Shown: in pieces, positions 1-64,000 of the stretch
How the letters are laid out: the number at the start of each line of letters is the position of its first letter
Position numbering within the stretch: position 1 is the first letter of the stretch
Source: an uncultured Gammaproteobacteria bacterium
GTDB taxonomy: Bacteria; Patescibacteriota; Patescibacteriia; VMEV01; CAZAJQ01
Direction of reading: 5' to 3'
Length of the DNA stretch: 64,000 nt
Assembly: GCA_964485795.1 (NCBI GenBank)
Contig: CAZAJQ010000005.1
Span: 4,678 to 68,677, forward strand
The notes under the pieces: generated by a model
What the model was told of the DNA's origin: nothing
Databases searched by the model: none
Seen by the model: only the letters and a program-made list of their open reading frames with translations
Made by a program: the position numbers and the translations under genes

Positions 1-461
1 GCGGTTTGGACATGCGTCGCCATGATGGTGTTCTCTTCGGGAGTGAGTGAAACCGCACTCGCATCTTTCATGCGAAACGCAAGATTATAATACGTCTTCC
101 CTTTATAGCTGCTGGCATGAGCGACAAAAAGCGACTCGATATTTTTTATGAAAAATTCCGTGATTGAATTTCCAAAAAGCGATGATACCCGAACCGTTCC
201 CATATTGCCGAGCTTGTCGAGACGGATATCATGACGCTTGTTTGTCGCGATGACCAAAACTCCGAATCCGAGCATGAGAAAAGCCATGAAATATTCTATA
301 TTTTGCGATACTTGCCTCACTATGGAGACACCGGCAAACAAAAAAACGGCGCCGAGAAAATAAGCGCCGTAATTGTTTTTTCGCAATGTCATCGTGACAT
401 CGTCTTTTGCGACGACCTTCATGGAAGATGACGTAAACGTCTGAGCTTTGAGAGCCATAGA
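1..461 (-). CDS. Partial membrane protein with bPH_2/YdbT-like (DUF304-type) architecture: two TM helices followed by a PH-like domain. The C-terminus runs off the window start.
   Basis: Manual minus-strand translation gives MALKAQTFTSSSMKVVAKDDVTMTLRKNNYGAYFLGAVFLFAGVSIVRQVSQNIEYFMAFLMLGFGVLVIATNKRHDIRLDKLGNMGTVRVSSLFGNSITEFFIKNIESLFVAHASSYKGKTYYNLAFRMKDASAVSLTPEENTIMATHVQT... open to position 1. It is absent from the ORF track because it is incomplete. Confidence 0.4.
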
Positions 462-526
462 GTGATAACAATGAAATGCGTCAGAAATTTTTTTCCATCA
501 TTTTTTTTAAAAAATCCTCGCCGCGC

Positions 527-1099
527 CTACTTTGTTCCCTCCTCCATCATCTCCATCAACATTGTGAGGCACTCGGGCAAGGTAAAAAACCCGGCGCTGC
601 CGTTCAAATGCTCCCCGCCTGAAATGACGACAAGCTTGCAGCGGCATTTTTCGGATAAAACCTTTGCATGCTTCAAAGGCACCACCGTGTCATTATCCCC
701 ATGGATAACGCCGAATTTTTGACAATTCGCTCGGATGGTCTCAAAGTCGAAATCATGTTCAAAAAATGAATGAAGCTTTTCATTGTCGGTTTTCTCGCAA
801 GGACCGGAAACGAGTATCGCGCCACTGATCGGTGAAATATCATTTTCCAAGAATCTCAAAATCGCCGGTACTCCGAGAGAATGCCCGATAAGGTATATTT
901 CATCGTCTGCGTGAATCTCTCTTCGCTGCCTTGCGATCTCGGCCACCCATTCGCTGCATACCGGAGCTTCCGGCGAAGGCATGGGAAGGGCGCAGGCGTA
1001 AACGTCTTTTTTCATGAGTTCCGACATAAGCCACGGCCTCCATCCCCCGTTTGGCCGGCCTTCAAATCCATGGATAAGAAATACTTTTTTCATATGCAC
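527..1099 (-). CDS. Alpha/beta-hydrolase, YdeN/RBBP9-like serine hydrolase family
   Basis: 190 aa with a GHSLG nucleophile-elbow motif (LIGHSLGVPAIL), an HGDNDTVVP motif and a conserved C-terminal His region. Size and motifs fit the DUF1234/YdeN esterase family. Confidence 0.65.
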   Translation of the reverse strand: MHMKKVFLIHGFEGRPNGGWRPWLMSELMKKDVYACALPMPSPEAPVCSEWVAEIARQRREIHADDEIYLIGHSLGVPAILRFLENDISPISGAILVSGPCEKTDNEKLHSFFEHDFDFETIRANCQKFGVIHGDNDTVVPLKHAKVLSEKCRCKLVVISGGEHLNGSAGFFTLPECLTMLMEMMEEGTK

Positions 1100-1117
1100 T
1101 CTGAACTCATTTCACCT

Positions 1118-2242
1118 TCAAGTGATAAATTCAAAATAATTATCTTGGTGGATTATTTCTACCCTCGACTCGGGATACAGCTCCAAAAATCGTTCCGGAA
1201 TAGGGAATTTTTCTTTGTTCAACTTGATCTCGTAGGCGAAAATTTTCCCGTCACCTTCTTCGATCCAATCAATTTCTTTTTGATCATAGCTCCGCCAAAA
1301 ATAAAAGTTATAATAGCTTCCTTTATAGCTGTTTCTCTTGATTCTCTCCATAATGAGAAAATTTTCCCACAGCTCTCCACGATCATTTCTCTCTTCAAAG
1401 GAGTTGAATTGGCCTATAACCGCATTGCGGATGCCATTGTCAAAAAAATAATATTTACGTTTTTTGGCGATTTCTTTTCTCAGATTCCTACCAAAACTGC
1501 CAAGTGACTTTATGACAAATGCTTTCTCGAGAAGATCAAGGTATCTTTCCACGGTTCGAGAATTCAATCCCACCTGCGTGGCCAATTCGCTGATTGAAAC
1601 TGGCTTCCCGATTTGAAACGCGAGAAGCTTGACGAGCTTCATGAGTGCATTTGGATTTCGCACATTGTCGAGCGATAAAATATCCTTAAACAGATAAGAC
1701 TCCGCTATTTCTTTGAGAATCTTTATCTTCTCCTCTTTCGACTTCGCAACAACCACCTCGGGATATGAACCAAAAACAAGGAAATCTTCTTTTTTTTGCT
1801 TCAGCTCGAAAACGTTGTGCTGATTCAAAAGCTCCATCTGAGCAATCGGAAAAAGCGTAAGGGTGGTTTTACGTCCCGTAAGGGGCTCGCCGATTTTATT
1901 GGCGAGGTCAAAGGAAGAAGATCCAGTCGCGATGACTTGAATGTCGGGATGTTGATCAATGATGATTTTCAATCCCATTCCAACATCAGGTATTTGCTGA
2001 GCCTCATCAATCACAATGAGCTCATATCCGGAAACATAATCGGCAATCTGTCGAAAATCTTGGGAGCTCAAAACCTTGCGAGCAGCAACACTGTCGCCCG
2101 AATCAACGAGATATTTCTTTGTGACTTTTAAAAGATATTGCTCAAGAAGCGTCGTCTTCCCGATTCGTCGAGGGCCATAAATAACCAATACCCTTCCGGC
2201 TTTCATAAAACTATTCAAATTGTTGTAAAATCTCTGAATCAT
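1118..2242 (-). CDS. AAA+ superfamily ATPase (COG1373-like, AAA_14 N-domain plus DUF4143-like C-domain)
   Basis: 374 aa. Walker A VIYGPRRIGKTTLLEQ, Walker B LIVIDEAQQIP, and a C-terminal winged-helix-like region. Typical stand-alone 'predicted ATPase'. Confidence 0.75.
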   Translation of the reverse strand: MIQRFYNNLNSFMKAGRVLVIYGPRRIGKTTLLEQYLLKVTKKYLVDSGDSVAARKVLSSQDFRQIADYVSGYELIVIDEAQQIPDVGMGLKIIIDQHPDIQVIATGSSSFDLANKIGEPLTGRKTTLTLFPIAQMELLNQHNVFELKQKKEDFLVFGSYPEVVVAKSKEEKIKILKEIAESYLFKDILSLDNVRNPNALMKLVKLLAFQIGKPVSISELATQVGLNSRTVERYLDLLEKAFVIKSLGSFGRNLRKEIAKKRKYYFFDNGIRNAVIGQFNSFEERNDRGELWENFLIMERIKRNSYKGSYYNFYFWRSYDQKEIDWIEEGDGKIFAYEIKLNKEKFPIPERFLELYPESRVEIIHQDNYFEFIT

Positions 2243-2456
2243 ATATTCCCATGATACACGAACTGCAAATTTTTGTCAAAATATTTGTATTAGTACTACA
2301 AAAATTTGGCTGAATATTTGTAGTAGAACTTAAGCAGACATACAATAGATAGATGGAAAGATTTTATCTCACTATGTTGAGGTTTTGACAAAAATCCTCG
2401 TTTTGTGTGTTAAATGTATAGGTTTTGTGTATCAATGTTGAGGTTTTTCGAATTCA

Positions 2457-2540
2457 TGCCGGGAGCGGGACTCGAACCCGCAAGGAGTTTCCTCCAAGAG
2501 ATTTTAAGTCTCTCGTGTCTACCAGTTTCACCATCCCGGC
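2457..2540 (-). tRNA. tRNA-Leu (anticodon TAA), long variable arm
   Basis: Reverse complement reads GCCGGGATGGTGAAACTGGTAGACACGAGAGACTTAAAATCTCTTGGAGGAAACTCCTTGCGGGTTCGAGTCCCGCTCCCGGCA. 7-bp acceptor stem, GTTCGAGTC T-loop, anticodon loop CTTAAAA, long variable arm typical of Leu. CCA is not encoded. Confidence 0.85.
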
Positions 2541-2587
2541 AATACAATTTTTCACCCTTTACCTGAAATCCTTGTTGAAAAAAAATC

Positions 2588-3412
2588 TTACGGATTCACC
2601 CATTCATCGCTGATAACTTTCAACACGCCGTCCACCTTCTCTTTTCGGACGACGCGGAATTGCTGTTTTTCGATATCCCAATTTTGATCAATCTCCGAAA
2701 TACGTTCAAAATCTCCTTCATCCATCCAATGGTACACTTCGTCGATGAAAATAGATCCTGCCATTCCAAGATTATGATGCGTTTTAACGACTTTATTCTT
2801 TTCATCCGCAAAAGGAGACGATAATCCATTGAGCTTGGTATTCAATACAAAGTCCTTTTTCTTTTCATCGAAAATCCAATATTGATATCCCCGATTTCCG
2901 CTTCCTACCCAAGACAACAATCGAATATCTCCAAATCCATCAAAATTAATATCTTCAATCTTTACAAAATCGTCTTCGAAAAACAAATTTTCAGCAAGCG
3001 CCAAATCATGCTCAAACTCCAGATCTAGATCAAAATCAGTATTACTGTTCATGAGTATTCTCATCATGCTCAAGGGAACCTCCCTTTTATCAAAAAAAAT
3101 AATATTCACACGATAATCCCTGTCGGTAGAAGCATAATTTTGGGGGCTTATGGAGCCAAAAGAACATTGCATCACAGGTTTTAGGCTTTCCGTTTCATAA
3201 TAATAAAGACCCACCGATTCTTTGTCGCGATTACATTTCTCATTGAATCCTTCGACCGTATTTTCAGATACATCCGCAGTTTCCTGAAATACCTTCATAT
3301 CCGAACTTTGAAATAAATCCTTTTCAAATTTTGCAAACAAAAAACCGCCCCCTCCGATAACCAAAAATACCGATACCCAAAGCGCTATTTTCCATTGACG
3401 CGACATGATCAT
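2588..3412 (-). CDS. Hypothetical protein with an N-terminal TM anchor or signal sequence (exported)
   Basis: 274-aa ORF. N-terminal hydrophobic segment WKIALWVSVFLVIGGGGFLFA, acidic repeat-poor body, no recognisable catalytic motifs. Confidence 0.55.
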   Translation of the reverse strand: MIMSRQWKIALWVSVFLVIGGGGFLFAKFEKDLFQSSDMKVFQETADVSENTVEGFNEKCNRDKESVGLYYYETESLKPVMQCSFGSISPQNYASTDRDYRVNIIFFDKREVPLSMMRILMNSNTDFDLDLEFEHDLALAENLFFEDDFVKIEDINFDGFGDIRLLSWVGSGNRGYQYWIFDEKKKDFVLNTKLNGLSSPFADEKNKVVKTHHNLGMAGSIFIDEVYHWMDEGDFERISEIDQNWDIEKQQFRVVRKEKVDGVLKVISDEWVNP

Positions 3413-3667
3413 AAGTGTGAATCAATTTTTCACACTCAATCTATCACTTTTTATGCCGATTTACAATAAACTTAGCTTTTTTTTTCGCGTCCTTTTGCGA
3501 GAAGAGCCGCGGGTAAAATCCCCGTCAAAAATGTGAGATTGTAATTTCGGACTGACAATTCGATTTGAAAAATTGACCAAAATCCACAATCTGCTATCTT
3601 GCTTGAATGCCGATTTGGATTGTCGTTCTATTTTTTTTAAAAAAACCTTTATACAAAGGAGTTCTTT

Positions 3668-3895
3668 ATGGGAAACGATGGAAAGAAAAAAAGGGTCGTG
3701 AAGTCCGGCGAGGGAAGAAAAAAATGGACACGAACAAAGTCCAATCAGTCGTCAAAGGCTCCCCTCAAATGCCCCTCTCACGCTGATGAATCGTTTGAAA
3801 GTGATGATGACTACACACCAAGGCAGAAATTTGCATCAAGCGACAGCGGCAAAATCTGCTGGTTATCAAAATTTTCAGACCAATTTTACGACTAG
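3668..3895 (+). CDS. Small basic protein (75 aa), candidate gene
   Basis: AAAGGAG Shine-Dalgarno 7 nt upstream of the ATG. Lys/Arg-rich N-terminus (GKKKRVVKSGEGRKKWTRTK). Followed by a canonical intrinsic terminator hairpin plus T-run. Confidence 0.4.
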   Translation: MGNDGKKKRVVKSGEGRKKWTRTKSNQSSKAPLKCPSHADESFESDDDYTPRQKFASSDSGKICWLSKFSDQFYD

Positions 3896-3926
3896 GACAC
3901 CCTTTCAAAAGCTCCTTGATCATAAA

Positions 3927-3961
3927 AGCCCTTGCTTTGGCGGCTACAAGGGCTTTTTTTA
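3927..3961 (+). terminator. Rho-independent terminator after the small ORF
   Basis: aaagcccttg-ctttggcggctac-caagggcttttttt: a 9-bp GC-containing stem followed by a T7 run. Confidence 0.6.
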
Positions 3962-3984
3962 TTTCATTATGATTCTACTACTCC

Positions 3985-4045
3985 TGCCAAAGACAGGCAG
4001 GCCTCTGCCCTTCGGGCATCTCCCCTTGTCCAAGGGGAGAACTCA
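3985..4045. repeat. Copy of the dispersed GC-rich palindromic repeat family (CTCCCCTTGTCCAAGGGGAG core)
   Basis: cctgccaaagacaggcagg, gcccttcgggc and ctccccttgtccaaggggag hairpins. The same CCCCTTGTCCAAGGG core and GCCCGAAGGGC module recur at 15760-15800. Confidence 0.55.
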
Positions 4046-4079
4046 AATGGTATGGGTTTCCATCAACACAGTCTTCAAA

Positions 4080-5402
4080 CTAGTTTGCCGGTGCGGGAAT
4101 CAATCCCCCGCGCTCGGGCGCCACACCTTTTTCAAAAAAGCCGGTGCAAAGCTGAAAGCCGCTTGCGCGGTCGATGCCTAACAAAGTAATCTTGTTTTTA
4201 TCCGCGCTAAACTTGATCTTTGCGAGATTATTCGTGGGCGACTCGATATCCCCGGGAAATAAGGCCACATGTGTGGCTTGGTAACTTGGAAATCCGCCCC
4301 TGAAAACGACAATGCCATTTTCAGGATTGGTTTCGGGAAGCAAAGTCAGCCGCACTTCTTCGGTATCGATGGCGCTTTCCAAAATAGCCTCCTCAAAACC
4401 GCAAGAAAACCCACCGTACGAAATTTTTTTTGATTCAACCTTTCTCGGCTCGACGGCGGGAGCATTAACCGGCTTGGTGTCCTTTTTCAGACCGGTTACC
4501 ACATCGTCTTCATTGTTGTCTTCCGGTTCATCATCATTGTCGGCGGACTCGACAAAAGCTTCATGAAACAGGGCATCCGAATTTTTTTGCGATACGGCCG
4601 CATCGATCTCAATCATAAGCTTTATTTCAAAGCTTTCCTGAGGATTCAAAATATCGACACCGCAAATCGGAAGGCCAAAAAAAACCGTCGAACAATAACC
4701 CAATGTCGTAGAGACGGATTTCACCCCGGCTCCCAACGGGAGATAATCCGTGATGATCACGTCGCTTGCCACTCCGAGTCCGAGATTGGTCACTTTTATG
4801 GTATACATGAGCGTATCTCCGAGCTGTACCGTATCTTTGTCGGCCGTCATCTCCAGCGAGAGATCGGCGATTTTCGAAGGAGGAGGAATTGGCAAGGGTT
4901 GCTTTTTCTGCACCGGCACATTCGCTTGTTTAGTGTCGTCTTTTTGCAAACCCGTGATGAGGTCGGCTCGATTGTTCTCTTTGGGATCCTTGTCATTGCC
5001 GCTTGAGGCGACACGCGCGGTATTCACCAGGGTTGTCGCAGCTTCTTCCACCGTAACCGTCAGCAGGACGGAAACGCTTTGATCGGGTGATAAGCTCTCA
5101 AAATCGCATATCGGAACCCCCACGATGGTGATGCATTCTCCCCCGGCGGCGGAAAGGGACTTTACGGTCACGCCAAACGGGAGATTATCCGTCACCGTTA
5201 CATTCTTTGCGGTTTCGGGACCTCTATTCGTAACCGTCATCGTATATGTCAGGGTATCCCCGGCTTTCACACGGTCTTTATCGGCCGTCTTTTTGATCTC
5301 CAAATCCGCGACACCGGCATTATCGGGAGTTTTTTTATAGAGAAAAAAAATTCCGGTCGCAAGAATAGCGATGGAAATTCCTAAATAGATGAATTTTTTC
5401 AT
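4080..5402 (-). CDS. Secreted DUF11 (conserved repeat domain) protein with two DUF11 repeats
   Basis: Signal-like N-terminus MKKFIYLGISIAILATGIFFLY. Two repeats of the TLTYTMTVTNRGPETAKNVTVTDNLP / TLMYTIKVTNLGLGVASDVIITDYLP type with a conserved Cys pair (DUF11 hallmark). The ORF track extends the start to 5450; I trimmed it to the Met preceding the signal peptide. Confidence 0.7.
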   Translation of the reverse strand: MKKFIYLGISIAILATGIFFLYKKTPDNAGVADLEIKKTADKDRVKAGDTLTYTMTVTNRGPETAKNVTVTDNLPFGVTVKSLSAAGGECITIVGVPICDFESLSPDQSVSVLLTVTVEEAATTLVNTARVASSGNDKDPKENNRADLITGLQKDDTKQANVPVQKKQPLPIPPPSKIADLSLEMTADKDTVQLGDTLMYTIKVTNLGLGVASDVIITDYLPLGAGVKSVSTTLGYCSTVFFGLPICGVDILNPQESFEIKLMIEIDAAVSQKNSDALFHEAFVESADNDDEPEDNNEDDVVTGLKKDTKPVNAPAVEPRKVESKKISYGGFSCGFEEAILESAIDTEEVRLTLLPETNPENGIVVFRGGFPSYQATHVALFPGDIESPTNNLAKIKFSADKNKITLLGIDRASGFQLCTGFFEKGVAPERGGLIPAPAN

Positions 5403-5634
5403 ATCGAATTTTTCCATAGTATGGTACTCAAACCTAATATTCAACCTCACTTTTTCTCTTCGTATTTCGTTGCTTTAAACATGGAAAAAAATGAAGCTGC
5501 ACTGTTAAGTCAATTATTCATAAGGCATCAAGAAATAAAAGGATAATTTTTTTAAAAAAAAATGACTCACCGAGCGGATTGATTTTTCACCACTCTCACT
5601 CATTTTCGGTGAAAACATTGAAAAATTCCTGACA

Positions 5635-7386
5635 TCACCTGCCATGCAACCATTTCTCAAAATCTTTCGCGTTTTGGGTATTGATAATATCTTTTTTCTC
5701 CGCCCAACCGCGTCGAGCCTGCCCCACTCCCATCTCCAGCTGATCCATCTGCGCTACGGCATGACTGTCGGAACAAAGAATCATTGAGACGCCGATTTCC
5801 TTTGCCATTCGTATCAGCGTGTCATGGAGATCAAGTCGTTCTGGTGATGCGTTGATCTCGATCGCCTTGTTTTTCATTTTCGCAAAAGTGAAGACTTGTT
5901 TCCAATCGCACTCGATGGGTTCGCGCGAAAAAATTTTTCGCGCCGTCGGATGTCCAAGTATACGGACATGAGGATTTCTCAATGCCACGATCAGTCGCTT
6001 CGTATTTGCTCTACCGGTCATGCGAAAACTCGAATGCACCGCGGCGACGATACCGTCAAATCGAGCCATTTTTTCATCCGACACTTTCAATTTCCCATCT
6101 TTTTCGATATCCACTTCGCCACCGGCAAAAACTTGTATCTTTTCATTGGAGCATGATTTCACCGCATGAAGATACGAGGTGATTCGACTTTCTTTCACCG
6201 CATCGGCAATCGCCGGACCGAGGATATGATCGGTGATCATGATATATTCATACCCGAGCAAAATCGCTTTTCTGGTCATTTCTTCCGGAGTATTCATGCC
6301 GTCCGAAAAAGTGGTATGAAGCTGACAATCTCCTTTCACGTCTTTCAATGTCAAAAGCGCTGGAAGCACTCCTTGCAAACTCGCTTCGATCTCACCGGTA
6401 TCCGTACGCAGCTCGGGGTCCATCCATCGCATGCCCAAAGCCTCGTAAACGGATTTTTCATCACTCCCCGCGATGCGTTTTTTCCCTTTCCAAAGGCCGT
6501 ATTCATTGAGCTTCATGCCTTTTTTATGTGCGATAGTACGGAGATGGACATTGTGTCGCTTATCTCCCGTGAAATACAACAACGCCGAACCGTACTGCTC
6601 GTCCGGAATCACGAGCATGTCGGCATCAATGCCGATTTTCAAACGCACCGAAGCGCGGGTGGGACCAAAAGACATCACTTCTTTCACTTCCGGCAAATGG
6701 GTAAAAACGTTCAAAAAAGATTCCTGATCTTTTGACGAAGCGATCAAATCCATATCGCCGACCGTTTCCTGAAATCTCCGGAGCGACCCGGCCATATCGA
6801 TCCTTTTGACCCCTGCAATCGCACGTAACCTTGCGATAATTCTTCGCGCCAATGGCATGACCTCTCCCAGAAGCATACGTCCCTTCGAAGCCAAGTAAAG
6901 CTCTATCGCATGACGAATCTTGGCTTCCGACCTGTTTCCGAAGTGTCTCAAGGTCGCGATTTTGTGTCGTTGCACGACCTTTTGAAGGTCGGAAAGATTT
7001 CTGACATGAAGCTCATCATAGAGCTTTCGAACGGTTTTTGGACCGATGCCTTCGATGGCGAGAAGTTCTTCGAGCTTTACCGGACACTTTTTTTTCAACG
7101 CTTCATCGAGGGAAATCTTTCCGGTTTCGATATACTCGGCAATCTTGTCCGCAATGCCGCTCCCGATGGTCGGCAAATCCGCGAGAGCCTTTTTTCCGCC
7201 TTCATGGTAAAGCTTGGCCATGTCTTCCGCCGTATTTTCAAGATATTGCGCCACCCGACGATACGCACGAGGTTTGAAAGCGATGTCGTCGAATTCGAGA
7301 TAATCGGCGATCCCTGAAAAAATCTTTGCAAGTTCAAAATTTTTCATGTTACGCGCATACTCTGAAAAGAGATATTCTCCCGCCAT
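5635..7386 (-). CDS. polX: DNA polymerase X family protein (Pol-beta-like nucleotidyltransferase plus C-terminal PHP phosphoesterase domain)
   Basis: 583 aa. HhH motifs (IEGIGPKTVRKLY), the Pol-beta palm GSLRRFQETVGDMDL, and a PHP domain with H/D metal ligands (LQLHTTFSDG ... ITDH ... HPT...). Confidence 0.85.
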   Translation of the reverse strand: MAGEYLFSEYARNMKNFELAKIFSGIADYLEFDDIAFKPRAYRRVAQYLENTAEDMAKLYHEGGKKALADLPTIGSGIADKIAEYIETGKISLDEALKKKCPVKLEELLAIEGIGPKTVRKLYDELHVRNLSDLQKVVQRHKIATLRHFGNRSEAKIRHAIELYLASKGRMLLGEVMPLARRIIARLRAIAGVKRIDMAGSLRRFQETVGDMDLIASSKDQESFLNVFTHLPEVKEVMSFGPTRASVRLKIGIDADMLVIPDEQYGSALLYFTGDKRHNVHLRTIAHKKGMKLNEYGLWKGKKRIAGSDEKSVYEALGMRWMDPELRTDTGEIEASLQGVLPALLTLKDVKGDCQLHTTFSDGMNTPEEMTRKAILLGYEYIMITDHILGPAIADAVKESRITSYLHAVKSCSNEKIQVFAGGEVDIEKDGKLKVSDEKMARFDGIVAAVHSSFRMTGRANTKRLIVALRNPHVRILGHPTARKIFSREPIECDWKQVFTFAKMKNKAIEINASPERLDLHDTLIRMAKEIGVSMILCSDSHAVAQMDQLEMGVGQARRGWAEKKDIINTQNAKDFEKWLHGR

Positions 7387-7486
7387 TCCTTATTTTATTC
7401 TATCTCTTTCCGGTGAACGTATCTACCCCCACGCTTCAAAGGAAGATGGCTTTTGAAAAACTCATGGAGTTTTCAACATCATTCTC

Positions 7487-7656
7487 TTGACGCGATCATC
7501 TGTCGTGTTTATAGTGAATGAACATTTATGTTAAAAAATTTCCAGCAGTCATTTTGGTTTATTCTTATGCACCTGCCTCAAGCTGGAATCGGTTTGCGCT
7601 AAATCATAGCATCAAAGTATCAAAAACCGTCCTTCCAGCAAAGGGCGGTTTTTTGT
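7487..7656 (+). ncRNA. Candidate small RNA or cis-regulatory leader: sigma70-like promoter followed about 135 nt later by an intrinsic terminator
   Basis: TTGACG(7487-7492)-N17-TATAGT(7510-7515). Hairpin aaaaccgtcc..ggcggtttttt at 7623-7655 followed by a T-run. The hypothetical gene 7805..8872 lies downstream on the same strand. Confidence 0.3.
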
Positions 7657-7804
7657 GTCATGGGGGGTATACACGCAACGTGAAAGAAAGCCGATGCCTC
7701 GCACTCAAACGTTTCAAAAAAGATTGATCCATGGGAGCCGGACATGAGCTTTCAAGAGTCAGAAAGCCGTTCTTTTCATCATTCAATCACAGGAGGTTTA
7801 TCAC

Positions 7805-8872
7805 ATGAATCTATCGCTTCACATGAATGGGACAGCCGTCGTCACTGCTCCCCTCGGTGATATCGTAGTACACGATATCAAATCGTCACTCGGTCATTTT
7901 TGTACGTTGCCAAATTTCGTGACCCGGTATCCCGAAGTGGTCATCAAGGCGCTCGAAAAAATTTACCTGGAATACAACGGCGCTTTTTCCCCGCTTGTGG
8001 AAAGGAATCGCGAATGGGAAAACGATTACCGATACTGCATATACGGCGGAAAATTCGAAAATGTCGCGGTTCAGATCGATATGGTCGGTCTGACCGACGC
8101 CATGCTCGAAACGCTCTCCCGCTTATCCATGGAAGAAGTTATTTCACTGCTCAAAAATTCGATCTTTGAAATCGAAAACTCTCTGGCAATGTACCAGCTT
8201 CTCGAAAAGCAATTTCGAAGAGATGTAGAAAAGTCTTTTTTCAGCCTTCGATTTCGCACAGTTCTCAATCACCTGAGACAAACACATCGGATGCCCATCG
8301 CATTGCTGGCCGTCACACGATCAAAATACGAAGGAATGTTGACTTCGGAGTTTGGCAAAAAGCCCGATGAGGAGATCACCGATGCCGAAGTCTTTGAACT
8401 TTCCGGGTTTGACGCCTTTTTCTCTCCGGAACGATTCGCTCGATACATCCGTGAAAACGGAAATCGATGCGAATACTTGCTCTATGCGAGAACGTCGGAT
8501 CCCATAAACAAGCTCAAAGATTCCACCCGAAAAAACGAGTACTCGTTGCTCGAAGACGCAACGCTCCGCGAAATCATAAAACGGCATGCGATCACCTGCA
8601 ACATTGATGCACCGGACATGGATTACCGGAAAAAAATCAATGATACCAAAGAATATCTTCATCCCATGAATATGGCTTATGAAATCAAAGGCATGAAAGA
8701 TATCATGTCCGAACATTTTCTCAATGTTCTCGAAAAACGCAGAAACAACCGAGGGAGAATCGATCCCGATGAAAATCTTTTCGGAAATTTCTATCCGGAA
8801 GACTTGAAAAAGTTTCTGCTGGCGCGGGGAATCAACCAAAATGCCATCGATGCGGGCAAAGTCACTCTCTGA
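7805..8872 (+). CDS. Hypothetical protein (355 aa), no recognisable family
   Basis: Long ORF with a good SD (caggaggtttatcacATG). Codon usage matches neighbouring genes. The antisense ORF 8321..8911 is judged spurious. Confidence 0.6.
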   Translation: MNLSLHMNGTAVVTAPLGDIVVHDIKSSLGHFCTLPNFVTRYPEVVIKALEKIYLEYNGAFSPLVERNREWENDYRYCIYGGKFENVAVQIDMVGLTDAMLETLSRLSMEEVISLLKNSIFEIENSLAMYQLLEKQFRRDVEKSFFSLRFRTVLNHLRQTHRMPIALLAVTRSKYEGMLTSEFGKKPDEEITDAEVFELSGFDAFFSPERFARYIRENGNRCEYLLYARTSDPINKLKDSTRKNEYSLLEDATLREIIKRHAITCNIDAPDMDYRKKINDTKEYLHPMNMAYEIKGMKDIMSEHFLNVLEKRRNNRGRIDPDENLFGNFYPEDLKKFLLARGINQNAIDAGKVTL

Positions 8873-9149
8873 TGCAAACCCGCCAAAGGGACCTACGGAT
8901 GCTATGGACATGTTTCCGGAACGATTGCGGATAAAAATTTTCGTAGCGATCTAAAAAAAGAAATCCATCGACGCGGACACTATGTCGTCCAGCCCGAAAT
9001 TCCCGCATCCGTCATTTCCAATGAAACGACCGGAGAAACATACACCTTCATTGATCGAATTTTCTTCGGTATCATCGAAGGGAATCCTCTCTTCCTCGGC
9101 GGTATGAGAAATCTCATGCCGCAAGAGAGCATTGAAAATAAAAAAGGAA

Positions 9150-9181
9150 GGATACACGGCAACTCAAAAGCCGTGTATGCC
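9150..9181 (+). other. Imperfect hairpin in the intergenic region (ggatacacggc-N9-gccgtgtatgcc)
   Basis: About 10-bp inverted repeat seen directly in the sequence. Confidence 0.3.
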
Positions 9182-9233
9182 GAAATCGTGTGCTGAATCG
9201 TTTTATCATGAGTTCTTTCTTTCTATCGGGCCA

Positions 9234-9264
9234 GCGTTTATACTCTATATGCTAGTATAAACGC
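9234..9264 (+). promoter_or_regulatory. Perfect 10-bp inverted repeat abutting the start codon of the M20 peptidase gene
   Basis: gcgtttatac-tctatatgcta-gtataaacgc, immediately followed by the ATG at 9265. Candidate operator or translation-masking hairpin. Confidence 0.4.
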
Positions 9265-10353
9265 ATGGCCTCTTTTTTTATGAATACCGACATACTTTCG
9301 CTTTCGAAACAATTCATATCCATCCGATCCACGGCCGCAAATCCCAAAGAACGCGAACAAATATTGACACTGGCTTTATCGCATCTTACCGGATATACCG
9401 CTGAAACGTTTGAACGCAACGGCGTCAAAAGCGCTTTGATTTATAATTTTACCAAAAGGCCGAAAAAATTCAGATTGCTTCTCAACGGTCATCTGGACGT
9501 GATCCCGGCGAAAGAACATCAATTTACTCCAAAAATCGAAAACGACAGGCTTTATGGAGCCGGCTCCATGGACATGAAGGCCAATGCCGCATGCTTGATC
9601 GAAGCTTTTGCCATGACTGCGCATCAAGTTTCTTACCCACTTGCGCTTCAGCTCGTCACCGATGAAGAAATTGGCGGGTTTGACGGAACCAAATATCAGG
9701 TGGAGCAAGGCGTTTCCGCGGACTTTGTGATCGCCGGAGAACCGACGAATTTTGACATCGTGCACATGGCCAAGGGTATTTTACAGCTCAAAATTTCCGC
9801 AGCCGGAAAAACGGCTCATGGAGCTTACCCGTGGAGAGGAGAAAATGCGGTTTGGAAAATGAAAAAAGTTTTGGACATATTGCAAAAAAAATTTCCCATT
9901 CCAAAAAAAGAAGTCTGGGAAACGACTTTAAACTTGAGCAGCATCGAGTCGTCAAACAGAACGTTCAATAAAATCCCGGACGACTGCACGGTTTGGCTTG
10001 ACGTACGATTTGTACCCGAAGACGCAAAACATATTCTCAAAGATATCAAATCGTTGCTTCCAGAGGGATTCAGCGTTTTCGTGAACACCGATGAAGCGGC
10101 GCTCATGACCCCAAAAGACACCCCTGATATCCAGACTCTCAAAAAAATCACCGAGCGAATATTCGGCGACGCCATCAAACTCCGCGGTGCGAACGGCTCT
10201 TCGGACGCGCGCCACTATTCGAAGGTGGGCTGCCGCGGCATCGAATTCGGCCCCATCGGAGGAGGTATAGGCAGCGATGAGGAATGGGTGGACATACCCA
10301 GCCTGGAAACGTATTGTAAAATTCTGAAAGAATTCGTAATGACCATGAAATGA
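9265..10353 (+). CDS. M20 family metallopeptidase (ArgE/DapE-like deacylase)
   Basis: 362 aa. LLNGHLDVIPA, GAGSMDMKANAA, DEEIGG and GEPTN motifs (metal-binding His/Asp/Glu of the M20 family). Confidence 0.8.
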   Translation: MASFFMNTDILSLSKQFISIRSTAANPKEREQILTLALSHLTGYTAETFERNGVKSALIYNFTKRPKKFRLLLNGHLDVIPAKEHQFTPKIENDRLYGAGSMDMKANAACLIEAFAMTAHQVSYPLALQLVTDEEIGGFDGTKYQVEQGVSADFVIAGEPTNFDIVHMAKGILQLKISAAGKTAHGAYPWRGENAVWKMKKVLDILQKKFPIPKKEVWETTLNLSSIESSNRTFNKIPDDCTVWLDVRFVPEDAKHILKDIKSLLPEGFSVFVNTDEAALMTPKDTPDIQTLKKITERIFGDAIKLRGANGSSDARHYSKVGCRGIEFGPIGGGIGSDEEWVDIPSLETYCKILKEFVMTMK

Positions 10354-10440
10354 CACGACGTTGACGGCACCCTCGTCAACGGAATGAACACCCAGGTTCA
10401 TCCCTCCCGTTCATACACCCCTGTTAAACATGATCATTCC
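10325..10440. repeat. Dispersed repeat copy overlapping the 3' end of the M20 gene; paralogous to 12815-12925
   Basis: tgaaagaattcgtaatgacCatgaaatgacacga at 10325 matches 12815 (G instead of C) over 34 bp. It is followed by related hairpins (cgttgacgg..cgtcaacg, ccctcccgttcat...ctgttaaac). Confidence 0.6.
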
Positions 10441-10444
10441 GTTC

Positions 10445-10741
10445 TTATTTGCTTGATCCGCAAAATGTATTGTGAAGCCAGGCAACCAACCAGGTGCCGA
10501 TATAGGTATAAATGACCGCTTGCAATAGGCCGGCGATAAAACCGCCGAAAGTTATCGCGACATCGCCGGCAAATTTCTCCACATTGACCAAATGAATGAG
10601 CCAGCCGAGCAGTTGAAGCGAAAAATCCGGCCACAGTGTGACGATGACTGCGCAGAGCACATACAGTCCGCCCATTACGCCGCCTGCCGCCAAAGCAAAT
10701 CCATTTTTATTGATCTGACAATAGTGCTTTTCGTTGTTCAT
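10445..10741 (-). CDS. Small integral membrane protein (98 aa, about 3 TM), hypothetical
   Basis: Hydrophobic segments GVMGGLYVLCAVIVTLW, ITFGGFIAGLLQAVIYTYIGTWLVAWL. Last gene of a five-gene minus-strand operon. Confidence 0.55.
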   Translation of the reverse strand: MNNEKHYCQINKNGFALAAGGVMGGLYVLCAVIVTLWPDFSLQLLGWLIHLVNVEKFAGDVAITFGGFIAGLLQAVIYTYIGTWLVAWLHNTFCGSSK

Positions 10742-10778
10742 AGATTTATTGTTTTGTTGGTTATTCTGTTTTCAACCG

Positions 10779-10991
10779 TTACTTCAGACGGAACATCAAC
10801 TGCAATATGGTCCCAGCGACAATCATAAAAATGCCTGCTATCGTTAGCGTCCGCTCTTTCTTCATTGTCCGAAGCACGTCCGCATCTATTTTACGTTCTT
10901 TAAAAACATGCATGTGCACCATAAACACAGCAAAACCGATCGCTATCTCTCCCATGGTATTCAATAGAAAACCTATCGTGAACAGATTCAT
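10779..10991 (-). CDS. Small membrane protein (70 aa, 2 TM), hypothetical
   Basis: IGFLLNTMGEIAIGFAVFMV and LTIAGIFMIVAGTILQLMF. Tightly packed between neighbouring operon genes. Confidence 0.5.
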   Translation of the reverse strand: MNLFTIGFLLNTMGEIAIGFAVFMVHMHVFKERKIDADVLRTMKKERTLTIAGIFMIVAGTILQLMFRLK

Positions 10992-10994
10992 GTT

Positions 10995-11252
10995 CTATTT
11001 TTTTAATTCGTCAAATTTCTTTTTGAATTGATCTTCGGTTGCTCCGCCGAACGCAAAAAACTCATCATTCACAAGAATTCCGGGACTTGAGAGGATATCG
11101 TATTTTTGCACCAATGCTTGGCCTTCAGGGGTAATCATGTCAATTTCTTCAATCGCAAGCTCCGGATAATCTTTTTTCATTTTCTCAAGAGTGGCTTTCA
11201 CCGCTATGCAATGCTGACAACCGGGGGGATGGATAAGGGTTACTTTAATCAT
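10995..11252 (-). CDS. Thioredoxin-fold redox-active disulfide protein (Thioredoxin_3 / TIGR00412-like)
   Basis: 85 aa. CxxC motif PGCQHC near the N-terminus, and a cis-Pro-like SSPGILV motif. This family typically pairs with permease or CcdA genes. Confidence 0.7.
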   Translation of the reverse strand: MIKVTLIHPPGCQHCIAVKATLEKMKKDYPELAIEEIDMITPEGQALVQKYDILSSPGILVNDEFFAFGGATEDQFKKKFDELKK

Positions 11253-11260
11253 AAATTTGG

Positions 11261-11473
11261 TTATTGATTGCTTCTTATACTTTGCTTATTCGCATTCGAC
11301 CTCGCGCGAATCGCTCGTGCAATGATACCTGCGCCGACAATGACGATAATGGCTACGAAGGGGCCAATCCAATCAGCTTCGGCAAGATTGGATACCTCCG
11401 TTTCCTCTTCGTGGGCAAACACCTGCGGCGCCGAGGAAAGCAAGAGTGCAAGAGCGGTAAGAAGTATTTTCAT
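11261..11473 (-). CDS. Small exported, membrane-anchored protein (signal peptide, acidic HEEETE segment, C-terminal TM)
   Basis: MKILLTALALLLSSAPQVFA signal; TM PFVAIIVIVGAGIIARAI. The start 11473 abuts the stop of the upstream CcdA-like gene (translational coupling). The ORF track start at 11554 is rejected as an overlap. Confidence 0.5.
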   Translation of the reverse strand: MKILLTALALLLSSAPQVFAHEEETEVSNLAEADWIGPFVAIIVIVGAGIIARAIRARSNANKQSIRSNQ

Positions 11474-12438
11474 AGATTTGTCGTTTCTGCTTTTTGTTTG
11501 CGAAAAGCATCCCAGAGGATAATGGCACCAATAATTCCGGCGAAGACAAGCCACGGGACGATTCCGCCGGTTCCCTGCGGGAGATTGAGCGATGATTCAA
11601 TGACCGCGGACTCGGCAATTTTGGGAAATGTTATTTCCAAAAATCTGTTCCAGCCCTGATGAACAATTGAATCTTCAAACCACGCCATTCCGAAAAATCC
11701 ATAATTGAAGATAAAAGCACCAAGCCCGACTAAAGCCCAAGCAACCAGGCCTTTCACTTTGTCTTGATATGCGGAGAGCTTATTCATCGCGTTCACGCCT
11801 AATAGAGCAAGAACAACAAGAAAAAAAAGAGGAACGATTCGTCCGAGACCATGAAGCGCGCCAAGCGACGCGCCGACAGTCGGGATGCCGAGAGTCGCTA
11901 CATATCCAAAGAGAATATAGAAAGCGGGGTTGGGGCAGCCTACGCCGGCATTGCCGAGAAAAAATCCCAAGAAAAAACTGCGTATATAATCGTTTTTATC
12001 CTGCAGAAAAGTCGGAAGAATAGTCTGCTTGAAGGGCAATTTGAATTTGATCAGATTGAGCTCTGAAATACCGAATGTCAGTGCCGCAACACCACCAAGA
12101 ATAAGCATCCAGCTGATAACCCGATAGAGCTCCACGAATCCTCCAAGCCAGCCAAGAGCCATCCCGTAGAGAGCGAAAGTTACGGTAAGCCCTGCGCCGA
12201 AAAGAAACGCCATCATTAGTCCCTTGCCGATTTTCTTTGAGAGCGCGAGCGGCACGATGACAAATACCAAGGGGAAAGTGCACGGCAAAAAAATCATGGA
12301 AAGGCCCGCGAGGAACGACAAAGAGTATCCGGGGATGAATTCCGGAGATGTCCACAAGCTAAAAAACCCGATAATGATTATTGAAAAGAGGATGAAGGCG
12401 GCGGATACCAGCCAGATTTTAAGGGTTTTTGAATTCAT
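11470..12438 (-). CDS. CcdA/DsbD-family transmembrane thiol-disulfide electron transfer protein (cytochrome c biogenesis protein transmembrane region-like)
   Basis: 322 aa, polytopic. Conserved Cys within TM segments (FLPCTFPL, GVGCPNP). First gene of the operon with the thioredoxin-like protein. Confidence 0.6.
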   Translation of the reverse strand: MNSKTLKIWLVSAAFILFSIIIIGFFSLWTSPEFIPGYSLSFLAGLSMIFLPCTFPLVFVIVPLALSKKIGKGLMMAFLFGAGLTVTFALYGMALGWLGGFVELYRVISWMLILGGVAALTFGISELNLIKFKLPFKQTILPTFLQDKNDYIRSFFLGFFLGNAGVGCPNPAFYILFGYVATLGIPTVGASLGALHGLGRIVPLFFLVVLALLGVNAMNKLSAYQDKVKGLVAWALVGLGAFIFNYGFFGMAWFEDSIVHQGWNRFLEITFPKIAESAVIESSLNLPQGTGGIVPWLVFAGIIGAIILWDAFRKQKAETTNL

Positions 12439-12814
12439 AACTTTTCACAAAGTTTTATCCTCTATCTTTTTGCAAAACGCATGAATATGGATATTCCATC
12501 GCGTATCATTGCCAAGGATAAAAAAATATTTCATGGGATTCGTGAACAAATCACTTCATCATATGAATGGTAATTCATATATGCTGCTATGGCAAATAAC
12601 GGATTGTCCGCATTCATGACAAAGGACTTCCCATACTCAAATTCAACCGCTCAATTGGGAAATATCCTCGATGAATGATAAGACAACGATTTTTATTGCC
12701 TCTGAACGATGTGGGAACATCGTAAAGAATTCACCGCATCGTCAATCATGTTTTTGTTAAATAAAATGATAATGGCAGCAGAAGCGTCATTTGCAGGACT
12801 GGCGTAAGACCAAC

Positions 12815-12960
12815 TTGAAAGAATTCGTAATGACGATGAAATGACACGAAAAAGGAGGGGTATCCCCCCCCCTCCCGATTCATCCTCCTGTTTAACGCCC
12901 CCCTGTCATCCTGAGCCTGTCGAAGGATGACAGGACTCGTCAGTACCCCCCTCCTTCGAA
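12815..12960. repeat. Dispersed repeat copy (PEPVEG/VILSLSKD-type hairpin element) next to tRNA-Gly
   Basis: A 34-bp near-identical match to 10325-10358. Perfect 10-bp IR cctgtcatcc-N13-ggatgacagg. Outer IR aaggagggg ... cccctcctt. The core GTCATCCTGAGCCTGTCGAAGGATGAC is related to 39137-39163. Confidence 0.6.
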
Positions 12961-12982
12961 TAGGTAAATGAACGGATTTTCG

Positions 12983-13055
<73 letters not shown>

Positions 13056-13275
13056 CATGAAATGAGATTCACTCACGAACCTAGCCATTCCGAGGACGTA
13101 AGAATATTGTAAAGGTATTTCTTATTTTGTCAAAGAATGGCCGTTTTTTTTGACTCTGTGAGTCTTTCATGTTACATTCAATGGCACATGAAAAATTGCA
13201 GAAAGCCGCAAAAGTTTTTTTATTTTATAAATATTTTTTTTCGAATTCTTCATTGAATTCATATCCATCCCCACC

Positions 13276-15240
13276 ATGAACGTCACCGAACTCGCACGCA
13301 GGCTCAAAATCCCACCGCAGGAACTTCGAGAAACTTTGCCGAAGATGGGTTTTGATTTTGGAGGAAAAGCCGTCAAAATTCCCGACCATGTGGCCTATAA
13401 AATCATGCGTGAATGGGATCATCTCATGAAAAAATTTTTTCCCGCTCAAGTCAAAAAACTCGAAGAAAAAATAATTTCCGAACCCCATGAAATCCAAGAA
13501 ATAAAAATCCCGAAAATCATCACCGTCAAAGACTTTGCGGCCAAGATGAATACACCGGTCGTCAAAGTTCTGGAAAAACTCATGGCAAACGGCATTTTTG
13601 TCTCCCTCAATGAGCGCATTGATTTTGACACCGCCAGCATCATCGCCGATGATTTCCATTTTAAAGTGCTCGAAGACACCGCCACCCGTATCGAAGAATC
13701 CGATGACGAAAAAAAACTCGCATCCATTCTCGAAGGTGAAAAAAAATCCGCTCTCAAAAAACGCCCGCCGGTGGTGGTCATCATGGGACATGTGGATCAT
13801 GGCAAAACTTCGTTGCTGGATGCCATCCGAAAAACCAATGTCGCAAGCGGAGAAGCGGGCGGCATCACGCAACATATCGGCGCTTATCAAGCCGAAAAAA
13901 ATCGCAAAAAGATCACATTCATCGACACTCCCGGACATGAAGCGTTCACCGCCATGCGTTCGCGCGGAGCGAAAGTCGCAGATATCGCGATTCTCGTGGT
14001 GGCAGCCGATGACTCCATCAAACCGCAAACCGTGGAAGCCATCAAAATCATCGAGCAGGCCAAGCTTCCTCTCATCGTCGCCATCAACAAAATCGACAAA
14101 CCAGACGCCAATATCGATAAGGTGAAGCAGGATCTCGCGCAAATGAACCTCATCCCCGAAGATTGGGGGGGCAACACCGTCATCGTCTTGGTATCAGCTC
14201 TCAAAGGAACCGGGATTCCGGAATTGCTCGACATGATTTTGCTTGTGGCGGATTTGCACAAAAACGATATACGCGCCAATCCAAAAAGAAACGCCCTTGG
14301 AACCATCATCGAGTCGCGTGTGAATAAAAATATCGGCGCCGTCGCAACGGCCGTGATACAGGCTGGCACCCTCCATATCGGCGACTCACTCGTGGTGCAA
14401 AACGCTTTGGCAGGCAAAGTGCGAGCCATGGAAGATTGGAACGGAAAATCCGTCGATGAAGCCGCCCCATCCATGCCGATTAGGATCATCGGTTTTAAAA
14501 TCGCCCCGAAAGTCGGCGATATCCTCGAAGCGACCGAAGACACCAAAGGGCTCAAAAAACAAACCAAACGTTTTGAAAAGCAGGCTGTGGTGGTAATCAA
14601 AAAGGAAGAGGGCGAAACCAAAAAAGAAACGATCAATATCGTTTTAAAAACCGATGTTTTGGGATCGTTGGAAGCCATCATGGAATCTTTGGAAAAAATT
14701 CATCATCCGGACATATCCGTAAAAATCATTTCCAAAGGATTGGGGAACATCTCCGAAAACAATGTTCTCGAAGCTCAAACCGCCGATGCTCTTTTACTCG
14801 CATTCAACGTCAAAACGGCTCAGGGTGCGGAGAAATTGGCGAAGGAAAAAAATATTCCCGTTCGTTTTCATAAAATCATCTACCATCTTATCGATGAAGT
14901 GAAAAAGGAAATGCAAAAAAAACTTTCTCCGCAAGTCATTCGCACCATTGTGGGAAAAATGAAAATATTGTCGATTTTTCGCACCGAAAAAGACATGCAA
15001 ATCTTCGGAGGAAAAATCCTTGAAGGCAAGGCGATGGAAAAAGCGAAAATCGACATTTATAAAAATGAAAACTTCAAAGCCTCAGGTGAAATTTTTCAAT
15101 TGCAAGCGGGAAAAGAAAAAGTGCGTGAAGTTTCCGCCGGACAGTCCTGCGGCATCGAATATCGAGGTCCTGCGATCGTCGAGGCCGAAGACACGGGTGT
15201 GATCTACACCGAAGAGAGCAAGGAACAAACAATCGTTTGA
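13276..15240 (+). CDS. infB: Translation initiation factor IF-2
   Basis: 654 aa. GTPase G1 motif VVVIMGHVDHGKTSLLD, DTPGHEAF and NKIDK motifs, followed by the beta-barrel domains. rbfA follows immediately. Confidence 0.9.
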   Translation: MNVTELARRLKIPPQELRETLPKMGFDFGGKAVKIPDHVAYKIMREWDHLMKKFFPAQVKKLEEKIISEPHEIQEIKIPKIITVKDFAAKMNTPVVKVLEKLMANGIFVSLNERIDFDTASIIADDFHFKVLEDTATRIEESDDEKKLASILEGEKKSALKKRPPVVVIMGHVDHGKTSLLDAIRKTNVASGEAGGITQHIGAYQAEKNRKKITFIDTPGHEAFTAMRSRGAKVADIAILVVAADDSIKPQTVEAIKIIEQAKLPLIVAINKIDKPDANIDKVKQDLAQMNLIPEDWGGNTVIVLVSALKGTGIPELLDMILLVADLHKNDIRANPKRNALGTIIESRVNKNIGAVATAVIQAGTLHIGDSLVVQNALAGKVRAMEDWNGKSVDEAAPSMPIRIIGFKIAPKVGDILEATEDTKGLKKQTKRFEKQAVVVIKKEEGETKKETINIVLKTDVLGSLEAIMESLEKIHHPDISVKIISKGLGNISENNVLEAQTADALLLAFNVKTAQGAEKLAKEKNIPVRFHKIIYHLIDEVKKEMQKKLSPQVIRTIVGKMKILSIFRTEKDMQIFGGKILEGKAMEKAKIDIYKNENFKASGEIFQLQAGKEKVREVSAGQSCGIEYRGPAIVEAEDTGVIYTEESKEQTIV

Positions 15241-15249
15241 TAAGCCGCT

Positions 15250-15594
15250 ATGCTGAAAACAACCGAGCAAATCAATGCGTATCTCCAAAAAACGCTGGCC
15301 GAAATCATCCAAAAATGGGTGGATATCCCCGATGAAACGCTCTTCACCATCACGAGAGTGCAAACCAGCCCGGATCATAAGCATGCGAAAATTTTTTTTA
15401 CTGTATTTCCTGAAATCAGGGAAAATACGGTATTTGATATTCTGAAAAAAAACATTTATTCGCTGCAGAAGCAGATAAATCAAAACTTCGCGTCAAAAAA
15501 AGCTCCCCAGATCTTTTTCACTCCCGATCTTCACGTGAAAACCGCGTACGCCATCGACACAATTTTGGATTCGCATTCTTCCGAGCAATCGTGA
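15250..15594 (+). CDS. rbfA: Ribosome-binding factor A
   Basis: 114 aa. It sits directly downstream of infB, the canonical operon order. KH-like fold signature in TITRVQTSPDHKHAKIFF. Confidence 0.8.
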   Translation: MLKTTEQINAYLQKTLAEIIQKWVDIPDETLFTITRVQTSPDHKHAKIFFTVFPEIRENTVFDILKKNIYSLQKQINQNFASKKAPQIFFTPDLHVKTAYAIDTILDSHSSEQS

Positions 15595-15636
15595 GATTTT
15601 ACAAAATGGTTTGAGCGACTTCGATGTCGCCTGTTT

Positions 15637-15658
15637 CTTCCCGTAGGGAAGATTTTTT
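15637..15658 (+). terminator. Intrinsic terminator after rbfA
   Basis: cttccc-gta-gggaag hairpin followed by a TTTTTT run. Confidence 0.55.
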
Positions 15659-15682
15659 GTTTCATTGAAACGAAAACTACTC

Positions 15683-15822
15683 GCGCTTATCGACAAAGCT
15701 CACCCCTGCCCGACTCGAAATTCACCCCTCCGTCATCCTCCGCTGCGCTCCGGATGGCACCTCCCCTTGTCCAAGGGAAGGTGCCCGAAGGGCGGAGGGG
15801 TGAGTTCCGTCGATAAGCGCGC
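15683..15822. mobile_element. MITE-like element, about 140 bp, with 25-bp terminal inverted repeats enclosing the CCCCTTGTCCAAGGG / GCCCGAAGGGC repeat core
   Basis: Left arm gcgcttatcgacaaagctcacccct. The right arm is the reverse complement of aggggtgagttccgtcgataagcgc (21/25 match). The internal sequence is shared with 3985-4045. No ORF is present. Confidence 0.5.
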
Positions 15823-15915
15823 GTTAAAGCGGTCTCCCGCTTACCGGCTTTTTCACGAAAAATTGACAAGGTATTTCGGATACCGTATCTTTGATAGTTC
15901 TCTATACATCGGACT

Positions 15916-16893
15916 ATGCAAGAATTTGAAATACTTCACAAAAAACTTCACGATGACATGCTCGAATCCGTGCACGTTCTCATCGTCATTCACCAGATGC
16001 CCGATTCGGACTGCATCGGAGCCGCGCTCGCTTTCAGCATGTATCTTGATACGCTGAAAAAAAAGAATCGCATCTTTTGCAAAAACAAACCCGGAAAACA
16101 ATTTGATTTTTTGAAAAAAATAAAAAACATCTCAGATGACATGAATTTTTTTCGTGAAAAACGCTTTTCCCATATCGTGGTTTTGGACTGTAGCGACCTG
16201 CACTATGCCGGAGTCGCGGATTTCGTCCCGCAGCTTGAATGGAAACCTCGCCCAAAAATCATCAATCTCGATCACCATGTCACCAACGAGTATTTCGGAA
16301 ATCTCAATCTCGTGGATCCATTCTCTTCATCCACGTGTCAAATACTTTACGATTTTTTCAGAAACAATCAGGTTCGCATCGACAAAGACATGGCAACCGC
16401 GCTTTTGTCCGGAGTCATCGGAGACACGGACTCCTTTTCCAATCCCGCCACCACGTTTTCATCGCTTGAATGCGCTTCTCATCTTCTCAAGCTCGGCGCG
16501 CATTTTTTCAAAGTCAGCAATCATTCTTTCAAAAACAAAACCGTTTCATCTCTTCGCGTATGGGGGAAAGTTTTGGCTCGTCTGCAGCTCAATCCGAAAC
16601 TCGGCATCGCATCCACCGTCATCACACGGGAAGATCTTTCCGAATGCGGGTCATCCGAAGAGACGTCACTTGGCATCACCAATTTTTTGAATAATCTCAA
16701 TGGAAGCAAGGCCGTGCTCGTGCTCAAGGAAACCGGCGACGGAAAAATCAAAGGCAGTCTTCGAACCACTCGCGGAAACATCGACGTTTCAAAAATCGCA
16801 AAGATTTTCGGAGGAGGAGGACACAAGAAAGCCGCAGGTTTTTCTCTTGCGGCAAAGATTCAGAAAAACGGGAAAGGATGGGAAGTCGTGTAA
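15916..16893 (+). CDS. nrnA: DHH-family phosphoesterase NrnA (oligoribonuclease / pAp phosphatase)
   Basis: 325 aa. DHH motif (NLDHHVTN), Asp-rich metal site HQMPDSDCIGAA, and the DHHA1 GGGH motif (GGGGHKKAAGF). Positioned downstream of infB-rbfA. Confidence 0.8.
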   Translation: MQEFEILHKKLHDDMLESVHVLIVIHQMPDSDCIGAALAFSMYLDTLKKKNRIFCKNKPGKQFDFLKKIKNISDDMNFFREKRFSHIVVLDCSDLHYAGVADFVPQLEWKPRPKIINLDHHVTNEYFGNLNLVDPFSSSTCQILYDFFRNNQVRIDKDMATALLSGVIGDTDSFSNPATTFSSLECASHLLKLGAHFFKVSNHSFKNKTVSSLRVWGKVLARLQLNPKLGIASTVITREDLSECGSSEETSLGITNFLNNLNGSKAVLVLKETGDGKIKGSLRTTRGNIDVSKIAKIFGGGGHKKAAGFSLAAKIQKNGKGWEVV

Positions 16894-17011
16894 AGCCACT
16901 CTCGAAAAATACTTTTTTTTCATACATTCAAGAGTACGTGAAAAACCACCTTCTTAAGAAAGTAGACTTTTCCAAAAAAAATCGCTACAATACTGAAATC
17001 CCCCAAACTTC

Positions 17012-18139
17012 TTGAGGGATTTTTTTATTGAAAGCCTTTTTTGTTTTTCTTACATTATGCGAAGCGATCTCCCCCACCTTTTGGCCCTGAGCCAATGTCC
17101 GCTTGTCGGAAATACGTCCCTCCAAAAAATGAAAAAACATTTCGGCGATTTCGACGCGGCGTCGAAGGCGGCAATGACCGAGCTGCAAAAAGCGGGACTC
17201 AATGCAAAACAAATCGAAAACTTGTCGCAACACAAAAAGACCTTTGATTCATCGGCGTATTTTGCGGAAACGAAACGAAAAAACATCCGCATCACAACGC
17301 TCTGGGACAGTGACTTTCCGAAACTCCTCAAAGAAATTTATCGTCCGCCAAGCATACTCTACAGCAAAGGAAATTTTTCACTCTGCGACTCCGTATGCGT
17401 GGCCGTGGTGGGGTCTCGGAAAATGACGCCTTACGGGAAAAAAGTAGTCACCAAAATCACGGAAAAACTTTGCGAACACGGTATCACGGTGGTCAGCGGC
17501 TTGGCTCTCGGAATCGACGGCGAGGCTCATAGCGTTTGCCTGCAAAACGGCGGCAACACCATCGGCGTTTTGGCTTCGGGAATCGAAACCGTTTATCCGT
17601 CAGCGCATCACCCTCTGGCGAATCAAATCTCGCAAAAAGGGCTTCTCCTTTCCGAATTTCCCATACATGCCAAACCCGCCAAAGAATACTTCCCCATCCG
17701 CAATCGCATCATCGCGGGACTTGCAAAAGCCACCATCATCGTGGAGGCCAAAGAAAGGTCCGGAGCGCTTATCACGGCGTACAGCGCGCTCGAAAACAAT
17801 CGCGAAGTGGTGAGCGTCCCGGGAAATATCGACCAGCCCGGATCAAAAGGGACCAATGAACTCATCTCCAAGGGCGCAAAAATGTATCGCTCGTTTCAAG
17901 ACATTCTCGACATTCTCAATATCGATCCCCGTCCGAGCGCGACACCTCGATATATTGCGGAAAATGAAATTGAGAAGTATATTTTAAAACGTCTTTCGGA
18001 CGGCATGCTCGAAGTGAACTTGCTTTTGGCCGACGCCGCGTATCCGAAGTCTCAAATGCTCGCAACCATTTCACTGCTGGAGCTCAAAGAAGTGATCGCA
18101 AAAAACGGCACCGCCGTTTCGATGAAATCCATGACATAG
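17012..18139 (+). CDS. dprA: DNA processing protein DprA (Smf)
   Basis: 375 aa. Rossmann-like core VAVVGSRKMTPYGKKV ... VVSGLALGIDGEAH ... ERSGALITA typical of DprA. The true start may be the internal Met at about 17057. Confidence 0.8.
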   Translation: MRDFFIESLFCFSYIMRSDLPHLLALSQCPLVGNTSLQKMKKHFGDFDAASKAAMTELQKAGLNAKQIENLSQHKKTFDSSAYFAETKRKNIRITTLWDSDFPKLLKEIYRPPSILYSKGNFSLCDSVCVAVVGSRKMTPYGKKVVTKITEKLCEHGITVVSGLALGIDGEAHSVCLQNGGNTIGVLASGIETVYPSAHHPLANQISQKGLLLSEFPIHAKPAKEYFPIRNRIIAGLAKATIIVEAKERSGALITAYSALENNREVVSVPGNIDQPGSKGTNELISKGAKMYRSFQDILDILNIDPRPSATPRYIAENEIEKYILKRLSDGMLEVNLLLADAAYPKSQMLATISLLELKEVIAKNGTAVSMKSMT

Positions 18140-18145
18140 CCCTTT

Positions 18146-19483
18146 ATGTTCGAAAAATATTTCCAAGCCGTACAATACTTGCGCTCGCTGCACAATCTCG
18201 GCGATCAACCGGATTATATGAAAGGAAATCCTCGCCCCGAGATTTTCAATCTTCGTTTGCGTCATTTTTTGGCGCTTATCGGCGATCCTCACAAAAATCA
18301 ACGTTATATCCATATCACCGGCACCAGCGGGAAAGGATCGGTCACGGCCATGACGCAGAGCATACTTGCCTCGGCGGGGTTCAGATGCGGCGCTTTTTTT
18401 TCACCCTTTCCGACGACAACGATCGAGCTTATCAAAATCAACGATCAATACATCGCTCCGGACGAGTTAGCCGACTTGCTCGAAAGCATGAAACCCTCAA
18501 TAGAAAAATGCTACTTCAAGTCGCCCTTCGGCAGACCGTCGTATTATGAAATCGTCTTCGCTCTCGCCTTGTTGTATTTCAAAAAACGTCAATGCGACTT
18601 CATCTGTCTCGAAGTCATGTGCGGTGGGAAATACGACGCGACCAATATCATCGAAAATCCGCTTATCACCGTCATCACGAATATCGGACTCGATCATATG
18701 AAAATATTGGGGAATACGAGAAAAAAAATCGCGACCGACAAAGCCGGAATCATTAAAAAGGGATCGATGTGCATCACTGCGGAAAAACGAAAATCGTTGC
18801 GGAATATTTTTCAAAATGTTTGTAACGTTCAAAAAGCGAATTTTACGTTTATTGACGGCAGCGTCTCAAATGTTCAAACATTTAAGGACCGAACGGAATT
18901 TCATTTCCGCGAGAAACCTTATACCGTATCGCTGCTGGGCGAGCATCAAGCGGAAAATGCCGGTATCGCGATCGAAACGGCGCATCATCTCGGAATGAAA
19001 CAAAAGGATATCGTCAGAGGACTTTTCGAAACTTTTATCCCGATTCGAATGGAAATCATTGAGTCGAAGCCGCTGACGATCATCGACGGCGCGCATAACT
19101 CGGAAAAAATATCTGCCATGATAGAAACGCTTTCCACTTTTTCATATCAAAATCTGCATCTCGTTTTCACACTTTCCGAAGGAAAGCCGCTCCGAGACAT
19201 CATCAAACAACTTTCACTTCTCAAACCTCAAGTGTATCTCACGCGATTTGAAACCCAACATCGAAATATCGAAAGCATGAAAAAAATGAAAAATGAATTT
19301 GAACGAAACGGGATAACAAAAATTCACACTTTTTTTGAGCCTGCCCGCGCCCTGAAAACGGCAAAAAAAAACGCGGAGAGAAACGATCTTATTCTCATCA
19401 CCGGCTCCATGTACCTGTGCGGAGAGCTTCGAACGCATTGGATTTCAGAACATGATATATTAAAAAAACGCGCATCAAGATGA
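18146..19483 (+). CDS. folC: Mur ligase family protein, folylpolyglutamate synthase/dihydrofolate synthase-like
   Basis: 445 aa. P-loop HITGTSGKGSV, Mur ligase central and C-terminal domain pattern (DGAHN). Confidence 0.7.
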   Translation: MFEKYFQAVQYLRSLHNLGDQPDYMKGNPRPEIFNLRLRHFLALIGDPHKNQRYIHITGTSGKGSVTAMTQSILASAGFRCGAFFSPFPTTTIELIKINDQYIAPDELADLLESMKPSIEKCYFKSPFGRPSYYEIVFALALLYFKKRQCDFICLEVMCGGKYDATNIIENPLITVITNIGLDHMKILGNTRKKIATDKAGIIKKGSMCITAEKRKSLRNIFQNVCNVQKANFTFIDGSVSNVQTFKDRTEFHFREKPYTVSLLGEHQAENAGIAIETAHHLGMKQKDIVRGLFETFIPIRMEIIESKPLTIIDGAHNSEKISAMIETLSTFSYQNLHLVFTLSEGKPLRDIIKQLSLLKPQVYLTRFETQHRNIESMKKMKNEFERNGITKIHTFFEPARALKTAKKNAERNDLILITGSMYLCGELRTHWISEHDILKKRASR

Positions 19484-19513
19484 TTTGACAGGAATTTTGC
19501 AAACGTGTTATGA

Positions 19514-21727
19514 ATGACGCTCGCAAGTAAAAAAATCAGTTCACAACCGCATACATTAACAAGCATTATAAAAGTCTGCATAGGGGAATCGCCGACAAAG
19601 GCGAAGACCCTTACGAAATTCCTGTCGGCCGACTATAAGGTCATATCGTCGTTTGGTCATGTGCGCGATTTGCCGAAATCAAAAATCGGCGTGGATGTGG
19701 AACATGATTTCACGCCGCAATACGTGATCCCCCCCAAGGCAAAAAAACATGTCAAAGAAATCCATGAACTCGCTCAAAAAGCCGATGAAGTCATCCTCGC
19801 CACCGATGAAGACCGCGAAGGAGAAGCGATCGCTTGGCATCTGCTTACGGCCGCAAAACTCGAGGCAAAGCCCCATCAGCGCATCGTATTCCATGAAATC
19901 ACCAAGAAAGCCATCGAAGCGGCCCTCAAAAATCCGCGAACGATACAGATGGATCTGGTGAACGCCCAGCAGGCGCGAAGAATCCTCGATCGTCTCGTGG
20001 GTTACGAACTTTCTCCTCTGCTTTGGAAAAAAATCGCTCGAGGCCTCTCGGCGGGACGCGTACAATCCGTGGCCGTGCGTCTCATCGTGGAACGCGAACG
20101 CGAAATAGAACAATTCAAACCTCAGGAATATTGGTCCATAAACGCGAATTTTCAAAAAGACGGCATTGATTTTTCCGCATCGCTCGTCAAAAAAGACGGA
20201 AAAAAACTGGATAAATTCGCGATTCCGTCGCAAACCGACACGCAAATGATCGTCAATGACCTCTCAGGGTCGAAATATATCGTGTCAACGATCGATAAAA
20301 AGGAAATCAAAAAACGTCCTCTGCCTCCCTATACGACGAGTACCTTGCAGCAGGATGCCTCCAATAAACTCGGCTACTCGGCCAAGCAAACCATGATGCT
20401 GGCGCAAAAACTTTACGAATCCGGATATATCACCTATATGAGAACGGATTCGCAAAACCTTTCCGCCGACGCGGTCGCCAATGCAAGAACCTTCATCGAA
20501 AATAATTTTGGAGCCGCGTACCTGCCGGATGCTCCGATATTCTATAAAACTTCAAAAAAAGGAGCGCAGGAAGCCCATGAAGCCATTCGCCCAACAAATC
20601 CGACCGCGAAAAAAATCGATAATCTCGAGCCCAAACAAGCCAAAATCTATGATCTTATCTGGAGCCGCATGATGGCCTGCCAAATGACCCCGGCGATTTT
20701 TGATTCGACGGCCGTCGAGATCAGTGCGAGCAACTACACTTTCAAAGCCAATGGATCAATTTTGAAATTTGACGGCTATCAAAAAGTCTATCGCATGCAA
20801 AGCAAAGAAACCGTCTTGCCCGCATTGAAAACGCAAGAAATTTTGGACTTCAAATCTTTGACTCCGGAGCAACACCACACCGAACCGCCCGCTCGATACA
20901 CCGAGGCCGGACTTGTCAAAACTCTCGAAGAATACGGAATAGGCCGCCCGTCGACCTATGCGCCCACGATCAGCACGATTCAGGAACGCAATTATGTCAT
21001 CAAAAACGAAGACAAGCGCTTCGTACCGACGGATATCGGAAAAACCGTGAATGATATGCTGGTGGAACATTTCCCAAACATCGTCGATAGGGAATTTACC
21101 GCTCACATGGAAGAAGATCTTGACGCGATCGCCGAGCACGGGAAAAACTGGGTGAATATTCTTCAAAATTTTTACCGACCTTTCAAAAGCAACCTTGCGG
21201 AAAAAGAGAATATCCTCTCAAAAAAAGAACTTACCGAACAGAAAACCGATGAACTCTGCGACAAATGCGGATCGCCGATGGTGATCAAAGTCGGAAGGTT
21301 CGGAAAATTTCTGGCTTGCAGCAACTATCCGGACTGCAAGAATACCAAACCGCTCGGCGAGGACGGGAAAAAAGAAGAACCCGAAGTGACCGAAGAAAAG
21401 TGCGACAAATGCGGGTCGCCGATGGTGATCAAGCATGGCAGATACGGGAAATTCCTCGGGTGCAGCCGCTATCCTGAATGCAAAAACATCAAAGCCATCA
21501 CCAAAGGAACCGGGGTCGCATGTGCCAAATGCGGCGTCGGTGAAATCGTCGAAAAGAAAAGTAAAAAAGGTCGCATGTTTTATGCTTGCAATCAATATCC
21601 CTCCTGTGACTTTGCGTTGTGGTCCAAGCCTACCGGTGACAAATGTAAAATCTGCGGATCTCTCATGATCGCGGCTGGAAAAAATAAGACAAAATGCTCA
21701 AACAAGGAATGCGAAAAATCCAAATAA
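19514..21727 (+). CDS. topA: DNA topoisomerase I with four C-terminal C4 zinc ribbons
   Basis: 737 aa. TOPRIM (IGESPTKAKTL, ATDEDREGEAIAWH), the active-site Tyr region (YITYMRTDS) and repeated CxxC..CxxC ribbons (CDKCGSPMVIK...). The annotated ATG may be upstream of the true start. Confidence 0.9.
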   Translation: MTLASKKISSQPHTLTSIIKVCIGESPTKAKTLTKFLSADYKVISSFGHVRDLPKSKIGVDVEHDFTPQYVIPPKAKKHVKEIHELAQKADEVILATDEDREGEAIAWHLLTAAKLEAKPHQRIVFHEITKKAIEAALKNPRTIQMDLVNAQQARRILDRLVGYELSPLLWKKIARGLSAGRVQSVAVRLIVEREREIEQFKPQEYWSINANFQKDGIDFSASLVKKDGKKLDKFAIPSQTDTQMIVNDLSGSKYIVSTIDKKEIKKRPLPPYTTSTLQQDASNKLGYSAKQTMMLAQKLYESGYITYMRTDSQNLSADAVANARTFIENNFGAAYLPDAPIFYKTSKKGAQEAHEAIRPTNPTAKKIDNLEPKQAKIYDLIWSRMMACQMTPAIFDSTAVEISASNYTFKANGSILKFDGYQKVYRMQSKETVLPALKTQEILDFKSLTPEQHHTEPPARYTEAGLVKTLEEYGIGRPSTYAPTISTIQERNYVIKNEDKRFVPTDIGKTVNDMLVEHFPNIVDREFTAHMEEDLDAIAEHGKNWVNILQNFYRPFKSNLAEKENILSKKELTEQKTDELCDKCGSPMVIKVGRFGKFLACSNYPDCKNTKPLGEDGKKEEPEVTEEKCDKCGSPMVIKHGRYGKFLGCSRYPECKNIKAITKGTGVACAKCGVGEIVEKKSKKGRMFYACNQYPSCDFALWSKPTGDKCKICGSLMIAAGKNKTKCSNKECEKSK

Positions 21728-21822
21728 TGCCCGACCATCAAGCGGCGATTATTTTTTAAAAAAAATTGAAACAAAAAAATCAGCGAGTGTTCGGATTCGG
21801 TGATGAATAATTTTATTTATCT

Positions 21823-22269
21823 ATGAAACTTTCAAGCCCTGCGTTTCAAAATGGCGCCCCCATCCCGTCGAAATACACTTGTGACGGAAAAAATGTAAAT
21901 CCGGAATTCCAAATCTCCGAAGTCCCCGAAGACGCAAAAAGCCTTGCTTTTGTCATGGATGATCCCGATTCCCCGAGCGGGACTTTTGTGCATTGGACAT
22001 TGTGGGACATGCATCCCAAAACGCCGGAAATTCTTGTTGACAGCGTTCCCTTGGCCACGGAAGGCATGACGAGCTTTGGAAAACCGGGATATGGAGGACC
22101 ATGCCCTCAAAGCGGCGAACATCGCTATTTCTTCAAACTTTACGCGCTTGATACGGCACTCAACCTTCCTTCATCGACGGACGTGAAAACATTGATGCAG
22201 TCCATGCAAGGACATATCCTGTCACAGGTAGAACTGATGGGGCGATACGCGAGGGGAAAAAAATCTTAA
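21823..22269 (+). CDS. YbhB/YbcL-family phosphatidylethanolamine-binding protein (PEBP, Raf-kinase-inhibitor-like)
   Basis: 148 aa. DPDSPSG ... HW motif and GxHRY signature (GEHRYFFKLYALD). Confidence 0.8.
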   Translation: MKLSSPAFQNGAPIPSKYTCDGKNVNPEFQISEVPEDAKSLAFVMDDPDSPSGTFVHWTLWDMHPKTPEILVDSVPLATEGMTSFGKPGYGGPCPQSGEHRYFFKLYALDTALNLPSSTDVKTLMQSMQGHILSQVELMGRYARGKKS

Positions 22270-22376
22270 ACCTAAAAACTCTCCAGCATCACACGAAACG
22301 ATTCTTATTATTCCGCTTCGTTTCAAAAAAATCCGAAGATCATGAATTTCGTCAGTACCCGAAGGAAACCAAAAAA

Positions 22377-24176
22377 TCAGGGTCGCTGGAATTTTTTTGC
22401 GAGTTCATCCCATGTGATATTCCACATGCAGGGTCTTCCGTGGGGACAAGAGATGACGCGATGTTTCCGAATATCTGAAAGCAAGGCGACTTGTTCCGCT
22501 GAAGTGAGACGATCGCCGAATTTTACCGCCGCACGACATGCGGCGGATTTTTTTATGGCCTCTTTTTTTTCTTCGACGCTCGAAAGTTTCGCGAACGATT
22601 CGTCGCTGATATCCTCCACCATGTCAATGATTACTTTTTTGACGTCTTTGATCACGATCGCGGACGGAACGCCGGAAATCAGAAAAGTGTTGACGCCAAA
22701 AACTTCGATATCAAACCCCACCCCCTTCATCGCGGAAACATGTTCACCGAGGACGGACATTTCTTGCGCCGAAACCTCAAGCGTGATCGGCAACAAAAGC
22801 GCTTGAATTTGCGCATCGACGGTTTCATCGGACATCCGGTCAAAAAGAATACGCTCGGCCGCGGCATGCTGATCGATGATCATGAGATGATGGCACACCT
22901 CCACAAGCAGATACGAATCGTGAATCTGCCCCAAGAGCCGCCATTCATCTTGACTCTCGGTGATCGACGATTGGATCTTTGGCGTTTCCGAAACGATATC
23001 GGTGTCTTGCAACAATGCTTTCTGAAATTTCATTGTTTCGGAAATCGTAACTTGCGAGAAATTTTTCGGCCCGCGCCCAGAGTCTGAAGTTGAAAAGGAT
23101 CCGATTACGGGCGCAGATGGCATTGCTTGCGAATATTGCGACACGGGATTCGTACGAAATGAAAAAACGTCTCTTTTGAAATTTTCGGACTTTCCGTCAT
23201 TTTTCATTTTTTCCTCGACCGCCGAAACGATCAACCGATACACGGTCTGAGGCGCCAAAAATTTCACTTCGCTTTTTCGCGGATGCACATTCACATCGAG
23301 CAAATGCGGGGAAACATCCAAACGACAAACAAAAACGGGATATTCGCCTTTGGGTATCACGTTCGCAAAGGCATCTTTGAAGGCTCTTGATATCATCGCA
23401 TCAAATACCGATCTTTGATTGACAAAGAGAAATTGGCTTTGCCGATGGGCTCGATGAATGCGAGGATCCGCAAAAAATCCGGAGACCTCATAGTCCGCAA
23501 TTTTTTTTTGAAATGAAACGAGATTCTTTCCAACTTCGGAGCCGAGCACCTCTTTCACCCTTTCCATCCAAAGGTTTTGAGGAAAATAATGAACGACTTT
23601 TTTCCCGTTGTGAAAACATTGAAAACCTTTTTGAAAAAATAAAAGGGAAAAATCCGTAAAAATTTTCAAGCAATGCGAAAATTCGGTGCTTTCGTTTTTC
23701 AAAAATTTTTTTCGAGCCGGAATATTGTAAAAAAGATCATCCACGATCACCGTCGTTCCGTCCGGCAAGGCACTTTCGCTGAAGCGTCTTTCTCCTCCGT
23801 CCATGCTCGCTTGGGATCCGGTCAGGTCGCTTCGAGATTTGGTTTGCAAGGTGAATTTCGAGACGCTTGATATGGAAGCCAACGCTTCGCCTCGAAACCC
23901 AAACGTATTCAATCGATAAAGATCATCGATACTTTCGATCTTGCTCGTCGCATACCGCTCAAGACCGTTGATCACGTCATCGCGACGCATGCCGATGCCA
24001 TCATCCGTCATGCGAATAAACCGTTTTCCGCCGTCTCGCAGCTCGAGGATGATGTTACTCGCTTGGGCATCAAGCGCGTTTTCGATGAGCTCTTTCACGA
24101 CGCTTCCGGGTCTTTCCACGACCTCGCCGGCCGCGATTTTATTGATAACGTCTTGGGAAAGTTTTGTTATGGGCAT
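22377..24176 (-). CDS. mutL: DNA mismatch repair protein MutL
   Basis: GHKL ATPase motifs (ELIENALDA, DDGIGM) and the C-terminal dimerisation domain. The ATG at 24176 is preferred over the track's TTG-initiated N-terminal extension to 24224. Confidence 0.85.
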   Translation of the reverse strand: MPITKLSQDVINKIAAGEVVERPGSVVKELIENALDAQASNIILELRDGGKRFIRMTDDGIGMRRDDVINGLERYATSKIESIDDLYRLNTFGFRGEALASISSVSKFTLQTKSRSDLTGSQASMDGGERRFSESALPDGTTVIVDDLFYNIPARKKFLKNESTEFSHCLKIFTDFSLLFFQKGFQCFHNGKKVVHYFPQNLWMERVKEVLGSEVGKNLVSFQKKIADYEVSGFFADPRIHRAHRQSQFLFVNQRSVFDAMISRAFKDAFANVIPKGEYPVFVCRLDVSPHLLDVNVHPRKSEVKFLAPQTVYRLIVSAVEEKMKNDGKSENFKRDVFSFRTNPVSQYSQAMPSAPVIGSFSTSDSGRGPKNFSQVTISETMKFQKALLQDTDIVSETPKIQSSITESQDEWRLLGQIHDSYLLVEVCHHLMIIDQHAAAERILFDRMSDETVDAQIQALLLPITLEVSAQEMSVLGEHVSAMKGVGFDIEVFGVNTFLISGVPSAIVIKDVKKVIIDMVEDISDESFAKLSSVEEKKEAIKKSAACRAAVKFGDRLTSAEQVALLSDIRKHRVISCPHGRPCMWNITWDELAKKFQRP

Positions 24177-24191
24177 ACTTGTCCGATAAAC

Positions 24192-24222
24192 GAATACGCT
24201 CTTTTTTCCAAAGAGCGTATTC
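24192..24222 (-). terminator. Perfect 12-bp inverted repeat between the giant gene stop and the mutL start
   Basis: gaatacgctctt-ttttcca-aagagcgtattc. Candidate terminator for the giant gene transcript. Confidence 0.35.
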
Positions 24223-24245
24223 AAAGTGAAAAAATGGTTGCATCG

Positions 24246-27200
24246 CTACAGGACGGACTGTTTTTTCATAGCGACATCGACATTGACGATGGCCTCGTCT
24301 TTTTTGATGTCCAGCACTTGATTGGCCTTGTACACAGGGTGGTCGCTTCTCAAAGCCTTTGCCTCCGACAGAGGTTCATATCCGGTCTTTTTCACCTGCA
24401 GCTGATACTTCCCGGCTTTCGGCAGAAAATGGTACCTCCCCTCATAATCCGTAAGCCTTGATTTTAAGAGCTTCCCATACTCCGCGTCAATAATATTGAT
24501 CACCGCCAGCGCTATCGGCATCCTTGTGGCTGCATCGTACACCACTCCCCATGAACGGAGCGCCTTGGGACTGAATACCTTTTGCGCCAACCCAAACATC
24601 ACGTACAGCCAGAGTATCACCGTATTCGTCAGATTGAAACTTCCATACGTCAGAAGCACGCTTCCCGTCAACCCTATCCACAGTACCGGGCCGGATACCT
24701 TCCGTATGGCCGCCTTCATCTCGTACCATATATTCCCAAGAACGCTCATCGCAAGCTTTTCTTCCTTCACATCCGTCGGGTCTATCGGAATATTCACTCG
24801 TATGGTCACTCCTTCCCTCCCCAGCGTCAACGCTCCTCCAAGGTACAAATCTTCATATCCCGCATCCGCTCTCGTTCCAGCGGGAATCAGCTTCGATATC
24901 CCGGCATATCCCTGCTTTTGCACCTCAAGTCGATACCTTCCCTCCTTCACGAGGAATCCCAATCGACCTTGTCCGTCGGTGACGGTCGTGGAAATCAGAC
25001 GCGGTTTGGCGTTTGGCGTAGCCGTATCAACGCTGTACAATCTCACGATGGCCAATGACACCGGTTCCTTCGTGATGCTGTCATACACGACTCCCCAAGG
25101 TTGTTTCTTCTTCTTGATCCCCAGTACCGAGAGCAGCCATGAGATGAAATGATACAGGTATGCCCAGATATGCGGAATATTCGCCGCTATCGCGGGGTTC
25201 AGCAACGTCACCACCGGCGCTATAGCGATCAAGGCCACCTGGCTTGGCTTCTCCACCTTTTGTATATTCTCTTTCACTGCCAATGCGCTCTCTTTGAGTA
25301 TCCTCACCGCTTCCTGCGCCGTGATTTGCACCAAACTTTGTTCTTCCGGAATCGATATTTCCTTCCATCTCACCAGTCCTTCGAGGCTTGCGTTTCCCAA
25401 AGTGACTCTTTCGCTTCTCAGTCTTCCTTTTCGCAGCTCCGCCGTCACCGCTACGCTCTTTCGCTTTTGCGCTTCCTCCGACGTGATCGCAATCTCATCA
25501 TAGGGCACATACAGTTTCCAATTCCCATTTTCATCACTTTGCACTCGGAACGTCCCGTATTCTCCAAACGTCACATACACTTCGCTTCCCGGCGTCGCCG
25601 TTCCGGACATGGTAAATCCTTCGCTTCCGGCGTCTATGCTTCCAGTGATCGAGAATCCTTCTTCGATCAACGCCTGCTCCTCGGCCGTCGCATCTTGCGG
25701 CAATTCACCGACTCCGATACCTCCGTTTTCAAACGTTGTTTGCCCTTGCGGGTATCCTCCGACAGGGCCTTCTCCTCCCGGCTGCGTCCCGGGCTCGCTT
25801 CCCGGCTTCTTGCCGGCTTCTTCGCTCGGCGGGGATACCGGCTCGGGCGGCACTTCCGCAACAGTTTGCGGCTTGGGTGCTTCCACGATATCCACCCCTA
25901 CCGGCGTTTCTATCACTCTTTCCTGCGGAACCTCCTCCGTCGGAGGCGCTTCCTCACTCGGCACTTCGGGTTGCGGTGGACAATTTTCTTTACACGGTTC
26001 GGTCGGCAACGGCGATATCGGCAGCTGCGACGGCGGTATCACGCTTCTCTCTATCCCGCTTTCCGTGATCCCAAAGTACTTGCTCGTCACAGCGATCCCC
26101 GCTCTTCTCGCGTTCGGGTTATTGGGATCCAGCGGCGGATTCAAAGGATTCATCACCAGATTCGAAAACACCGTATTGAACCCTTCCGCATAATTTACAC
26201 TTGCTTGATTGATCAATATCCCGGGCGTTCCCACATTGCTCGGTAATTGTATTTTAAATTCCACATACCCGATCTGATTCACATTCACATTTCCGATGGT
26301 CCATACGCTCGCTCCTCCGGCCGTTGTTCCTCCGTCTCCCACATTTTGTCCGTCTTGCACTCTCGATCCGCTCACATACCCGACCTTGCTTGAAATCGGG
26401 TTGGTGATCACCACTCCCGTGGCTTTTGCGCTTCCCACGTTCTTGTACTGGATCTGATACACGATCGTATCCCCGGGGATCACTTCTTCTCCATTGTCCG
26501 CATACACCTGCTGCGCATACGTTCCCTGTTTCAGAAACATGATTCCCAAGATACCTTCCGCCATTACAACGACGCTTGCTATCCCCACCCATGCATGCAC
26601 CAAACGATGATGTCTTCTATGCACTCCGAAACTGCTGAAAAACGTCCCGTTCTTGTGTCTCTTCGCCACACTCTCAAACACCTCCACCGGATTTCCCGTC
26701 ACGATTTGTTTTTTAAACTTCATCACCAGCTTCATCTTCTGCCACCACGTGTATTTCCTTCTCCCGCTCAACAGTCCGGCGTTCTTGATCAATATTCTCA
26801 TCGAGTGCAACACCCCGTACAGCAATCCGCAGAGAACCATTCCGAGGATGATGAAAAGTATTTTCCCCCACTCTTTCTGAAAAGCGTATCCTGACACTTT
26901 CGCACGTTTCACCGTCTCTCTTGCGTTTGAAAGCTGTGCATCGACAACTTCTTCGGCCGCTTGCGCTTCGGGGATTTGCCCGAGCTGAGCACTGACTACT
27001 GATTGCTGACTCGGTATCACCCCCACATTCAGCGCTATCACCATCCTCGGGGGATTGATCTGCTGAGTTTTGACCGGAAGTTTGAAGCTGTACACCGTCT
27101 CCAATCCGTCCCCGTTTCTTGTCTTCACTCGAAATTCATACACCGTATTGGGTGTCAGATTGCTGAATTTGTAAAAACTCTTCTGCAGCCATCCGCTCGT

Positions 27201-30200
27201 CTGGATATTCCCGTTGCTCGTATTCACCGCTTCATAGAAATATGCCGTTTGTCCTCGGTAATCCTGCACTTGCTTGAGCACATCTCCTTCCGTGATCTGC
27301 TCCACATCCGCGGTGATGGTGTACCCGGCCGCTTGCGCTTGCGAGACGTCTATCACTCCATCCACTTGTATCTCGATTTCCCTGTCGCTGACCTGGATCG
27401 GTTGCACTCCTTTGGGAACTTCCGCGAGGGTGTACACGGTGGCGGTGTTTGACGCAGACGAGCTCCCCACCACGTTGAACGATTTCACTCGTCTCGTGTA
27501 TTTCGTATTGGCTTTGAGTCCGGTTTCTTCGAGGAAGGAAAGATCGCTCGTCGCATTCGGCAACGTGTCCAGAACTTTATTCCCGTTCGCATCCTCCAGT
27601 ATGAATCCCGTTTCATTGCTCGCCGTATCCGTGAAATTCCATCGTATCACGCTGCCGCTCAAGGGTGTCGGAACTCCGATAACCGGTCCCGACGGCGCGC
27701 TCGGCACCACGGGTATGCTTCCTCCCTTCGTGTAATTGAATGATGACGTTTGTCCGCATACTCCGATATTCCCGTCATTTGGCTCTATGGCAAAGATCAG
27801 ATTTTGCTGACTGCTCGTGAAATCCACTCCCGTATTCCACACGTATACATGGTCGGCTCCGGGCGTAAGCGCCGTGCTCAAACTCGTCACTCCTTGCGAT
27901 GCAGGGCTGGTCGCCGCCGTGTCTTCCGTAAGCGGGCTGACAAAGGTCGTACCTCCGTCCAATGAATACTTCGGCGTGATATTCGCCGTTCCCACCACCG
28001 TGTCGATGAGCTTGTAATTCATCACCACGCTCGATCCGCTCGCCGACGTCGGCGTCGTGATCGTCGCACTTGCGGGGTTGTTGTTATTCAGCTTAAACGT
28101 ATTCGTCGTTCCGGCGGTTCCGGCTCCGTTCAATGCGTCCGAGGGGGTGATGCGAAACTTCATCGTGCTGTTCACCGTACTCGGCAAATTCGTCGCCGAG
28201 GCCCAGATGAAGGTATGCGACACTCCCGCCACGGAACTTGCCAGTCCCGATGTCCCGTCTCCTCCTCCGGACGTCGCCGTATTCCAGCTGCTCCCGTTAT
28301 CCGTCGAATACTGCGCCACTATGCTCAGGCTGTCCGAGTTCGCATCCACAAGGCTGTAGGTGATCGTGATATTTCCGTTCACCGCTCCGCATGATGTCAG
28401 ATTCGTCACCGTCGCCACCGGCGCGTTGTTGTTGTCCACTCGAAAATTCCCCGTCTCTCCGGCCACGCTTCCCCCGTTCAAAGGCGTTACTCGGATGCGG
28501 ATCAAACTGTTATCCGTGTTCGGCGCATCCGTCATCGACGCCCATTGAAACGTTTTACTCGGCGTTCCGTTTGGCGTCGTCGTCTGCGAAATCGTACACG
28601 GTACCGATGATCCCGACGTCGCGCGGCAGCTGTCTCCTCCCGCCGACGTCGCCGCGCTCCAGGTGCTCCCTCCGTTCGTCGAATACTCGATATTGATGCT
28701 TGTGGATGCCGATCCCACGTCTGACAATGTGTAGCTGATCGGGATCGTGCCGCTTTGGCTTCCACTCGGCGTCGTCACCGTCGCATAGACCCCTCCGCTG
28801 CCGGTTCCGGACAAAACGATTTGAAACCCATCTCCTATAGGGTTCTTTTTCGCCCTCATCCTCAAAAGCGCACTCGCGCAACCCGAACACTGTGCGCTTG
28901 CGTCCCACACGAACACATGGGCAGTGCCTGTTCCGGCCGTCGCCGTCAATCCCACTTTGCCTTCCGACGCTCCTCCGCCGTCCGTGGCTGTCGTCCACGT
29001 CACTCCGCTGTCCGTCGAGAATTCCGGTGTGATGTCGTAGGAATTGGTAAATCCGGTGTCCTCGGTGAACAAACGGTGGTTGAAAGTGATATCCGTTGTT
29101 CCTAAAGTTCCCGACGTTGATGTCAATGTCGATCCGATCGTGTCGATGTAGGCCGTGCCTGCGCTACCACCTCCCGCACCGTTCGCAGTGATGTTGCTTG
29201 GTGTTAAACCCAACGCCGTATTCGCGGCATTGTAAATAATGGCAACTCGACCACCGCCTCCATTGCCGGCGCCTCCTGCAGTAACCGTTCCCGCACCCGT
29301 TATGGTGCCGCTTGAAGTTAAAAGTTTCACCGTACCTCCGGCTCCATTCCCTGATCCATCTGCCCGAATCCCTCCGCTCACGGTAATGTTCGTAGCGGAA
29401 ATATTGACAATGCCACCTCCATTTCCACTCGTACCTCCGGAACCGGGTAACGTTGGATTCTCTACGGAATCATAGACTCGGGTTCCCGACGCGCCACTGC
29501 CTGTACCTCCATGACTTCCGTTCGTATCAGCGACAGAATCGCACAATCCGTTGGCGGTATTCAATCGCGCGGTAGGACAGCCTCGCGCGTTCACATCGAT
29601 CAAACCATTCGTATTGACCGTAAGCGCATTCACCACCGTCAAATCCAATTTTCTCGTAACCGTCGACGTGGACGGTAAATGGGTAAGAGCATTGTTTCCG
29701 ACGCCACCGGGATCGTTGATGGTGACATTTTTAAAAGTAATCGCTCCTTCGAGATTTACATATCCAAAAGAAACCGCTAGATTAACGGTGTTTGGATTGA
29801 TCGTCGCAAACATGCTCGATTTTATCATTATCGACCCGGATGCCAACCCGCTGTGATATGTAATACTGTTTGTATCCGTCGTCGTGTTCCGTAAAAGCAC
29901 GGTTCCTCCGCCGGTCCCGGCTTTATCCGTGCCCGATGACCATGAAAAAGCATTAAGCGTAGTCAGAGCATTATCAGTCGTACCCTGAATGAAAATACGT
30001 CCGCCACCTCCTCCACCGGTATCAGTCCTCGCTTCAACGGTTCCTGTGCCTGTGAATGATCCGGTCGCAACCAATTTAATCGCGCCACCGGCAGCATCTC
30101 CGCTGCCTCTATTTGCGCGAATTGTCCCATTGACGACTATATTCCCCCCGGCTGAAATGCGTATCACTCCACCGCCTGCCGCGCCGGCAGCGGAACCGGA

Positions 30201-33200
30201 TCCGGGATATGAAGGATCATCAATAAAATCGTATGTACGATCAATGATATCCGCCGTAGCGACTGAATGTCCGGCGGCACCATGACTCCCATACGTATCG
30301 GCCGCCAAACTGCATTTCAAATCGCTCAACGATGGATTAAATCGAGTAGCTCCGGGACAGCCTAACCCATTCGCATCAATAAACTCTCCAGAGTCTACCG
30401 TTAAATCATTCACGACCGTCAAATCCAATTTGTTCGTCTGTGTAGCCGTGCTTGCGAAATGCGATAATTTCGAAAACCCCCCGCTCGATACCACATGTAC
30501 AGTCTTAAACGTTATCGCCGAAGGAAGTTTAATAATCCCAAAATTGATATTCAAATCAACGAGATTCGAATTTAACGCGCTAAACATCGATGGCGTATAC
30601 GTCGCATATGCGTTACCATTCCCCGTATGCATATCCATGGTGTACGTACTCGCTGTCGTGTTTCTCACCAGGACGCTGCCTCCACCTCCGCCGGGATTCA
30701 TATTCGCATAAGCAGTTCGTAACCCGGTATGTGTAATGGTTGCCGCCTCAATGTATAAACGACCGGCTCCGCCGGTTCCCGATGCAGCCGTTCTGACTGT
30801 AATTTCACCAGCCCCACTCAATGTTCCGGAAACGATAAGTTTGATACTTCCTCCCGCCCCGGATCCGCTACCGGTACCTGCTCGTATCGTTCCGCTCGCC
30901 ACGATGTTCGCTGCAGTAATTTTTATTACACCATCACCCGCGGACGTTGCTGAGCCGGATCCGGGATATTGCGGATCATCTATATAATCATAAATTCTAC
31001 TTAAAGCATTCGCTTCCGTGATACTCACCCCAACTCCTCCATGACTCCCTTCACTGTCCGCAGCCAAACTACACTTATTATCACCTCCCGCCGATGAAGG
31101 ATTGAATCGAGTCGTAGAAGGACAGCCGAGCCCATTCGCATCAATAAATTCTCCAGAGTCTACCGTTAAATCATTCACGACCGTCAAATCCAATTTGTTC
31201 GTCTGTGTAGCCGTGCTTGCGAAATGCGATAATTTCGAAAACCCCCCGCTCGATACCACATGTACAGTCTTAAACGTTATCGCCGAAGGAAGTTTAATAA
31301 TCCCAAAATTGATATTCAAATCAACGAGATTCGAATTTAACGCGCTAAACATCGATGGCGTATACGTCGCATATGCGTTACCATTCCCCGTATGCATATC
31401 CATGGTGTACGTACTCGCTGTCGTGTTTCTCACCAGGACGCTGCCTCCACCTCCGCCGGGATTCATATTCGCATAAGCAGTTCGTAACCCGGTATGTGTA
31501 ATGGTTGCCGCCTCAATGTATAAACGACCGGCTCCGCCGGTTCCCGATGCAGCCGTTCTGACTGTAATTTCACCAGCCCCACTCAATGTTCCGGAAACGA
31601 TAAGTTTGATACTTCCTCCCGCCCCGGATCCGCTACCGGTACCTGCTCGTATCGTTCCGCTCGCCACGATGTTCGCTGCAGTAATTTTTATTACACCATC
31701 ACCCGCGGACGTTGCTGAGCCGGATCCGGGATATTGCGGATCATCTATATAATCATAAATTCTACTTAAAGCATTCGCTTCCGTGATACTCACCCCAACT
31801 CCTCCATGACTCCCTTCACTGTCCGCAGCCAAACTACACTTTAAGTCTCCACTATCCGGATTAAATCTTGCACCTATTGGACAGCCTCTCCCATCGCCCG
31901 TAACCGTCCCATTCGTATTCACGGTCAACGTCTGCACCACCGTCAAATCCATCTTCCGAGTCACGGTCGCGGTTGACGGCAAATGCGTCAAACTGTTATT
32001 CGCGCCGCCCGTATCGATCATGGTGACATTTTTGAAAGTAATCGCTCCCTCCAGATTCACATGTCCAAAAGAAATCGACAAGTTCACCGTATTGGGATTG
32101 ATGGTTGCAAACATCGAGGACTTGATGAGGAGTGACCCAACAGCCAACCCACTATGATAGGTGATGCTATTCGTATCACTCGTCGTATTGCGAAGAAAAA
32201 CAGTACCTCCGCCAGTGCCGATCTTCGCCGCGCCGGCTGACCATGAAAAAGCATTCAACGTTGTCAACGAATTATCCGTTGTTCCTTGTATAAAAATTCT
32301 TCCTCCTCCTCCGGTTCCCGTGTCGGTTCTCGCTTCAACCGTGCCTGTTCCGGTGAATGATCCGGTAGCAACTAATTTAATCGCACCGCCGGCAGCATTT
32401 CCGCTCCCTCGATTCGCACGGATCGTGCCATTCACAACCATGTTTCCGCCCGCGGAAATTCTGATAACCCCGCCGCCGGCCGTTGCGTCAGACGCGCCCG
32501 ATCCAGGGTACAAAGGATTATCAATGAAATCATAAACTCGATCCTCGATGTCGGCGATTCCGACATCATTCCCTGCACCCCCGTGACTGCCTTGAGCATC
32601 GGCTAATTCGCTGCAAATAAAAGTTGTTTTATTGAATCTCTTTGAGGCTGGGCAACCCTTACCATTCGCATCAATGAATGTTCCCGCGTTCACCGTCAAA
32701 TTCCCTGTCAAAACGATGTCCATCTTTTTATACGTCGTGCTCGAATCCGAAATCGTGTGCGTCAAAATCGCCGCGTTCTGCAATGTCAAACTCGCAAACC
32801 CGTTCGCACCGGTAAAATCTCCCGTCATGTTTACCGTAATTCCGTCAATCACTATGTCGTCACCGGCAAATGTTCCCGGCGTGACCGTGCATTCTACGGC
32901 CGCGCAATTCGCCGTTTTCCAAGCGGCGTCGAGCGTCTGAATCGCGGCTATATGAAAATCTCGTTTCTTCTCTCCACTTTCTTCGAAAAACGATACATGC
33001 TCTCCTTCGTTCAAGAGATTTTCAAATATACCCATCACTTTCCCTTGCAAACCTTCTCTTTCCAGCGGTAAATATGTTTCACCGAAAAACGCCGCCGCTT
33101 CAAAAACGCTTCTTGAAGCATCCATACGACTCAAAACAAAAAAACCTCCCACCATGATGCATCCAAGGGTGAAGGTTTTTAGAATTTTTTTGAAATCTCT

Positions 33201-33257
33201 TTTTTTATTTTTACGATTCACCATAATATAAAAAAATATTCCGCGACATCCAGTCAC
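24246..33257 (-). CDS. Giant (3003 aa) multi-domain cell-surface protein. It has an N-terminal TM/signal and five Gly-rich parallel-beta-helix-like modules of about 255-380 aa. It also has four Asp-box (BNR, SxDxGxTW) repeats, two FN3-like domains and a DUF11 domain. Further along are a Pro/Glu-rich linker, an Ig-like domain, and two CarboxypepD_reg/transthyretin-like domains separated by clusters of internal TM helices.
   Basis: Single uninterrupted ORF. Motifs read from the translation: GSHGG.G...YD.IDDP.YPGSGS repeated five times; STDSGVTW / STNGGSTW / STDNGSSW / SLDGGTTF; TVTNxG-type DUF11 segment VIPGDTIVYQIQYKNVGSAKATGVVITNPI; YRLEVQKQGYAGIS and YQLQVKKTGYEPLS beta-sandwich motifs. Hydrophobic stretches appear at roughly residues 2040-2060, 2630-2680 and 2790-2860. 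The alternative start Met is at 33224. Confidence 0.8.
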   Translation of the reverse strand: MTGCRGIFFYIMVNRKNKKRDFKKILKTFTLGCIMVGGFFVLSRMDASRSVFEAAAFFGETYLPLEREGLQGKVMGIFENLLNEGEHVSFFEESGEKKRDFHIAAIQTLDAAWKTANCAAVECTVTPGTFAGDDIVIDGITVNMTGDFTGANGFASLTLQNAAILTHTISDSSTTYKKMDIVLTGNLTVNAGTFIDANGKGCPASKRFNKTTFICSELADAQGSHGGAGNDVGIADIEDRVYDFIDNPLYPGSGASDATAGGGVIRISAGGNMVVNGTIRANRGSGNAAGGAIKLVATGSFTGTGTVEARTDTGTGGGGRIFIQGTTDNSLTTLNAFSWSAGAAKIGTGGGTVFLRNTTSDTNSITYHSGLAVGSLLIKSSMFATINPNTVNLSISFGHVNLEGAITFKNVTMIDTGGANNSLTHLPSTATVTRKMDLTVVQTLTVNTNGTVTGDGRGCPIGARFNPDSGDLKCSLAADSEGSHGGVGVSITEANALSRIYDYIDDPQYPGSGSATSAGDGVIKITAANIVASGTIRAGTGSGSGAGGSIKLIVSGTLSGAGEITVRTAASGTGGAGRLYIEAATITHTGLRTAYANMNPGGGGGSVLVRNTTASTYTMDMHTGNGNAYATYTPSMFSALNSNLVDLNINFGIIKLPSAITFKTVHVVSSGGFSKLSHFASTATQTNKLDLTVVNDLTVDSGEFIDANGLGCPSTTRFNPSSAGGDNKCSLAADSEGSHGGVGVSITEANALSRIYDYIDDPQYPGSGSATSAGDGVIKITAANIVASGTIRAGTGSGSGAGGSIKLIVSGTLSGAGEITVRTAASGTGGAGRLYIEAATITHTGLRTAYANMNPGGGGGSVLVRNTTASTYTMDMHTGNGNAYATYTPSMFSALNSNLVDLNINFGIIKLPSAITFKTVHVVSSGGFSKLSHFASTATQTNKLDLTVVNDLTVDSGEFIDANGLGCPGATRFNPSLSDLKCSLAADTYGSHGAAGHSVATADIIDRTYDFIDDPSYPGSGSAAGAAGGGVIRISAGGNIVVNGTIRANRGSGDAAGGAIKLVATGSFTGTGTVEARTDTGGGGGGRIFIQGTTDNALTTLNAFSWSSGTDKAGTGGGTVLLRNTTTDTNSITYHSGLASGSIMIKSSMFATINPNTVNLAVSFGYVNLEGAITFKNVTINDPGGVGNNALTHLPSTSTVTRKLDLTVVNALTVNTNGLIDVNARGCPTARLNTANGLCDSVADTNGSHGGTGSGASGTRVYDSVENPTLPGSGGTSGNGGGIVNISATNITVSGGIRADGSGNGAGGTVKLLTSSGTITGAGTVTAGGAGNGGGGRVAIIYNAANTALGLTPSNITANGAGGGSAGTAYIDTIGSTLTSTSGTLGTTDITFNHRLFTEDTGFTNSYDITPEFSTDSGVTWTTATDGGGASEGKVGLTATAGTGTAHVFVWDASAQCSGCASALLRMRAKKNPIGDGFQIVLSGTGSGGVYATVTTPSGSQSGTIPISYTLSDVGSASTSINIEYSTNGGSTWSAATSAGGDSCRATSGSSVPCTISQTTTPNGTPSKTFQWASMTDAPNTDNSLIRIRVTPLNGGSVAGETGNFRVDNNNAPVATVTNLTSCGAVNGNITITYSLVDANSDSLSIVAQYSTDNGSSWNTATSGGGDGTSGLASSVAGVSHTFIWASATNLPSTVNSTMKFRITPSDALNGAGTAGTTNTFKLNNNNPASATITTPTSASGSSVVMNYKLIDTVVGTANITPKYSLDGGTTFVSPLTEDTAATSPASQGVTSLSTALTPGADHVYVWNTGVDFTSSQQNLIFAIEPNDGNIGVCGQTSSFNYTKGGSIPVVPSAPSGPVIGVPTPLSGSVIRWNFTDTASNETGFILEDANGNKVLDTLPNATSDLSFLEETGLKANTKYTRRVKSFNVVGSSSASNTATVYTLAEVPKGVQPIQVSDREIEIQVDGVIDVSQAQAAGYTITADVEQITEGDVLKQVQDYRGQTAYFYEAVNTSNGNIQTSGWLQKSFYKFSNLTPNTVYEFRVKTRNGDGLETVYSFKLPVKTQQINPPRMVIALNVGVIPSQQSVVSAQLGQIPEAQAAEEVVDAQLSNARETVKRAKVSGYAFQKEWGKILFIILGMVLCGLLYGVLHSMRILIKNAGLLSGRRKYTWWQKMKLVMKFKKQIVTGNPVEVFESVAKRHKNGTFFSSFGVHRRHHRLVHAWVGIASVVVMAEGILGIMFLKQGTYAQQVYADNGEEVIPGDTIVYQIQYKNVGSAKATGVVITNPISSKVGYVSGSRVQDGQNVGDGGTTAGGASVWTIGNVNVNQIGYVEFKIQLPSNVGTPGILINQASVNYAEGFNTVFSNLVMNPLNPPLDPNNPNARRAGIAVTSKYFGITESGIERSVIPPSQLPISPLPTEPCKENCPPQPEVPSEEAPPTEEVPQERVIETPVGVDIVEAPKPQTVAEVPPEPVSPPSEEAGKKPGSEPGTQPGGEGPVGGYPQGQTTFENGGIGVGELPQDATAEEQALIEEGFSITGSIDAGSEGFTMSGTATPGSEVYVTFGEYGTFRVQSDENGNWKLYVPYDEIAITSEEAQKRKSVAVTAELRKGRLRSERVTLGNASLEGLVRWKEISIPEEQSLVQITAQEAVRILKESALAVKENIQKVEKPSQVALIAIAPVVTLLNPAIAANIPHIWAYLYHFISWLLSVLGIKKKKQPWGVVYDSITKEPVSLAIVRLYSVDTATPNAKPRLISTTVTDGQGRLGFLVKEGRYRLEVQKQGYAGISKLIPAGTRADAGYEDLYLGGALTLGREGVTIRVNIPIDPTDVKEEKLAMSVLGNIWYEMKAAIRKVSGPVLWIGLTGSVLLTYGSFNLTNTVILWLYVMFGLAQKVFSPKALRSWGVVYDAATRMPIALAVINIIDAEYGKLLKSRLTDYEGRYHFLPKAGKYQLQVKKTGYEPLSEAKALRSDHPVYKANQVLDIKKDEAIVNVDVAMKKQSVL
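30395..31924. repeat. Tandem duplication inside the giant gene: two copies with a 765-bp period, about 683 bp 100% identical
   Basis: Plus-strand shadow ORFs 30736..30987 and 31501..31752 are identical in sequence. 30430..30711 matches 31195..31476. Manual comparison shows identity from about 30395-31077 vs 31160-31842. The flanking modules are diverged paralogs. Confidence 0.8.
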
Positions 33258-33364
33258 ATTTTTATCGCCCCAGTCTTTTCTCCTTTCATGGTATCATTCT
33301 TTTTCTTTTTTTTCACTCTTCTCTACTCCTTTTTCAGATGGTACTTTCAAATATCCTTTACTCT

Positions 33365-35422
33365 TCAAGGATTGGAGACAGAAGGCTGACTTTCCGTGGG
33401 AGCGATCGTATCCTCGGGAGCCGGGATGTCGATATTGATCGGGGCGTCGGGGGAAACATCGGTATCGGTGTTTACTGGAGGTTCGGTATCCGCCGCTTCG
33501 GGTTTGCTTTCATCGTTCGGAGTTCCTTCCGGCTTGTTGTCACCCTCGGTGCCTTGCGCGCCGTCAGCTCCTTCCGGAGGCAACACAGCGGGATCGGTAC
33601 CTCCGATGAGGCAAACTTCCTGCCATGGACGATAATGGCTTTGAAACGTTTCGGTATTGACTCGTCCGTCGGCGTAAACGACGGTTCGAGTAAAATATGC
33701 GTCGGCGCCATTGTGTGCGGATTCGGTGCATTTTCTTTTTCCCGCCGGCAAATCGGGAGTATAGACGATTTTCGTCGGAGGAGGACGACGGATATTGTAA
33801 ATGACGGGATCGGTTTGCTCGACCTTTCGCTTGTCCGACGTTCCCCAAAACGTAAAAATCAAATCATTTCCCTCAATGCTCGTGTGCAGCAAAAGATGCT
33901 TGCCCGTATCGTTTTTAAAACGAAAATCCGGCGCTGGATCGTAAATCGTCGCATCGGTTCCCGCCGGCTCATAATACCTCACTCGATACGAGTGATTTTT
34001 TCTTTCCAGCACCGGAAGTCCGGCATTGAGCACGGCTCGAAAAAGCGTCGTCCCGATCTGACACAAACCTCCCCCGTATTCCGGTACGGTCTTGTCGCCT
34101 TTGATGACGAGCTCGGGCAAATACCCCGACTTGGCGTTGATATCCCCGAGTGCGGCGAGCAGTGAAAATTCCTCATCGGGTTTTATCAAAATACCGGTCA
34201 ACGCATCGGCTCCCACGCTGATGTTGTGACGCCGATTTTGCGGAGATCCCCAGAAATTGGATTTTCCTCGACCCACCATTTCGCGTATGCCGAAATTGCC
34301 TTCGGTTTCGGTTTGATCGGGCGCCACGTCGAGAACGACGAGCTCCATTTCAGTTTTCGAGTTTTTCAAGATCTCATCGTTCATCCTCGTCAAAGTCGTG
34401 ACGATATCGAGCTTTCTTCCGCTTTCTTCGACGGAAAACTCTCTCACTTTTCCGCTTGAGTCGATTTCAAACTTCGCTTTTTTCGGAGATTTATTGACGC
34501 TCGCGGAAACGACGGCATTGAAATAATCCAAAGCCTTTTCGGATCCGAAGGAAAGCATCGTCTCTTCGCTTTTTTTCTCGAGAAAAAGAAACGAAACCAA
34601 TTGAGGCGCTGATACCGTAAATGATTGATCGAGGTAATGGAGACGTGTGGCGGTGAATCGGTTTGCCAGTCGCAAAATTTCTTCTCGATGTTTCTCGATA
34701 TCGCTTGCCGTCACGGCGGGATAATCATTGACGATGCGAAGCTCTACGGGAGTATTGTCAATGACTCTCAATTTTTCTCTCAAGCGCGCAAGAATATCCG
34801 GATAATGAAAATTTTTTCCCTCTTTTTCGGGAATGATGGTGATGGCTCCGTTTTCATAGTCAAAAAAAGCGTTTTGAGCCGGAGTCACCATGCCGGAAAA
34901 ATTCAGACTCAAAATCTTGAGAAGCTGTTCTTCATCGAGGGTAAATTCGGCATCATGATACGCTCCAAAGATGAAAGCGTACATCGCGTCAAACGCGCCT
35001 CTCCTTCCGCTTTGAAAAGCTTGCGAGATGGTTTCATTGTTGTGGAATTCGAGGACGTCATGGGTAATGTCCGGATCGGCGGGCGAAGTCACGATGGAGT
35101 CGATCTCGACTTTTTTCCCCTGCGCTATGAACGTAAACCCCGAAGTTTCAAAGGCACCGGTCGCATCTTGCAATTTCGCATACGCTTCATGCGGCAGCAG
35201 TCCTCCCACGGCCACATTGCCGATGAAAACGCGAGGAAAAAATCTCCCCTGATAATAATTCCAAAGCAAAAAAAAGCTTACTCCGATGCCAAAAATCATG
35301 AATATTGCGGAAACGAAAAAATACCACCACAACGGCTGGATTTGTCCGATTTTTTTTGCCTTGATTTTTTTTATAAAATCGGAAAGATGTTGACGAGAAA
35401 CGTTTCTTATTTTCTTGATCAT
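33365..35422 (-). CDS. VanW-family protein (N-terminal TM anchor, VanW domain, Pro/Asp/Glu-rich C-terminal tail)
   Basis: 685 aa. VanW core motif GGGLCQIGTTLFRAVLNAGLPVLERKNHSY. TM at residues about 40-62. Low-complexity acidic C-terminus. Confidence 0.75.
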   Translation of the reverse strand: MIKKIRNVSRQHLSDFIKKIKAKKIGQIQPLWWYFFVSAIFMIFGIGVSFFLLWNYYQGRFFPRVFIGNVAVGGLLPHEAYAKLQDATGAFETSGFTFIAQGKKVEIDSIVTSPADPDITHDVLEFHNNETISQAFQSGRRGAFDAMYAFIFGAYHDAEFTLDEEQLLKILSLNFSGMVTPAQNAFFDYENGAITIIPEKEGKNFHYPDILARLREKLRVIDNTPVELRIVNDYPAVTASDIEKHREEILRLANRFTATRLHYLDQSFTVSAPQLVSFLFLEKKSEETMLSFGSEKALDYFNAVVSASVNKSPKKAKFEIDSSGKVREFSVEESGRKLDIVTTLTRMNDEILKNSKTEMELVVLDVAPDQTETEGNFGIREMVGRGKSNFWGSPQNRRHNISVGADALTGILIKPDEEFSLLAALGDINAKSGYLPELVIKGDKTVPEYGGGLCQIGTTLFRAVLNAGLPVLERKNHSYRVRYYEPAGTDATIYDPAPDFRFKNDTGKHLLLHTSIEGNDLIFTFWGTSDKRKVEQTDPVIYNIRRPPPTKIVYTPDLPAGKRKCTESAHNGADAYFTRTVVYADGRVNTETFQSHYRPWQEVCLIGGTDPAVLPPEGADGAQGTEGDNKPEGTPNDESKPEAADTEPPVNTDTDVSPDAPINIDIPAPEDTIAPTESQPSVSNP

Positions 35423-35495
35423 TTTTTTTCAGAAAAAATCTTCATTGAAACCTTTGCCGGAATCTATCCTTGAAACGTGCAAGAATATCTGACTT

Positions 35496-35747
35496 TCAGC
35501 TTTCTTGACCGTTTTGAAGTATTTCATTGAGTACGGCCTTGGCGATATGCGCTTTTTCCTCTTCGTCGGTTTTGGCGGTGCTGATGATCAGACGTATTTC
35601 ACTGCCCTTTTTGGCGTCATCGGGAAGCTTTTTGATAGGCCAGATAACGGTCGCATCGTTTTCAAGACGCAAAACCGCGGAAGTGTCTTCAAACCGATCC
35701 ACTTTCCCCTTGATATCATAGCGCTTGTTCGATATGGAATCCATCAT
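35496..35747 (-). CDS. DUF3006-like small protein
   Basis: 83 aa. The pattern KGKVDRFEDTSAVLRLENDATVIWPIKKLP resembles the DUF3006 consensus (..DRFEG..AVLE.). Confidence 0.5.
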   Translation of the reverse strand: MMDSISNKRYDIKGKVDRFEDTSAVLRLENDATVIWPIKKLPDDAKKGSEIRLIISTAKTDEEEKAHIAKAVLNEILQNGQES

Positions 35748-35901
35748 ACCCCCATCTATTATTTACCCGCCCCAACAATGCCCCGAGTACTGAGAACTGT
35801 GAACTGAGCACTGTATACTGAGCCCTGCGTTTCCTTCATGAAGCCTGAGCAGAACATCTATTCATACCCATGATTAAGCTCCTTGTCAATCTTTGCATGC
35901 C

Positions 35902-37647
35902 TCAAGGATTTTCGTTCATGAGCTTCAAACCTCCTTCGTCAAAATACCAATAATAGATTTGCTTTCCTTGATTATGCTCCAAAAAATCTTGAGAAAACCT
36001 GACCGTCACCCGAGAGCCTCGGAAAAAACGATCGTAATCAAGTATTTCCACCTCCACATCTTGGCTTGTGATTTTTTGCGGTCCGGAGAATAAAAAATCG
36101 TCTTTTTTTGACCTCCATAGCCAACCATCGGTTATTTTTATGAATTCAAAATTTCTCATGCCGACATTTTCAGCATCAAGCACCGTATACAATGGCAGTA
36201 CAATGGCATCAAGATCGTATTTCGGATAATGATACTTCAAAGCCTGACGCAAAGAATTGCGAAAAACAGGCGCACTTTCATAACTTTCGGGGAGAAAAAG
36301 AAACACATGACCGGCGTTCGAATTTGACCTGTCAACCACCGCGCCAAACGTTTCAACGATATTTTGGGCGATGACGGCGGCGGTTTTATAATGCACAATC
36401 TTTGGAACCCCGATCCATATCCATACTATGATAAGCGCCATCAAAACCGCTGATTCAAAACACCCCGTCTTTATGCTCCGTTTCAAAGCGCGATTCTTTT
36501 CCGCGGCGATGTTTTCAAAACGTTCAATCATAGCGACCAGTGCACTGGCGATGAAAATGAAAAGCACGGCGGACGGCAAATAAAAATATCGTTCTCCCTC
36601 ATTGTTCAAAGGGTTCAAACTCAGCGGAAGATAGGGCAAAAAAGGTATGCAAAGCAATGCGATTCCGAGTACAAAATGTCGAAACAATGACCGATAAAAG
36701 GCGCCGACAAATATCGCGATTCCGGCGCATATGACGATGATATCCGTCAGATGATGAGCAATGAATGCTTGCACTCCCACTCTCCATGAACCCGTCACAA
36801 ACATATTCCCCAGCATCTGCGCCAGATGCAGGGCATAGACTCGCCACTCGAAAAAAAAGCTTTTCTCGCCGTAATACCCGAACAGTGCACCCGTGGTTTT
36901 ATAACGAATCAAAAGAAACCCGGCTATCGCAAGAAAAAAAAGTGCCGTGTCAAAAAACAACCTTCTCCTTTGCGGTGAAATTTCCTTTTTCCATATCAAG
37001 ATCCAAAGCAGCTGCAGAGGAAAACTCATGGCAATCTCCTTGGTAATCAAAGCGAGGAAATAAACAAACAGGCTCAAAAAAAAGAACGCGTTTTTTTTGC
37101 TTTCAAAATATCGCAAAAAAAGATACCAGCAAACGAGATAAAAAAACGTGGCCAATAGATGCACCAGGGCGGATATCCATACAACGGCTTCGATACTTTG
37201 AAAAAAGAAAAGAAAAGCCGCCGAAGCCGCGAAGCCCACTTTTTGAGAAAAGAGTTTTTTTCCTATCAAAAAAATCAATAATCCGTTTGCAACATGCAAA
37301 AAAACACTCGCAAGATGGAACCCCAAAGAACCTCCTCCGAAAAGCCGAGAAACGGTAAAGAAAATGAGATTCACAAGCGGAGCGTAACTGCCTCCGTCAT
37401 GATGACCGGCATAATTGGAAAAGAAAAACGTCATCGGATGTCGATCCGTGGAAGATAACAACCAGTCGTAATCGTCGGATATGAAAGGAGAGAAAAAAGC
37501 GGGAGAATAAAAAAGCATGCTGAAAAAAGCCATCCCGAGAAAAAAAACAAGTGATCCGTTTTTCAAAAAGAATGTCTTCATAAACTCGCGCAACCGCTTT
37601 TTACTCCATATTTTGGCTATCATAACAATACTTGACGCTCCATACAA
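35902..37647 (-). CDS. Polytopic membrane glycosyltransferase, GT-C fold (PMT/ArnT GT39/GT83-like)
   Basis: 581 aa, at least 10 predicted TM helices. Acidic DD motif in the first extracytoplasmic loop (SPFISDDYDWLL). Soluble C-terminal domain. Confidence 0.55.
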   Translation of the reverse strand: MYGASSIVMIAKIWSKKRLREFMKTFFLKNGSLVFFLGMAFFSMLFYSPAFFSPFISDDYDWLLSSTDRHPMTFFFSNYAGHHDGGSYAPLVNLIFFTVSRLFGGGSLGFHLASVFLHVANGLLIFLIGKKLFSQKVGFAASAAFLFFFQSIEAVVWISALVHLLATFFYLVCWYLFLRYFESKKNAFFFLSLFVYFLALITKEIAMSFPLQLLWILIWKKEISPQRRRLFFDTALFFLAIAGFLLIRYKTTGALFGYYGEKSFFFEWRVYALHLAQMLGNMFVTGSWRVGVQAFIAHHLTDIIVICAGIAIFVGAFYRSLFRHFVLGIALLCIPFLPYLPLSLNPLNNEGERYFYLPSAVLFIFIASALVAMIERFENIAAEKNRALKRSIKTGCFESAVLMALIIVWIWIGVPKIVHYKTAAVIAQNIVETFGAVVDRSNSNAGHVFLFLPESYESAPVFRNSLRQALKYHYPKYDLDAIVLPLYTVLDAENVGMRNFEFIKITDGWLWRSKKDDFLFSGPQKITSQDVEVEILDYDRFFRGSRVTVRFSQDFLEHNQGKQIYYWYFDEGGLKLMNENP

Positions 37648-37696
37648 AATTCCTTATTCTGGTTCTATTGCGGAAAAATTCGTAATTTTTTATTTT

Positions 37697-37768
37697 GCCC
37701 CTATCGTCTAGTGGTTAGGACATCAGGTTTTCATCCTGGTAACCGGGGTTCGATTCCCCGTAGGGGTG
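37697..37768 (+). tRNA. tRNA-Glu (anticodon TTC)
   Basis: GCCCCTATCGTCTAGTGGTTAGGACATCAGGTTTTCATCCTGGTAACCGGGGTTCGATTCCCCGTAGGGGTG. Anticodon loop TTTTCAT. D-loop typical of tRNA-Glu. Confidence 0.8.
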
Positions 37769-37810
37769 CAAAAAAATAGCGTAACGCTTCTATCTTCATT
37801 GATTTTCATC

Positions 37811-39217
37811 ATGTCCATTTCTCTTCTCTCCCTCATTGCCATTGTCTTTCTTTTTCTCTTCTTTTTTGTCGCAAAAAAATCAATTTTCTACGGGATTCTC
37901 CTTATCTCCGCCACCATGCCAAGCTATCTTGTGAGGCTTCATATCGGAACGGTTCCCACGACCTGGCTCGAACTTCAAATCATCATCTTGTTTTTTTTGT
38001 GGATTTTTGAAAAAAAAATAACGCCAAAGGAATTCCTTCGCTTCTTCCTATCCTTGGAAATATGGCCGATATTTCTGCTTCTTTTTTTCGCATCTTCGAT
38101 TTCCGTGCTTTCTTCACCAGACGTACCGGCGGCGCTCGGTATATGGAAAGCCTATTTTCTCGAACCGATGATTTTTCTTCTTATTCTCATTCATACGGTG
38201 AGATTCAAACAAATCCGTCATTTCATGTGGCCGTTTTGCTTTACCGTTTTTTTCATAAGCGTCATCGCATGCTATCAAAAATTGACGGCTTGGAATATAC
38301 CGCTTCCCGAATGGCGGGTAGAAGCCACTCGACGCGTTACGTTTTTTTTCGATTCCCCAAACGCCGTGGGACTTTTACTGGCTCCCATGGTCGCATTTAT
38401 TTTCGCCATCTTTGCGTCTGAAATCCGAACGAATCAATCAAAACCCATTTCAAATCCATGGCAGAGCTTCTATCAGCTCCTCATGCTCGCTTCGATGGTC
38501 ATGGGAGCGCTGGCGATATGGTTTGCAAGATCCCGGGCGGCATTGATTGCCGTCGGAATATCGGCTCTTTTCATCGTATACCATGTCTGGCCAAAAAAAA
38601 TCGTCTTTTCGCTGCTTGCACTCATGCTTGGAATCATCGTTGTCATCACTCCGATACGAAGTGCATTTCTGGATCTCGCGACATTTCAAGTGGCATCGGG
38701 TCGACATCGTCTCATGCTCTATGAAAACACTTGGAACATGTTGAAAGACAACGTTTTTTACGGAGCCGGATTGGCCGGATTCCCATTTTTTTATGATCAG
38801 TATCGAAGCCCAAAGCATACCGAAAAGCTCATTTACCCGCACAATTTTTTTCTCAATTTTTGGAGCGAAACGGGCTTGCTTGGGATGCTCTCCATCACCG
38901 CACTTTTGATGTATTTCTTTTTCATAAGCTTTCAAGAAATTCGAAAAAAAAATCCCGTCGCCATCGCATTGACCTCCTCCATGATGGCGATTCTCATTCA
39001 CGGAATGGTGGATGTTCCGTATTTCAAAAACGATCTCGCTATTCTTTTTTGGCTGATCTATGGGCTGGCTTATATCGTTTGGAAAAATGACCATGCTACA
39101 ATGAGCGAATCAGCCACGCTCCCTCCTCCCCTTGTCACCCTGAGCCTGCCGAAGGGTGTCGAAGGGTCATTTTTTCAAACCAATGCGCATCCTTGCCATC
39201 GAAACATCCTGCGATGA
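37811..39217 (+). CDS. O-antigen ligase (Wzy_C/WaaL) family membrane protein. The C-terminal 30 codons are read through a dispersed repeat element.
   Basis: Polytopic. Wzy_C-like motif YPHNFFLNFWSETGLLGML. The start was moved to the ATG at 37811 because the track ORF start overlaps tRNA-Glu. The tail ...ATLPPPLVTLSLPKGVEGSFF is encoded by repeat 39115-39170. Confidence 0.65.
   Translation: MSISLLSLIAIVFLFLFFFVAKKSIFYGILLISATMPSYLVRLHIGTVPTTWLELQIIILFFLWIFEKKITPKEFLRFFLSLEIWPIFLLLFFASSISVLSSPDVPAALGIWKAYFLEPMIFLLILIHTVRFKQIRHFMWPFCFTVFFISVIACYQKLTAWNIPLPEWRVEATRRVTFFFDSPNAVGLLLAPMVAFIFAIFASEIRTNQSKPISNPWQSFYQLLMLASMVMGALAIWFARSRAALIAVGISALFIVYHVWPKKIVFSLLALMLGIIVVITPIRSAFLDLATFQVASGRHRLMLYENTWNMLKDNVFYGAGLAGFPFFYDQYRSPKHTEKLIYPHNFFLNFWSETGLLGMLSITALLMYFFFISFQEIRKKNPVAIALTSSMMAILIHGMVDVPYFKNDLAILFWLIYGLAYIVWKNDHATMSESATLPPPLVTLSLPKGVEGSFFQTNAHPCHRNILR
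39115..39170. repeat. Dispersed repeat copy (GTCACCCTGAGCCTGCCGAAGGGTG core) spanning the O-antigen ligase 3' end and the tsaD 5' region
   Basis: ccccttgtcaccctgagcctgccgaagggtgtcgaagggtca. Related to 12899-12930 (gtcatcctgagcctgtcgaaggatgac). Confidence 0.55.
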
Positions 39218-40259
39218 AACCGCCGCAAGCCTTCTTTCGGGTAACGAGAAGGGTTTTACGCTGCATTCAAATATCGTCGCTTCGCAATCAAAAATCCATG
39301 AACCGTTTGGCGGGGTGGTTCCGGAAGTCGCGGCTCGCAATCATGTCGAAACGATCATTCCCGTGATAAAAAAAAGCTTGGGAACATGGCCTCTGCAGTC
39401 GCTTGACGCCGTCGCGGTAACGTACGGTCCCGGCTTGCTGCCTTCACTGCTCATCGGAGTCTGGACCGCTTCCGGACTTTCTAAAATGCTTGGTATCCGC
39501 CTTCTCGCCATCAACCACATCGAAGCGCATCTGCTTTCGCCGTTTCTGCAAAAAAACTTCGATATTCATACCATCCCGTCCATGCTGCCCGCTTTGGCTC
39601 TGGTGGTATCCGGAGGACACACCGAGCTGATCCTCGTGAAAAAAATAGGAGTTTACGAAATCATCGGGCACACCCTCGATGATGCGGCCGGAGAATGTTT
39701 TGACAAGGTGGCGAAAATGCTTCATCTCCCCTATCCCGGAGGTCCGGTGATTTCTCGCTTGGCCGAATCAGGAGACAAAAACGCAATCGCGTTTCCCCGA
39801 CCCATGATCGGCGCAAAAAATTTTCATTTTTCATTTTCCGGACTCAAAACCGCCGTGCGATATTTCATCGAAGACAAAAAAACTTTTTTACGAGAAAAAA
39901 GGGGAGTTTTGGATACCGGATTGCAAAAAAGAGAAAAAAAACTTCTCAAAAACATTTGCGCTTCTTTCGAGCAATCGGTGATAGACTGCTTGATCGCAAA
40001 GACGGTGATGGCCGCAAAGACCTATCCCGTTCACTCGATACTCCTCTCGGGAGGCGTCTCGGCAAACAAGGAGCTGAGAAAACAGCTTCGTGAAAGGGTC
40101 AAAAACGAAATCCCACAAAAAACTCCGGCGGTGTTTTTGGCTCCAAAACCATACACCGGCGATAATGCTGCCATGATAGCCTTTTGCGCGTATTTGAAAA
40201 CCTTGCACAAAAATGATTTTCCAAAATCATTTTCAGCCGATCCAAGCCTCACATTGTGA
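39183..40259 (+). CDS. tsaD: tRNA N6-adenosine threonylcarbamoyltransferase TsaD (Kae1/Gcp family)
   Basis: MRILAIETSCDETAASL, GPGLLPSLLIGV, and the HIEAH metal-binding motif. Start chosen at the ATG at 39183. Confidence 0.85.
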   Translation: MRILAIETSCDETAASLLSGNEKGFTLHSNIVASQSKIHEPFGGVVPEVAARNHVETIIPVIKKSLGTWPLQSLDAVAVTYGPGLLPSLLIGVWTASGLSKMLGIRLLAINHIEAHLLSPFLQKNFDIHTIPSMLPALALVVSGGHTELILVKKIGVYEIIGHTLDDAAGECFDKVAKMLHLPYPGGPVISRLAESGDKNAIAFPRPMIGAKNFHFSFSGLKTAVRYFIEDKKTFLREKRGVLDTGLQKREKKLLKNICASFEQSVIDCLIAKTVMAAKTYPVHSILLSGGVSANKELRKQLRERVKNEIPQKTPAVFLAPKPYTGDNAAMIAFCAYLKTLHKNDFPKSFSADPSLTL

Positions 40260-40319
40260 TTCCTCTCCCGCGTCAACGATTGACGCGAGGTCGATCAAGA
40301 ACATTCTTATTCCTTCGCC

Positions 40320-40757
40320 ATGAAAACCTTTTCTTCAAAAGAAACCCTGCTCTGGGCAAAAAAATTCGCAAAGACGCTCTCCGGCGGGCAGATTATCGCG
40401 CTGTCCGGCGATCTTGGAACCGGAAAAACCTTGATAAGCCAAGGGATATTGCGAAGTTTGGGCGTCAAAGACAGTATCTCAAGCCCCACATACACCGTGA
40501 TGAGACACTATAAGATTCACGCCAAGGGTATGAACCAAGCTATCCATGTGGATGCCTATCGGCTCGAAAATGAGAAGGCGCTTGAAACGCTGGGGCTGGA
40601 TGAATGGCTGGACGAAAACACCATCCTTATCATCGAATGGGCGGACAAAATAAAAGCTTATTTGAAAGGAAAAAAGGTTATTTGGATTCATATTGCCGAC
40701 GGAAAGAATCGCAATGAAAGAGTGATTACCGTTGGGTCAAAGGTCATTGAGCAATAA
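40320..40757 (+). CDS. tsaE: tRNA threonylcarbamoyladenosine biosynthesis ATPase TsaE (YjeE)
   Basis: 145 aa. P-loop LSGDLGTGKTLISQG and a conserved SPTYT motif. Confidence 0.8.
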   Translation: MKTFSSKETLLWAKKFAKTLSGGQIIALSGDLGTGKTLISQGILRSLGVKDSISSPTYTVMRHYKIHAKGMNQAIHVDAYRLENEKALETLGLDEWLDENTILIIEWADKIKAYLKGKKVIWIHIADGKNRNERVITVGSKVIEQ

Positions 40758-40857
40758 AAAATGAAAACTTGCGTTATTTTTGAAAATATTGTATAGTTCG
40801 TACTCGTGTAATGATTGTTACTTAAAAAAAATTTCTTTTAAAAGAAGGGAGGCGGCA

Positions 40858-41190
40858 ATGGCAAAGAAAAAACCGAAAAAAAGTTTGAAAAAAAAGCTGA
40901 AACGCAAGTTTCAGCAGGTGCAAAAAAAGTGCGAAAGGTTGAAAAAAAAGATCATCGCTCAGCAGAAAACTCTTGTGAAACGCAACGCGAAAATACAAAA
41001 AAAATTTTCGCAGAATTTTTTTTCTCACCCGAAATTTCTCACTTCTTCAAGTTTGAAGATGAGGTACCGCGCTTACCGCGCTTTGCGGCGGCAGAAACTC
41101 GAGCTGCTTACGAAACTTGGGGAATACAAAACCCGGGAAGCATGTTACTTCCCGCGGGATATGGAAAATAGGACAAAGAAGGCCAAGTAA
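40858..41190 (+). CDS. Lysine/arginine-rich small protein, hypothetical
   Basis: Perfect SD AAGGGAGG 8 nt upstream of the ATG at 40858. The track's longer ORF from 40780 is rejected. Highly basic coiled-coil-like sequence. Confidence 0.5.
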   Translation: MAKKKPKKSLKKKLKRKFQQVQKKCERLKKKIIAQQKTLVKRNAKIQKKFSQNFFSHPKFLTSSSLKMRYRAYRALRRQKLELLTKLGEYKTREACYFPRDMENRTKKAK

Positions 41191-41233
41191 TCGTATCGCT
41201 TGGCTGAAACATTTTTTTTGAAAGGACTTTGAA

Positions 41234-41782
41234 ATGAAGAAGAAAAACACAGTAACTACCGATTCCGGAAAACATATTAAGCTTGATTTTACACGCGATC
41301 CGGAAAGTCTCAAAAAACAACAGGAGATTGAACAATTGGACATGGGTGATTTCATGGACACGGTTTTCGGAAAATCGACTCCCGATCTGGAACAAACCGC
41401 CACCGCTAAGATAAAATCGCCGGCGGCTGATGATCTGGGCAAAACGAAAACAGCTCGGAAAAAAAGAGCATATCCCACAAAAACCTATTCCGAAGGAAAT
41501 TCAAAAAAGCCAATGAAAAAGAAAATCACCTCCGAGCATGACGTATATAAAGAGCTCCATGGGGTGACTGTCAGCATTGTAACTCTTGAATCCAAAGAAA
41601 AGAAAATTGAATCCAATCTCAAAAAGCGAATCGAAAAAATTCGTAAAGAGATGGAAAAACAAATCTCAAAAGCAGAAAAAGAAGCCATGAAGGAGCTGAA
41701 CGGCCTAAAAACCAAGGCCGGAAAAACCAAAAAACAGCTGCTCGCCATGAAAGAGAAGCTGCAAAAAAAACTCAAAAAATAG
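41234..41782 (+). CDS. Lysine-rich coiled-coil protein, hypothetical
   Basis: 182 aa, KE-rich heptad-like C-terminal half. Followed by a terminator hairpin. Confidence 0.5.
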   Translation: MKKKNTVTTDSGKHIKLDFTRDPESLKKQQEIEQLDMGDFMDTVFGKSTPDLEQTATAKIKSPAADDLGKTKTARKKRAYPTKTYSEGNSKKPMKKKITSEHDVYKELHGVTVSIVTLESKEKKIESNLKKRIEKIRKEMEKQISKAEKEAMKELNGLKTKAGKTKKQLLAMKEKLQKKLKK

Positions 41783-41807
41783 CTAAAAATCCCGTTTTCT
41801 TCTCTAC

Positions 41808-41844
41808 AAGAAGTATATTCTCAATAATATACTTCTTTTTTTTT
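41808..41844 (+). terminator. Intrinsic terminator
   Basis: agaagtatat-tctcaataa-tatacttct followed by a T9 run. Confidence 0.6.
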
Positions 41845-41966
41845 GCCTATCGGATGCGAATCTTTTACAATAACTATCATGAATCATTTCAAGAATATGG
41901 GTTTATCGGCATCGACAGAGAGTGATTCTCAAATCATTGACAGCGAGATTTCCTGAATATCACCGT

Positions 41967-42485
41967 ATGACATTTATTCTCTCCGCCCTCTACCTTGCCC
42001 TGCCGGCCTATATCGCCAATATGGCGCCGGTTCTTGCGAAAAAATGGAATCTGCCATTTGGCGCACCGATCTCAAGGAAATGGTTTGGCGCGTCAAAAAC
42101 CTATCGGGGATTCATATTCGGCATTATCGGTGCGATACTCATGGTTTTCTTGCAAAATCTCCTGCTCTCCGTCGATTTTTTTGAAAACCTTTCTCTCATC
42201 GATTATTCAAATAATACCATTTTTTTAGGCTTTCTCTTTGGCTTTGGCGCTTTATTCGGAGATCTGGTCAAATCTTTTTTCAAACGCAGACTGCATCGAC
42301 CTCCGGGATCGCCTTTCGTCCCCTTTGATCAGATGGACTTCATCATCGGCGCCCTGATTCTGATATACTGGTATCAGCCCATTCCCGATGAAATCATCAT
42401 CTTTCTGCTCATCATAACTCCTTTTTTGCATTTTATGGTCAACGTGGTAGGATATTTGCTCAAGATCAAGGATCGATGGTGGTGA
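41967..42485 (+). CDS. CDP-archaeol synthase (CarS)/DUF46-family CTP-transferase-like membrane protein
   Basis: 172 aa from the ATG at 41967. Motifs LPAYIANMAPVL, KTYRGF, FGDLVKSFFKRRL and FDQMDFIIGA resemble the CarS consensus (PAYIANG.PV, KTWRG, GDL.GSFIKRR, DQLDF). Confidence 0.6.
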   Translation: MTFILSALYLALPAYIANMAPVLAKKWNLPFGAPISRKWFGASKTYRGFIFGIIGAILMVFLQNLLLSVDFFENLSLIDYSNNTIFLGFLFGFGALFGDLVKSFFKRRLHRPPGSPFVPFDQMDFIIGALILIYWYQPIPDEIIIFLLIITPFLHFMVNVVGYLLKIKDRWW

Positions 42486-42610
42486 AAAAAAAGGTTCTCA
42501 GCAAAGAACGCCAAACGCAAGTTATAAATATCACCGGCGGGTATGCCCCTCGCATCTCTATAGGCGGCGGGATTGCCCGCCGAAGTTCGCACCTTTTGGG
42601 GCGAACATAG

Positions 42611-42685
42611 GCGGGTATCGTATAGTGGCTATTATGCTAGCCTTCCAAGCTGGAGAGGCGGGTTCGATTCCCGCTACCCGCTCCA
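42611..42685 (+). tRNA. tRNA-Gly (anticodon TCC), 3' CCA encoded
   Basis: GCGGGTATCGTATAGTGGCTATTATGCTAGCCTTCCAAGCTGGAGAGGCGGGTTCGATTCCCGCTACCCGCTCCA. Anticodon loop CTTCCAA. Confidence 0.8.
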
Positions 42686-42742
42686 AAGTTGTAAATTTCA
42701 GTTTTTATTTTCTTTTTTTCACTGTATCATGATTTGATCGAC

Positions 42743-42772
42743 AAAAAAATCTCGGCAATCCCGAGTTTTTTT
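42743..42772 (+). terminator. Intrinsic (bidirectional-looking) terminator after tRNA-Gly
   Basis: aaaaaaat-ctcggcaatcccgag-ttttttt. Confidence 0.55.
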
Positions 42773-42844
42773 GTTTCATACGTAACTTTGATGATTCTAT
42801 GATTCCTTCCAAACTCATTTTATACCATGATTTTCAAATTTTAC

Positions 42845-42872
42845 TTGACATTTCCAGCTGCTTTATTATATT
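42845..42872 (+). promoter_or_regulatory. Near-consensus sigma70 promoter
   Basis: TTGACA-N16-TATATT. About 85 nt upstream of the ATG at 42960, which has an AAAGGAG SD. Confidence 0.5.
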
Positions 42873-42959
42873 GTCACTCGAATCATCAATGTTTTTTTTA
42901 AAAAAAAGTTGTGAAATTCGGATTGTTCTTAAAATATTTTTTCTCAAAGGAGAAATGCC

Positions 42960-43652
42960 ATGAACGTAAAAATACTCGTACATGTGGGGATAAATATCCC
43001 ACCGACTGCAGAAATGGATCATCATTTTGCTGCTATTAAGTATAGATGGAAAAAAATACATACCGATTACAGAATCATGCAACTAGGAGGAGGAAATGTT
43101 CTCTATATGATTACCTGTACCATACAATCAAAAAATGTATGTTCAAATGTTACCCCAGCCGATCATGATATCGTGTATGACCTGAGCAATGAGCAAGTGA
43201 AGATGTTCCCAACCCCAATAGATATGGGGCAACTTAACAAACGGGCTCAGAAAGTTATAAAAAAACTCGATATCAAAACAGTGGGGCAGCTCTACTGCAG
43301 AGGAGAGTTTTATCTCTTGGAAACCCCTTATTGCGGCTTCGATACTGTATTACGGCTCAAATTCCTACTTGAAAAGTGTGATCTCGCCTTACCTTGGATG
43401 GTAACATCGATTCATAGAGGACTCTATCCCCCATTCGCACTTCTTCACCAAGAATTCAATCATGCAGAGCTTAGTTCTAGCGCACAAAAAAATCTTTCTC
43501 GATTAAAGATAAAAAATCTTGGGGATTATTTAATGCGTCCCCCTTCTTTATTTCTCAAGAATAGAAAACATGATGTAATCGATGAATTGGATCAGTATGT
43601 ATGGCGTTATGGACTCGGAAGAACTCCTAGAGAATATGAAATGGCACCTTGA
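42960..43652 (+). CDS. Hypothetical protein with two tandem RpoA-C-terminal-domain-like helix-hairpin-helix motifs. AT-rich, atypical codon usage.
   Basis: KRAQKVIKKLDIKTVGQLYCRGEFYLLETPYCGFDTVLRLKFLLEKCDL and SAQKNLSRLKIKNLGDYLMRPPSLFL resemble the alpha-CTD pattern R..N.L...GI.T.GDL.......LL..PN.G.KS. Uses ATA/TTA/AGA codons, unlike its neighbours. Confidence 0.55.
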   Translation: MNVKILVHVGINIPPTAEMDHHFAAIKYRWKKIHTDYRIMQLGGGNVLYMITCTIQSKNVCSNVTPADHDIVYDLSNEQVKMFPTPIDMGQLNKRAQKVIKKLDIKTVGQLYCRGEFYLLETPYCGFDTVLRLKFLLEKCDLALPWMVTSIHRGLYPPFALLHQEFNHAELSSSAQKNLSRLKIKNLGDYLMRPPSLFLKNRKHDVIDELDQYVWRYGLGRTPREYEMAP

Positions 43653-43690
43653 TGGAAAATAAAAAAGAATAACATTTACTTGAGATTCAT

Positions 43691-43724
43691 AAAAAAGGAA
43701 ATTCATAATAGTTTCCTTTTTTTT
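43691..43724 (+). terminator. Intrinsic terminator
   Basis: aaaaaaggaaa-ttcataatag-tttcctttttttt. Confidence 0.55.
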
Positions 43725-43852
43725 ATTACTCATGATCGATTCATGACAAAAAGCTCTTTCATCCGATTCTTTTTTTCTCACTCCTCTTCTATAATGATCG
43801 CAAGAATCAATACGCGCATTGATATTCTATTCATTCAAGCATTCCCATTCCT

Positions 43853-44794
43853 ATGCAAAACTTCAAGAAACCCCTTCTTCAATGGTTCCAAGAATTCGGA
43901 CGCCGTGAGCTTCCTTGGAGAAAAAAAGACATCACGCCTTATGAAGTCTGGGTCAGTGAAATCATGCTGCAGCAAACCCAAGTTTCTCGCGTCATAGGAT
44001 ATTATGACCGTTTCATAGAGCGATTCCCCGACATCTTTTCTCTCGCGAAAAGCGATTGGAGTGATTTTCTCCCTTATTATCAGGGGCTCGGCTACTATCG
44101 TCGAGGAAGAAACATGCTTGAAACCGCAAAAACACTCGTGGCAAATCATGGAGGAAAATTTCCAAAAAATAAGATACTCCTCTCAAAGCTTCCGGGCATC
44201 GGCGAATACACGGCCTGCGCCATTTTGAGCTTTGGGTACGGATTGCCGCATATCGCCTTTGACACGAATGTAAAAAAAGTCATTGCACGCTATCTGTATG
44301 GAACCAGGTTTGCAACTCTCGATAATGAAAGCGTTCAAAAAAAAATCGGCTCATCGGCTCCCTCCATCAATGCCGCCATCATGGACCTCGCAAATCTTGT
44401 TTGTATGGCGAAACCTCGCTGCGAGGATTGCCCCATACGCAGGCATTGCGAGTACAATCGTCAGCTCGGTATCAATGAAATAAGGCCAAAACCTCTCATC
44501 ACTCGAAAATTTCCCATGAAGAAGGCCCATGTATGCCTCTTTCTCCACGAAAATCACAAGAAATATTTCAGTAAAAATGATAAGAAATTTGAGCCTTTCA
44601 AGCTTCCCCCTTCAATGAATACCCGCGAGCGGCTCAAGCGGTATTTTCTCGAAACCTTCGGGCTGAATCTCTCCATCCGCCCCCCTCATAAAAAAATCCT
44701 TCTCCGAGGCCTCCCCACCCTTTTCATCAACGCTCAAATTCTTTCCGGGAACCATCATTTTTTTGAATATCCAGCAGGGGCTGTAAAAAAATAA
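43853..44794 (+). CDS. mutY: HhH-GPD superfamily adenine DNA glycosylase (MutY-like) with a 4Fe-4S cluster loop
   Basis: LLQWFQEFGRRELPWR, VWVSEIMLQQTQV, the HhH LPGIGEYTA, and the cluster Cys motif CMAKPRCEDCPIRRHC. The C-terminal region is divergent (no clear NUDIX-like domain). Confidence 0.7.
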   Translation: MQNFKKPLLQWFQEFGRRELPWRKKDITPYEVWVSEIMLQQTQVSRVIGYYDRFIERFPDIFSLAKSDWSDFLPYYQGLGYYRRGRNMLETAKTLVANHGGKFPKNKILLSKLPGIGEYTACAILSFGYGLPHIAFDTNVKKVIARYLYGTRFATLDNESVQKKIGSSAPSINAAIMDLANLVCMAKPRCEDCPIRRHCEYNRQLGINEIRPKPLITRKFPMKKAHVCLFLHENHKKYFSKNDKKFEPFKLPPSMNTRERLKRYFLETFGLNLSIRPPHKKILLRGLPTLFINAQILSGNHHFFEYPAGAVKK

Positions 44795-44912
44795 GCTGCC
44801 AATATTCTTTCTAATCTCATGGCGGCACTCATCATGACCTGAAAGTTATGATGAAGTTGCGTCAAATGGTGCGCTTTGAATCAAGTCGCTGGGTATAAAA
44901 TTCGTTTTATCA

Positions 44913-47513
44913 TTACACTTCCTTGTCTCTCTTCATCTTTTCCTTCCATTCATGCATCTTCTGGAGAGCCAAAAATGGAGTCATGTGTTCGACTTCAATG
45001 CATGAAAGCTCCTCGAGGACGGGATGAGAAGCGCGAACAACCGTATTCAGCGGAAGAGGAAGCTGCCCGACGGGCATTTTTTTTTGATCGCGCTCCAATT
45101 GTTTCAGAATACTTTTCGCTCGCTCGACAACTTTTTGCGACATGCCCGCAAGCTTGGCCACTTCGACGCCATAGCTCTTATCGATGCCTCCGGGAACCAC
45201 CTTGCGCAAAAAAAGAACGCCATCCTTGTCGTTTTCTTTCACGAGTACGCAATAATTTTTCACTGCGGATAAATCGTTTGAAACCGCCATAAGCTCATGA
45301 TAATGCGTCGCAAAAAGCACACGAGCCCGAATATCGTCGTGCAAATGCTCCATCAAAGCCCAAGCGATGGCAACCCCGTCATAGGTGCTCGTACCGCGCC
45401 CCACCTCATCCAAAATGATAAAGCTTTTATGGGTCGCCTGCGCCACAATGGCGGCGGCTTCCTGCATTTCGACCATAAAAGTGGATCTTCCGGATACCAG
45501 ATTATCCGAAGCTCCCACCCTCGTGAAAATACGATCAACCGGAGCGATTTCGGCGGTCGATGCCGGAACAAAGGCTCCCATATGAGCCATTAATACTATC
45601 AAGGCGTTTTGTCGCAAAAAACTTGATTTTCCCGCCATATTCGGCCCGGTGAGCAGCATGAGCCGGCAATCGTCATCCATGAGCAAATCATTGGGTATAT
45701 AGGCTTCTTTTTGCAAAGTTTCGATGACCGGATGCCTTCCGCCGACGATTCTCAAAGGCTTCCCCTCGTCCACGATCTTTGGCCGCACATAGGATCGCTC
45801 GCGGGCAAGGCAAGCGAAATCGGAAAGGACGTCGATTTCCGCTATCACGGAAGTCGTTTTTTGCATATTTCTCAGTGAAAGAGAAATTCTTTGTATCAAT
45901 GCATCAAAGATTTTGCTTTCCAAAGCGTACATCTTTTCTTCGGCTCCCAAAATTTTTTCTTCATATGCCTTGAGCTCGGGAGTGACGAATCTTTCGGCAT
46001 TCACCAAGGTTTGCTTGCGAATATAGTCTTTGGGCACATCCTTTGCGGCCGCTTTTGAAATTTCAATATAGTATCCGAAGACTTTATTAAACTTGATTTT
46101 CAAAGTCGAAATTTTGGTTCTTTCCACTTCTCTTTTTTTCATCTCCGAAAGGTAGGCCATGCCTCCGCGAGAAATGTTTCTCAATGCATCCAGCTCGGCG
46201 TCAAACCCGTCGGCAATGGCCCCCAATGAAGGCATCAGGGCCGGTGGTTCGGAATGCAACGTTTTTTCTATCATGGAAACGACGTCTTCGTGAAGAAAAA
46301 AATTTTCCAAAAGCGTCTTGGCTCTTTCGGATACGAAATTCGAAAGCAATGCGCGAAGCTCGGGCAATATCACAAGGCTGTGTTTGAGCGCTAGGATATC
46401 TCTGGGCGAAGCCCTTCTGCTGCCGATCTTGCCCATAAGCCTTTCCATATCCGAAATCTTTCTCAGCAGATCGCATGTTTCTTTTCGAACGTCACTTTTT
46501 TGCACCCATTCCTCCACCAGATCAAGTCGAGATTCGATTTCGTTTTTTGAAAGCAGGGGATGAAGCATCCATTGACGAAGCATTCTTCCTCCCATGGCAG
46601 TGCAGGTTTTATCAAGCGTTGAAATCAAGCTTCCCTCATAAGCGCCGGTCTGCGAAGTGAACAGCAATTCCAAGTTTCGAATCGTGGTCTCGTCAAGAAT
46701 CATGCCGCGATCAAAATTCGCCAAGCGCACCTGCGTGAGATGCGGTAAAGTCGTCTTTTGAGTTTCCACCAGATAAGAAAAAAGATGTATGGCGGCCAAA
46801 AGGCCTACGGGCACTTGATTGAATCCGTATTGACCGAAATCCGCGATATGAAAATGTCGCTGAAATGTTTCTTTCGGATCCGGCCAGCTGCCCGGCGCAT
46901 AGCTCTGAAAAGGAATGTTTTTTATGATTTCAATGGCCTCCGGATGCTTGGAAAGTCCTTCGGAAACGATCATTTCCGATGGTTGCATGAGAAATATTTG
47001 ATTTTTCAGAGTTTCAAAAGCGACGGTTTCGGCGATGCAAAATTCACCGGTGCTGAAGTCGGCCCAAGCCACTCCCCATGTGTTTTTTTCTCTGAGAAGA
47101 CTGACCAAATAGTGATTTTTCTTTCGTTCAAGGATTGCCTCTGAAAAAGTGGTGCCCGGGGTGATTATCCTTGTCACGGCGCGATCGACGATACCCTTTT
47201 GACTCGGATCCGAAACCTGTTCGCATATGGCGACCTTTTTTCCGGCGGCCGTAAGCTTGCTCACATAATTTTCGGCCGCATGATGGGGAACGCCGCACAT
47301 GGGGATCTCGTGTTCGGTGCCTCGATTTCGCGAAGTGAGGGTGATATTCAATATTTTTGACGCCAGCATAGCATCATCTCCGAACATCTCATAAAAATCG
47401 CCCAAGCGAAAAAAAAGGATGGCATTCTTGTGCTTTTTTTTTATTTCAAAATATTGGGCGAGCATGGGCGTCATATGCATGTGTGGAAACTTTTTTGTAT
47501 TAAAGTCCGCCAT
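44913..47513 (-). CDS. mutS: DNA mismatch repair protein MutS
   Basis: 866 aa. Mismatch-binding N-terminus TPMLAQYFEIKKKH...FFRLGDFYEMF, Walker A GPNMAGKSSFLRQ, and an ABC-signature-like STFMVEM. Confidence 0.9.
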   Translation of the reverse strand: MADFNTKKFPHMHMTPMLAQYFEIKKKHKNAILFFRLGDFYEMFGDDAMLASKILNITLTSRNRGTEHEIPMCGVPHHAAENYVSKLTAAGKKVAICEQVSDPSQKGIVDRAVTRIITPGTTFSEAILERKKNHYLVSLLREKNTWGVAWADFSTGEFCIAETVAFETLKNQIFLMQPSEMIVSEGLSKHPEAIEIIKNIPFQSYAPGSWPDPKETFQRHFHIADFGQYGFNQVPVGLLAAIHLFSYLVETQKTTLPHLTQVRLANFDRGMILDETTIRNLELLFTSQTGAYEGSLISTLDKTCTAMGGRMLRQWMLHPLLSKNEIESRLDLVEEWVQKSDVRKETCDLLRKISDMERLMGKIGSRRASPRDILALKHSLVILPELRALLSNFVSERAKTLLENFFLHEDVVSMIEKTLHSEPPALMPSLGAIADGFDAELDALRNISRGGMAYLSEMKKREVERTKISTLKIKFNKVFGYYIEISKAAAKDVPKDYIRKQTLVNAERFVTPELKAYEEKILGAEEKMYALESKIFDALIQRISLSLRNMQKTTSVIAEIDVLSDFACLARERSYVRPKIVDEGKPLRIVGGRHPVIETLQKEAYIPNDLLMDDDCRLMLLTGPNMAGKSSFLRQNALIVLMAHMGAFVPASTAEIAPVDRIFTRVGASDNLVSGRSTFMVEMQEAAAIVAQATHKSFIILDEVGRGTSTYDGVAIAWALMEHLHDDIRARVLFATHYHELMAVSNDLSAVKNYCVLVKENDKDGVLFLRKVVPGGIDKSYGVEVAKLAGMSQKVVERAKSILKQLERDQKKMPVGQLPLPLNTVVRASHPVLEELSCIEVEHMTPFLALQKMHEWKEKMKRDKEV

Positions 47514-47639
47514 CCCATCTCTTGAGGGTAGAGAGAAAACGGCAGACAGGTCAAATGGTCATGAAAAAGCCATACTCGAAAACATTGTTCGGAAGGAAGT
47601 TTCACGCTATAATATTGCCACCTTGCATGATTTTTCGCT

Positions 47640-48656
47640 ATGCCCGTAGATGAAATCGATCAGCGCATCATCACCACTTCCCCACTGCCGAGCGATTCGG
47701 ATGCTCCCGTTTCTTTGCGTCCGCAGCTGCTCGATGACTTCATCGGACAAGAAAAAAACAAAAAACAGCTATCCATATTCATACAAGCCGCCAAGCAAAG
47801 AAAGGAACCCATAGAACATACCTTGCTCTATGGCCCCCCGGGACTCGGGAAAACCACCTTGGCGCATATTCTTGCGAAGGAAATGAACGTGAATATCCGC
47901 ATCACGGCCGGACCCGCCATCGAAAAAAGCGGAGATCTGGCGGCGATCCTCACCAATCTTTCAGCGGGTGATATCCTCTTTATCGATGAAATCCATCGTC
48001 TCAATCGCATCATCGAGGAAATTCTCTACCCGGCCATGGAAGACTATGCTCTGGACATCATCATCGGCAAAGGGCCATCGGCGCGAACGCTTCGTCTGGA
48101 TTTGCCGAAGTTCACGCTGATCGGCGCCACCACCAAGGTCAGCTCGCTTTCCGCGCCTCTTCGCGACCGATTCGGAGCCACGATTCATTTTCAATTTTAT
48201 ACCCAAGACGAAATGGAAAAAATTGTCCGTCGTTCCGCAAAAATCATGGATATCGAGCTTGAACCCGACGCGGCCAAAGAAATATCATCCCGATCAAGAC
48301 GCACTCCGCGCATCGCAAACCGCATTTTGCGTCGCATACGCGATTTCGCACAAGTCAATGGAGATGGTATAATACGGCTTAACACGGCCGAGGAAGCCCT
48401 TGACATGCTTGAAATCGACGCAAGCGGCCTTGACGCCACGGATCGAAGCATCCTTTCCATCATCATCGAAAAATACAAAGGCGGTCCGGTGGGGCTCAAT
48501 ACTTTGGCGGCCGCAACCGGCGAAGAGCAAGAAACCATCGAAGACGTTTACGAACCGTACCTGATTCAAACCGGATTCCTCGAAAGAACCCCCCGCGGCA
48601 GAATGGCCACGATGAAATCCTACCAACATTTGGGACTCACCTTTCAACCCTTATGA
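47640..48656 (+). CDS. ruvB: Holliday junction branch migration helicase RuvB
   Basis: Walker [14 protein letters not shown], Walker [11 protein letters not shown], sensor residues, and a C-terminal winged helix. Confidence 0.9.
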
Positions 48657-48907
48657 CGACCTCCATTCTCCTCGTCCCCTATATCTTTTTTGTCGGAATC
48701 TTCGCCATTTTTTCCGGATTTTCGATATACCACATGATCAAATTTTCCTTGGTCAATAAAATGAGCTTTATCGCCACTTTTCTTTTTGTCACGATGACCA
48801 TCATCATTTTTCTGACCACATGGATATACGCAAGCACCGTTGACTGGACAAGGCCGCTTTTTGAATCCCAGCAATTCAGGTTTGACAATAAAGATTTGAG
48901 ATTCTAA
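48653..48907 (+). CDS. Small 2-TM membrane protein, hypothetical
   Basis: 84 aa; [19 protein letters not shown] and [20 protein letters not shown]. Overlaps the ruvB stop by 4 nt. Confidence 0.45.
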
Positions 48908-48931
48908 ACGCCGTCTCACAACCGCCCCCTT

Positions 48932-49513
48932 ATGTTCAGCATTGATCAGCTCCCCAATCCTCGCGAAGACGAAAAAATCGTCCTTTTTTTACGAAGGCAT
49001 ATTTTTGTTTTCATCGTGCAATGCTGTCTTTACGGCTTTCTCGCCATTATCCCTCTGCTCCTGTATTTTTTTTGGACGCAATTCATCGGACCGCTGGACG
49101 TGGCGCCAAATTTTTATGCCGTACTCGTGCTTTCGACGAGCATATATTACCTTTTCGTCTCGGTATTTTTGTATACGGCTTTTATGGACTACTTTCTGGA
49201 CGTCTGGATACTCACGAACAATCGCATCATCAGCATCGAACAAAAAGGACTTTTCTCAAGATTCATAGCCGAGCATGACCTCGATGTGGTGCAGGACGTA
49301 TCCGTGGAAATGCAAGGCATTCTTCCCACATTTTTGAAATACGGCGATATCCATATTCAGACCGCCGGCGCCACCCAGTATTTTATTTTTAAAGAAATTC
49401 CCTATCCGTTTGACGTATCCTCGACCGTCGGACGCGTGGTCAAGGAGTACAAAGAGAAAGTCCGCGGCATAACAAAAAAACCCGAGAGACTGGATGGCAC
49501 GGGTTTGCAATAA
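48932..49513 (+). CDS. bPH_2 (YdbT/DUF304-like) membrane-flanked PH-domain protein
   Basis: Two N-terminal TM helices followed by ...RIISIEQKGLFSRFIAEHDLDVVQDVSVEMQGILPTFLKYGDIHIQTAGA (bacterial PH fold pattern). Confidence 0.55.
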   Translation: MFSIDQLPNPREDEKIVLFLRRHIFVFIVQCCLYGFLAIIPLLLYFFWTQFIGPLDVAPNFYAVLVLSTSIYYLFVSVFLYTAFMDYFLDVWILTNNRIISIEQKGLFSRFIAEHDLDVVQDVSVEMQGILPTFLKYGDIHIQTAGATQYFIFKEIPYPFDVSSTVGRVVKEYKEKVRGITKKPERLDGTGLQ

Positions 49514-49532
49514 ACAGGAAAAAATCAAAAAA

Positions 49533-49562
49533 CAAAAAAACAGAGAACACTCTGTTTTTTAT
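49533..49562. terminator. Bidirectional intrinsic terminator between convergent genes
   Basis: aaaaaaa-cagagaacactctg-tttttt. Confidence 0.6.
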
Positions 49563-49603
49563 TATTCATCATAAAAACGAACCCAAAACGCCGTTTCAAT
49601 ATC

Positions 49604-52366
49604 CTATAAACGTATCATCGCCAGATCTCCCCAATTTTTCCCGACTTTGGGCTCCACGATCAGAGGCACGCGAAGCTTGTACACGTTTTCCATGATATGT
49701 TTCATCAGCGCCGCCACCGGAAGAATCTTGTCTTCCCGTACTTCAAAAACCAATTCATCGTGCACCTGAAGAAGCATGAAAAAATCGTCTTTTTCAATAC
49801 CTTCGGAATGCTTCATCCCCATCTGATATTCATGGATCGCAATCATGGCCATTTTTATGATGTCGGCATTCAATCCCTGAATCGGCATATTGATGGCCAT
49901 TCTTTCGGCCGCGGCGCGTATCATCGGCACTCCGGAGTCTATTTCCGGCAAATAACGAATGCGTCCCATTTCGGTCTTTATATACTTATGCTGATGCGCA
50001 AATTCCTTGGCCGCCTCCATATAGAGCGCCACCCGACTGTAAAGCTCAAAATACTTCTTGATGAATTGCTGCGCTTCCTGCCTCGCGATACCCGTGCGCT
50101 GCGCAAGCGATGTGGCGCCCATGCCGTAAATGACTCCGAAATTCACTTCTTTTGCGTTTGATCGCATCTCTTTTGTCACCTCGCCCGCGGCAACCCCAAA
50201 AATCTTGGCGGCCGTGGTGACATGTATGTCCCCGCCCTTCTCGTAAACCTCCATCATATTCTGATCCTGGGATATCGAGGCCACGATGCGAAGCTCGATC
50301 TGGGAATAGTCGGCGGACAGGACCCGGTATCCGGGTCTTGCGCAAAAAGCCTTTCGCACCTCGCGACCCAAGGCGGTTCTTATCGGGATATTCTGCAGAT
50401 TCGGATTGGACGATGAAAGCCTGCCCGTGGCGGCGACGGTTTGATTGAAACTCGTATGGACTCGATGCGTCACCGGATTGATAAGCCTTGGTAAGGCGAT
50501 GATATAGGTGGAAAGCAGCTTCGCCAGCTCTCTGGCTTCAAAAATGGGTTCGATGATTGGATGCCTGCCCTGCAGCTTATCCAGCTCGCTTGCGGCCGTG
50601 GAAAGCCCGGTTTTTATTTTTTTTATGCCCTTGTCCGAAATTTTCAGCCGATCAAAAAGCACTTCCTTGAGTTGCTGCGGGGAATGAATGTTGAAATCCT
50701 GCCCGGCCATCTCATGAATCTTTTTTTCCACTTCGGCAAGTCTTTCTTCCGCTTTTTTTCGGAGCATCTCCAAAACCTGCACGTCGAGCATGATGCCCCG
50801 TTTTTCCATGGAAAAAAGAACGGGTATGAGCGGAATCTCAAGGTTTTGAAAAAAATCGTAGAGTTTTTTTTCTTTCAAATCCGCGGAGAGTACGGAAAAT
50901 ATTTGTGAAATCACAAGAACCCTTTCCGCACCTGCCGCCATGCGTTCTTTCTCGTCTGAAACATCTTCAAAGATCGTTTCCGCTTCCATGATATCCCGCT
51001 TGGTCAAGCTCAATCCCAAAGACTTGAGCGTATGATTTCGACTGCCGGGGTTGAGAAGATACGAAGCGATCATGGTATCAAAATACGGTTTGCAAGGCAT
51101 TATTTTGCTTCCATCCAAAAAAGCCATCTGGCGCTTCATATCATGGCTCACTTTCAGAATATCCTGATCGTAAAATATTTCTCCGAAAAAAGTCATCCGT
51201 TCTTTTTTTATCATCACACTTTCATCCGAAACTCTCAGCGTCATACCCGATACTTCGGCTAAAAAGTCGGGAATGCCGCTCGCCGATATTTCAAAAAACA
51301 TTTTTCCTTCTTTCTTGATGCTTGAAATGATCGCTTTCAAATCTTTTTCATCGGAAATGACCCGGATCGGCGCTTCGTCCTTTTTTTGTGTGTGGTCAAT
51401 GTGAACGAAAAGGTCTCCTTGAGCGATGACGTTTTTTATGGACGGCTTTTTGGTTTCCGGCTCTGAAAGCGACGATGGGATCTTGTCCATCAAGGTGAGA
51501 AACTGATACTCGGAAAAAAGATCCACCAACGCTTTTTTGTCAAAATCACCGAATCGGCATGCTTCGATGTCAAAATCCAAAGGAACCCCTCGATCCATGG
51601 AAACGAGCTTCCGAGCCAAAAAGGCTTCATCCTTGTGTTTTTTCAAAAGTTCAAGGAATCGGGGTTTGATCACCGAAAGCACTGATGATTCGTCTCTTTC
51701 AACGGCTTCATAGAGGGCAGCCAAAGAACCGAAATGCGAAATGAGCTTGATGGCCGTCTTTTCTCCGATACCCGGAACGCCCGGGATATTGTCCGAAGGA
51801 TCTCCTTTGAGAGCTTTGAAATCGATGAGCTGTTCCGGCTTGAGGCCGTAACGCTCCATGACCTTGGCAATATCGTAAATCACGGTGTCGGAAATCCCTT
51901 TTCTCATGGTATACACTCTTGTCGAGTCATCCACGAGCTGCAATGCGTCCAGATCGCCGGTGAGAATCAAGCATTGCATTTCACGCTCGCGAACTGCTCG
52001 ATGTGAAACCAAAGTGCCGATAATATCATCCGCTTCGTATCCGGCCTTATCAAACGTTGGAACCTTGAGAGCTTTCAAAACTTTATAAATATAGGGTATC
52101 TGCTCATAGAGTTCATCGGGCTGTTTTTCGCGACCGGCTTTGTAGGCTTCGTATTCATCATGACGAAACGTCTTTTCCGCTCGGTCAAAAGCGGCGACAA
52201 TATGGGTGGGTCTCAATTCCCTGATAACCCGAAAAAGGATGAGCAAAAAACCATACACGGCATTGACCACCACCCCATCCTTGGTGGTCAATGGCGGCAA
52301 GGCATGCCATGCTCGGTGCAAAAGGGCATTGCCGTCGATCACGACCAGCACTTCTTTTTTCTTCAT
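49604..52366 (-). CDS. polA: DNA polymerase I
   Basis: 5'-3' exonuclease N-terminus (VIDGNALLHRAWHA), polymerase motifs A (LSADYSQIELRIVA), B (RSNAKEVNFGVIYG) and C (QVHDELVFEV). Start at the ATG at 52366 (MKKKEV). Confidence 0.9.
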   Translation of the reverse strand: MKKKEVLVVIDGNALLHRAWHALPPLTTKDGVVVNAVYGFLLILFRVIRELRPTHIVAAFDRAEKTFRHDEYEAYKAGREKQPDELYEQIPYIYKVLKALKVPTFDKAGYEADDIIGTLVSHRAVREREMQCLILTGDLDALQLVDDSTRVYTMRKGISDTVIYDIAKVMERYGLKPEQLIDFKALKGDPSDNIPGVPGIGEKTAIKLISHFGSLAALYEAVERDESSVLSVIKPRFLELLKKHKDEAFLARKLVSMDRGVPLDFDIEACRFGDFDKKALVDLFSEYQFLTLMDKIPSSLSEPETKKPSIKNVIAQGDLFVHIDHTQKKDEAPIRVISDEKDLKAIISSIKKEGKMFFEISASGIPDFLAEVSGMTLRVSDESVMIKKERMTFFGEIFYDQDILKVSHDMKRQMAFLDGSKIMPCKPYFDTMIASYLLNPGSRNHTLKSLGLSLTKRDIMEAETIFEDVSDEKERMAAGAERVLVISQIFSVLSADLKEKKLYDFFQNLEIPLIPVLFSMEKRGIMLDVQVLEMLRKKAEERLAEVEKKIHEMAGQDFNIHSPQQLKEVLFDRLKISDKGIKKIKTGLSTAASELDKLQGRHPIIEPIFEARELAKLLSTYIIALPRLINPVTHRVHTSFNQTVAATGRLSSSNPNLQNIPIRTALGREVRKAFCARPGYRVLSADYSQIELRIVASISQDQNMMEVYEKGGDIHVTTAAKIFGVAAGEVTKEMRSNAKEVNFGVIYGMGATSLAQRTGIARQEAQQFIKKYFELYSRVALYMEAAKEFAHQHKYIKTEMGRIRYLPEIDSGVPMIRAAAERMAINMPIQGLNADIIKMAMIAIHEYQMGMKHSEGIEKDDFFMLLQVHDELVFEVREDKILPVAALMKHIMENVYKLRVPLIVEPKVGKNWGDLAMIRL

Positions 52367-52602
52367 ATCAAAAATCAATGTCATCGGCTTTCAAAGAGAA
52401 AAAGGCCAATAATGAATAAAATCATTCGTATTGTAGCATGGGAAGACCGACGACGATAGAAGAGACGCTGCTTTCGTTTTCGACGATATCCTCCATCCAT
52501 ATTCACGGATCAAAACGCGATCCGCCCTCGATGAAAAACAAAAACACCCGCCATAATGACGGATGTTTTTGAAAAAGTCGAGGTTATTACGAATTGATGA
52601 TC

Positions 52603-53145
52603 TTATTTTACGACTTGGACGCGAACTCTTTTTCTCCCATAGGCCAAAGCATCGCTTTTATCTCCCATCCAGACGTCAATCACCTTGTGATAACGTCTAT
52701 TCATGCGATCTTCCACGATAAAAACCTGATCACCGAAAATATCGGGAAAACGGACCTTGGTTCCGAGAGGAAAATAATTGGAAGCCACGACACCGAAGCG
52801 AGTAAAAGTACCCGCAGCCGTAATATACGGACTTCCATCGGTTTGATTTGGAAGCGAGTTATAGGCGCTGGATTCCATGATATGCTGCCCCATCACACGA
52901 TACTCTCTTTCAAGAAACGCGGGTCTATCGCGTTTCGTGATCGGCGCATAAGCCGGCAAAATCAAACTTCTGCGCTTTTCCATCGATTGCCGTGATACCA
53001 ATCCCATACCGGATTCATTCACCTGCGAAGCCGCATAGACGAGCTGCCGCGGTGAAAAAAGCTCAAAAGCGATCACCGAAAGCACGGCTGACATTCGAAG
53101 AGTTTTTTGAAAACGTGAAAGGATATGACCGATGAGATATATCAT
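52603..53145 (-). CDS. 3D-domain protein (MltA/YuiC-like double-psi beta-barrel; probable peptidoglycan-active)
   Basis: Signal-like N-terminus. C-terminal NYFPLGTKVRFPDIFGDQVFIVEDRMNRRYHKVIDVWM with three conserved Asp, typical of the 3D domain. Confidence 0.5.
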   Translation of the reverse strand: MIYLIGHILSRFQKTLRMSAVLSVIAFELFSPRQLVYAASQVNESGMGLVSRQSMEKRRSLILPAYAPITKRDRPAFLEREYRVMGQHIMESSAYNSLPNQTDGSPYITAAGTFTRFGVVASNYFPLGTKVRFPDIFGDQVFIVEDRMNRRYHKVIDVWMGDKSDALAYGRKRVRVQVVK

Positions 53146-53271
53146 AGATGTGATATAAATAAAAAATCCGCATGATTTGCGAACTTTTTAATATATCACA
53201 AATTGATAATTTTGTCAATACATTCGACAATATTTTGGCTCTATGAAGCGAAAAAAATACAAACTTTCATC

Positions 53272-54411
53272 TTATAAACTTCTTTTCAATATCCTTGCCA
53301 CCACCTCCTCGCTCGCATGCGGCTTTGCGATGCCGGACGCTTTTTGACTCATATCCATGAGAATATCGGGATGATCAAGCATATACTGGAGTTTGAATTG
53401 AAGCTGCACTTCATCATAGGCTTCATAGCCGATTCCCTGTTCTTGAACAAAATCCGTATTGATTTCCTCTTGCCCGGGAACGGGGGCGATGATGAGCAAA
53501 GGTTTGCCCAATACCATGCATTCCGTAACCGTCAGCCCCCCCGCCTTGCTCACCACGATGTCAGCCGCTTTCATGTACTCGTGGATATTGTCGACAAATC
53601 CCAAAACTTTTTTTGTCACGAATTTCGGGAAACGTTTTTTTTGCAATCGTCGTCTGAGGGCGTCGTTTTTGCCGGTGATGATCGCCATGTGGCAGCTTCG
53701 TTTCATCGAGAGTATCGCATCAATGATTTTTGGCAATCTCCCCACTCCAAGTCCGCCGCTGAGAATCAAAAGCGCTGCCTTGTCCCCGTCAAAACCCAAT
53801 TCACGCCGTATCGTTTGTTGCGTTTTTCCCAGCGTCAAAAATTTTCTCCGCACCGGTATGCCGGTGACGAAAACCTTGCTTTCATCGACTTTCATCTTAT
53901 GCACGAGCGACCACTTCGCCAAATCGGACGCGACAAAATACGAATGAATGTGTGGGCGCACCCACAACGCATGAATGTCATAATCCGTGATCACCACGGA
54001 ATGCGGAATGCTGCGGATGAAACGGCTTGTGAACGTCTGCAAAACGCCCGTGGAAAAAAAATGCGTAGAAATGATATGATCAGGCGCGAACTCTTTGATC
54101 ATGCGGAGCAATTTTTGGGAATTGAGACGATCAAGAAAAGAAACGACCTTTTTCCTGATGCTGTCCTCTTCTTTTTTATCGAGAAATCCGTACAGCTGTC
54201 CCCAAATCTTTGGAGCGTAGTGGATCAAGGACGCATAGCCTCCGGTATAAACGTCTTTATACAGAATATTCGTATAATCCAAAACATCCACATTGCGCAC
54301 CTCGCTTTTGGGGCTTTGTCTTCGGAATTCTTCTTCGAGCGCGGCCGCCACCGAAACATGCCCGGATCCGGCCGATACCGATAAAATAAGTATGCGTTTT
54401 TTTTCATTCAT
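53272..54411 (-). CDS. GT28-family glycosyltransferase, MGDG synthase/UgtP-like (glycolipid synthesis)
   Basis: N-terminal MGDG_synth pattern RILILSVSAGSGHVSVAAALEEEF. C-terminal GT-B domain with GKPLLIIAPVPGQEE. Start set at the ATG at 54411. Confidence 0.7.
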   Translation of the reverse strand: MNEKKRILILSVSAGSGHVSVAAALEEEFRRQSPKSEVRNVDVLDYTNILYKDVYTGGYASLIHYAPKIWGQLYGFLDKKEEDSIRKKVVSFLDRLNSQKLLRMIKEFAPDHIISTHFFSTGVLQTFTSRFIRSIPHSVVITDYDIHALWVRPHIHSYFVASDLAKWSLVHKMKVDESKVFVTGIPVRRKFLTLGKTQQTIRRELGFDGDKAALLILSGGLGVGRLPKIIDAILSMKRSCHMAIITGKNDALRRRLQKKRFPKFVTKKVLGFVDNIHEYMKAADIVVSKAGGLTVTECMVLGKPLLIIAPVPGQEEINTDFVQEQGIGYEAYDEVQLQFKLQYMLDHPDILMDMSQKASGIAKPHASEEVVARILKRSL

Positions 54412-54560
54412 AGGAAAAGTATTATGTGCTTCTCCAAAGAGTGGAAGAATGGTACGGCTGCCGTAGCTTCTCTTTGATATTCCGAAGTATAGCATTTTGC
54501 ATGAATGGTTTGACAAATATTTCTGACTCTCACATTATGACTTCAAGCATTTGATCCTTT

Positions 54561-55481
54561 ATGAATAAAACTTTATTTTTTTTCCTCCTCTCTTCAGCCG
54601 TCGTCATCGCTGTCATTCTCGTATTGATCCCTCGGGATAACCCTCGGGACAATGCTCAAAAAAGATCCGATACCCCAAAAATCCAAATCGTCACAACGAT
54701 ATATCCTTTGGAATTTTTGGCCAAGAGCATAGGGGGAGATCATGTCGAGGTGAAAAATCTCACCGCCCAAGGAGGCGAGCCGCACGATTTTGAGGCTACG
54801 CCTCAAGACGCCATCACGCTTCAAAACGCGGATATGATCATCACCCTCGGTTACGGTATAGACGCATGGATACGCTTGCTCATTGAAGGTATTGATGCGA
54901 ACAAACTTCTCATCATTCAGGATCATCCCCGACCGTTTTTGGATCAAACGGATCCTCATTTCTGGATGCATCCCATCTTTTTGGGAAAAGTCGGAGGAAT
55001 CATCGAAGATTCATTGTCCAAAATCGATCAAAGACACGCGATGGACTATAAAAAAAATTTTGAAGATCTCGTATATAAACTCTCCGAATTTACAATGCTT
55101 GCCGAGCCTCATATTCCCCTCAAATGCGAAAATAAGACCATTATCGTAACCCATGACGCATTCGCTTACTTGGGGAGACTTTTCGGTTTTACCACCCTGC
55201 CGATCGCCTCTATCCATGACGAAGAACCAAGCGCCGGAAGAATCGCGGAAATTATCGAATTTGCAAAAAAGAACGGGATAAAAAAAGTATTCAGCGAATC
55301 CACCATTGATACAAGACTCGCCGATACCGTGGCGCAAGCCGTCGGCGGCGCAGTTCTTATCCTGCATCCGTTGGAGGCGCTCTCCGAGAAAGAGAGGGAA
55401 AACGGCGAGGACTATTTTTCCATCATGAAAAAAAATCTTATCAATATTGAGTTGGCATTCCAAGATTGCACGAGGATATGA
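54561..55481 (+). CDS. znuA: Metal (Zn/Mn) ABC transporter substrate-binding protein, TroA/ZnuA family
   Basis: Signal/TM N-terminus. Metal-ligand His/Asp/Glu pattern (GEPHDFEATP, FWMHP). Confidence 0.75.
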   Translation: MNKTLFFFLLSSAVVIAVILVLIPRDNPRDNAQKRSDTPKIQIVTTIYPLEFLAKSIGGDHVEVKNLTAQGGEPHDFEATPQDAITLQNADMIITLGYGIDAWIRLLIEGIDANKLLIIQDHPRPFLDQTDPHFWMHPIFLGKVGGIIEDSLSKIDQRHAMDYKKNFEDLVYKLSEFTMLAEPHIPLKCENKTIIVTHDAFAYLGRLFGFTTLPIASIHDEEPSAGRIAEIIEFAKKNGIKKVFSESTIDTRLADTVAQAVGGAVLILHPLEALSEKERENGEDYFSIMKKNLINIELAFQDCTRI

Positions 55482-56236
55482 TTCAAACGCATGCGAATAT
55501 CAATTTTGAACTCCGTGACGTGTCTTTTCGTTATGAAAAGGAGCTGATTCTCGAGGATATTTCATTTTCCATCAAACAAGGAGACTATGTGGGCATCATC
55601 GGACCAAACGGTTCGGGAAAAACGACGTTGCTCAAAATATTGCTCGGTATTCTTCAGCCGGTAAAGGGCGAGCTCAAAATCTTCGGAGAAATGAAGCCCG
55701 ATCGGTTTCAAAGAAGCGGTATCGGCTATGTTCCGCAAAGGGCGTTTCAAACCGATTTTCCTTTTCCGGCAAATATCCATGAGATTGTCGCAAACGGACT
55801 TTTTCCCAAAAAAAAATTTGGACTTCTTTCGTCGGACGATAAAAAACGGATTCAAGACACCATGGAGATGACCGGACTCTGGAATATTCGAAGCGCAATG
55901 TTTCAAACCCTTTCCGGAGGACAAAAACAAAAAGTATACATGGCGCAAGCTCTTATCTCGAAGCCCAAAATTCTGATACTCGATGAACCGAGCACGGGAG
56001 TGGATATCAGTGCCGAACACACTTTTTTCAGATTCATCAAAACGCTCAACGAACAAAAAAACATCACGGTCATGCTCGTTTCGCATGATCTCGACATCAT
56101 TACCAACGAAGTGAAGTACGTGATTTGCCTCAATCGCAAGCTTATGTGCCATACGCCGGTCAAAGAGTTCGTGTCCGGACACTATATCGAAAAACTCTAC
56201 GGCCAAGGAACAAAATTCGTAAAACATCGTCACTGA
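55466..56236 (+). CDS. znuC: Metal ABC transporter ATP-binding protein
   Basis: Walker A GPNGSGKTTLLK, signature LSGGQKQKV, Walker B ILILDEP. Confidence 0.85.
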   Translation: MHEDMIQTHANINFELRDVSFRYEKELILEDISFSIKQGDYVGIIGPNGSGKTTLLKILLGILQPVKGELKIFGEMKPDRFQRSGIGYVPQRAFQTDFPFPANIHEIVANGLFPKKKFGLLSSDDKKRIQDTMEMTGLWNIRSAMFQTLSGGQKQKVYMAQALISKPKILILDEPSTGVDISAEHTFFRFIKTLNEQKNITVMLVSHDLDIITNEVKYVICLNRKLMCHTPVKEFVSGHYIEKLYGQGTKFVKHRH

Positions 56237-56237
56237 T

Positions 56238-57038
56238 ATGCTGCAAATCTTCGAATACGATTTCATGATACGCGCTTTCGCTGCCGGATCGCTCATCGCG
56301 GCAATCGCGCCCCTTATAGGTCATTTTCTCGTGATCAAGCGCTACTCCGTGCTGTCGGATACGCTTTCGCATGTCGCGCTCGCGGGCATCGCCCTCGGAT
56401 CATGGCTGCACATCGCACCGCTTTGGTCGGCTGTGGCGGCCTCGACGCTCGGAGCATGGGGACTTGAACATATCAAAAAAAAGGCGCATATCTTGGGTGA
56501 TGCGGCGCTCGCGGTGCTTCTCTCCGGGAGTTTGGCCATCAGCGCCGCGGTCATGAGTCTGACGGGAAATTTCAATGCCGGGTTCCTTTCTCTTCTTTTC
56601 GGCAGCATTGTCTCGGTGCGGATGATGGATATCGTCATTCTCGCGATATGGAGCTCTGCGGTAATCCTCTCGATGCAGCTCTTTTATCGACATCTCTTTG
56701 CCATATCCTTTGACGAAGAAATAGCCGAAGCCAAAGGAGTCTCGGCGCAAAAATGGAACCTCGGCCTTATACTGATCGCGGGCTATACCATCGTGTTTTC
56801 CATAAAAATGTTCGGAGCCCTTCTGATCGGCGCCTTGATGATATTGCCGACGATTACGGCTTTTCAGCTGGCTCGAAGCTTCCGCGCCTCATTGATACTC
56901 TCCTCGTTCATTTCCATAACCGCCACCATCATCGGAATATTCCTGTCATTTTACGGAAATATCGCCGCCAGCGCCGCTATCGTGCTCACGCTCCTTGTCT
57001 TTTTCATGCTCAGTTTCGCATCAAAAAAGTTTTCTTAA
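56238..57038 (+). CDS. znuB: Metal ABC transporter permease (ABC-3 family)
   Basis: 266 aa, about 8 TM. Follows znuA-znuC with 1-nt spacing. Confidence 0.8.
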   Translation: MLQIFEYDFMIRAFAAGSLIAAIAPLIGHFLVIKRYSVLSDTLSHVALAGIALGSWLHIAPLWSAVAASTLGAWGLEHIKKKAHILGDAALAVLLSGSLAISAAVMSLTGNFNAGFLSLLFGSIVSVRMMDIVILAIWSSAVILSMQLFYRHLFAISFDEEIAEAKGVSAQKWNLGLILIAGYTIVFSIKMFGALLIGALMILPTITAFQLARSFRASLILSSFISITATIIGIFLSFYGNIAASAAIVLTLLVFFMLSFASKKFS

Positions 57039-57166
57039 TGTTGCGGCGAACCTCTGTGTTCGCCAAACTTTAAAGTGTTTCGCCAATGTATTCGCACTTC
57101 TCAAGTGTGTTCGCCGCAACGAGTAAATGATATGCCGGCAAAAGCGACTCTATTCTGGGGTCGCTT

Positions 57167-57829
57167 TTAATTTTCACGTATATTACGGAAGGAATCAAGC
57201 CCTCCCGCAGACATCGCGAAAAGCCATATTCCCCCCAAAAAAAATCCGGCGAGAACGTCGCTTGCATAATGCACTCCGAGATATACCCTGCTCAGCCCGA
57301 TGAGAAAGATAAGCGCTGCGCAAAAAACGATAGCGCTTTTTTTCCGAAAACTCGACATAAAAATTCTTGAAGCCATGACAGCCAAAAACCCGTAAAAAAA
57401 CATCGACATCACAGCATGTCCGCTGGGAAAAGAAAAAAGATCCTCATTCACGAGAGCCCCAGATGCGTCCGGCCGCATGCGTCCGACAAAGATTTTCATG
57501 ATATACATCGATAAAGCGCTCGAAATCATGCCAAAGAAAAAGACCCACGCCGTATGACGATGATTATTGAAAAGCAAGAAAAAAAAGGTCACAAGCGTCG
57601 CAAACACGAGAAATTCGATATCCCCGAGCGTCGTGATCAATGTAAAAAAAATATTCATGCCATTGCTTCGAAATCGCAAAACAAACTCGGAAAGCATGAT
57701 ATCCGCATCCATGACGCGAAGAAAAATCGTATCTCGAAACAAGGTCAAAAATACGATGATACCCGCGACAAAAAGGCCGGTTATCAGAATCGGGAAAAAT
57801 CGCCGAACAAGATTTTTTCCTTTTGACAT
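57167..57829 (-). CDS. PAP2-family phosphatase (undecaprenyl-diphosphatase/BcrC-like)
   Basis: PAP2 motifs KIFVGRMRPD, PSGH and SRVYLGVHYASD. Confidence 0.8.
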   Translation of the reverse strand: MSKGKNLVRRFFPILITGLFVAGIIVFLTLFRDTIFLRVMDADIMLSEFVLRFRSNGMNIFFTLITTLGDIEFLVFATLVTFFFLLFNNHRHTAWVFFFGMISSALSMYIMKIFVGRMRPDASGALVNEDLFSFPSGHAVMSMFFYGFLAVMASRIFMSSFRKKSAIVFCAALIFLIGLSRVYLGVHYASDVLAGFFLGGIWLFAMSAGGLDSFRNIREN

Positions 57830-57872
57830 AACTTCAAATCATATCCACTATCATAGAGCAATGATTTTCGGA

Positions 57873-57916
57873 GGGGAAGGGTAGGGGCGGATCGCGACCC
57901 GCCCCTACCCTTCCCC
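57873..57916. repeat. Perfect 18-bp-arm GC-rich palindrome
   Basis: ggggaagggtaggggcgg-atcgcgac-ccgcccctacccttcccc, followed on the plus strand by a T-rich run. Confidence 0.6.
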
Positions 57917-58093
57917 TCTGTTTTCCATTTTAAAATCTTCTTTAACACCCAAAAACATTGACATAACTCTATATTGGGTTATAATACGAAGTTCTTGATT
58001 GTTTCTTTTATTTTCTTTTTTTAAAAAAAGGAGCTGCAGCATGTCCCAAACCAATCAAAAAGTTGTCTTGATCATCACTCATGGCGAAAAAAT

Positions 58094-58846
58094 TCACCGG
58101 GATATGCTCATATTTTGACAGCCATGCAGCGATGCGATTGGATATATTGATATTTTCTTTTTGAAAATCCGCACCTTTAAACTCAACAAATCATACTGTG
58201 AATGATAAAGAGGAGTATGCTCATCGGGATAGGTAATTTCAGCGATAGTATGATCTGTTTTTGAAAGCTTACCACCGCTTTGTATTAAAAGAGTCCTCAA
58301 ATACTCGGCACCAAAACGACCTATCGCCGCCGTAATCATCAACCCGGAACAAAATCTTCGATACTCTTGCAAAAAAACTTCCCATTTCTCCGGAGTGATA
58401 GACTTGCATGCTTCGAGCGATCGCAGAAATGTATCGGCAAACGAAAGATAGGTTTGTTTAAGGTCATCGATCCTTTCTCGAGAAATTATGAGCTGGCGTA
58501 TCGCTTCATAATAGGCGTCCAAATTTTCCCGATAATAAAATACATGTGCATCGGTCCCTTGTGATATGAGCGAAAGCTGTTCCAAAGGGACATGCACTCC
58601 AAAATCAGCATTATGATGATAATGCCCATAATTGGAAAGACATTGATGCCAAAAAGACATGTTTCGACTCACGGCAAGTTCCCATGGTTTGTTTTCAAAG
58701 TTAAATATTCTTTGCATCATATATTTCCCGGTGCTGGTAATGATATCATTTGACTTGATATTCAGACACTTCAAAAAAAGCTTATAATAATCCATTTGAT
58801 AAAAAGAATCAATCCATTCCAATCCTTTTTCTCCTCCCCAAAACAC
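58094..58846 (-). CDS. Hypothetical protein (250 aa, GTG start)
   Basis: Long uninterrupted ORF in a region where the plus strand is closed. No recognisable motifs. Confidence 0.5.
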   Translation of the reverse strand: MFWGGEKGLEWIDSFYQMDYYKLFLKCLNIKSNDIITSTGKYMMQRIFNFENKPWELAVSRNMSFWHQCLSNYGHYHHNADFGVHVPLEQLSLISQGTDAHVFYYRENLDAYYEAIRQLIISRERIDDLKQTYLSFADTFLRSLEACKSITPEKWEVFLQEYRRFCSGLMITAAIGRFGAEYLRTLLIQSGGKLSKTDHTIAEITYPDEHTPLYHSQYDLLSLKVRIFKKKISIYPIASLHGCQNMSISR

Positions 58847-58878
58847 GCTATAATATACGAAGACATTCTCCCTTTTTT

Positions 58879-60798
58879 ATGCTCAAAAAACACAAAAAAA
58901 AATTCATCTGGATCACCGTGATTCTCATTTTGGCTCTCATGGCCGGCGTCGGTGTTTGGCGATTCACAAGCAAAAAAGCGGTCGTCTATGAAACCGTCCC
59001 CGTCATCGAAGGACCCATCAAACAAACGGTATCCCTGACCGGAAAAGTCAAAGCATCCGAAATTTTGTCACTTACATTCGAGAAAACCGGAAAAATCGCT
59101 TCCATACCTGTCGAGGTGGGACAAAAGGTTCAAGAAAATGACATTCTCGCCGAGCTTGAAAACGCCGAGTTGCTGGCCGAAAAACAAAAAATCATAGCCG
59201 GCATTCAAAGCGCCAATGCGACGTTTCTGGAGCATCAGGCCGATCTCGATTATCAAAATGTCCGGCTTTCCGAAATCCTTTCCGGCGAAAGACCCGAAAG
59301 TATTCAAATCTACGCGACGAAGGTCCAAACCGCGAAAATCGCTTTTTCGGATGCCAAAAAAAATCTTACCGATACGAAAACCATGGCCGGATCCGAGCAG
59401 AAAAAAGCCGAGCAATCCTTGATTGACAGCCAAACGAAACTTCAAACCGTCATCGACAAAAACGCCACCGATCTTGCCAATGCATCCATCGGCGTCAAAG
59501 ACACTCTCTATGACGCGGCAGCGAGGCTAGAAAATGCCGTGAAAGCCAAGATAAACGATCTCTTCCGAAATCGGGAGACGAGTTCCCCGGAGCTTTCTTT
59601 CACGACCACCAATAACTCCGCGAAAAGCATGGTTGAAAGTCGCCTTATTTTTGACGCCGATTTTGCGGTTTTGGAAATGCAAAAAAAAGCGGCCGATCTT
59701 TCGAGTCAAAGCACGGAAAATGACTTTGATTTTGCGCTTATCAAATCTTTGGCCTTCATGGACACGGGGCGCGAACTGCTGTCCCAAATTTCCTTGGCGC
59801 TTGACGATGCGATCGGGCTTTCATCATCGACGCTTGGCGGATATCGGGACAAAATTTCCCTCGCCTTTGGAGATATCAATACGGCTGCCTCACAAATCAG
59901 CGCCAAGCAGCAAAGCATCGCCGCGCAAAAAACAATAAATGCCAATACTCTCGCCGTGGCGCAAAATGAGGTGAACCTTGCCATTTCGACGCTTTCCTTG
60001 ACCTTGACATCCAATCAAAGCAAGATCACGGCTGCGGAAACCAAGATCAATGAAACGGAAAATGCGCTTTTATCCGCTGAAAATGAACTTGCATTAAAAA
60101 CGGCGGGACCCACAAGCCAAGAAATAGACTTGCAAAAAGCTCGCATACGACAAACCGAGGCCAATATCGCTTCGCAGCGAGCCGTCATAGCGCAAAATCA
60201 AGCGCAGCTTGCAAATATCGAAGTTCAGCTCGAAAAAGCGACCATGAAATCCCCGTTTTCGGGATTGATCACGAAAATCGACAAAAAAAAAGGAGAAATC
60301 GTCGCTCCCAATGACGCGGTGATTTCCCTCATATCCGACGCTGAGTTTGAGATCGAAAGCAATATTCCCGAGGTGGATATCGCCACCATACGCATCGGAC
60401 AAAATGCGTCCGTAACGCTTGACGCCTATGGAAACGACATCGTATTTCCGGCGATCGTGATAAAAATAGATCCGGCGGAGACCATCATCGAAAACGTACC
60501 CACCTATTCGACCACTTTGCACTTTGTCGAAAAAGACGAACGCATCAGATCCGGCATGACGGCCAACATTGACATCATCACCGGTGAAAAAGACAGCGCC
60601 TTGCTGATTCCTCAGCGCGCCGTCTATTACCGCGGTGCGGAACGCTTTGTGCGTATTTTGGGAATCGCGCAAAAAAACCTTCGAATACCCCTCGAAATCA
60701 AGGTTACCACCGGCCTCCGAGGCGAAAGCGGCGAAATCGAAATCCTCTCCAGCCTCAAAAAAGACGATCCCGTCATACTGTTTTTTGAAGAAGAATAA
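58879..60798 (+). CDS. HlyD-family membrane fusion/periplasmic adaptor protein with an extended (about 400 aa) coiled coil
   Basis: N-terminal TM. Lipoyl/beta-barrel halves (VIEGPIKQTVSLTGKV ... ILAELE ... SPFSGLITKIDKKKGEIV ... LLIPQRAV). Confidence 0.75.
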   Translation: MLKKHKKKFIWITVILILALMAGVGVWRFTSKKAVVYETVPVIEGPIKQTVSLTGKVKASEILSLTFEKTGKIASIPVEVGQKVQENDILAELENAELLAEKQKIIAGIQSANATFLEHQADLDYQNVRLSEILSGERPESIQIYATKVQTAKIAFSDAKKNLTDTKTMAGSEQKKAEQSLIDSQTKLQTVIDKNATDLANASIGVKDTLYDAAARLENAVKAKINDLFRNRETSSPELSFTTTNNSAKSMVESRLIFDADFAVLEMQKKAADLSSQSTENDFDFALIKSLAFMDTGRELLSQISLALDDAIGLSSSTLGGYRDKISLAFGDINTAASQISAKQQSIAAQKTINANTLAVAQNEVNLAISTLSLTLTSNQSKITAAETKINETENALLSAENELALKTAGPTSQEIDLQKARIRQTEANIASQRAVIAQNQAQLANIEVQLEKATMKSPFSGLITKIDKKKGEIVAPNDAVISLISDAEFEIESNIPEVDIATIRIGQNASVTLDAYGNDIVFPAIVIKIDPAETIIENVPTYSTTLHFVEKDERIRSGMTANIDIITGEKDSALLIPQRAVYYRGAERFVRILGIAQKNLRIPLEIKVTTGLRGESGEIEILSSLKKDDPVILFFEEE

Positions 60799-60912
60799 CC
60801 TTCATCGCGTCACGAATTTACTGCCGCCAGACCATGACAGTGGCATGCTGGAAAAAAAACGGTAACGCCAGTCGCGATCGAAATGCCCGACGGCTTCTCA
60901 ACATCACGTCCC

Positions 60913-61629
60913 ATGTCCCTCATTCATGTCAAAAATCTCAAAAAAAGTTATGAAAACGATGGTGTATCCACCAAAGTGCTTTTTGGCATTACTTTTGCCA
61001 TAGAAAAAGGGGAATTCGTGGCCATCATGGGTCCATCCGGATCGGGAAAATCCACTTTGCTTCATATTTTGGGTTTTTTGGATCGTCCCAGCGAAGGGAA
61101 ATATCTCTTTGAAGCAAAAGACTCCGATGAATACTCCGATGAAGAAGCTTCTCATATTCGCAATAAAAAAATGGGATTTGTTTTTCAAACGTTCAACCTT
61201 CTCCCGAAAACCGATGTTTACGACAATGTCAAACTCCCTCTCATCTACTCCGACGTGAAAGAATCGGAGTGGCACACTCTGGTAAAGCAAGCCGTCGAAT
61301 CCGTCGGACTCACGCACCGCATGGATCATGAGCCTTCCCAGCTTTCCGGAGGTGAGCGGCAAAGGGTGGCCATCGCTCGCGCCCTCGTCAATCAGCCGGA
61401 AGTGATTTTTGCCGACGAACCCACGGGGAATCTCGATTCCAAATCCGGCCAACACGTCATGGAAATCCTCGAAAATCTCAATAAACGCAAAAAACACACC
61501 ATCATCCTCATCACTCATGAAACCAGCACCGCCGAACATGCTCACCGCATCATCCGTCTCAAAGACGGGCTCATACTCTCGGATACGAAAGTGAAAAATC
61601 ACCGCTACGCTGAGCATTTCTCAAAATAA
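60913..61629 (+). CDS. ABC transporter ATP-binding protein, MacB/LolD-like
   Basis: Walker A GPSGSGKSTLLHIL, signature LSGGERQRVAIARAL, Walker B IFADEPTGNLD. Start at the ATG at 60913. Confidence 0.85.
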   Translation: MSLIHVKNLKKSYENDGVSTKVLFGITFAIEKGEFVAIMGPSGSGKSTLLHILGFLDRPSEGKYLFEAKDSDEYSDEEASHIRNKKMGFVFQTFNLLPKTDVYDNVKLPLIYSDVKESEWHTLVKQAVESVGLTHRMDHEPSQLSGGERQRVAIARALVNQPEVIFADEPTGNLDSKSGQHVMEILENLNKRKKHTIILITHETSTAEHAHRIIRLKDGLILSDTKVKNHRYAEHFSK

Positions 61630-61700
61630 ACGATCAACCGGCCCGCCCTTCAAAGACCTGTCGCGGCAAATCTCCTTCTCTCCTTGAGACGGCACCCTCT

Positions 61701-62939
61701 ATGCGCTTCAAACATGTCGTAGCCACGTCGTGGCAATCCCTGACTTCAAATAAAACGCGAGCCACGCTCACGATGCTGGGTATCGTCATAGGCATTACAT
61801 CGCTCATCGTCATCATGTCGCTCGGAAAAGCCGCGAATATCGCCATCCTCTCGCAAGTCCAAGGAATCGGATCCAAATCCTTTATCATCGCCCCGGGTCG
61901 CGACGCTCCCGGACCCGCCGATTTCTCCGCGCTTTTTTTGGATTCTCTGAAAGAGCGCGAGCTTTTGGCCCTGCAAGAAAAAAAGAACGTCCCCACCTTA
62001 CTGGACATATCGCCCGATATTCTCGTACCGGGATCGGTTTCCGCCGGAAACGAGACCTATGGCGCCACGGTGGTCGGCACCGGAATATCGTTTCCGGGAA
62101 TTCTTGATATTTACCCCGATCAAGGACGATTTTTCGATCAACACGAGGTGGATACTTTCCAGCGTGTGGCGGTTATCGGGCATAAGGTGGAGCGCGAACT
62201 TTTCGCCAATGAAAGCGGACACAATAAAAAAATAAAAATCAAAGGCCAAAATTTTCAAGTCATCGGAGTTTTCAAATCATTGGGTACCATCGCTTTTTTC
62301 AATGTCGACGATGGTGTGCTTATCCCCTATTCATCCGCGCAAAAATACCTTACGGGTACGGATTACTACAACGAACTTTTCGCCCGCGCCGATTCCGAAC
62401 GAAACATCGAAAGAACCGTCAGAGATATCACTCTCACCCTGCGCGAATTGCATGGCATCACGGATCCGGACAAAGACGATTTTCACATTCACACCCAAGC
62501 CGATTTGCAAAAAAGCGTCGGTCAAATCACGTCCATCTTGACCCTCCTTCTCTCGGGCATCGCCGCCATATCGCTGATCGTCGGCGGCATCGGGATCATG
62601 AATATCATGTACGTTTCGGTGAAAGAGAGAACCCGTGAAATCGGCATACGAAAGGCCCTTGGAGCGACACGATCCGATATATTGCGCCAATTTCTTTTTG
62701 AAGCGGTTCTTCTCACCCTTGTCGGAGGGATCGTGGGGATGGTGCTTGGATTGGGAATCTCCTCTCTCAGCCTTTGGGGAATCTCCTCTTTTTCCGGACT
62801 GTCACTCCCTTGGGTTATTTCCGAATCATCTCTGCTTCTCGGGGTCGGAACTTCGGCGGCCATCGGGCTTTCCTTCGGCATATTTCCGGCGCGAAACGCC
62901 GCCATGCTCCCTCCCATGAGCGCCCTGCGATACGAATGA
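61701..62939 (+). CDS. ABC transporter permease, FtsX/MacB family with periplasmic domain
   Basis: 412 aa. N-terminal TM, large periplasmic domain, and three C-terminal TM helices with the conserved IGIMNIM.VSV.ERTREIGIRKA.GA motif. Confidence 0.8.
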   Translation: MRFKHVVATSWQSLTSNKTRATLTMLGIVIGITSLIVIMSLGKAANIAILSQVQGIGSKSFIIAPGRDAPGPADFSALFLDSLKERELLALQEKKNVPTLLDISPDILVPGSVSAGNETYGATVVGTGISFPGILDIYPDQGRFFDQHEVDTFQRVAVIGHKVERELFANESGHNKKIKIKGQNFQVIGVFKSLGTIAFFNVDDGVLIPYSSAQKYLTGTDYYNELFARADSERNIERTVRDITLTLRELHGITDPDKDDFHIHTQADLQKSVGQITSILTLLLSGIAAISLIVGGIGIMNIMYVSVKERTREIGIRKALGATRSDILRQFLFEAVLLTLVGGIVGMVLGLGISSLSLWGISSFSGLSLPWVISESSLLLGVGTSAAIGLSFGIFPARNAAMLPPMSALRYE

Positions 62940-62948
62940 TATTTCCAC

Positions 62949-64000
62949 ATGTCCGATCCGGAAAATTTCAAACATATGAAATGGAAACACCTTTTTTCGA
63001 CATCTTACGACGGTTTGAGAACCAATAAAAAAAGGTCATTTTTGACCATTTTGGGGATTGTCATCGGCGTCACATCCATCATTCTGATCATCGCAATGGG
63101 GGAGGCGGCGAAAAATCTCATCATCACCGAAATTCAGGGCATCGGCACCAAAACCCTCATCATCATTCCCGGACGGCAAATCAAAGGGCCTGCCGATATA
63201 GCGCAAACATTCGGTGATTCGCTCGGTGAGAAGGATCTGAAACTCTTGCAAAAAAAAGAATTGGTGCCGCATGCAAAAAAAATCATGCCCCTGCTCTTTG
63301 GCGCAAAGATAGCGTCGTTTCGAGGAGAAACCTATCAGGTGACCCTGCTTGGCGGATCGCAAGACATGCGCAGCATATTCAATCTAAAAACCGGTGAAGG
63401 CGATTTTTTTTCGGATGAAGATGTGTCGAAAAAAAATCAGGTGGCCGTCATCGGCGAAGAAGTGAAAAAAAATCTTTTTAAAAATGTTTCTCCGCTCGGA
63501 GAAAACGTGAGAATCGGGGAAAAAAAATTCACGGTGGTCGGTATTTTGCAAAGCAAAGGACAAGGATCGTTTGCGAATTTCGACGATTCCATTATCCTCC
63601 CGTATTCGAGCATGAAAGATTATATCCTCGGCATCGATTATTTCAATCGTATCGTGGTCGAAACCGACGATGAAAAAAATATCAGGGCCACGGTCGCGGA
63701 TCTCGAAATCACGCTGCGAAACGGTCATGGAATCACCGATCCGGAAAAGGACGATTTTTTCATCGAATCACCGACGAGCATCGCAAACCGGCTGAAAACA
63801 ATTACCGATACCCTCACCTTCTTTCTTGCGGCCGTTGCCGGCATTTCGCTTCTCGTGGGAGGCATCGGCATCATGAATATCATGCTCGTATCCGTCACCG
63901 AAAGAACTCAGGAAATAGGCCTGCGCAAAGCGCTCGGAGCCACTTCCAATATCGTATTGACGCAGTTTCTGCTCGAAGCCGTCATGATCACGTCTCTGGG
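62949..64000 (+). CDS. Second FtsX/MacB-family ABC permease (partial, continues beyond the window end)
   Basis: Manual translation from the ATG at 62949: MSDPENFKHMKWKHLFSTSYDGLRTNKKRSFLTILGIVIGVTSIILIIAMGEAAKNL...GGIGIMNIMLVSVTERTQEIGLRKALGAT... Paralog of the preceding gene. Not in the ORF track because it is open-ended. Confidence 0.75.
   Translation, partial: MSDPENFKHMKWKHLFSTSYDGLRTNKKRSFLTILGIVIGVTSIILIIAMGEAAKNLIITEIQGIGTKTLIIIPGRQIKGPADIAQTFGDSLGEKDLKLLQKKELVPHAKKIMPLLFGAKIASFRGETYQVTLLGGSQDMRSIFNLKTGEGDFFSDEDVSKKNQVAVIGEEVKKNLFKNVSPLGENVRIGEKKFTVVGILQSKGQGSFANFDDSIILPYSSMKDYILGIDYFNRIVVETDDEKNIRATVADLEITLRNGHGITDPEKDDFFIESPTSIANRLKTITDTLTFFLAAVAGISLLVGGIGIMNIMLVSVTERTQEIGLRKALGATSNIVLTQFLLEAVMITSL

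Follow-up and report, generated by a model that had tools for sequence, protein, structure and literature searches.

Patescibacteria in cultivation live on the surface of host cells, a lifestyle for which Saccharibacteria need adhesins (PMC10633639). Described beta-helical adhesins include TPS exoproteins (EtpA, FHA, HxuA and HMW1) and autotransporter passengers (pertactin, Ag43 and IcsA), while the prealbumin/CnaB fold occurs in SdrD B domains, in CnaB of SpaA and BcpA, and in the transthyretin-like domain of carboxypeptidase D. Gram-positive stalk domains and pilins are extracellular and carry an LPXTG sortase signal at their end. A role in adhesion has furthermore been proposed for giant proteins that occur in Omnitrophota and further ultra-small bacteria (West-Roberts et al., bioRxiv 10.1101/2023.11.21.568195).

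Here, a giant ORF located in a 64-kb stretch of DNA (referred to as the window, to which all positions apply) was analysed. Its product is reasonably likely to represent a genuine giant surface fibre, adhesin-like and membrane-anchored, from a probable member of the Patescibacteria (CPR). An earlier, sequence-only reading had described a mosaic surface protein, and nearly all of the features that it listed were found to be present (Table 1).

Table 1. Features of the giant ORF and its product, in window positions.
Feature	Positions	Strand	Residues (aa)	Remarks
Whole ORF	24246..33257	minus	3003 aa	GTG start at 33257
Alternative ATG start	33224	minus		product then 2992 aa
N-terminal hydrophobic segment	33129..33185	minus	25-43	basic stretch before; signal anchor or signal peptide
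Five tandem ~255-aa Gly-rich modules	29073..32810	minus	150-1395	
Module m1	32028-32810	minus		
Module m2	31263-32027	minus		
Module m3	30504-31262	minus		
Module m4	29724-30503	minus		
Module m5	29073-29723	minus		
Near-identical 241-codon repeat, copy 1	31119..31841	minus	473-713	
Near-identical 241-codon repeat, copy 2	30354..31076	minus	728-968	Logan contig L001 ends inside, at 30414
Four ~115-aa repeats	27678..29072	minus		one Asp-box each (aa 1414, 1526, 1651, 1765)
Two FN3 domains	27033..27677	minus	~1861-2075	
TM2	26805..26861	minus	2133-2151	most hydrophobic segment of the protein
Basic loop	26604..26804	minus	2152-2218	24% K+R
TM3	26532..26588	minus	2224-2242	
DUF11 domain	26172..26486	minus	2258-2362	
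Pro/Glu-rich linker	25668..26057	minus	2401-2530	
Ig-like domain	25386..25646	minus	2538-2624	seven-strand beta-sandwich in AF2 model; weak Big_6 match
C-terminal anchor cassette, whole unit	24249..25247	minus	2671-3003	last 333 aa
H1/H2 helices	25110..25331	minus	H1 2674-2686; H2 2688-2711	long helix with hydrophobic end; break at N2687
Transthyretin/CnaB-like sandwich 1	24777..25094	minus	2722-2827	
TM hairpin TMc-TMd	24573..24692	minus	2856-2895	basic flanks on both sides
Transthyretin/CnaB-like sandwich 2	24261..24548	minus	2904-2999	Pfam CarbopepD_reg_2

Reading frame and assembly support

The single 9-kb frame that had been read from the sequence was confirmed. A public protein collection contains an identical 3003-aa protein (P0028, encoded on an NCBI contig of 82,401 bp), which forms a singleton cluster, and three Logan assemblies from separate SRA runs were 100% identical to the window over positions 21805-30414, 21829-29925 and 20471-24652. 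No frameshift was observed over the C-terminal ~2,055 codons (aa ~949-3003) which these independent assemblies back; the 5′ ~948 codons lie outside their reach, no independent assembly of this part was found, exact look-ups of the giant protein (with the ATG start and as P0028), of VanW and of two start variants of PMT_2 gave no match, and JGI metagenomes did not contain a DNA pattern specific to the junction. The GC3 of the giant gene (0.55) is native when set beside that of the neighbouring genes (0.46-0.55), and a foreign origin was rejected on this ground; the raised GC of the gene sits in codon position 2, thus reflecting amino-acid composition.

Beta-helix modules

Five Gly/Ser-rich modules with a GSHGG core had been proposed, and five copies were identified, with GSHG cores at aa 223, 482, 737, 990 and 1247 and scores of 252-435 bits against the profile of the module. 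An AF2 model of m4 and m5, of moderate confidence (pLDDT 67.5 and pTM 0.71, based on an eight-row alignment), predicted the right-handed parallel beta-helix that the earlier reading had anticipated, and at model level the region qualifies as an adhesin-like beta-helix, a fold recognised by stacked three-sided coils of short beta-strands and by a structural match to known beta-helix proteins. Pfam Beta_helix (PF13229) and PbH1 gave no match even at E ≤ 1, a family that the distant relative L083 does match, and sequence similarity of the module region to any solved structure was not detected.

The module profile returned 1,407 matches among 1.84 billion representative proteins, and by this search the module is not specific to CPR; although it occurs in ~1,400 protein clusters, the repeat has neither a Pfam nor an NCBIfam model. 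A homology search with m4 and m5 yielded five distant relatives among the matches listed, while no other module-bearing or cassette-bearing gene was found within the window. Across 619 module instances, conserved positions were almost all occupied by Gly, Pro or aromatic residues. At the His position of GSHGG, His (57% of instances) interchanges with Tyr (38%), a pattern that points to a structural role rather than a catalytic one. The super-repeat, with its GGS[HY]GG...GGGGR signature over ~255 aa, may be a new unit that is widely used to build giant secreted proteins in different phyla.

Proposed stalk and second ectodomain

Four Asp-box repeats had been listed under the name of BNR. The four motifs are indeed present, three of them fitting the strict pattern SxDxGxTW and one only a loosened pattern, but Pfam BNR was not reached (13-15 bits against a cut-off of 27), and only a weak match to Reelin_subrepeat-B was obtained. 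A propeller assignment was taken to need at least 27 bits for Pfam BNR and several Asp-boxes ~40-70 aa apart in one propeller; here, the motifs are spaced 112-125 aa apart, one in each of four separate ~115-aa repeats, and a sialidase-type propeller was rejected. No PDB relative of these repeats was found by sequence. The two FN3-like domains were recovered by fn3 (PF00041), which scored 32.5 bits on the whole protein in two stretches (cut-off 25); when searched alone, the second stretch scored 28.5 and the first 21.7 bits.

The DUF11 domain that follows TM3 exceeded the cut-offs of both PF01345 (32.2 versus 24.6 bits) and TIGR01451 (30.1 versus 24 bits), and the Ig-like domain, also foreseen from the sequence, was predicted by AF2 to be a seven-strand sandwich. 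A homologous unit was observed in L083 (TM, basic loop, TM, DUF11/DUF7619 and cassette), whereas the TM pair and DUF11 are missing from the closest relative, P0086. One DUF11 protein was among the matches listed in a homology search with aa 2128-3003.

Hydrophobic segments

Among all 19-residue windows of the protein, insertion energy was lowest at 25-43, 2133-2151, 2224-2242, 2674-2692, 2696-2714, 2856-2874 and 2873-2891. These seven segments, which comprise one N-terminal segment and three internal clusters, score ≤5.2, compared with 6.3 for the next best window elsewhere in the protein. Based on the AF2 model, the insertion energies and an 82-member family, the internal clusters are predicted to be helical, conserved membrane segments and not buried beta-strands, so that the term 'polytopic anchor' used earlier is a fair description. 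All 20 Cys residues are situated within predicted extracellular parts. The sequence 'TLGC' at aa 30-33 is a non-canonical lipobox inside the hydrophobic segment, and a lipoprotein was rejected.

C-terminal cassette

The internal TM clusters of the C-terminal part had been regarded as atypical. They were instead found to belong to a conserved cassette that is present at 115 genome loci and is thus typical of the lineage. The cassette is defined as a C-terminal unit composed of hydrophobic segment(s), a basic patch, a (P/S)WG-sandwich, a TM hairpin with basic flanks and a second (P/S)WG-sandwich; the protein of the window conforms to this definition, and all parts are visible in the AF2 model. 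H1 and H2 are of marginal hydrophobicity only, and the hydrophobic stretch after H2 continues to I2716, where it is followed by KKKK. Of the two transthyretin-like sandwiches proposed earlier, the second scored above the Pfam cut-off for CarbopepD_reg_2 (35.8 versus 32.2 bits) and belongs with PF13715 and PF13620, while the first remained below it (28.7 versus 32.3 bits); both are beta-sandwiches in the AF2 model. The halves of the cassette, as read from the sequences, resemble duplicates of one unit.

Searches with the cassette identified 26 protein homologues (E down to 9e-74), and the 115 loci, nearly all labelled Patescibacteria, represent >100 species. Because of this labelling, and because the closest relatives are from Uhrbacteria (40% identity), the source bacterium probably belongs to the Patescibacteria (CPR); no rRNA genes were found in the 64-kb window. 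In every locus examined the cassette forms the C-terminal end of a protein that measures 450-2,641 aa and has N-terminal hydrophobic segments, and the ectodomains that precede it are unrelated to one another (Beta_helix, NHL propeller, Big_1/Big_2 and PKD). Tandem cassette-bearing giant genes occur at two loci. Three more module-bearing proteins end in the cassette; for one of them, P0086, collinearity with the window protein extends over ~1,400 aa (33% identity). Literature searches retrieved no published description of the cassette, which is apparently undescribed in the resources searched.

No LPXTG sortase signal, in which the motif is followed by a hydrophobic stretch and a basic tail, is present at the C-terminus; the sole LPxT[GAN] match (LPSTA, aa 426) lies within a module. 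Sortase-like processing at NP[TA][IL] before H2 was considered and rejected, as the motif is confined to the closest subfamily.

Proposed topology

Topology was assessed from charge bias and simple hydrophobicity sums in 82 family members. Net charge was +4.0 after H2 (positive in 100% of members), +2.7 before TMc (95%) and +1.9 after TMd (88%); the flank preceding H1 and the two turns had a net charge close to zero. K/R residues are abundant in the sandwiches (14-17%), and S/T/N/G in the ectodomains. Under the positive-inside rule, these charge statistics place both sandwiches in the cytoplasm, and the basic loop between TM2 and TM3 would likewise face the cytoplasm. The protein had been described as otherwise extracellular; this still applies to the ectodomains, which are predicted to lie outside, but the charge bias makes a cytoplasmic location more likely for the two transthyretin-like domains.

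In the proposed arrangement, the N-terminal signal or anchor segment would export an ectodomain of ~2,080 aa, the distal part of which would form a right-handed parallel beta-helix rod of ~1,250 aa from five copies of the uncatalogued ~255-aa repeat, followed by a stalk in which four domains with an Asp-box precede two FN3 domains. The chain would then cross the membrane twice, via TM2, the 67-aa basic cytoplasmic loop and TM3, and emerge as a second, smaller ectodomain comprising DUF11, the acidic Pro/Glu linker and the Ig-like domain. The lineage-typical anchor cassette would form the end, with a stop-transfer TM and conserved basic patch, the first sandwich, the TM hairpin and the second sandwich. 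Five or six membrane crossings and three cytoplasmic parts (both sandwiches and the basic loop) are thus predicted by the positive-inside rule. The likely function of such a rod-plus-stalk protein, firmly held in the cytoplasmic membrane, would be adhesion to or contact with another surface, either a host cell or a substrate.

Alternative explanations

The cassette might instead be a four-TM anchor of two hairpins, with both sandwiches outside as a membrane-proximal stalk and only the 67-aa loop and two turns in the cytoplasm, a possibility that we consider less likely. All high-ranking solved relatives of the sandwiches (CnaB, SdrD, carboxypeptidase D and NOMO) are extracytoplasmic or luminal, and Foldseek matched the sandwiches to SdrD B domains and SpaA. 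The halves are moreover tandem-like (turn, hydrophobic helix, basic residues, (P/S)WGVVYD), and since the second half clearly contains a hairpin, such duplicate-like halves favour one in the first half too, where H1 (2674-2692) comes near H2 in hydrophobicity (3.3 versus 4.0 on a simple scale). However, two hairpins would leave the basic flanks (+4.0, +2.7 and +1.9) outside and the neutral turns inside, against the positive-inside rule in 88-100% of the 82 members, and the neutral flank before H1, unlike the basic flank before TMc, suggests that the two flanks face different sides. The helix break at N2687 in the AF2 model leaves ~13 hydrophobic residues in H1, too short for a span, and in the window protein this segment is interrupted by an Asn and a pair of prolines; the sandwiches, in addition to being K/R-rich, contain zero Cys. 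Cytoplasmic sandwiches are the preferred topology.

The remaining alternatives concern the protein as a whole. A partly artefactual 9-kb ORF is very unlikely, whether through in silico fusion of two adjacent genes at TM2-loop-TM3 or through mis-assembly of the module array across the near-identical repeat. Residues 2219-2250 do resemble an N-terminal signal sequence (basic, hydrophobic, then 'YAQQ'), and the TM-loop-TM-DUF11-linker segment is wholly missing from P0086, but across 26500-26900 the Logan assemblies L001 and L002, which derive from two SRA runs, match the window at 100% identity with the same frame open, and L083 presents the order ectodomain-TM-loop-TM-DUF11-cassette in one ORF. 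Regarding the array, no independent assembly of the first ~948 codons was found. The repeat copies encode the same amino acids, with four synonymous differences in 723 nt, and L001, the longest short-read contig, breaks off in the second copy after ~28 nt of the stretch that is perfectly identical, so that the copy number of this 723-nt repeat is uncertain; the repeat offset of 765 nt equals 255 codons, however, and the reading frame is thereby kept at any copy number. An enzymatic beta-helix region (a tailspike- or pectate-lyase-type lyase or hydrolase) that degrades the host or prey envelope, as opposed to a passive adhesin, would be in line with giant proteins of other ultra-small bacteria having been tied to cell-wall degradation (bioRxiv 10.1101/2023.11.21.568195). 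Such an enzyme is nevertheless improbable, as the best matches are non-enzymatic adhesins, catalytic Pfam families are unmatched anywhere in the protein, and the Gly, Pro and aromatic residues conserved in the 619 instances are not accompanied by conserved acidic or basic catalytic candidates. Similarly unlikely is a structural envelope component (S-layer-like or a spacer) that shapes the cell surface without a specific binding partner. Many different large surface proteins carry the cassette, some of them in tandem genes, and the giant gene has envelope neighbours (VanW/PG_binding_4, PMT_2 and Wzy_C) with partial synteny in L080 and L010. Against this, the beta-helix region is most like adhesins, and the singleton cluster and the highly variable ectodomain composition among relatives are more in keeping with interaction proteins that vary than with a lattice that is conserved. 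A membrane-anchored, adhesin-like fibre is the preferred reading.

Significance

Should the sandwiches indeed lie in the cytoplasm, this would offer a testable hypothesis for coupling between surface fibres and the cell interior in these organisms. More broadly, we tentatively suggest, as a possibility that is far from assured, that the cassette is a general, undescribed surface anchor of Patescibacteria whose cytoplasmic transthyretin-like domains and basic loops couple fibres to the interior, and that the module is a new cross-phylum block. In that case, a mechanical or functional link would join large fibres outside the cell to its interior, with outside-in signalling or docking to a cytoplasmic partner as examples of its use, and anchoring by the cassette would operate alongside or instead of sortase-type wall anchoring. 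The cassette flags candidate surface or interaction proteins in >100 species independently of their ectodomains, and both cassette and module could become family models that improve the annotation of 'hypothetical' giant genes.

Comparison with known systems

Compared with the beta-helical adhesins of TPS and autotransporter systems, the window protein has neither a TPS domain nor an autotransporter barrel (no match to Haemagg_act or to an autotransporter barrel in Pfam or NCBIfam, and no NPNL/NPNG motif). It would be anchored by inner-membrane helices and not secreted through an outer-membrane partner, and its ~255-aa super-repeat carries a signature of its own. With SdrD B, CnaB and the carboxypeptidase D domain, both C-terminal sandwiches have the prealbumin/CnaB fold in common. 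Unlike in the LPXTG-ending Gram-positive stalk domains, however, the sandwiches start 3-5 residues past a membrane helix and basic patch, and the charge pattern would put them in the cytoplasm.

The giants of Omnitrophota and other ultra-small bacteria described by West-Roberts et al. are, like the window protein, very large, mostly extracellular mosaics with internal or C-terminal TM regions, from small-celled, probably host-dependent bacteria. They are ten times larger, though, and often contain SecA-like, dockerin or peptidase domains, none of which was matched by Pfam in the window protein; a word search of the preprint did not return 'carboxypeptidase'. Further counterparts are the NCBI 'carboxypeptidase-like regulatory domain-containing protein' entries of Patescibacteria (P0017 from Andersenbacteria, and P0023), of 438 aa and, as a partial sequence, 576 aa. 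These have other or minimal ectodomains and are annotated by the sandwich domain alone. Their homology to the last 333 aa of the giant protein is genuine (E 1e-28 to 1e-32).

Identification of a conserved C-terminal cassette

The last 333 aa of the giant protein (aa 2671-3003), consisting of the hydrophobic helices H1 and H2, a basic patch, two transthyretin/CnaB-like β-sandwiches and an intervening TMc-TMd hairpin, were shown to be conserved in 26 other proteins at 28-41% identity, with E values as low as 9e-74; those carrying a name come from Andersenbacteria, Buchananbacteria and 'Patescibacteria group'. When GTDB, with each species represented by one genome, was scanned with a single conserved peptide pattern, 115 cassette loci were confirmed, 80 of which were fetched. 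The closest were from Candidatus Uhrbacteria (40%) and others from Parcubacteria, Paceibacterota, Nomurabacteria and similar, with a handful of automatically named records carrying other labels. Loci L009, L010, L012, L055 and L083 are titled Gammaproteobacteria or Pseudomonadales, these being the labels as deposited for automatically named TPA assemblies, whereas almost all remaining cassette-bearing records bear a Patescibacteria label.

In every locus, the cassette was located at the C-terminus of the ORF. Complete host proteins ranged from ~450 to 2,641 aa, those examined having a hydrophobic N-terminus, and their ectodomains were mutually unrelated (Beta_helix + Ig + DUF7619, NHL propeller, Big_1/Big_2/invasin or PKD). 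The cassette is therefore regarded as an anchoring unit common to diverse large surface proteins of the lineage, and the C-terminal TM clusters, which the sequence-only reading had called atypical, are in fact typical of it. Two loci carry tandem cassette-bearing giant genes (L043, 419-10918, about 2,020 + 1,460 aa; L080, 3107-15643, 2,641 + 1,471 aa). An Uhrbacteria-like subfamily displays a conserved NP[TAS][IL] motif ahead of H2 and the basic patch (window 25170-25250, aa ~2685-2696; columns 380-400 of family alignment A1). This layout resembles a sorting signal, a reading that was dropped as the motif is missing in more distant family members.

Domain architecture of the giant protein

Most domains proposed by the sequence-only reading were recovered, i.e. 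five Gly/Ser-rich modules, two FN3-like domains, DUF11, the Pro/Glu-rich linker, the Ig-like domain and both β-sandwiches, the last three folds being present in an AF2 model of aa 2531-3003 (26-row alignment; mean pLDDT 81). Its Asp-boxes stood as four motifs, one per ~115-aa repeat, but the BNR assignment did not, as Pfam BNR scored far below cut-off. The sole match in these repeats was a weak one to Reelin_subrepeat-B around the Asp-box motif, and a PDB sequence search returned no relative.

Features of the giant protein
Feature	Position (aa)	Remarks
Hydrophobic segment	25-43	follows basic N-terminus
Gly-rich modules m1-m5	150-1395	five in tandem, 217-261 aa each
Four ~115-aa repeats	1396-1860	one Asp-box each (aa 1414, 1526, 1651, 1765)
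Two FN3 domains	1861-2075	profile-supported
TM2	2133-2151	with TM3, the most hydrophobic segments
TM3	2224-2242	with TM2, the most hydrophobic segments
DUF11	2258-2362	
Pro/Glu-rich linker	2401-2530	acidic
Ig-like sandwich	2538-2624	AF2 model; seven strands
44-residue helix	2643-2686	AF2 model; last 13 residues hydrophobic
Helix break	N2687	AF2 model
24-residue helix	2688-2711	AF2 model; followed by KKKK
First β-sandwich	2722-2827	AF2 model
Helical hairpin	2839-2872 and 2876-2895	AF2 model
Second sandwich	2904-2999	AF2 model

The seven best insertion-energy windows of the whole protein coincided with the N-terminal segment, TM2, TM3 and the hydrophobic helices of the AF2-modelled region, and were clearly separated from the remainder (<=5.2 versus >=6.3). 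Accordingly, the internal clusters represent real helical hydrophobic segments, as had been proposed, rather than buried strands.

Predicted membrane topology

The basic N-terminus would remain inside, placing aa 44-2127 outside; the loop between TM2 and TM3 (67 aa, 24% K+R) would bring aa 2152-2218 inside, after which aa 2243 to ~2690 would again be outside. For the cassette, net charge was measured in 82 family members. Mean values of +4.0 in the 12 residues after H2 (positive in 100%), +2.7 before TMc (positive in 95%) and +1.9 after TMd (positive in 88%) were obtained, versus about 0 before H1 and in the TMc-TMd loop, and -0.35 in the H1-H2 turn. Basic flanks of membrane helices are cytoplasmic under the positive-inside rule, which would direct the TMc-TMd hairpin outward, leave both sandwiches inside and allow just one of the helices H1 and H2 to be membrane-spanning.

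This arrangement is favoured on sequence grounds as the probable one. It agrees with H1 of the giant protein, which retains ~13 hydrophobic residues in the AF2 model and contains two Pro and one Asn, consistent with a single span, and with the sandwiches being K/R-rich and Cys-free, all 20 Cys being located in predicted outside parts. A model in which both sandwiches are extracytoplasmic is less likely, with a still appreciable probability: every high-ranking structural relative of the sandwiches is extracytoplasmic, the two cassette halves resemble duplicates of one hairpin-plus-sandwich unit, and H1 and H2 are each marginally hydrophobic. Given the location of the Cys residues and a DsbD_TM-like membrane protein encoded at window 11470-12438 (-), disulfide formation outside the cell may matter.

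The TM2-loop-TM3 region might be taken for an in-silico gene fusion. This is argued against by two identical Logan assemblies that cross it, and by L083, a locus encoding a distant cassette protein (at least 1,470 aa), in which a large ectodomain, TM, basic loop, TM, DUF11/DUF7619 and cassette follow one another within a single ORF, aligning weakly with aa 2104-2358 of the giant protein (E 1e-5). The sequence comparison instead indicates that TM-loop-TM-DUF11 is a recurrent insertable element, whose insertion would keep the topology, since an even number of spans is added.

Among the best 150 of 1,407 module proteins, three (P0086, P0150 and P0126) also carry the cassette at the C-terminus. 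The giant protein and P0086 (2,207 aa, its N-terminus probably truncated) are collinear, with 33% identity over ~1,400 aa of modules, Asp-box repeats and FN3 and 30% in the Ig-plus-cassette region; P0086 has a short Kazal-containing stretch in place of the TM2-to-Pro/Glu-linker segment.

Diversity of the Gly-rich modules

In a collection of 1.84 billion representative proteins, a profile built from the five modules had 1,407 matches at E<=1e-3, of which 116 reached E<=1e-30. Among the matches listed, almost all were very large (548 to 7,803 aa, 2-13 matched stretches), and the few named ones were from Archangium and Kiritimatiellia, indicating that the module is not CPR-specific. No Pfam or NCBIfam model covers it in the giant protein or six other members checked, and sequence searching revealed no related solved structure. 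Conserved positions across 619 instances were Gly, Pro and aromatic residues (IDV.G.GY ... GGS[H/Y]GG ... YG ... P ... GSGG ... GGG ... GGGGR). At the His position of the GSHGG core, 57% of these instances have His and 38% have Tyr, and a Cys pair, present in every module of the giant protein, is otherwise restricted to its nearest relative, P0029. These features are indicative of a structural repeat rather than an active site. The β-helix fold that had been guessed is supported at the level of models, and five modules stacked end to end would give a rod roughly estimated, rather than computed, at ~25 nm, assuming ~20-25 residues and 4.8 Å per coil. In P0179, a distant homologue, R/W/H-rich runs resembling frameshifted translation occur where relatives have module sequence.

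Identity reaches 73% between m1 and m4, and 87% between m2 and m3. Residues 473-713 and 728-968 are identical, the underlying 241-codon repeats (window 30354-31076 and 31119-31841, offset 765 nt) differing at 4/723 nt, all synonymous and within the last 11 codons; their sequences point to a very recent in-frame duplication. The site may be prone to variation in module copy number, or assemblers may miscount copies there. De Bruijn graphs break at exact repeats, and Logan contig L001 stops in the second copy, ~28 nt after entering the perfectly identical stretch, so module copy number is the one uncertain point of the assembly.

Gene integrity and genomic context

The giant gene is a sole ORF (24246..33257 (-), GTG start, 3003 codons), as the sequence-only reading had stated of this 9-kb region. 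Its start codon is ambiguous: an equally plausible in-frame ATG at 33224, eleven codons past the GTG, would give the N-terminus MVNRKNKKRDFKK..., immediately ahead of the hydrophobic segment, the database copy starts from the GTG at 33257, and neither has a convincing ribosome-binding site. The identical 3003-aa sequence is present in the public protein collection as a singleton, encoded on an NCBI contig of 82,401 bp. Exact-sequence look-up of the downstream MutL protein led to three Logan assemblies, each from a different SRA run, that were 100% identical to window 21805-30414, 21829-29925 and 20471-24652, thus independently reproducing the C-terminal ~2,055 codons, including all internal hydrophobic clusters, with no frameshift.

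Overall G+C is raised (0.50-0.55 versus ~0.46), the excess being located in codon position 2 (0.50 versus 0.32-0.40 in neighbours), with GC3 being ordinary (0.55 versus 0.46-0.55). The gene is native, its composition being due to a Gly/Ala/Ser/Thr-rich product. Its flanks are chromosomal, with MutL directly downstream and TsaD, TopA, Mur ligase, DprA, IF-2, MutS, PolA and PolX farther away. Upstream it adjoins envelope genes, i.e. those for a VanW/PG_binding_4 protein, a PMT_2 glycosyltransferase-like protein and a Wzy_C protein, in that order (window 33365-39217). In L080, a giant gene with the cassette is likewise flanked by VanW and Wzy_C homologues (1739-3001 and 16430-18295), and its counterpart in L010 adjoins a Wzy_C homologue (9105-9704). 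As Wzy_C domains occur in protein O-oligosaccharyltransferases too, the Ser/Thr-rich ectodomain is a candidate for glycosylation. A second DUF11 protein (window 4080-5450 (-), 456 aa, two DUF11 stretches, E 3e-44) is encoded 19 kb from the giant gene.

Comparison with known surface proteins

The protein has been deposited as hypothetical and belongs to a familiar kind, the giant mosaic adhesin-like proteins. What appears to be new is the recognition of the ~255-aa β-helix super-repeat as a large uncatalogued family and of the C-terminal cassette as an anchor used throughout the lineage, its transthyretin-like domains probably being cytoplasmic; no description of the cassette was found in the searchable literature, and databases label its proteins by the sandwich domain alone. 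By analogy, the non-membrane parts are all of a kind known from adhesins and surface fibres, the largest, β-helical one being structurally most similar to adhesins. Together with the varying ectodomains among cassette proteins, this makes a membrane-anchored, adhesin-like fibre the best explanation, an enzymatic or purely structural role being possible. For a Patescibacterium, host attachment would be a plausible function: adhesins are required for epibiotic growth of Saccharibacteria (PMC10633639), and a part in attachment has been proposed for giant proteins with multiple TM segments in other ultra-small bacteria (bioRxiv 10.1101/2023.11.21.568195).

Follow-up and report, generated by a model that had tools for sequence, protein, structure and literature searches.

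Two adjacent modules of a giant gene, located in the 64,000-nucleotide stretch of DNA analysed here (hereafter the window), share a long tract without a single difference, whereas the other modules of the same gene have diverged. The question raised by this locus is how such identity arose and what it would mean for the number of modules in the encoded protein. A preliminary description of the locus had offered three origins, namely a very recent duplication, gene conversion, or a recombination-driven variation in copy number. The evidence discussed here supports gene conversion, with a tract shorter than the repeat unit, sharp edges and flanking codons with a dS of about 1; a very recent duplication turns out to be the least likely of the three, given that only part of the unit is identical and that the junction between the copies seems old and is not a hybrid.

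The giant gene and its modules

The gene was taken from the list of open reading frames and its translation, and the modules were delimited by motif anchors and a module HMM (a BLASTP self-comparison returned the identity match only). The corresponding features are the following:

24246..33257, minus strand, giant gene of 9012 nt with a GTG start, encoding 3003 aa
32001..32777, minus strand, module M1, type A, aa 161-419 (module HMM)
31242..32000, minus strand, module M2, type B, aa 420-672 (module HMM)
30477..31241, minus strand, module M3, type B, aa 673-927 (module HMM)
29700..30476, minus strand, module M4, type A', aa 928-1186 (module HMM)
29028..29696, minus strand, module M5, type C, aa 1188-1410 (module HMM), terminal and more degenerate

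The 9-kb reading frame is intact, and its product is identical to a database protein (P0001), a singleton encoded on an 82,401-bp NCBI contig. From the N terminus onwards, the protein comprises a putative membrane anchor, five all-beta modules of ~255 aa, five Ig-like repeats and an fn3 domain, followed by two TM segments, a DUF11 domain, a Pro-rich linker, further TM segments and CarboxypepD_reg-like domains. Hydrophobic segments are located at aa 24-43, 2128-2157, 2219-2244 and 2672-2695, and matches to Pfam and NCBIfam are confined to the C-terminal half. Besides the N-terminal hydrophobic segment (aa 24-43), the product has additional TM-like segments and the fn3, DUF11 and CarboxypepD_reg domains, and it is predicted to be a membrane-anchored, extracellular surface protein.

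MutL is encoded directly downstream of the giant gene, with TopA, a Mur ligase, DprA and IF-2 nearby; a VanW-domain protein is encoded upstream, MutS, RuvB, PolA and PolX are found farther off, and four tRNA genes are present in the window. The best database matches of TopA are only 58-64% identical, and the named ones belong to Patescibacteria, Kerfeldbacteria, Paceibacteria or Parcubacteria. These distant matches, along with the housekeeping neighbours, indicate that the window is chromosomal CPR DNA without a close sequenced relative.

The modules follow the order A-B-B-A'-C, and the HMM score of M5 is 131 versus about 440-465 for M1-M4. M2 and M3 constitute the sole identical pair. Between M1 and M4, which are offset by 2301 nt, identity amounts to 74-75% in protein and 72-74% in nucleotide sequence, and all other pairs reach 39-57% in protein and about 45-60% in nucleotide sequence; the previous estimate of about 85% protein identity or less for the other modules was roughly right. 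Moreover, the B type is 47-51% identical to modules 3 and 5 of P0002, a homologue with 35% identity to the giant protein, being about as near to them as to the A type, which suggests that the module types are old.

No Pfam or NCBIfam match was obtained with hmmscan for the modules (aa 150-1440), the Pfam Beta_helix family (PF13229) included, and a profile search against PDB sequences gave chance matches to tau only. A precomputed family present on two homologues, PF28492, was also considered as the module and discarded because it is absent from the module-bearing proteins P0001 to P0004. The AlphaFold2 model of one module (aa 420-690) has a pLDDT of 82.5 and a pTM of 0.84 and consists of nearly all beta strands; for two modules (aa 420-930), the values are 83.6 and 0.87. 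Foldseek comparison of the module models with the PDB gave nothing at E <= 0.001, the matches having E above 0.2 and TM-scores <= 0.2 (normalised by query length), and nearly all of these weak matches are beta-helix or beta-solenoid proteins. Based on these models, the modules could be described as beta-solenoid-like. Their motifs are GGSHGG and GGGGR, together with a Cys-bounded variable loop, and across the module family indels are more frequent in this Cys-to-Cys loop than in any other segment.

The identical tract and its flanks

When the window is compared with itself base by base, shifted by 765 nt, a run of 692 nt with 0 mismatches emerges, in which window positions 30385-31076 equal 31150-31841. 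The period corresponds to 255 codons, and therefore the repeat is in frame. Read along the gene, x0 is followed by the first copy of U (gene nt 1417-2108), then by t (54 nt), x1 (19 nt), the second copy of U (2182-2873), t' (54 nt) and x2, and these pieces lie in the window as follows:

31842..31860, minus strand, junction x0, upstream of U1 (...DSGDL, end of M1-type sequence)
31150..31841, minus strand, upstream copy of the identity tract, U1 (gene nt 1417-2108, aa 473-703)
31096..31149, minus strand, tail t, 54 nt after U1 in gene orientation (aa 703-721, EFIDANGLGCPSTTRFNPS)
31077..31095, minus strand, junction x1 between the copies, 19 nt (...SAGGDN, in the Cys-to-Cys loop of the module)
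30385..31076, minus strand, downstream copy of the identity tract, U2 (gene nt 2182-2873, aa 728-958)
30331..30384, minus strand, tail t', 54 nt after U2 in gene orientation (aa 958-976, EFIDANGLGCPGATRFNPS)
30312..30330, minus strand, junction x2, downstream of t' (...LSDL, into the A'-type module M4)

U1 spans most of M2 and reaches ~30 residues into M3, and U2 spans most of M3 and reaches ~30 residues into M4. The perfectly identical tandem copies with a 765-bp period reported earlier for this gene are borne out by these 692 nt. The tract had been given as 683 nt (30395-31077 and 31160-31842), where the identity holds but the boundaries were 10 nt and 1 nt off; likewise, the junctions described as about 80 bp are indeed diverged but measure 73 nt. 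The repeat was missed by Tandem Repeats Finder because the longest period that this program considers is 500, whereas a general repeat search reports it. Other repeats in the 64-kb window are limited to the older paralogy within the giant gene and a short TopA zinc-ribbon repeat.

The contrast between the tract and its flanks is pronounced. Between U1 and U2, 0 of ~171 synonymous sites differ. On the low-coordinate side of the tract, the tails t and t' are 80% identical, with 11 mismatches in 54 nt, and none of the 11 alignable differences lies outside these final 54 of 746 positions (p ~3e-13 under an even spread). A Fisher test of tract versus tails gives p = 1e-13 for nucleotides and 1e-10 for synonymous sites (0/171 vs 8/14), and chance is excluded as the source of this contrast. 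Over the 19 codons of the tails, 8 of ~14 synonymous sites differ and the differences are mostly synonymous. The pS is 0.565, compared with 0.73 for the older module pair M1/M4, and dS is about 1.05 with a dN of 0.10 (dN/dS about 0.1), values that would argue for an old divergence on a basis of 19-23 codons only. The tails appear to have diverged over a long time while purifying selection acted on them.

The junction between the copies, x1 (STTRFNPSSAGGDN), resembles neither of the outer junctions, x0 (IGARFNPDSGDL) and x2 (GATRFNPSLSDL), and is not a chimera of them. It is unalignable with either one and 2 codons longer. Also, directly upstream of U1, the identity at offset 765 falls to background. 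Two other causes of the junction divergence were considered and ruled out: diversifying selection, because the differences are mostly synonymous, and conversion of the junction from another module of the giant gene, because the end of M3 is 80% identical to the end of M2 versus only 52-64% to those of M1 and M4.

The lack of synonymous differences inside the tract (0/171), as opposed to 8/14 outside, and the non-hybrid x1 suggest that the B modules are old and that the 692 nt were homogenised recently. Then, M2 and M3 would probably be old paralogues, 692 nt of one having recently overwritten the other by intragenic gene conversion. The process would correspond to RecA-type gene conversion, in which a non-reciprocal homologous recombination between M2 and M3 copied the 692 nt, possibly as the latest of several events. 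On the gene-5' side, the tract would halt at the hypervariable, indel-bearing Cys-loop, where the copies may be too unlike for heteroduplex extension, and heterology of the loop would set the 5' limit; on the 3' side, the tract would fade over about 54 nt. MutS, MutL and RuvB reject mismatched heteroduplex and move junctions. Genes for RuvB, MutS and MutL, and for DprA too, are found in the same window, and recA was not seen within its 64 kb.

Conversion is expected to leave near-identity bounded by diverged homologous sequence, and here the differences pass from 0 in 692 to 11 in 54, after which the sequences are unalignable. It is also expected to leave a mosaic of tracts that differ in extent or age, which is found in the homologue P0004 and in the graded 3' decay common to four genes (see below). 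Phylogenetic proof of conversion would come from paralogues being nearer to each other than to their orthologues, and the best homologue found for such a comparison is 35% identical. A cycle of gain and subsequent loss by unequal crossovers would leave a footprint indistinguishable from that of conversion.

Identity tracts in the module family

A search with the module profile retrieved 12,614 cluster representatives at E <= 0.001, of which the best-matching ones measure 1.2 to 7.4 kaa and contain 4-12 modules each; among the homologues, the module number ranges from 2 to 12. The module family is widespread and has no curated family. For the giant protein itself, searches of 5.8 billion proteins, GTDB genomes and JGI metagenomes yielded no relative above 35% protein identity. 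The scan of GTDB genomes gave only a 28%-identical Peribacteria locus (L004), and a 32-mer taken from the repeat has no exact counterpart among JGI metagenome contigs.

The DNA of five homologue genes (P0002, P0003, P0004, P0015 and P0022) was examined for exact tracts. In three of them, from different assemblies and lineages, adjacent modules share exact tracts that are shorter than the period:

P0004, exact tract of 638 nt, period of 780 nt
P0022, exact tract of 454 nt, period of 987 nt
P0015, exact tract of 362 nt, period of 1113 nt

In P0004, the 638-nt tract joins modules m1 and m2, and a separate patch of ~170 nt is common to m1, m2 and m3. This three-module patch appears to form a mosaic typical of conversion. 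P0003 shows exact runs of 83 and 74 nt inside a block of 87-97% identity, and no exact tract was detected in the gene DNA of P0002. In the giant gene as in P0004, P0022 and P0015, the edge of the tract is abrupt at the gene-5' side and the decay is slower at the 3' side. The 5' edges of these four genes correspond to module-profile positions 34, 36, 43 and 53/54 and adjoin the most indel-rich loop of the family.

Exact repeats are also evident at the protein level. Among the homologues from the first search, eight have exact intra-protein repeats of 68-241 aa. In 136 further family representatives, exact repeats of at least 100 aa are present in 30 and of at least 200 aa in 23, and in all 23 the repeats of at least 200 aa lie inside module arrays, at one or two module periods; some family members carry 2.6 to 3.3 perfect module copies. 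The presence of long exact repeats in the module arrays of 23 of the 136 suggests that homogenisation and expansion of modules is a trait of the family.

Alternative explanations and known systems

A different view of the same repeat is that of a length-variation device of the Periscope type, in which the identity is kept since recombination between the copies changes the number of modules and hence the reach of the surface protein. The protein is predicted to be membrane-anchored and extracellular, its gene carries a long direct repeat in frame, two modules are modelled with confidence as a single body (pTM 0.87), and the homologues vary from 2 to 12 modules, some with runs of perfect copies. 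However, perfect identity is limited to two of the five modules, the other pairs having 39-75% protein identity, and it is accounted for without selection for variability, so that such a device seems doubtful. A change in copy number through the in-frame 692-nt direct repeat is, by itself, plausible. Long direct in-frame repeats are good substrates for RecA-dependent unequal recombination, as known from the instability of bacterial tandem repeats, and therefore loss or gain of one 255-aa module would be expected at some frequency. In the giant gene, the repeat would make this in-frame loss or gain likely, and the length of the beta-solenoid-like part of the surface protein would be altered.

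The contig is a metagenome-assembled singleton, and a 692-nt exact repeat exceeds short reads and most inserts. The pattern could then be an assembly artefact, with small differences between the copies erased by bubble-popping or polishing, or with a wrong copy number because a loop in the graph was traversed the minimum number of times; indeed, assemblers are known to struggle with giant genes rich in repeats (bioRxiv 10.1101/2023.11.21.568195). Nonetheless, the unique x1 has tract sequence on both sides, so that reads through x1 must exist and at least two copies are real. Moreover, the 9-kb frame is intact, an artefact would not produce flanks with a signature of purifying selection, and the same partial-unit pattern recurs in three further assemblies of separate origin, among them one with a long-read-style contig name (contig_83177, ENA), a weak indication given by the name only. 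We consider an artefact unlikely as the origin of the pattern. The caution expressed earlier about the assembly holds in part: at least two copies are supported by the unique in-frame junction, although a higher number could be hidden, and in a metagenome-assembled contig the assembler may have smoothed a few real differences between the copies.

With gene conversion as the preferred reading, it could further be proposed that the Cys-loop, beyond acting as a heterology barrier, is spared by selection. Conversion would then hold the beta-solenoid scaffold of adjacent modules uniform, each module would retain a variable loop of its own as a specificity determinant, and the perfect repeats would drive the gain and loss of modules. 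The sole hint in this direction is the common position of the 5' edge (profile 34-54) in four unrelated genes, and this proposal seems quite improbable. If true, it would describe a combined system for host attachment, homogenising the scaffold and varying its length, which CPR episymbionts would share with further bacteria that have giant surface proteins.

Finally, it is highly improbable that one 765-nt module was duplicated in tandem very recently, through slippage or unequal crossing-over, with mutations yet to accumulate: the copies are adjacent, head-to-tail, in frame and identical over 692 nt, and the family members with 2.6 to 3.3 fully identical units must be recent duplications, but a duplication of this kind should yield two complete identical units rather than 692 of 765 nt, and the last 73 nt of the unit look old, with differences at 8 of ~14 synonymous sites, a dS of about 1 and a 2-codon indel. 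In a tandem duplication, the new junction joins the end of the duplicated piece to its start; x1 would then be expected to combine the outer junctions, and it is neither hybrid nor young. Also, the differences are restricted to one end of the unit, which has a p of about 3e-13 under even mutation.

Under the gene conversion reading, even a streamlined CPR genome would homogenise its largest surface protein, and probably resize it, through recombination within the gene. Long perfect internal repeats occur in about one in six of the best-matching family members, and short-read assemblies may under-count the modules of the giant gene and of many of its relatives. The conversion event itself opens no new question; the module family would be a good test bed for the concerted evolution of protein repeats using long-read metagenomes.

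Regarding the fold, the modules share with the surface proteins of beta-helix or beta-solenoid type (Ag43-type autotransporter passengers, tapirins, pectate lyases and phage tailspikes) a predicted all-beta, repetitive architecture with Gly-rich turns. They differ from these proteins in their own motifs and in the lack of a significant structural, Pfam Beta_helix or PDB sequence match.

Regarding variation in length, a gain and loss of in-frame repeats by recombination has been proposed for the Periscope Proteins, which are SasG, Aap, Rib, Sgo_0707, Esp and CdrA (PMC8201768). The giant protein resembles them in being a predicted surface protein with tandem folded domains, whose high inter-repeat DNA identity would permit intragenic recombination. 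However, Periscope arrays contain many near-identical repeats and show documented strain-to-strain length variation, whereas only two of five modules are identical in the giant gene, which is not a tandem array of highly identical DNA repeats beyond M2 and M3. Furthermore, the Periscope domains are small (Ig-like, SHIRT or G5-E), whereas the module of the giant protein is a ~255-aa beta-solenoid-like unit.

Closer parallels to the tract are found in cases of homogenisation. In prokaryotes, gene conversion is reported to drive the concerted evolution of paralogous sequences (for example PMC6053082), and the giant beta-solenoid surface proteins of Apilactobacillus kunkeei are reported to contain short tracts of intragenic recombination (PMC12863079). 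The likeness of the giant gene to these cases is a sharp-edged homogenised tract of a few hundred nucleotides within diverged paralogous sequence, in a very large gene for an extracellular protein. The differences are that the partners here are adjacent modules of one gene instead of separate genes or alleles, and that the host is an uncultured, ultra-small bacterium of a Patescibacteria lineage. In this comparison, the process is a textbook one, ordinary in genes for repetitive surface proteins, and the setting, a giant CPR surface protein with unannotated modules, is a new example of it.

Domains and composition of the giant protein

The predicted surface protein comprises an array of all-beta modules and a set of shorter Ig-like repeats, which are encoded, together with a further DUF11-repeat protein, at the following positions of the window:

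29028-32777, minus strand: array of ~255-aa all-beta modules (aa 161-1410 of the giant protein)
~27400-28940, minus strand: five Ig-like repeats of ~100 aa (aa ~1440-1950 of the giant protein)
4080-5450, minus strand: second, separate DUF11-repeat protein of 456 aa

No match for the ~255-aa module was found in Pfam, NCBIfam or PDB. Nonetheless, the module matches 12,614 cluster representatives, 4,896 of them at E ≤1e-30, with the best-matching proteins being 1.2 to 7.4 kaa long and carrying 4-12 copies per protein. Along the module run the motifs LTH..T and IDV.G.GY/C, a Cys-bounded loop of variable sequence, and the motifs GGSHGG, PG.G, GGAGG and GGGGRIA. The module appears to represent a domain family that has not been described before.

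The five Ig-like repeats have the motif S.DGG.TW...AT in common, and their comparison with Reelin_subrepeat-B and CHB_HEX_C yielded only sub-threshold matches or no matching stretch. The same repeats are present in P0002, the closest homologue. Also, the giant protein has a DUF11 domain, and the separate DUF11-repeat gene lies 19 kb away.

The G+C content reaches 52-55% in the giant gene (window 24001-30000), compared with 42-47% in the flanks. The modules consist of 16% Gly, 13% Thr, 10% Ala and 10% Ser, and the higher G+C content may derive from a protein rich in these residues rather than from a foreign origin.

Gene neighbourhood

22377-24224, minus strand: mutL, immediately downstream of the giant gene
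L001 18023-19783: mutL, a few genes downstream of the P0002 gene, on an unrelated Logan contig

mutL lies downstream of both the giant gene and the gene of its 35%-identical homologue P0002, which points to a conserved neighbourhood and hence to these two genes being orthologous.

Moreover, a single 64-kb stretch is rich in repair and recombination genes, encoding MutL, TopA and the following proteins:

5635-7386, minus strand: PolX-PHP polymerase
17012-18139, plus strand: DprA
44913-47513, minus strand: MutS
47640-48656, plus strand: RuvB
49604-52384, minus strand: PolA

The TopA gene itself contains a direct repeat of 105 nt, 77% identical (21245-21349 and 21389-21493, plus strand), corresponding to tandem C4 zinc-ribbon domains.

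Repeats in the module array and in homologues

31909-32534 vs 29605-30233: older paralogous pair, offset 2301 nt (three modules), 74% identical
L003 5001-16253: gene of P0004, a homologue with its own perfect repeat

The older pair relates most of M1 and the start of M2 to most of M4 and the start of M5. Because this paralogy is out of register with a simple one-module duplication, the recombination history of the array is more complex.

Finally, homologues from unrelated bacteria have perfect repeats of their own: modules 1 and 2 of P0004 share 638 identical nt and, at the level of the protein sequence only, P0228 contains a 357-aa unit in 3.3 perfect copies and P0194 a 432-aa unit in 2.8.

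Follow-up and report, generated by a model that had tools for sequence, protein, structure and literature searches.

A divergent tandem alpha-CTD-like protein encoded 3' of tRNA-Gly(TCC) in an uncultured CPR bacterium

In the genome of an uncultured ultra-small bacterium (CPR/Patescibacteria) the gene following tRNA-Gly(TCC) encodes a 230-aa protein that, judged from sequence comparison, appears to lie at the far margin of a widespread class of uncharacterised, free-standing proteins with two tandem copies of the C-terminal domain of the RNA polymerase alpha subunit (alpha-CTD), and not RpoA. We regard it as probable, with reservations, that the gene is genuine, chromosomal and transcribed on its own, that it is a lineage-specific accessory gene, and that its product is a divergent tandem alpha-CTD protein which would serve as an accessory factor in transcription or in the nucleoid. 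It is classed as lineage-specific and accessory because of its low GC3, its atypical codons and its lack of relatives. The gene may be of recent or foreign origin, or may evolve fast.

Results

Composition of the locus

The window, i.e. the whole 64-kb stretch of DNA that was analysed, also contains genes for Wzy-like, TsaD, TsaE, CarS-like, MutY, MutS, RuvB and PolA proteins as neighbours, while its only Rfam matches are four tRNAs. Table 1 gives an overview of the features of the locus. A protein identical to the 230-aa protein occurs in NCBI, and an independent Logan assembly contains it too.

The initial annotation had described the 1.2 kb after the tRNA gene as markedly AT-rich. Indeed, positions 42686-43852 have a lower GC content than any other 1167-bp segment of the 64 kb (0.347; mean over the window 0.463, sd 0.038). 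This segment consists of two spacers (GC 0.277 and 0.295) and the coding sequence (GC 0.39), and the remaining spacers in the window are comparably AT-rich (GC 0.26-0.45). The deviation of the gene from its neighbours was likewise confirmed. Its GC3 is the lowest of 40 genes (0.516 ± 0.048 in the 39 others; z = -3.6), and all four codons for which a bias had been claimed are more common than in the other genes of the window: ATA accounts for 47% of the Ile codons (19% elsewhere), TTA for 19% and CTA for 7% of the Leu codons (4% and 1%), and AGA for 58% of the Arg codons (21%). Synonymous-codon likelihood is the second lowest among the 40 genes. The next lowest GC3 values belong to the genes at 2588-3412 and 58094-58846, both of which lack a Pfam match; thus, low GC3 tracks poorly characterised genes in the window generally. 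An NCBIfam domain match is present for the gene at 2588-3412.

Table 1 Features of the tRNA-Gly(TCC) locus (positions within the 64-kb window)
Feature	Position	Strand	Evidence
tRNA-Gly(TCC), CCA encoded	42611..42685	+	ARAGORN; Rfam RF00005, 59.6 bits
Hairpin, A-run / GC stem (42751-42765) / T-run	42740..42775		Terminator scan, both strands; folding
Sigma-70-type promoter TTGACA-N16-TATATT	42845..42872	+	11/12 consensus positions
T8A8 palindromic tract, predicted 5' leader	42892..42907		Longest among six intergenic tracts
SD AAAGGAG	42946..42952	+	Read from sequence; 7 nt 5' of ATG
CDS, 230 aa, pI 9.1, GC3 0.342	42960..43652	+	ORF call, composition
N-terminal region, aa 1-80, predicted beta-alpha-beta-beta rich	42960..43199	+	AF2 pLDDT only 46-76
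Alpha-CTD-like (HhH)2 domain 1, aa 85-146	43212..43397	+	PF03118, PDB, phmmer, profiles, AF2/Foldseek
Degenerate alpha-CTD-like domain 2, aa 161-219	43440..43616	+	Profiles, shuffles, tandem alignment, AF2
AT-rich hairpin AAAAAAGGAAA-N10-TTTCCTTTTTT then T-run, terminator of the gene	43691..43722		Folding; inverted repeat I17

Expression signals

The near-consensus promoter and the SD that had been proposed for the gene were both recovered. The promoter boxes lie at 42845-42850 (TTGACA) and 42867-42872 (TATATT), and the promoter is one of six sites in the window that match at least 11 of the 12 consensus positions, compared to 1.1 expected. Folding gave -14.7 kcal/mol (z -5.9) for the hairpin following the tRNA gene, which looks like a bidirectional intrinsic terminator ending the tRNA transcript, and -14.8 kcal/mol (z -3.7) for the hairpin behind the gene. 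The latter was overlooked by the consensus scanner because its stem has fewer than three G-C pairs. Together with the promoter and the SD, the two terminators bear out the earlier view of a bracketed, insulated single-gene expression unit.

The most intriguing by-product of the analysis is a genome-specific T(6-8)A(6-9) motif. Six intergenic copies are found in the window compared to 0.13 expected, and the motif is about 9 times as dense as in other loci, mostly of CPR bacteria, that total 493 kb. In three of the six cases a near-consensus promoter precedes the motif and an SD follows it. The longest copy is the T8A8 tract in the leader of the gene described here.

Domain architecture of the protein

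According to sequence matches and a predicted model, aa 85-146 are a bona fide but divergent alpha-CTD-like (HhH)2 domain. PF03118 was the sole Pfam family reported for the protein at E-values up to 10; it matched aa 85-123 in one stretch (E 0.0074) with 16.4 bits, which falls short of the gathering threshold of 23.8. All 17 weak matches of a PDB sequence search were RpoA alpha-CTDs. When 1.84 billion sequences were searched with phmmer, four significant matches were obtained (E 5e-6, 1.2e-4, 4.9e-4 and 6e-4), each of them a protein with 2 to 12 alpha-CTD repeats, and for the repeats of these relatives the E-values against the E. coli alpha-CTD are as low as 3e-18. With two custom profiles domain 1 scored 39.3 and 18.1 bits. 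AF2 yielded no usable fold from the single sequence (pLDDT 39.9). Supplied with a 76-sequence MSA, itself composed of alpha-CTD proteins, it predicted domain 1 with a pLDDT of 84-95. The top 50 Foldseek matches of this model in the PDB were without exception RNA polymerase alpha chains, and entries of isolated alpha-CTDs were matched over 62 residues with TM 0.75-0.85 and an rmsd of 1.4-1.8 Å. The HhH alpha-CTD fold assumed in the initial annotation is therefore also what MSA-based AF2 and Foldseek predict.

Compared to the alpha-CTD of RpoA (PDB 1LB2, 3K4G, 1COO), domain 1 shares the predicted (HhH)2 fold, with 31% identity and an rmsd of about 1.7 Å over the 62 residues. The DNA-binding 265 determinant of the E. 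coli alpha-CTD (R265, N268, C269, G296, K298 and S299) corresponds in the alignment to R95, K98, V99, G126, D128 and T129, i.e. two of the six positions are identical and one is conservatively replaced. In domain 1 the minor-groove Arg (R265) and the hairpin Gly (G296) are thus retained at the equivalent positions, whereas N268 and K298 are replaced.

The claim of two tandem motifs also stood, with a solid first domain and a weaker second one. Profiles and a predicted model suggest that aa 161-219 are a degenerate second alpha-CTD-like copy; support for it is modest. This domain carries Ser173 at the R265 position and K176 at the N268 position, and its second hairpin is two residues shorter and lacks the Gly, so that neither the Arg nor the Gly retained in domain 1 is present. 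Its profile scores were 8.0 bits for the first half and 10.4 bits for the whole domain, the latter with a profile built without the query. None of 2000 shuffles reached the profile score of domain 2, and a single one of 2000 reached the score of the internal repeat between residues 90-114 and 169-193. The tandem relatives align with the protein over both domains. AF2 gave a pLDDT of 84-94 for domain 2 in a model steered by the MSA of alpha-CTD proteins. Both domains are basic (pI 9.1 and 9.5). Since Lys and Asp replace N268 and K298 in domain 1, and Ser replaces R265 in domain 2, DNA binding is not assured.

For aa 1-80 no relative was found in 1.8 billion representatives, the PDB, Pfam, PHROGs and NCBIfam. 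As a whole, the protein is a singleton, matching itself alone among 5.8 billion cluster representatives.

Comparison with RpoA and with free-standing alpha-CTD proteins

RpoA itself was rejected as an identity of the protein. The N-terminal dimerisation and assembly domain of RpoA (PF01193/PF01000) gave no Pfam match at E up to 10, and the NCBIfam rpoA models scored 11.8-13.1 bits, over the CTD only, far under their cutoffs of 227.8-434. Unlike in RpoA, the CTD-like domain is doubled in one chain and is not joined to the alpha N-terminal assembly domain. No other alpha-CTD gene, and hence no rpoA, is present in the 64-kb window, and a search of CPR loci totalling about 470 kb was negative as well.

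According to a profile search, free-standing proteins with tandem alpha-CTDs make up at least 420 clusters. Among the matches listed (n = 120) lengths range from 150 to 271 aa, PF03118 is present and some proteins have TPR repeats; the five class members that were scanned contain two PF03118 stretches each. In the source databases the class is labelled 'RNA polymerase subunit alpha (C-terminal domain-containing protein)' or, for example in Phycisphaerae, 'DNA-directed RNA polymerase subunit alpha C-terminal domain-containing protein'. Two members that were looked up are encoded on chromosomal-looking contigs of 135-146 kb. With a family profile from which the query had been left out, the two domains of the 230-aa protein together scored 30.4 bits. 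Two tandem domains, a short linker, small size and the lack of the RpoA N-terminal domain are common to the class and the protein, and both domains align at 20-30% identity (about 25%). However, the near-invariant 'SVRSRNCL...NFG.TS' signature of the class is largely absent and most near-invariant columns of the class alignment are not kept. While class members reach about 150 bits with two PF03118 stretches, our protein reaches its 16.4 bits with one. Its domain 2 differs from the class by the 2-residue deletion and the missing Arg and Gly, its N-terminal module is unique and not a TPR, and it comes from another phylum (CPR).

BFVD contains small proteins of phages with the annotation 'RNA polymerase alpha subunit C-terminal' (A0A6J7WD60, A0A6J5M7I6), and a further one is known from Rhodococcus phage Finch (A0A2P1JY10). 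They have the free-standing fold in common with the 230-aa protein (Foldseek E 1.6e-3, rmsd 1.9 Å, 66 residues, 24% identity), but the similarity is not above that to cellular RpoA, and there is no sequence-level match to phage records, PHROG or IMG/VR. Thus, of the initial statement that stand-alone alpha-CTD proteins of phages and plasmids modulate host transcription, the existence of small phage proteins was verified, whereas no paper showing their action was found. The literature searched for free-standing, paralogous or phage alpha-CTD proteins likewise gave nothing relevant and no functional study.

Search for traces of integration

The 25-nt 3' end of the tRNA has no second copy in the 64-kb window, even with up to three mismatches allowed, so that the downstream att repeat which had been proposed as a check is missing. 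Direct repeats within 42400-44100 are just short chance-level matches, none of them relevant as an att site. Genes for integrases, recombinases or other functions of mobile elements are absent within about 5 kb, and the neighbours have housekeeping roles. Neither the 1167-bp DNA nor the protein matched anything in phages (50,697 records), plasmids (72,556) and IMG/VR; the protein had no significant match in PHROG (best E 0.26) or among the PADLOC defence models (best PglW, E 0.03). The closest homologue of the neighbouring MutY among 15 billion proteins (57% identity) lies in an unrelated neighbourhood. A search of GTDB species representatives with MutY found 27 loci; tRNAs were scanned for in 24 of them, and tRNA-Gly was never located beside mutY. 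Six JGI contigs with the same tRNA 3' half (40 nt) have no neighbours in common. None of the sampled genomes is closely related. Nothing about the place of the gene behind the tRNA points to site-specific integration.

Discussion

The unit had been interpreted as a horizontally acquired remnant at a tRNA 3' end. In its full form this explanation holds that the 1.2 kb are a decayed, tRNA-Gly-targeted integrative element of phage or plasmid origin whose cargo is an alpha-CTD mimic hijacking transcription. Like tRNA-targeted genomic islets, the unit directly follows the 3' end of a tRNA gene and is atypical in composition, being the most AT-rich segment of its length in the window, and the GC3 deviation with its rare ATA, TTA, AGA and CTA codons is what recent foreign origin would give. 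The singleton status of the protein and the fold-level match to small phage alpha-CTD proteins fit as well, and the Logan assembly breaks within tRNA-Gly, a break that k-mer repeats would also cause. In contrast to such islets, however, the unit consists of a single gene without att duplication, integrase or mobile relatives. The phage, plasmid, IMG/VR and PHROG searches were negative, the flanking spacers are ordinary in composition for intergenic DNA of this genome, and the nearest sequence relatives are chromosomal. We therefore found the remnant interpretation unsupported and consider an integrative element unlikely.

Still less probable is that the helical repeats belong to another HhH or SAM-like family (NusA AR1/AR2, RuvA domain II, ComEA, HhH of repair polymerases) and form a generic, non-specific DNA binder. 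HhH families do cross-match weakly, even genuine tandem alpha-CTD proteins give sub-threshold HHH_5, POLH-Rev1_HhH and SAM_EPH matches, and the PF03118 score is under the gathering cutoff. Nevertheless, no family other than PF03118 was reported by Pfam, the PDB sequence matches and the top 50 Foldseek matches were all RNA polymerase alpha and never NusA or RuvA, and all four significant library matches were multi-alpha-CTD proteins. NusA-AR and other HhH families were rejected on these grounds. A spurious ORF or decaying pseudogene in an AT-rich spacer would agree with the singleton status, the atypical codon usage with its second-lowest likelihood and an N-terminal third without relatives. 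Against this stand an intact frame of 230 codons with strong SD, promoter and terminator, significant homology across two domains and the GC1 > GC2 pattern of real genes. These expression signals and the two-domain homology, along with the same sequence in the independent Logan assembly, led us to reject this explanation, which we find hardly credible.

We therefore favour a genuine chromosomal gene for a divergent tandem alpha-CTD protein. The alpha-CTD is the hub of the polymerase for contacts to UP-element DNA and to activators. In the most plausible mechanism, domain 1 would touch A/T-rich DNA via the minor groove, or would bind to a molecule that the alpha-CTD of the polymerase itself has as a partner; domain 2 and the N-terminal module would mediate contacts with other proteins. 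Its role would then be that of an accessory factor in transcription or in the nucleoid rather than of a polymerase subunit. A bolder version, to which we give little credence, is that the protein is a single-chain mimic of the alpha-CTD pair of the polymerase and recognises UP-element-like T-tract/A-tract sites. The strong over-representation of the T(6-8)A(6-9) motif, with its longest copy in the leader of the gene, would fit this version. Such a mimic would bind the T/A tracts, autoregulate and modulate a small regulon, or would compete with the alpha-CTD of RNA polymerase. If true, it would open the large, unstudied free-standing alpha-CTD class to functional study for the first time.

As a singleton without conservation or context, the protein is of modest immediate value. 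The value of the analysis lies in flagging a wider, unstudied free-standing family and a T-tract/A-tract motif, and in correcting the reading of the locus as a tRNA island remnant. In terms of architecture, the finding adds a very divergent, strongly signalled tandem alpha-CTD protein with a new N-terminal module from a reduced CPR genome. Alpha-CTD proteins apart from RpoA could be competitors, decoys or adaptors at promoters.

Organisation of the locus

The gene for the 230-aa protein is located between tRNA-Gly(TCC) and mutY. The near-consensus promoter, the AAAGGAG Shine-Dalgarno sequence and the two flanking terminators proposed for it in the initial annotation were all found in place, and both hairpins are predicted to fold stably (see the table). 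Sites matching the promoter consensus at 11 or more of 12 positions are rare yet over-represented in the window (6 versus 1.1 expected) and mostly lie upstream of genes or tRNAs. Thus, the organism uses this consensus, which makes the promoter of the gene credible. A GC-rich, strongly structured element without Rfam match lies immediately 5′ of tRNA-Gly (42535-42606, + strand; two hairpins, -43.1 kcal/mol, z -3.8); it may serve to terminate the CarS-like gene or may be a structure of the tRNA precursor. The interval from tsaE to the CarS-like gene contains two neighbouring Lys-rich ORFs (40780-41782, + strand; 136 and 182 aa; GC 0.39-0.40) without family match.

Features of the locus and T(6-8)A(6-9) tracts of the window
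Feature	Position	Strand	Evidence or remark
tRNA-Gly(TCC)	42611-42685	+	ARAGORN, Rfam
A-run/GC-stem/T-run hairpin	stem 42751-42765	both (terminator)	terminator scan; -14.7 kcal/mol, z -5.9
Promoter TTGACA-N16-TATATT	42845-42872	+	11/12 consensus positions
T8A8 palindrome (tract)	42892-42907		within 80-nt leader
Shine-Dalgarno AAAGGAG	42946-42952	+	
ORF, 230 codons	42960-43652	+	
AT-rich hairpin + T-run	43691-43722		folding -14.8 kcal/mol, z -3.7
mutY start	43853		
Palindromic tract	501-514		
Palindromic tract	3631-3645		
Palindromic tract	5547-5562		
Palindromic tract	21752-21765		
Palindromic tract	58016-58029		

Sequence relationships of the protein

The protein is a singleton, which matched only itself among 5.8 billion cluster representatives. 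The self-match stems from one NCBI contig (82.4 kb) and one Logan contig, L001 from SRR12113383, an independent assembly that is 100% identical to positions 42658-53210 and whose end lies within the T-arm of tRNA-Gly. The contig may have broken there at a k-mer repeat, or possibly the junction is heterogeneous in the population. Four further matches (E 5e-6 to 6e-4) came from an exhaustive HMMER scan of 1.84 billion representatives; all of them are proteins of 2 to 12 repeats of the C-terminal domain of RNA polymerase alpha (alpha-CTD), aligning to residues ~71-146 of the query. The only Pfam match was the alpha-CTD family PF03118, with a sub-threshold score (E 0.0074; 16.4 bits, gathering score 23.8), and all 17 weak matches of a PDB sequence search were RpoA alpha-CTDs.

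A custom profile built from 18 alpha-CTD repeats and the E. coli domain scored 39.3 bits for residues 85-146 (domain 1) and 8.0 bits for residues 161-193. The C-terminal segment outscored 2000 of 2000 shuffles, and the internal repeat (90-114 versus 169-193) was equalled in a single one of 2000. Residues 78-230 aligned collinearly over both domains with the tandem regions of three matches, domain 2 showing a 2-residue deletion in the second hairpin. A query-free family profile gave 18.1 bits for domain 1 (aa 76-144) and 10.4 bits for a full-length domain 2 (aa 161-219), with a total of 30.4. The earlier assignment of two tandem alpha-CTD-like domains is right, domain 1 being firmly supported and domain 2 probable. 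The N-terminal 80 residues had no match in any resource searched.

Predicted structure and key residues

The single-sequence AF2 model reached a pLDDT of only 40. With a 76-sequence MSA, pLDDT was 84-95 in both domains and 46-76 in the N-terminal 80 residues. A Foldseek comparison with the PDB agreed with the alpha-CTD fold, as all top 50 matches were RNA polymerase alpha chains; entries of isolated alpha-CTDs aligned over 62 residues with TM 0.75-0.85 and an rmsd of 1.4-1.8 Å (identity to E. coli, 31%). Because the MSA itself consists of alpha-CTD proteins, the model indicates compatibility with this fold and is not independent proof of it.

Key residues were compared at positions R265, N268, G296, K298 and S299 of the established E. 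coli numbering. Domain 1 keeps R265 (R95) and G296 (G126) and has K98, D128 and T129 at the positions of N268, K298 and S299, respectively. In domain 2, R265 is lost (S173), N268 corresponds to K176, and the glycine is replaced by K203. Both domains are basic (pI 9.1 and 9.5). Domain 1 could still engage either an A/T minor groove or a partner of alpha-CTD, and domain 2 may serve as a module for structure or protein contacts.

Composition and genomic context

The segment 42686-43852 had been described as an AT-rich islet, and its GC content of 0.347 is indeed the lowest among all 1167-bp windows of the 64 kb (mean 0.463, sd 0.038). This is in part due to its two spacers (GC 0.277 and 0.295), whose composition is ordinary for the intergenic DNA of the genome (0.26-0.45). 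The coding sequence itself has a GC of 0.39 and a GC3 of 0.342, compared to 0.516 ± 0.048 in 39 other genes (z -3.6). All four codons reported as avoided by the neighbours are enriched in the gene: ATA (47% vs. 19%), TTA (19% vs. 4%), CTA (7% vs. 1%) and AGA (58% vs. 21%). The two genes with the next-lowest GC3, 2588-3412 and 58094-58846, lack a Pfam match, so that low GC3 in the window goes with poorly characterised accessory genes generally. The former (- strand, GC3 0.385) is located directly upstream of tRNA-Leu and encodes an XAC2610-related domain (NCBIfam NF047539, E 1.3e-16). An AAA_14/DUF4143 ATPase gene with below-average GC (1118-2242, - strand; GC 0.405) lies about 200 bp from tRNA-Leu(TAA) (2456-2541); its product shows a full-length match to PDC-S01, a candidate defence family of PADLOC (E 1.5e-148). 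A giant ORF of 3003 aa (24246-33257, - strand) differs from the rest of the window by a GC of 0.52 and an unusually high GC2 of 0.50.

Composition and the position at a tRNA 3′ end are the grounds for regarding the islet as a horizontally acquired remnant, and every specific island test run came out against this. The tRNA-Gly 3′ end, whose direct repeat would mark an att site, occurs only once in the window, also when three mismatches are allowed, and local repeats are short, chance-level matches. No integrase is present among the genes within ~5 kb (Wzy-like, TsaD, TsaE, the two Lys-rich ORFs, CarS-like, MutY, MutS, RuvB, PolA). Searches of 50,697 phage records, 72,556 plasmids and IMG/VR with the protein and the 1167-bp DNA gave no match, and PHROG and PADLOC gave noise-level matches only (E 0.26 and 0.03). 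Stand-alone alpha-CTD-like proteins do exist in phages: BFVD contains small phage proteins annotated as alpha-CTD, which match the AF2 model at fold level (E 1.6e-3). Nevertheless, their likeness to the protein is no better than that of cellular RpoA; no literature on their function was found.

The organism is a poorly sampled CPR/Patescibacteria bacterium, and the MAGs with homologues of the neighbouring genes are Moran-, Magasanik-, Peregrini- and Gracilibacteria. Among 15 billion proteins, MutY has a best homologue of 57% identity, and the neighbourhoods of the top MutY relatives are unrelated to that of the window. Of 27 species-representative loci found, 24 were scanned for tRNAs, and in none of these was tRNA-Gly beside mutY. 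Six JGI contigs carry the 3′ 40 nt of tRNA-Gly, one being identical over the whole 75 nt, and none of them carries any of the neighbouring genes of the window.

Palindromic T(6-8)A(6-9) tracts

The window has six T(6-8)A(6-9) tracts, all of them intergenic. Dinucleotide shuffles predict 0.11 such tracts and a third-order Markov model of the intergenic DNA 0.13, and none of 500 Markov simulations reached six. The intergenic DNA of the window contains no A6T6, the reverse order. Tracts are ~9-fold denser in the window than in other, mostly CPR, loci (493 kb). Between a sigma-70-like, near-consensus promoter and SD/ATG lie three of the six, including the longest of all, which is in the leader of the 230-aa gene. 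UP elements have a consensus layout of a T-tract followed by an A-tract, and this resemblance suggests, speculatively, a link of the tracts to an alpha-CTD-like binder.

At 57958-58119 (+ strand) a perfect TTGACA-N16-TATAAT promoter is followed by T7A7, GGAG and a 25-codon ORF (58042-58119). ORF 58094-58846 (- strand), which has a low GC3 and belongs to no family, is overlapped by it at the 3′ end. Either the 25-codon ORF represents a small gene or a leader peptide, or the minus-strand ORF is mis-called. At 3590-3700 (+ strand), inside a 667-bp "intergenic" gap, a promoter-like TTGACC-N16-TATCTT precedes T8A7, AAGGAG and an ATG at ~3674; an unlisted small plus-strand gene is likely here.

Relatives and likely role of the protein

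A profile search with the alignment of residues 78-230 recovered 420 clusters. Among the 120 listed, the proteins have 150-271 aa and carry PF03118, some with N-terminal TPR repeats; each of five relatives scanned with Pfam showed PF03118 in two stretches. Their source labels are RNA polymerase alpha (CTD-containing) proteins, e.g. of Phycisphaerae, and two relatives checked are on chromosomal-looking contigs of 135-146 kb. The gene is best described as a lineage-specific accessory gene, and its product as a very divergent free-standing tandem alpha-CTD protein whose architecture is new within this unstudied group. The protein is presumably an accessory DNA- or RNAP-associated factor.
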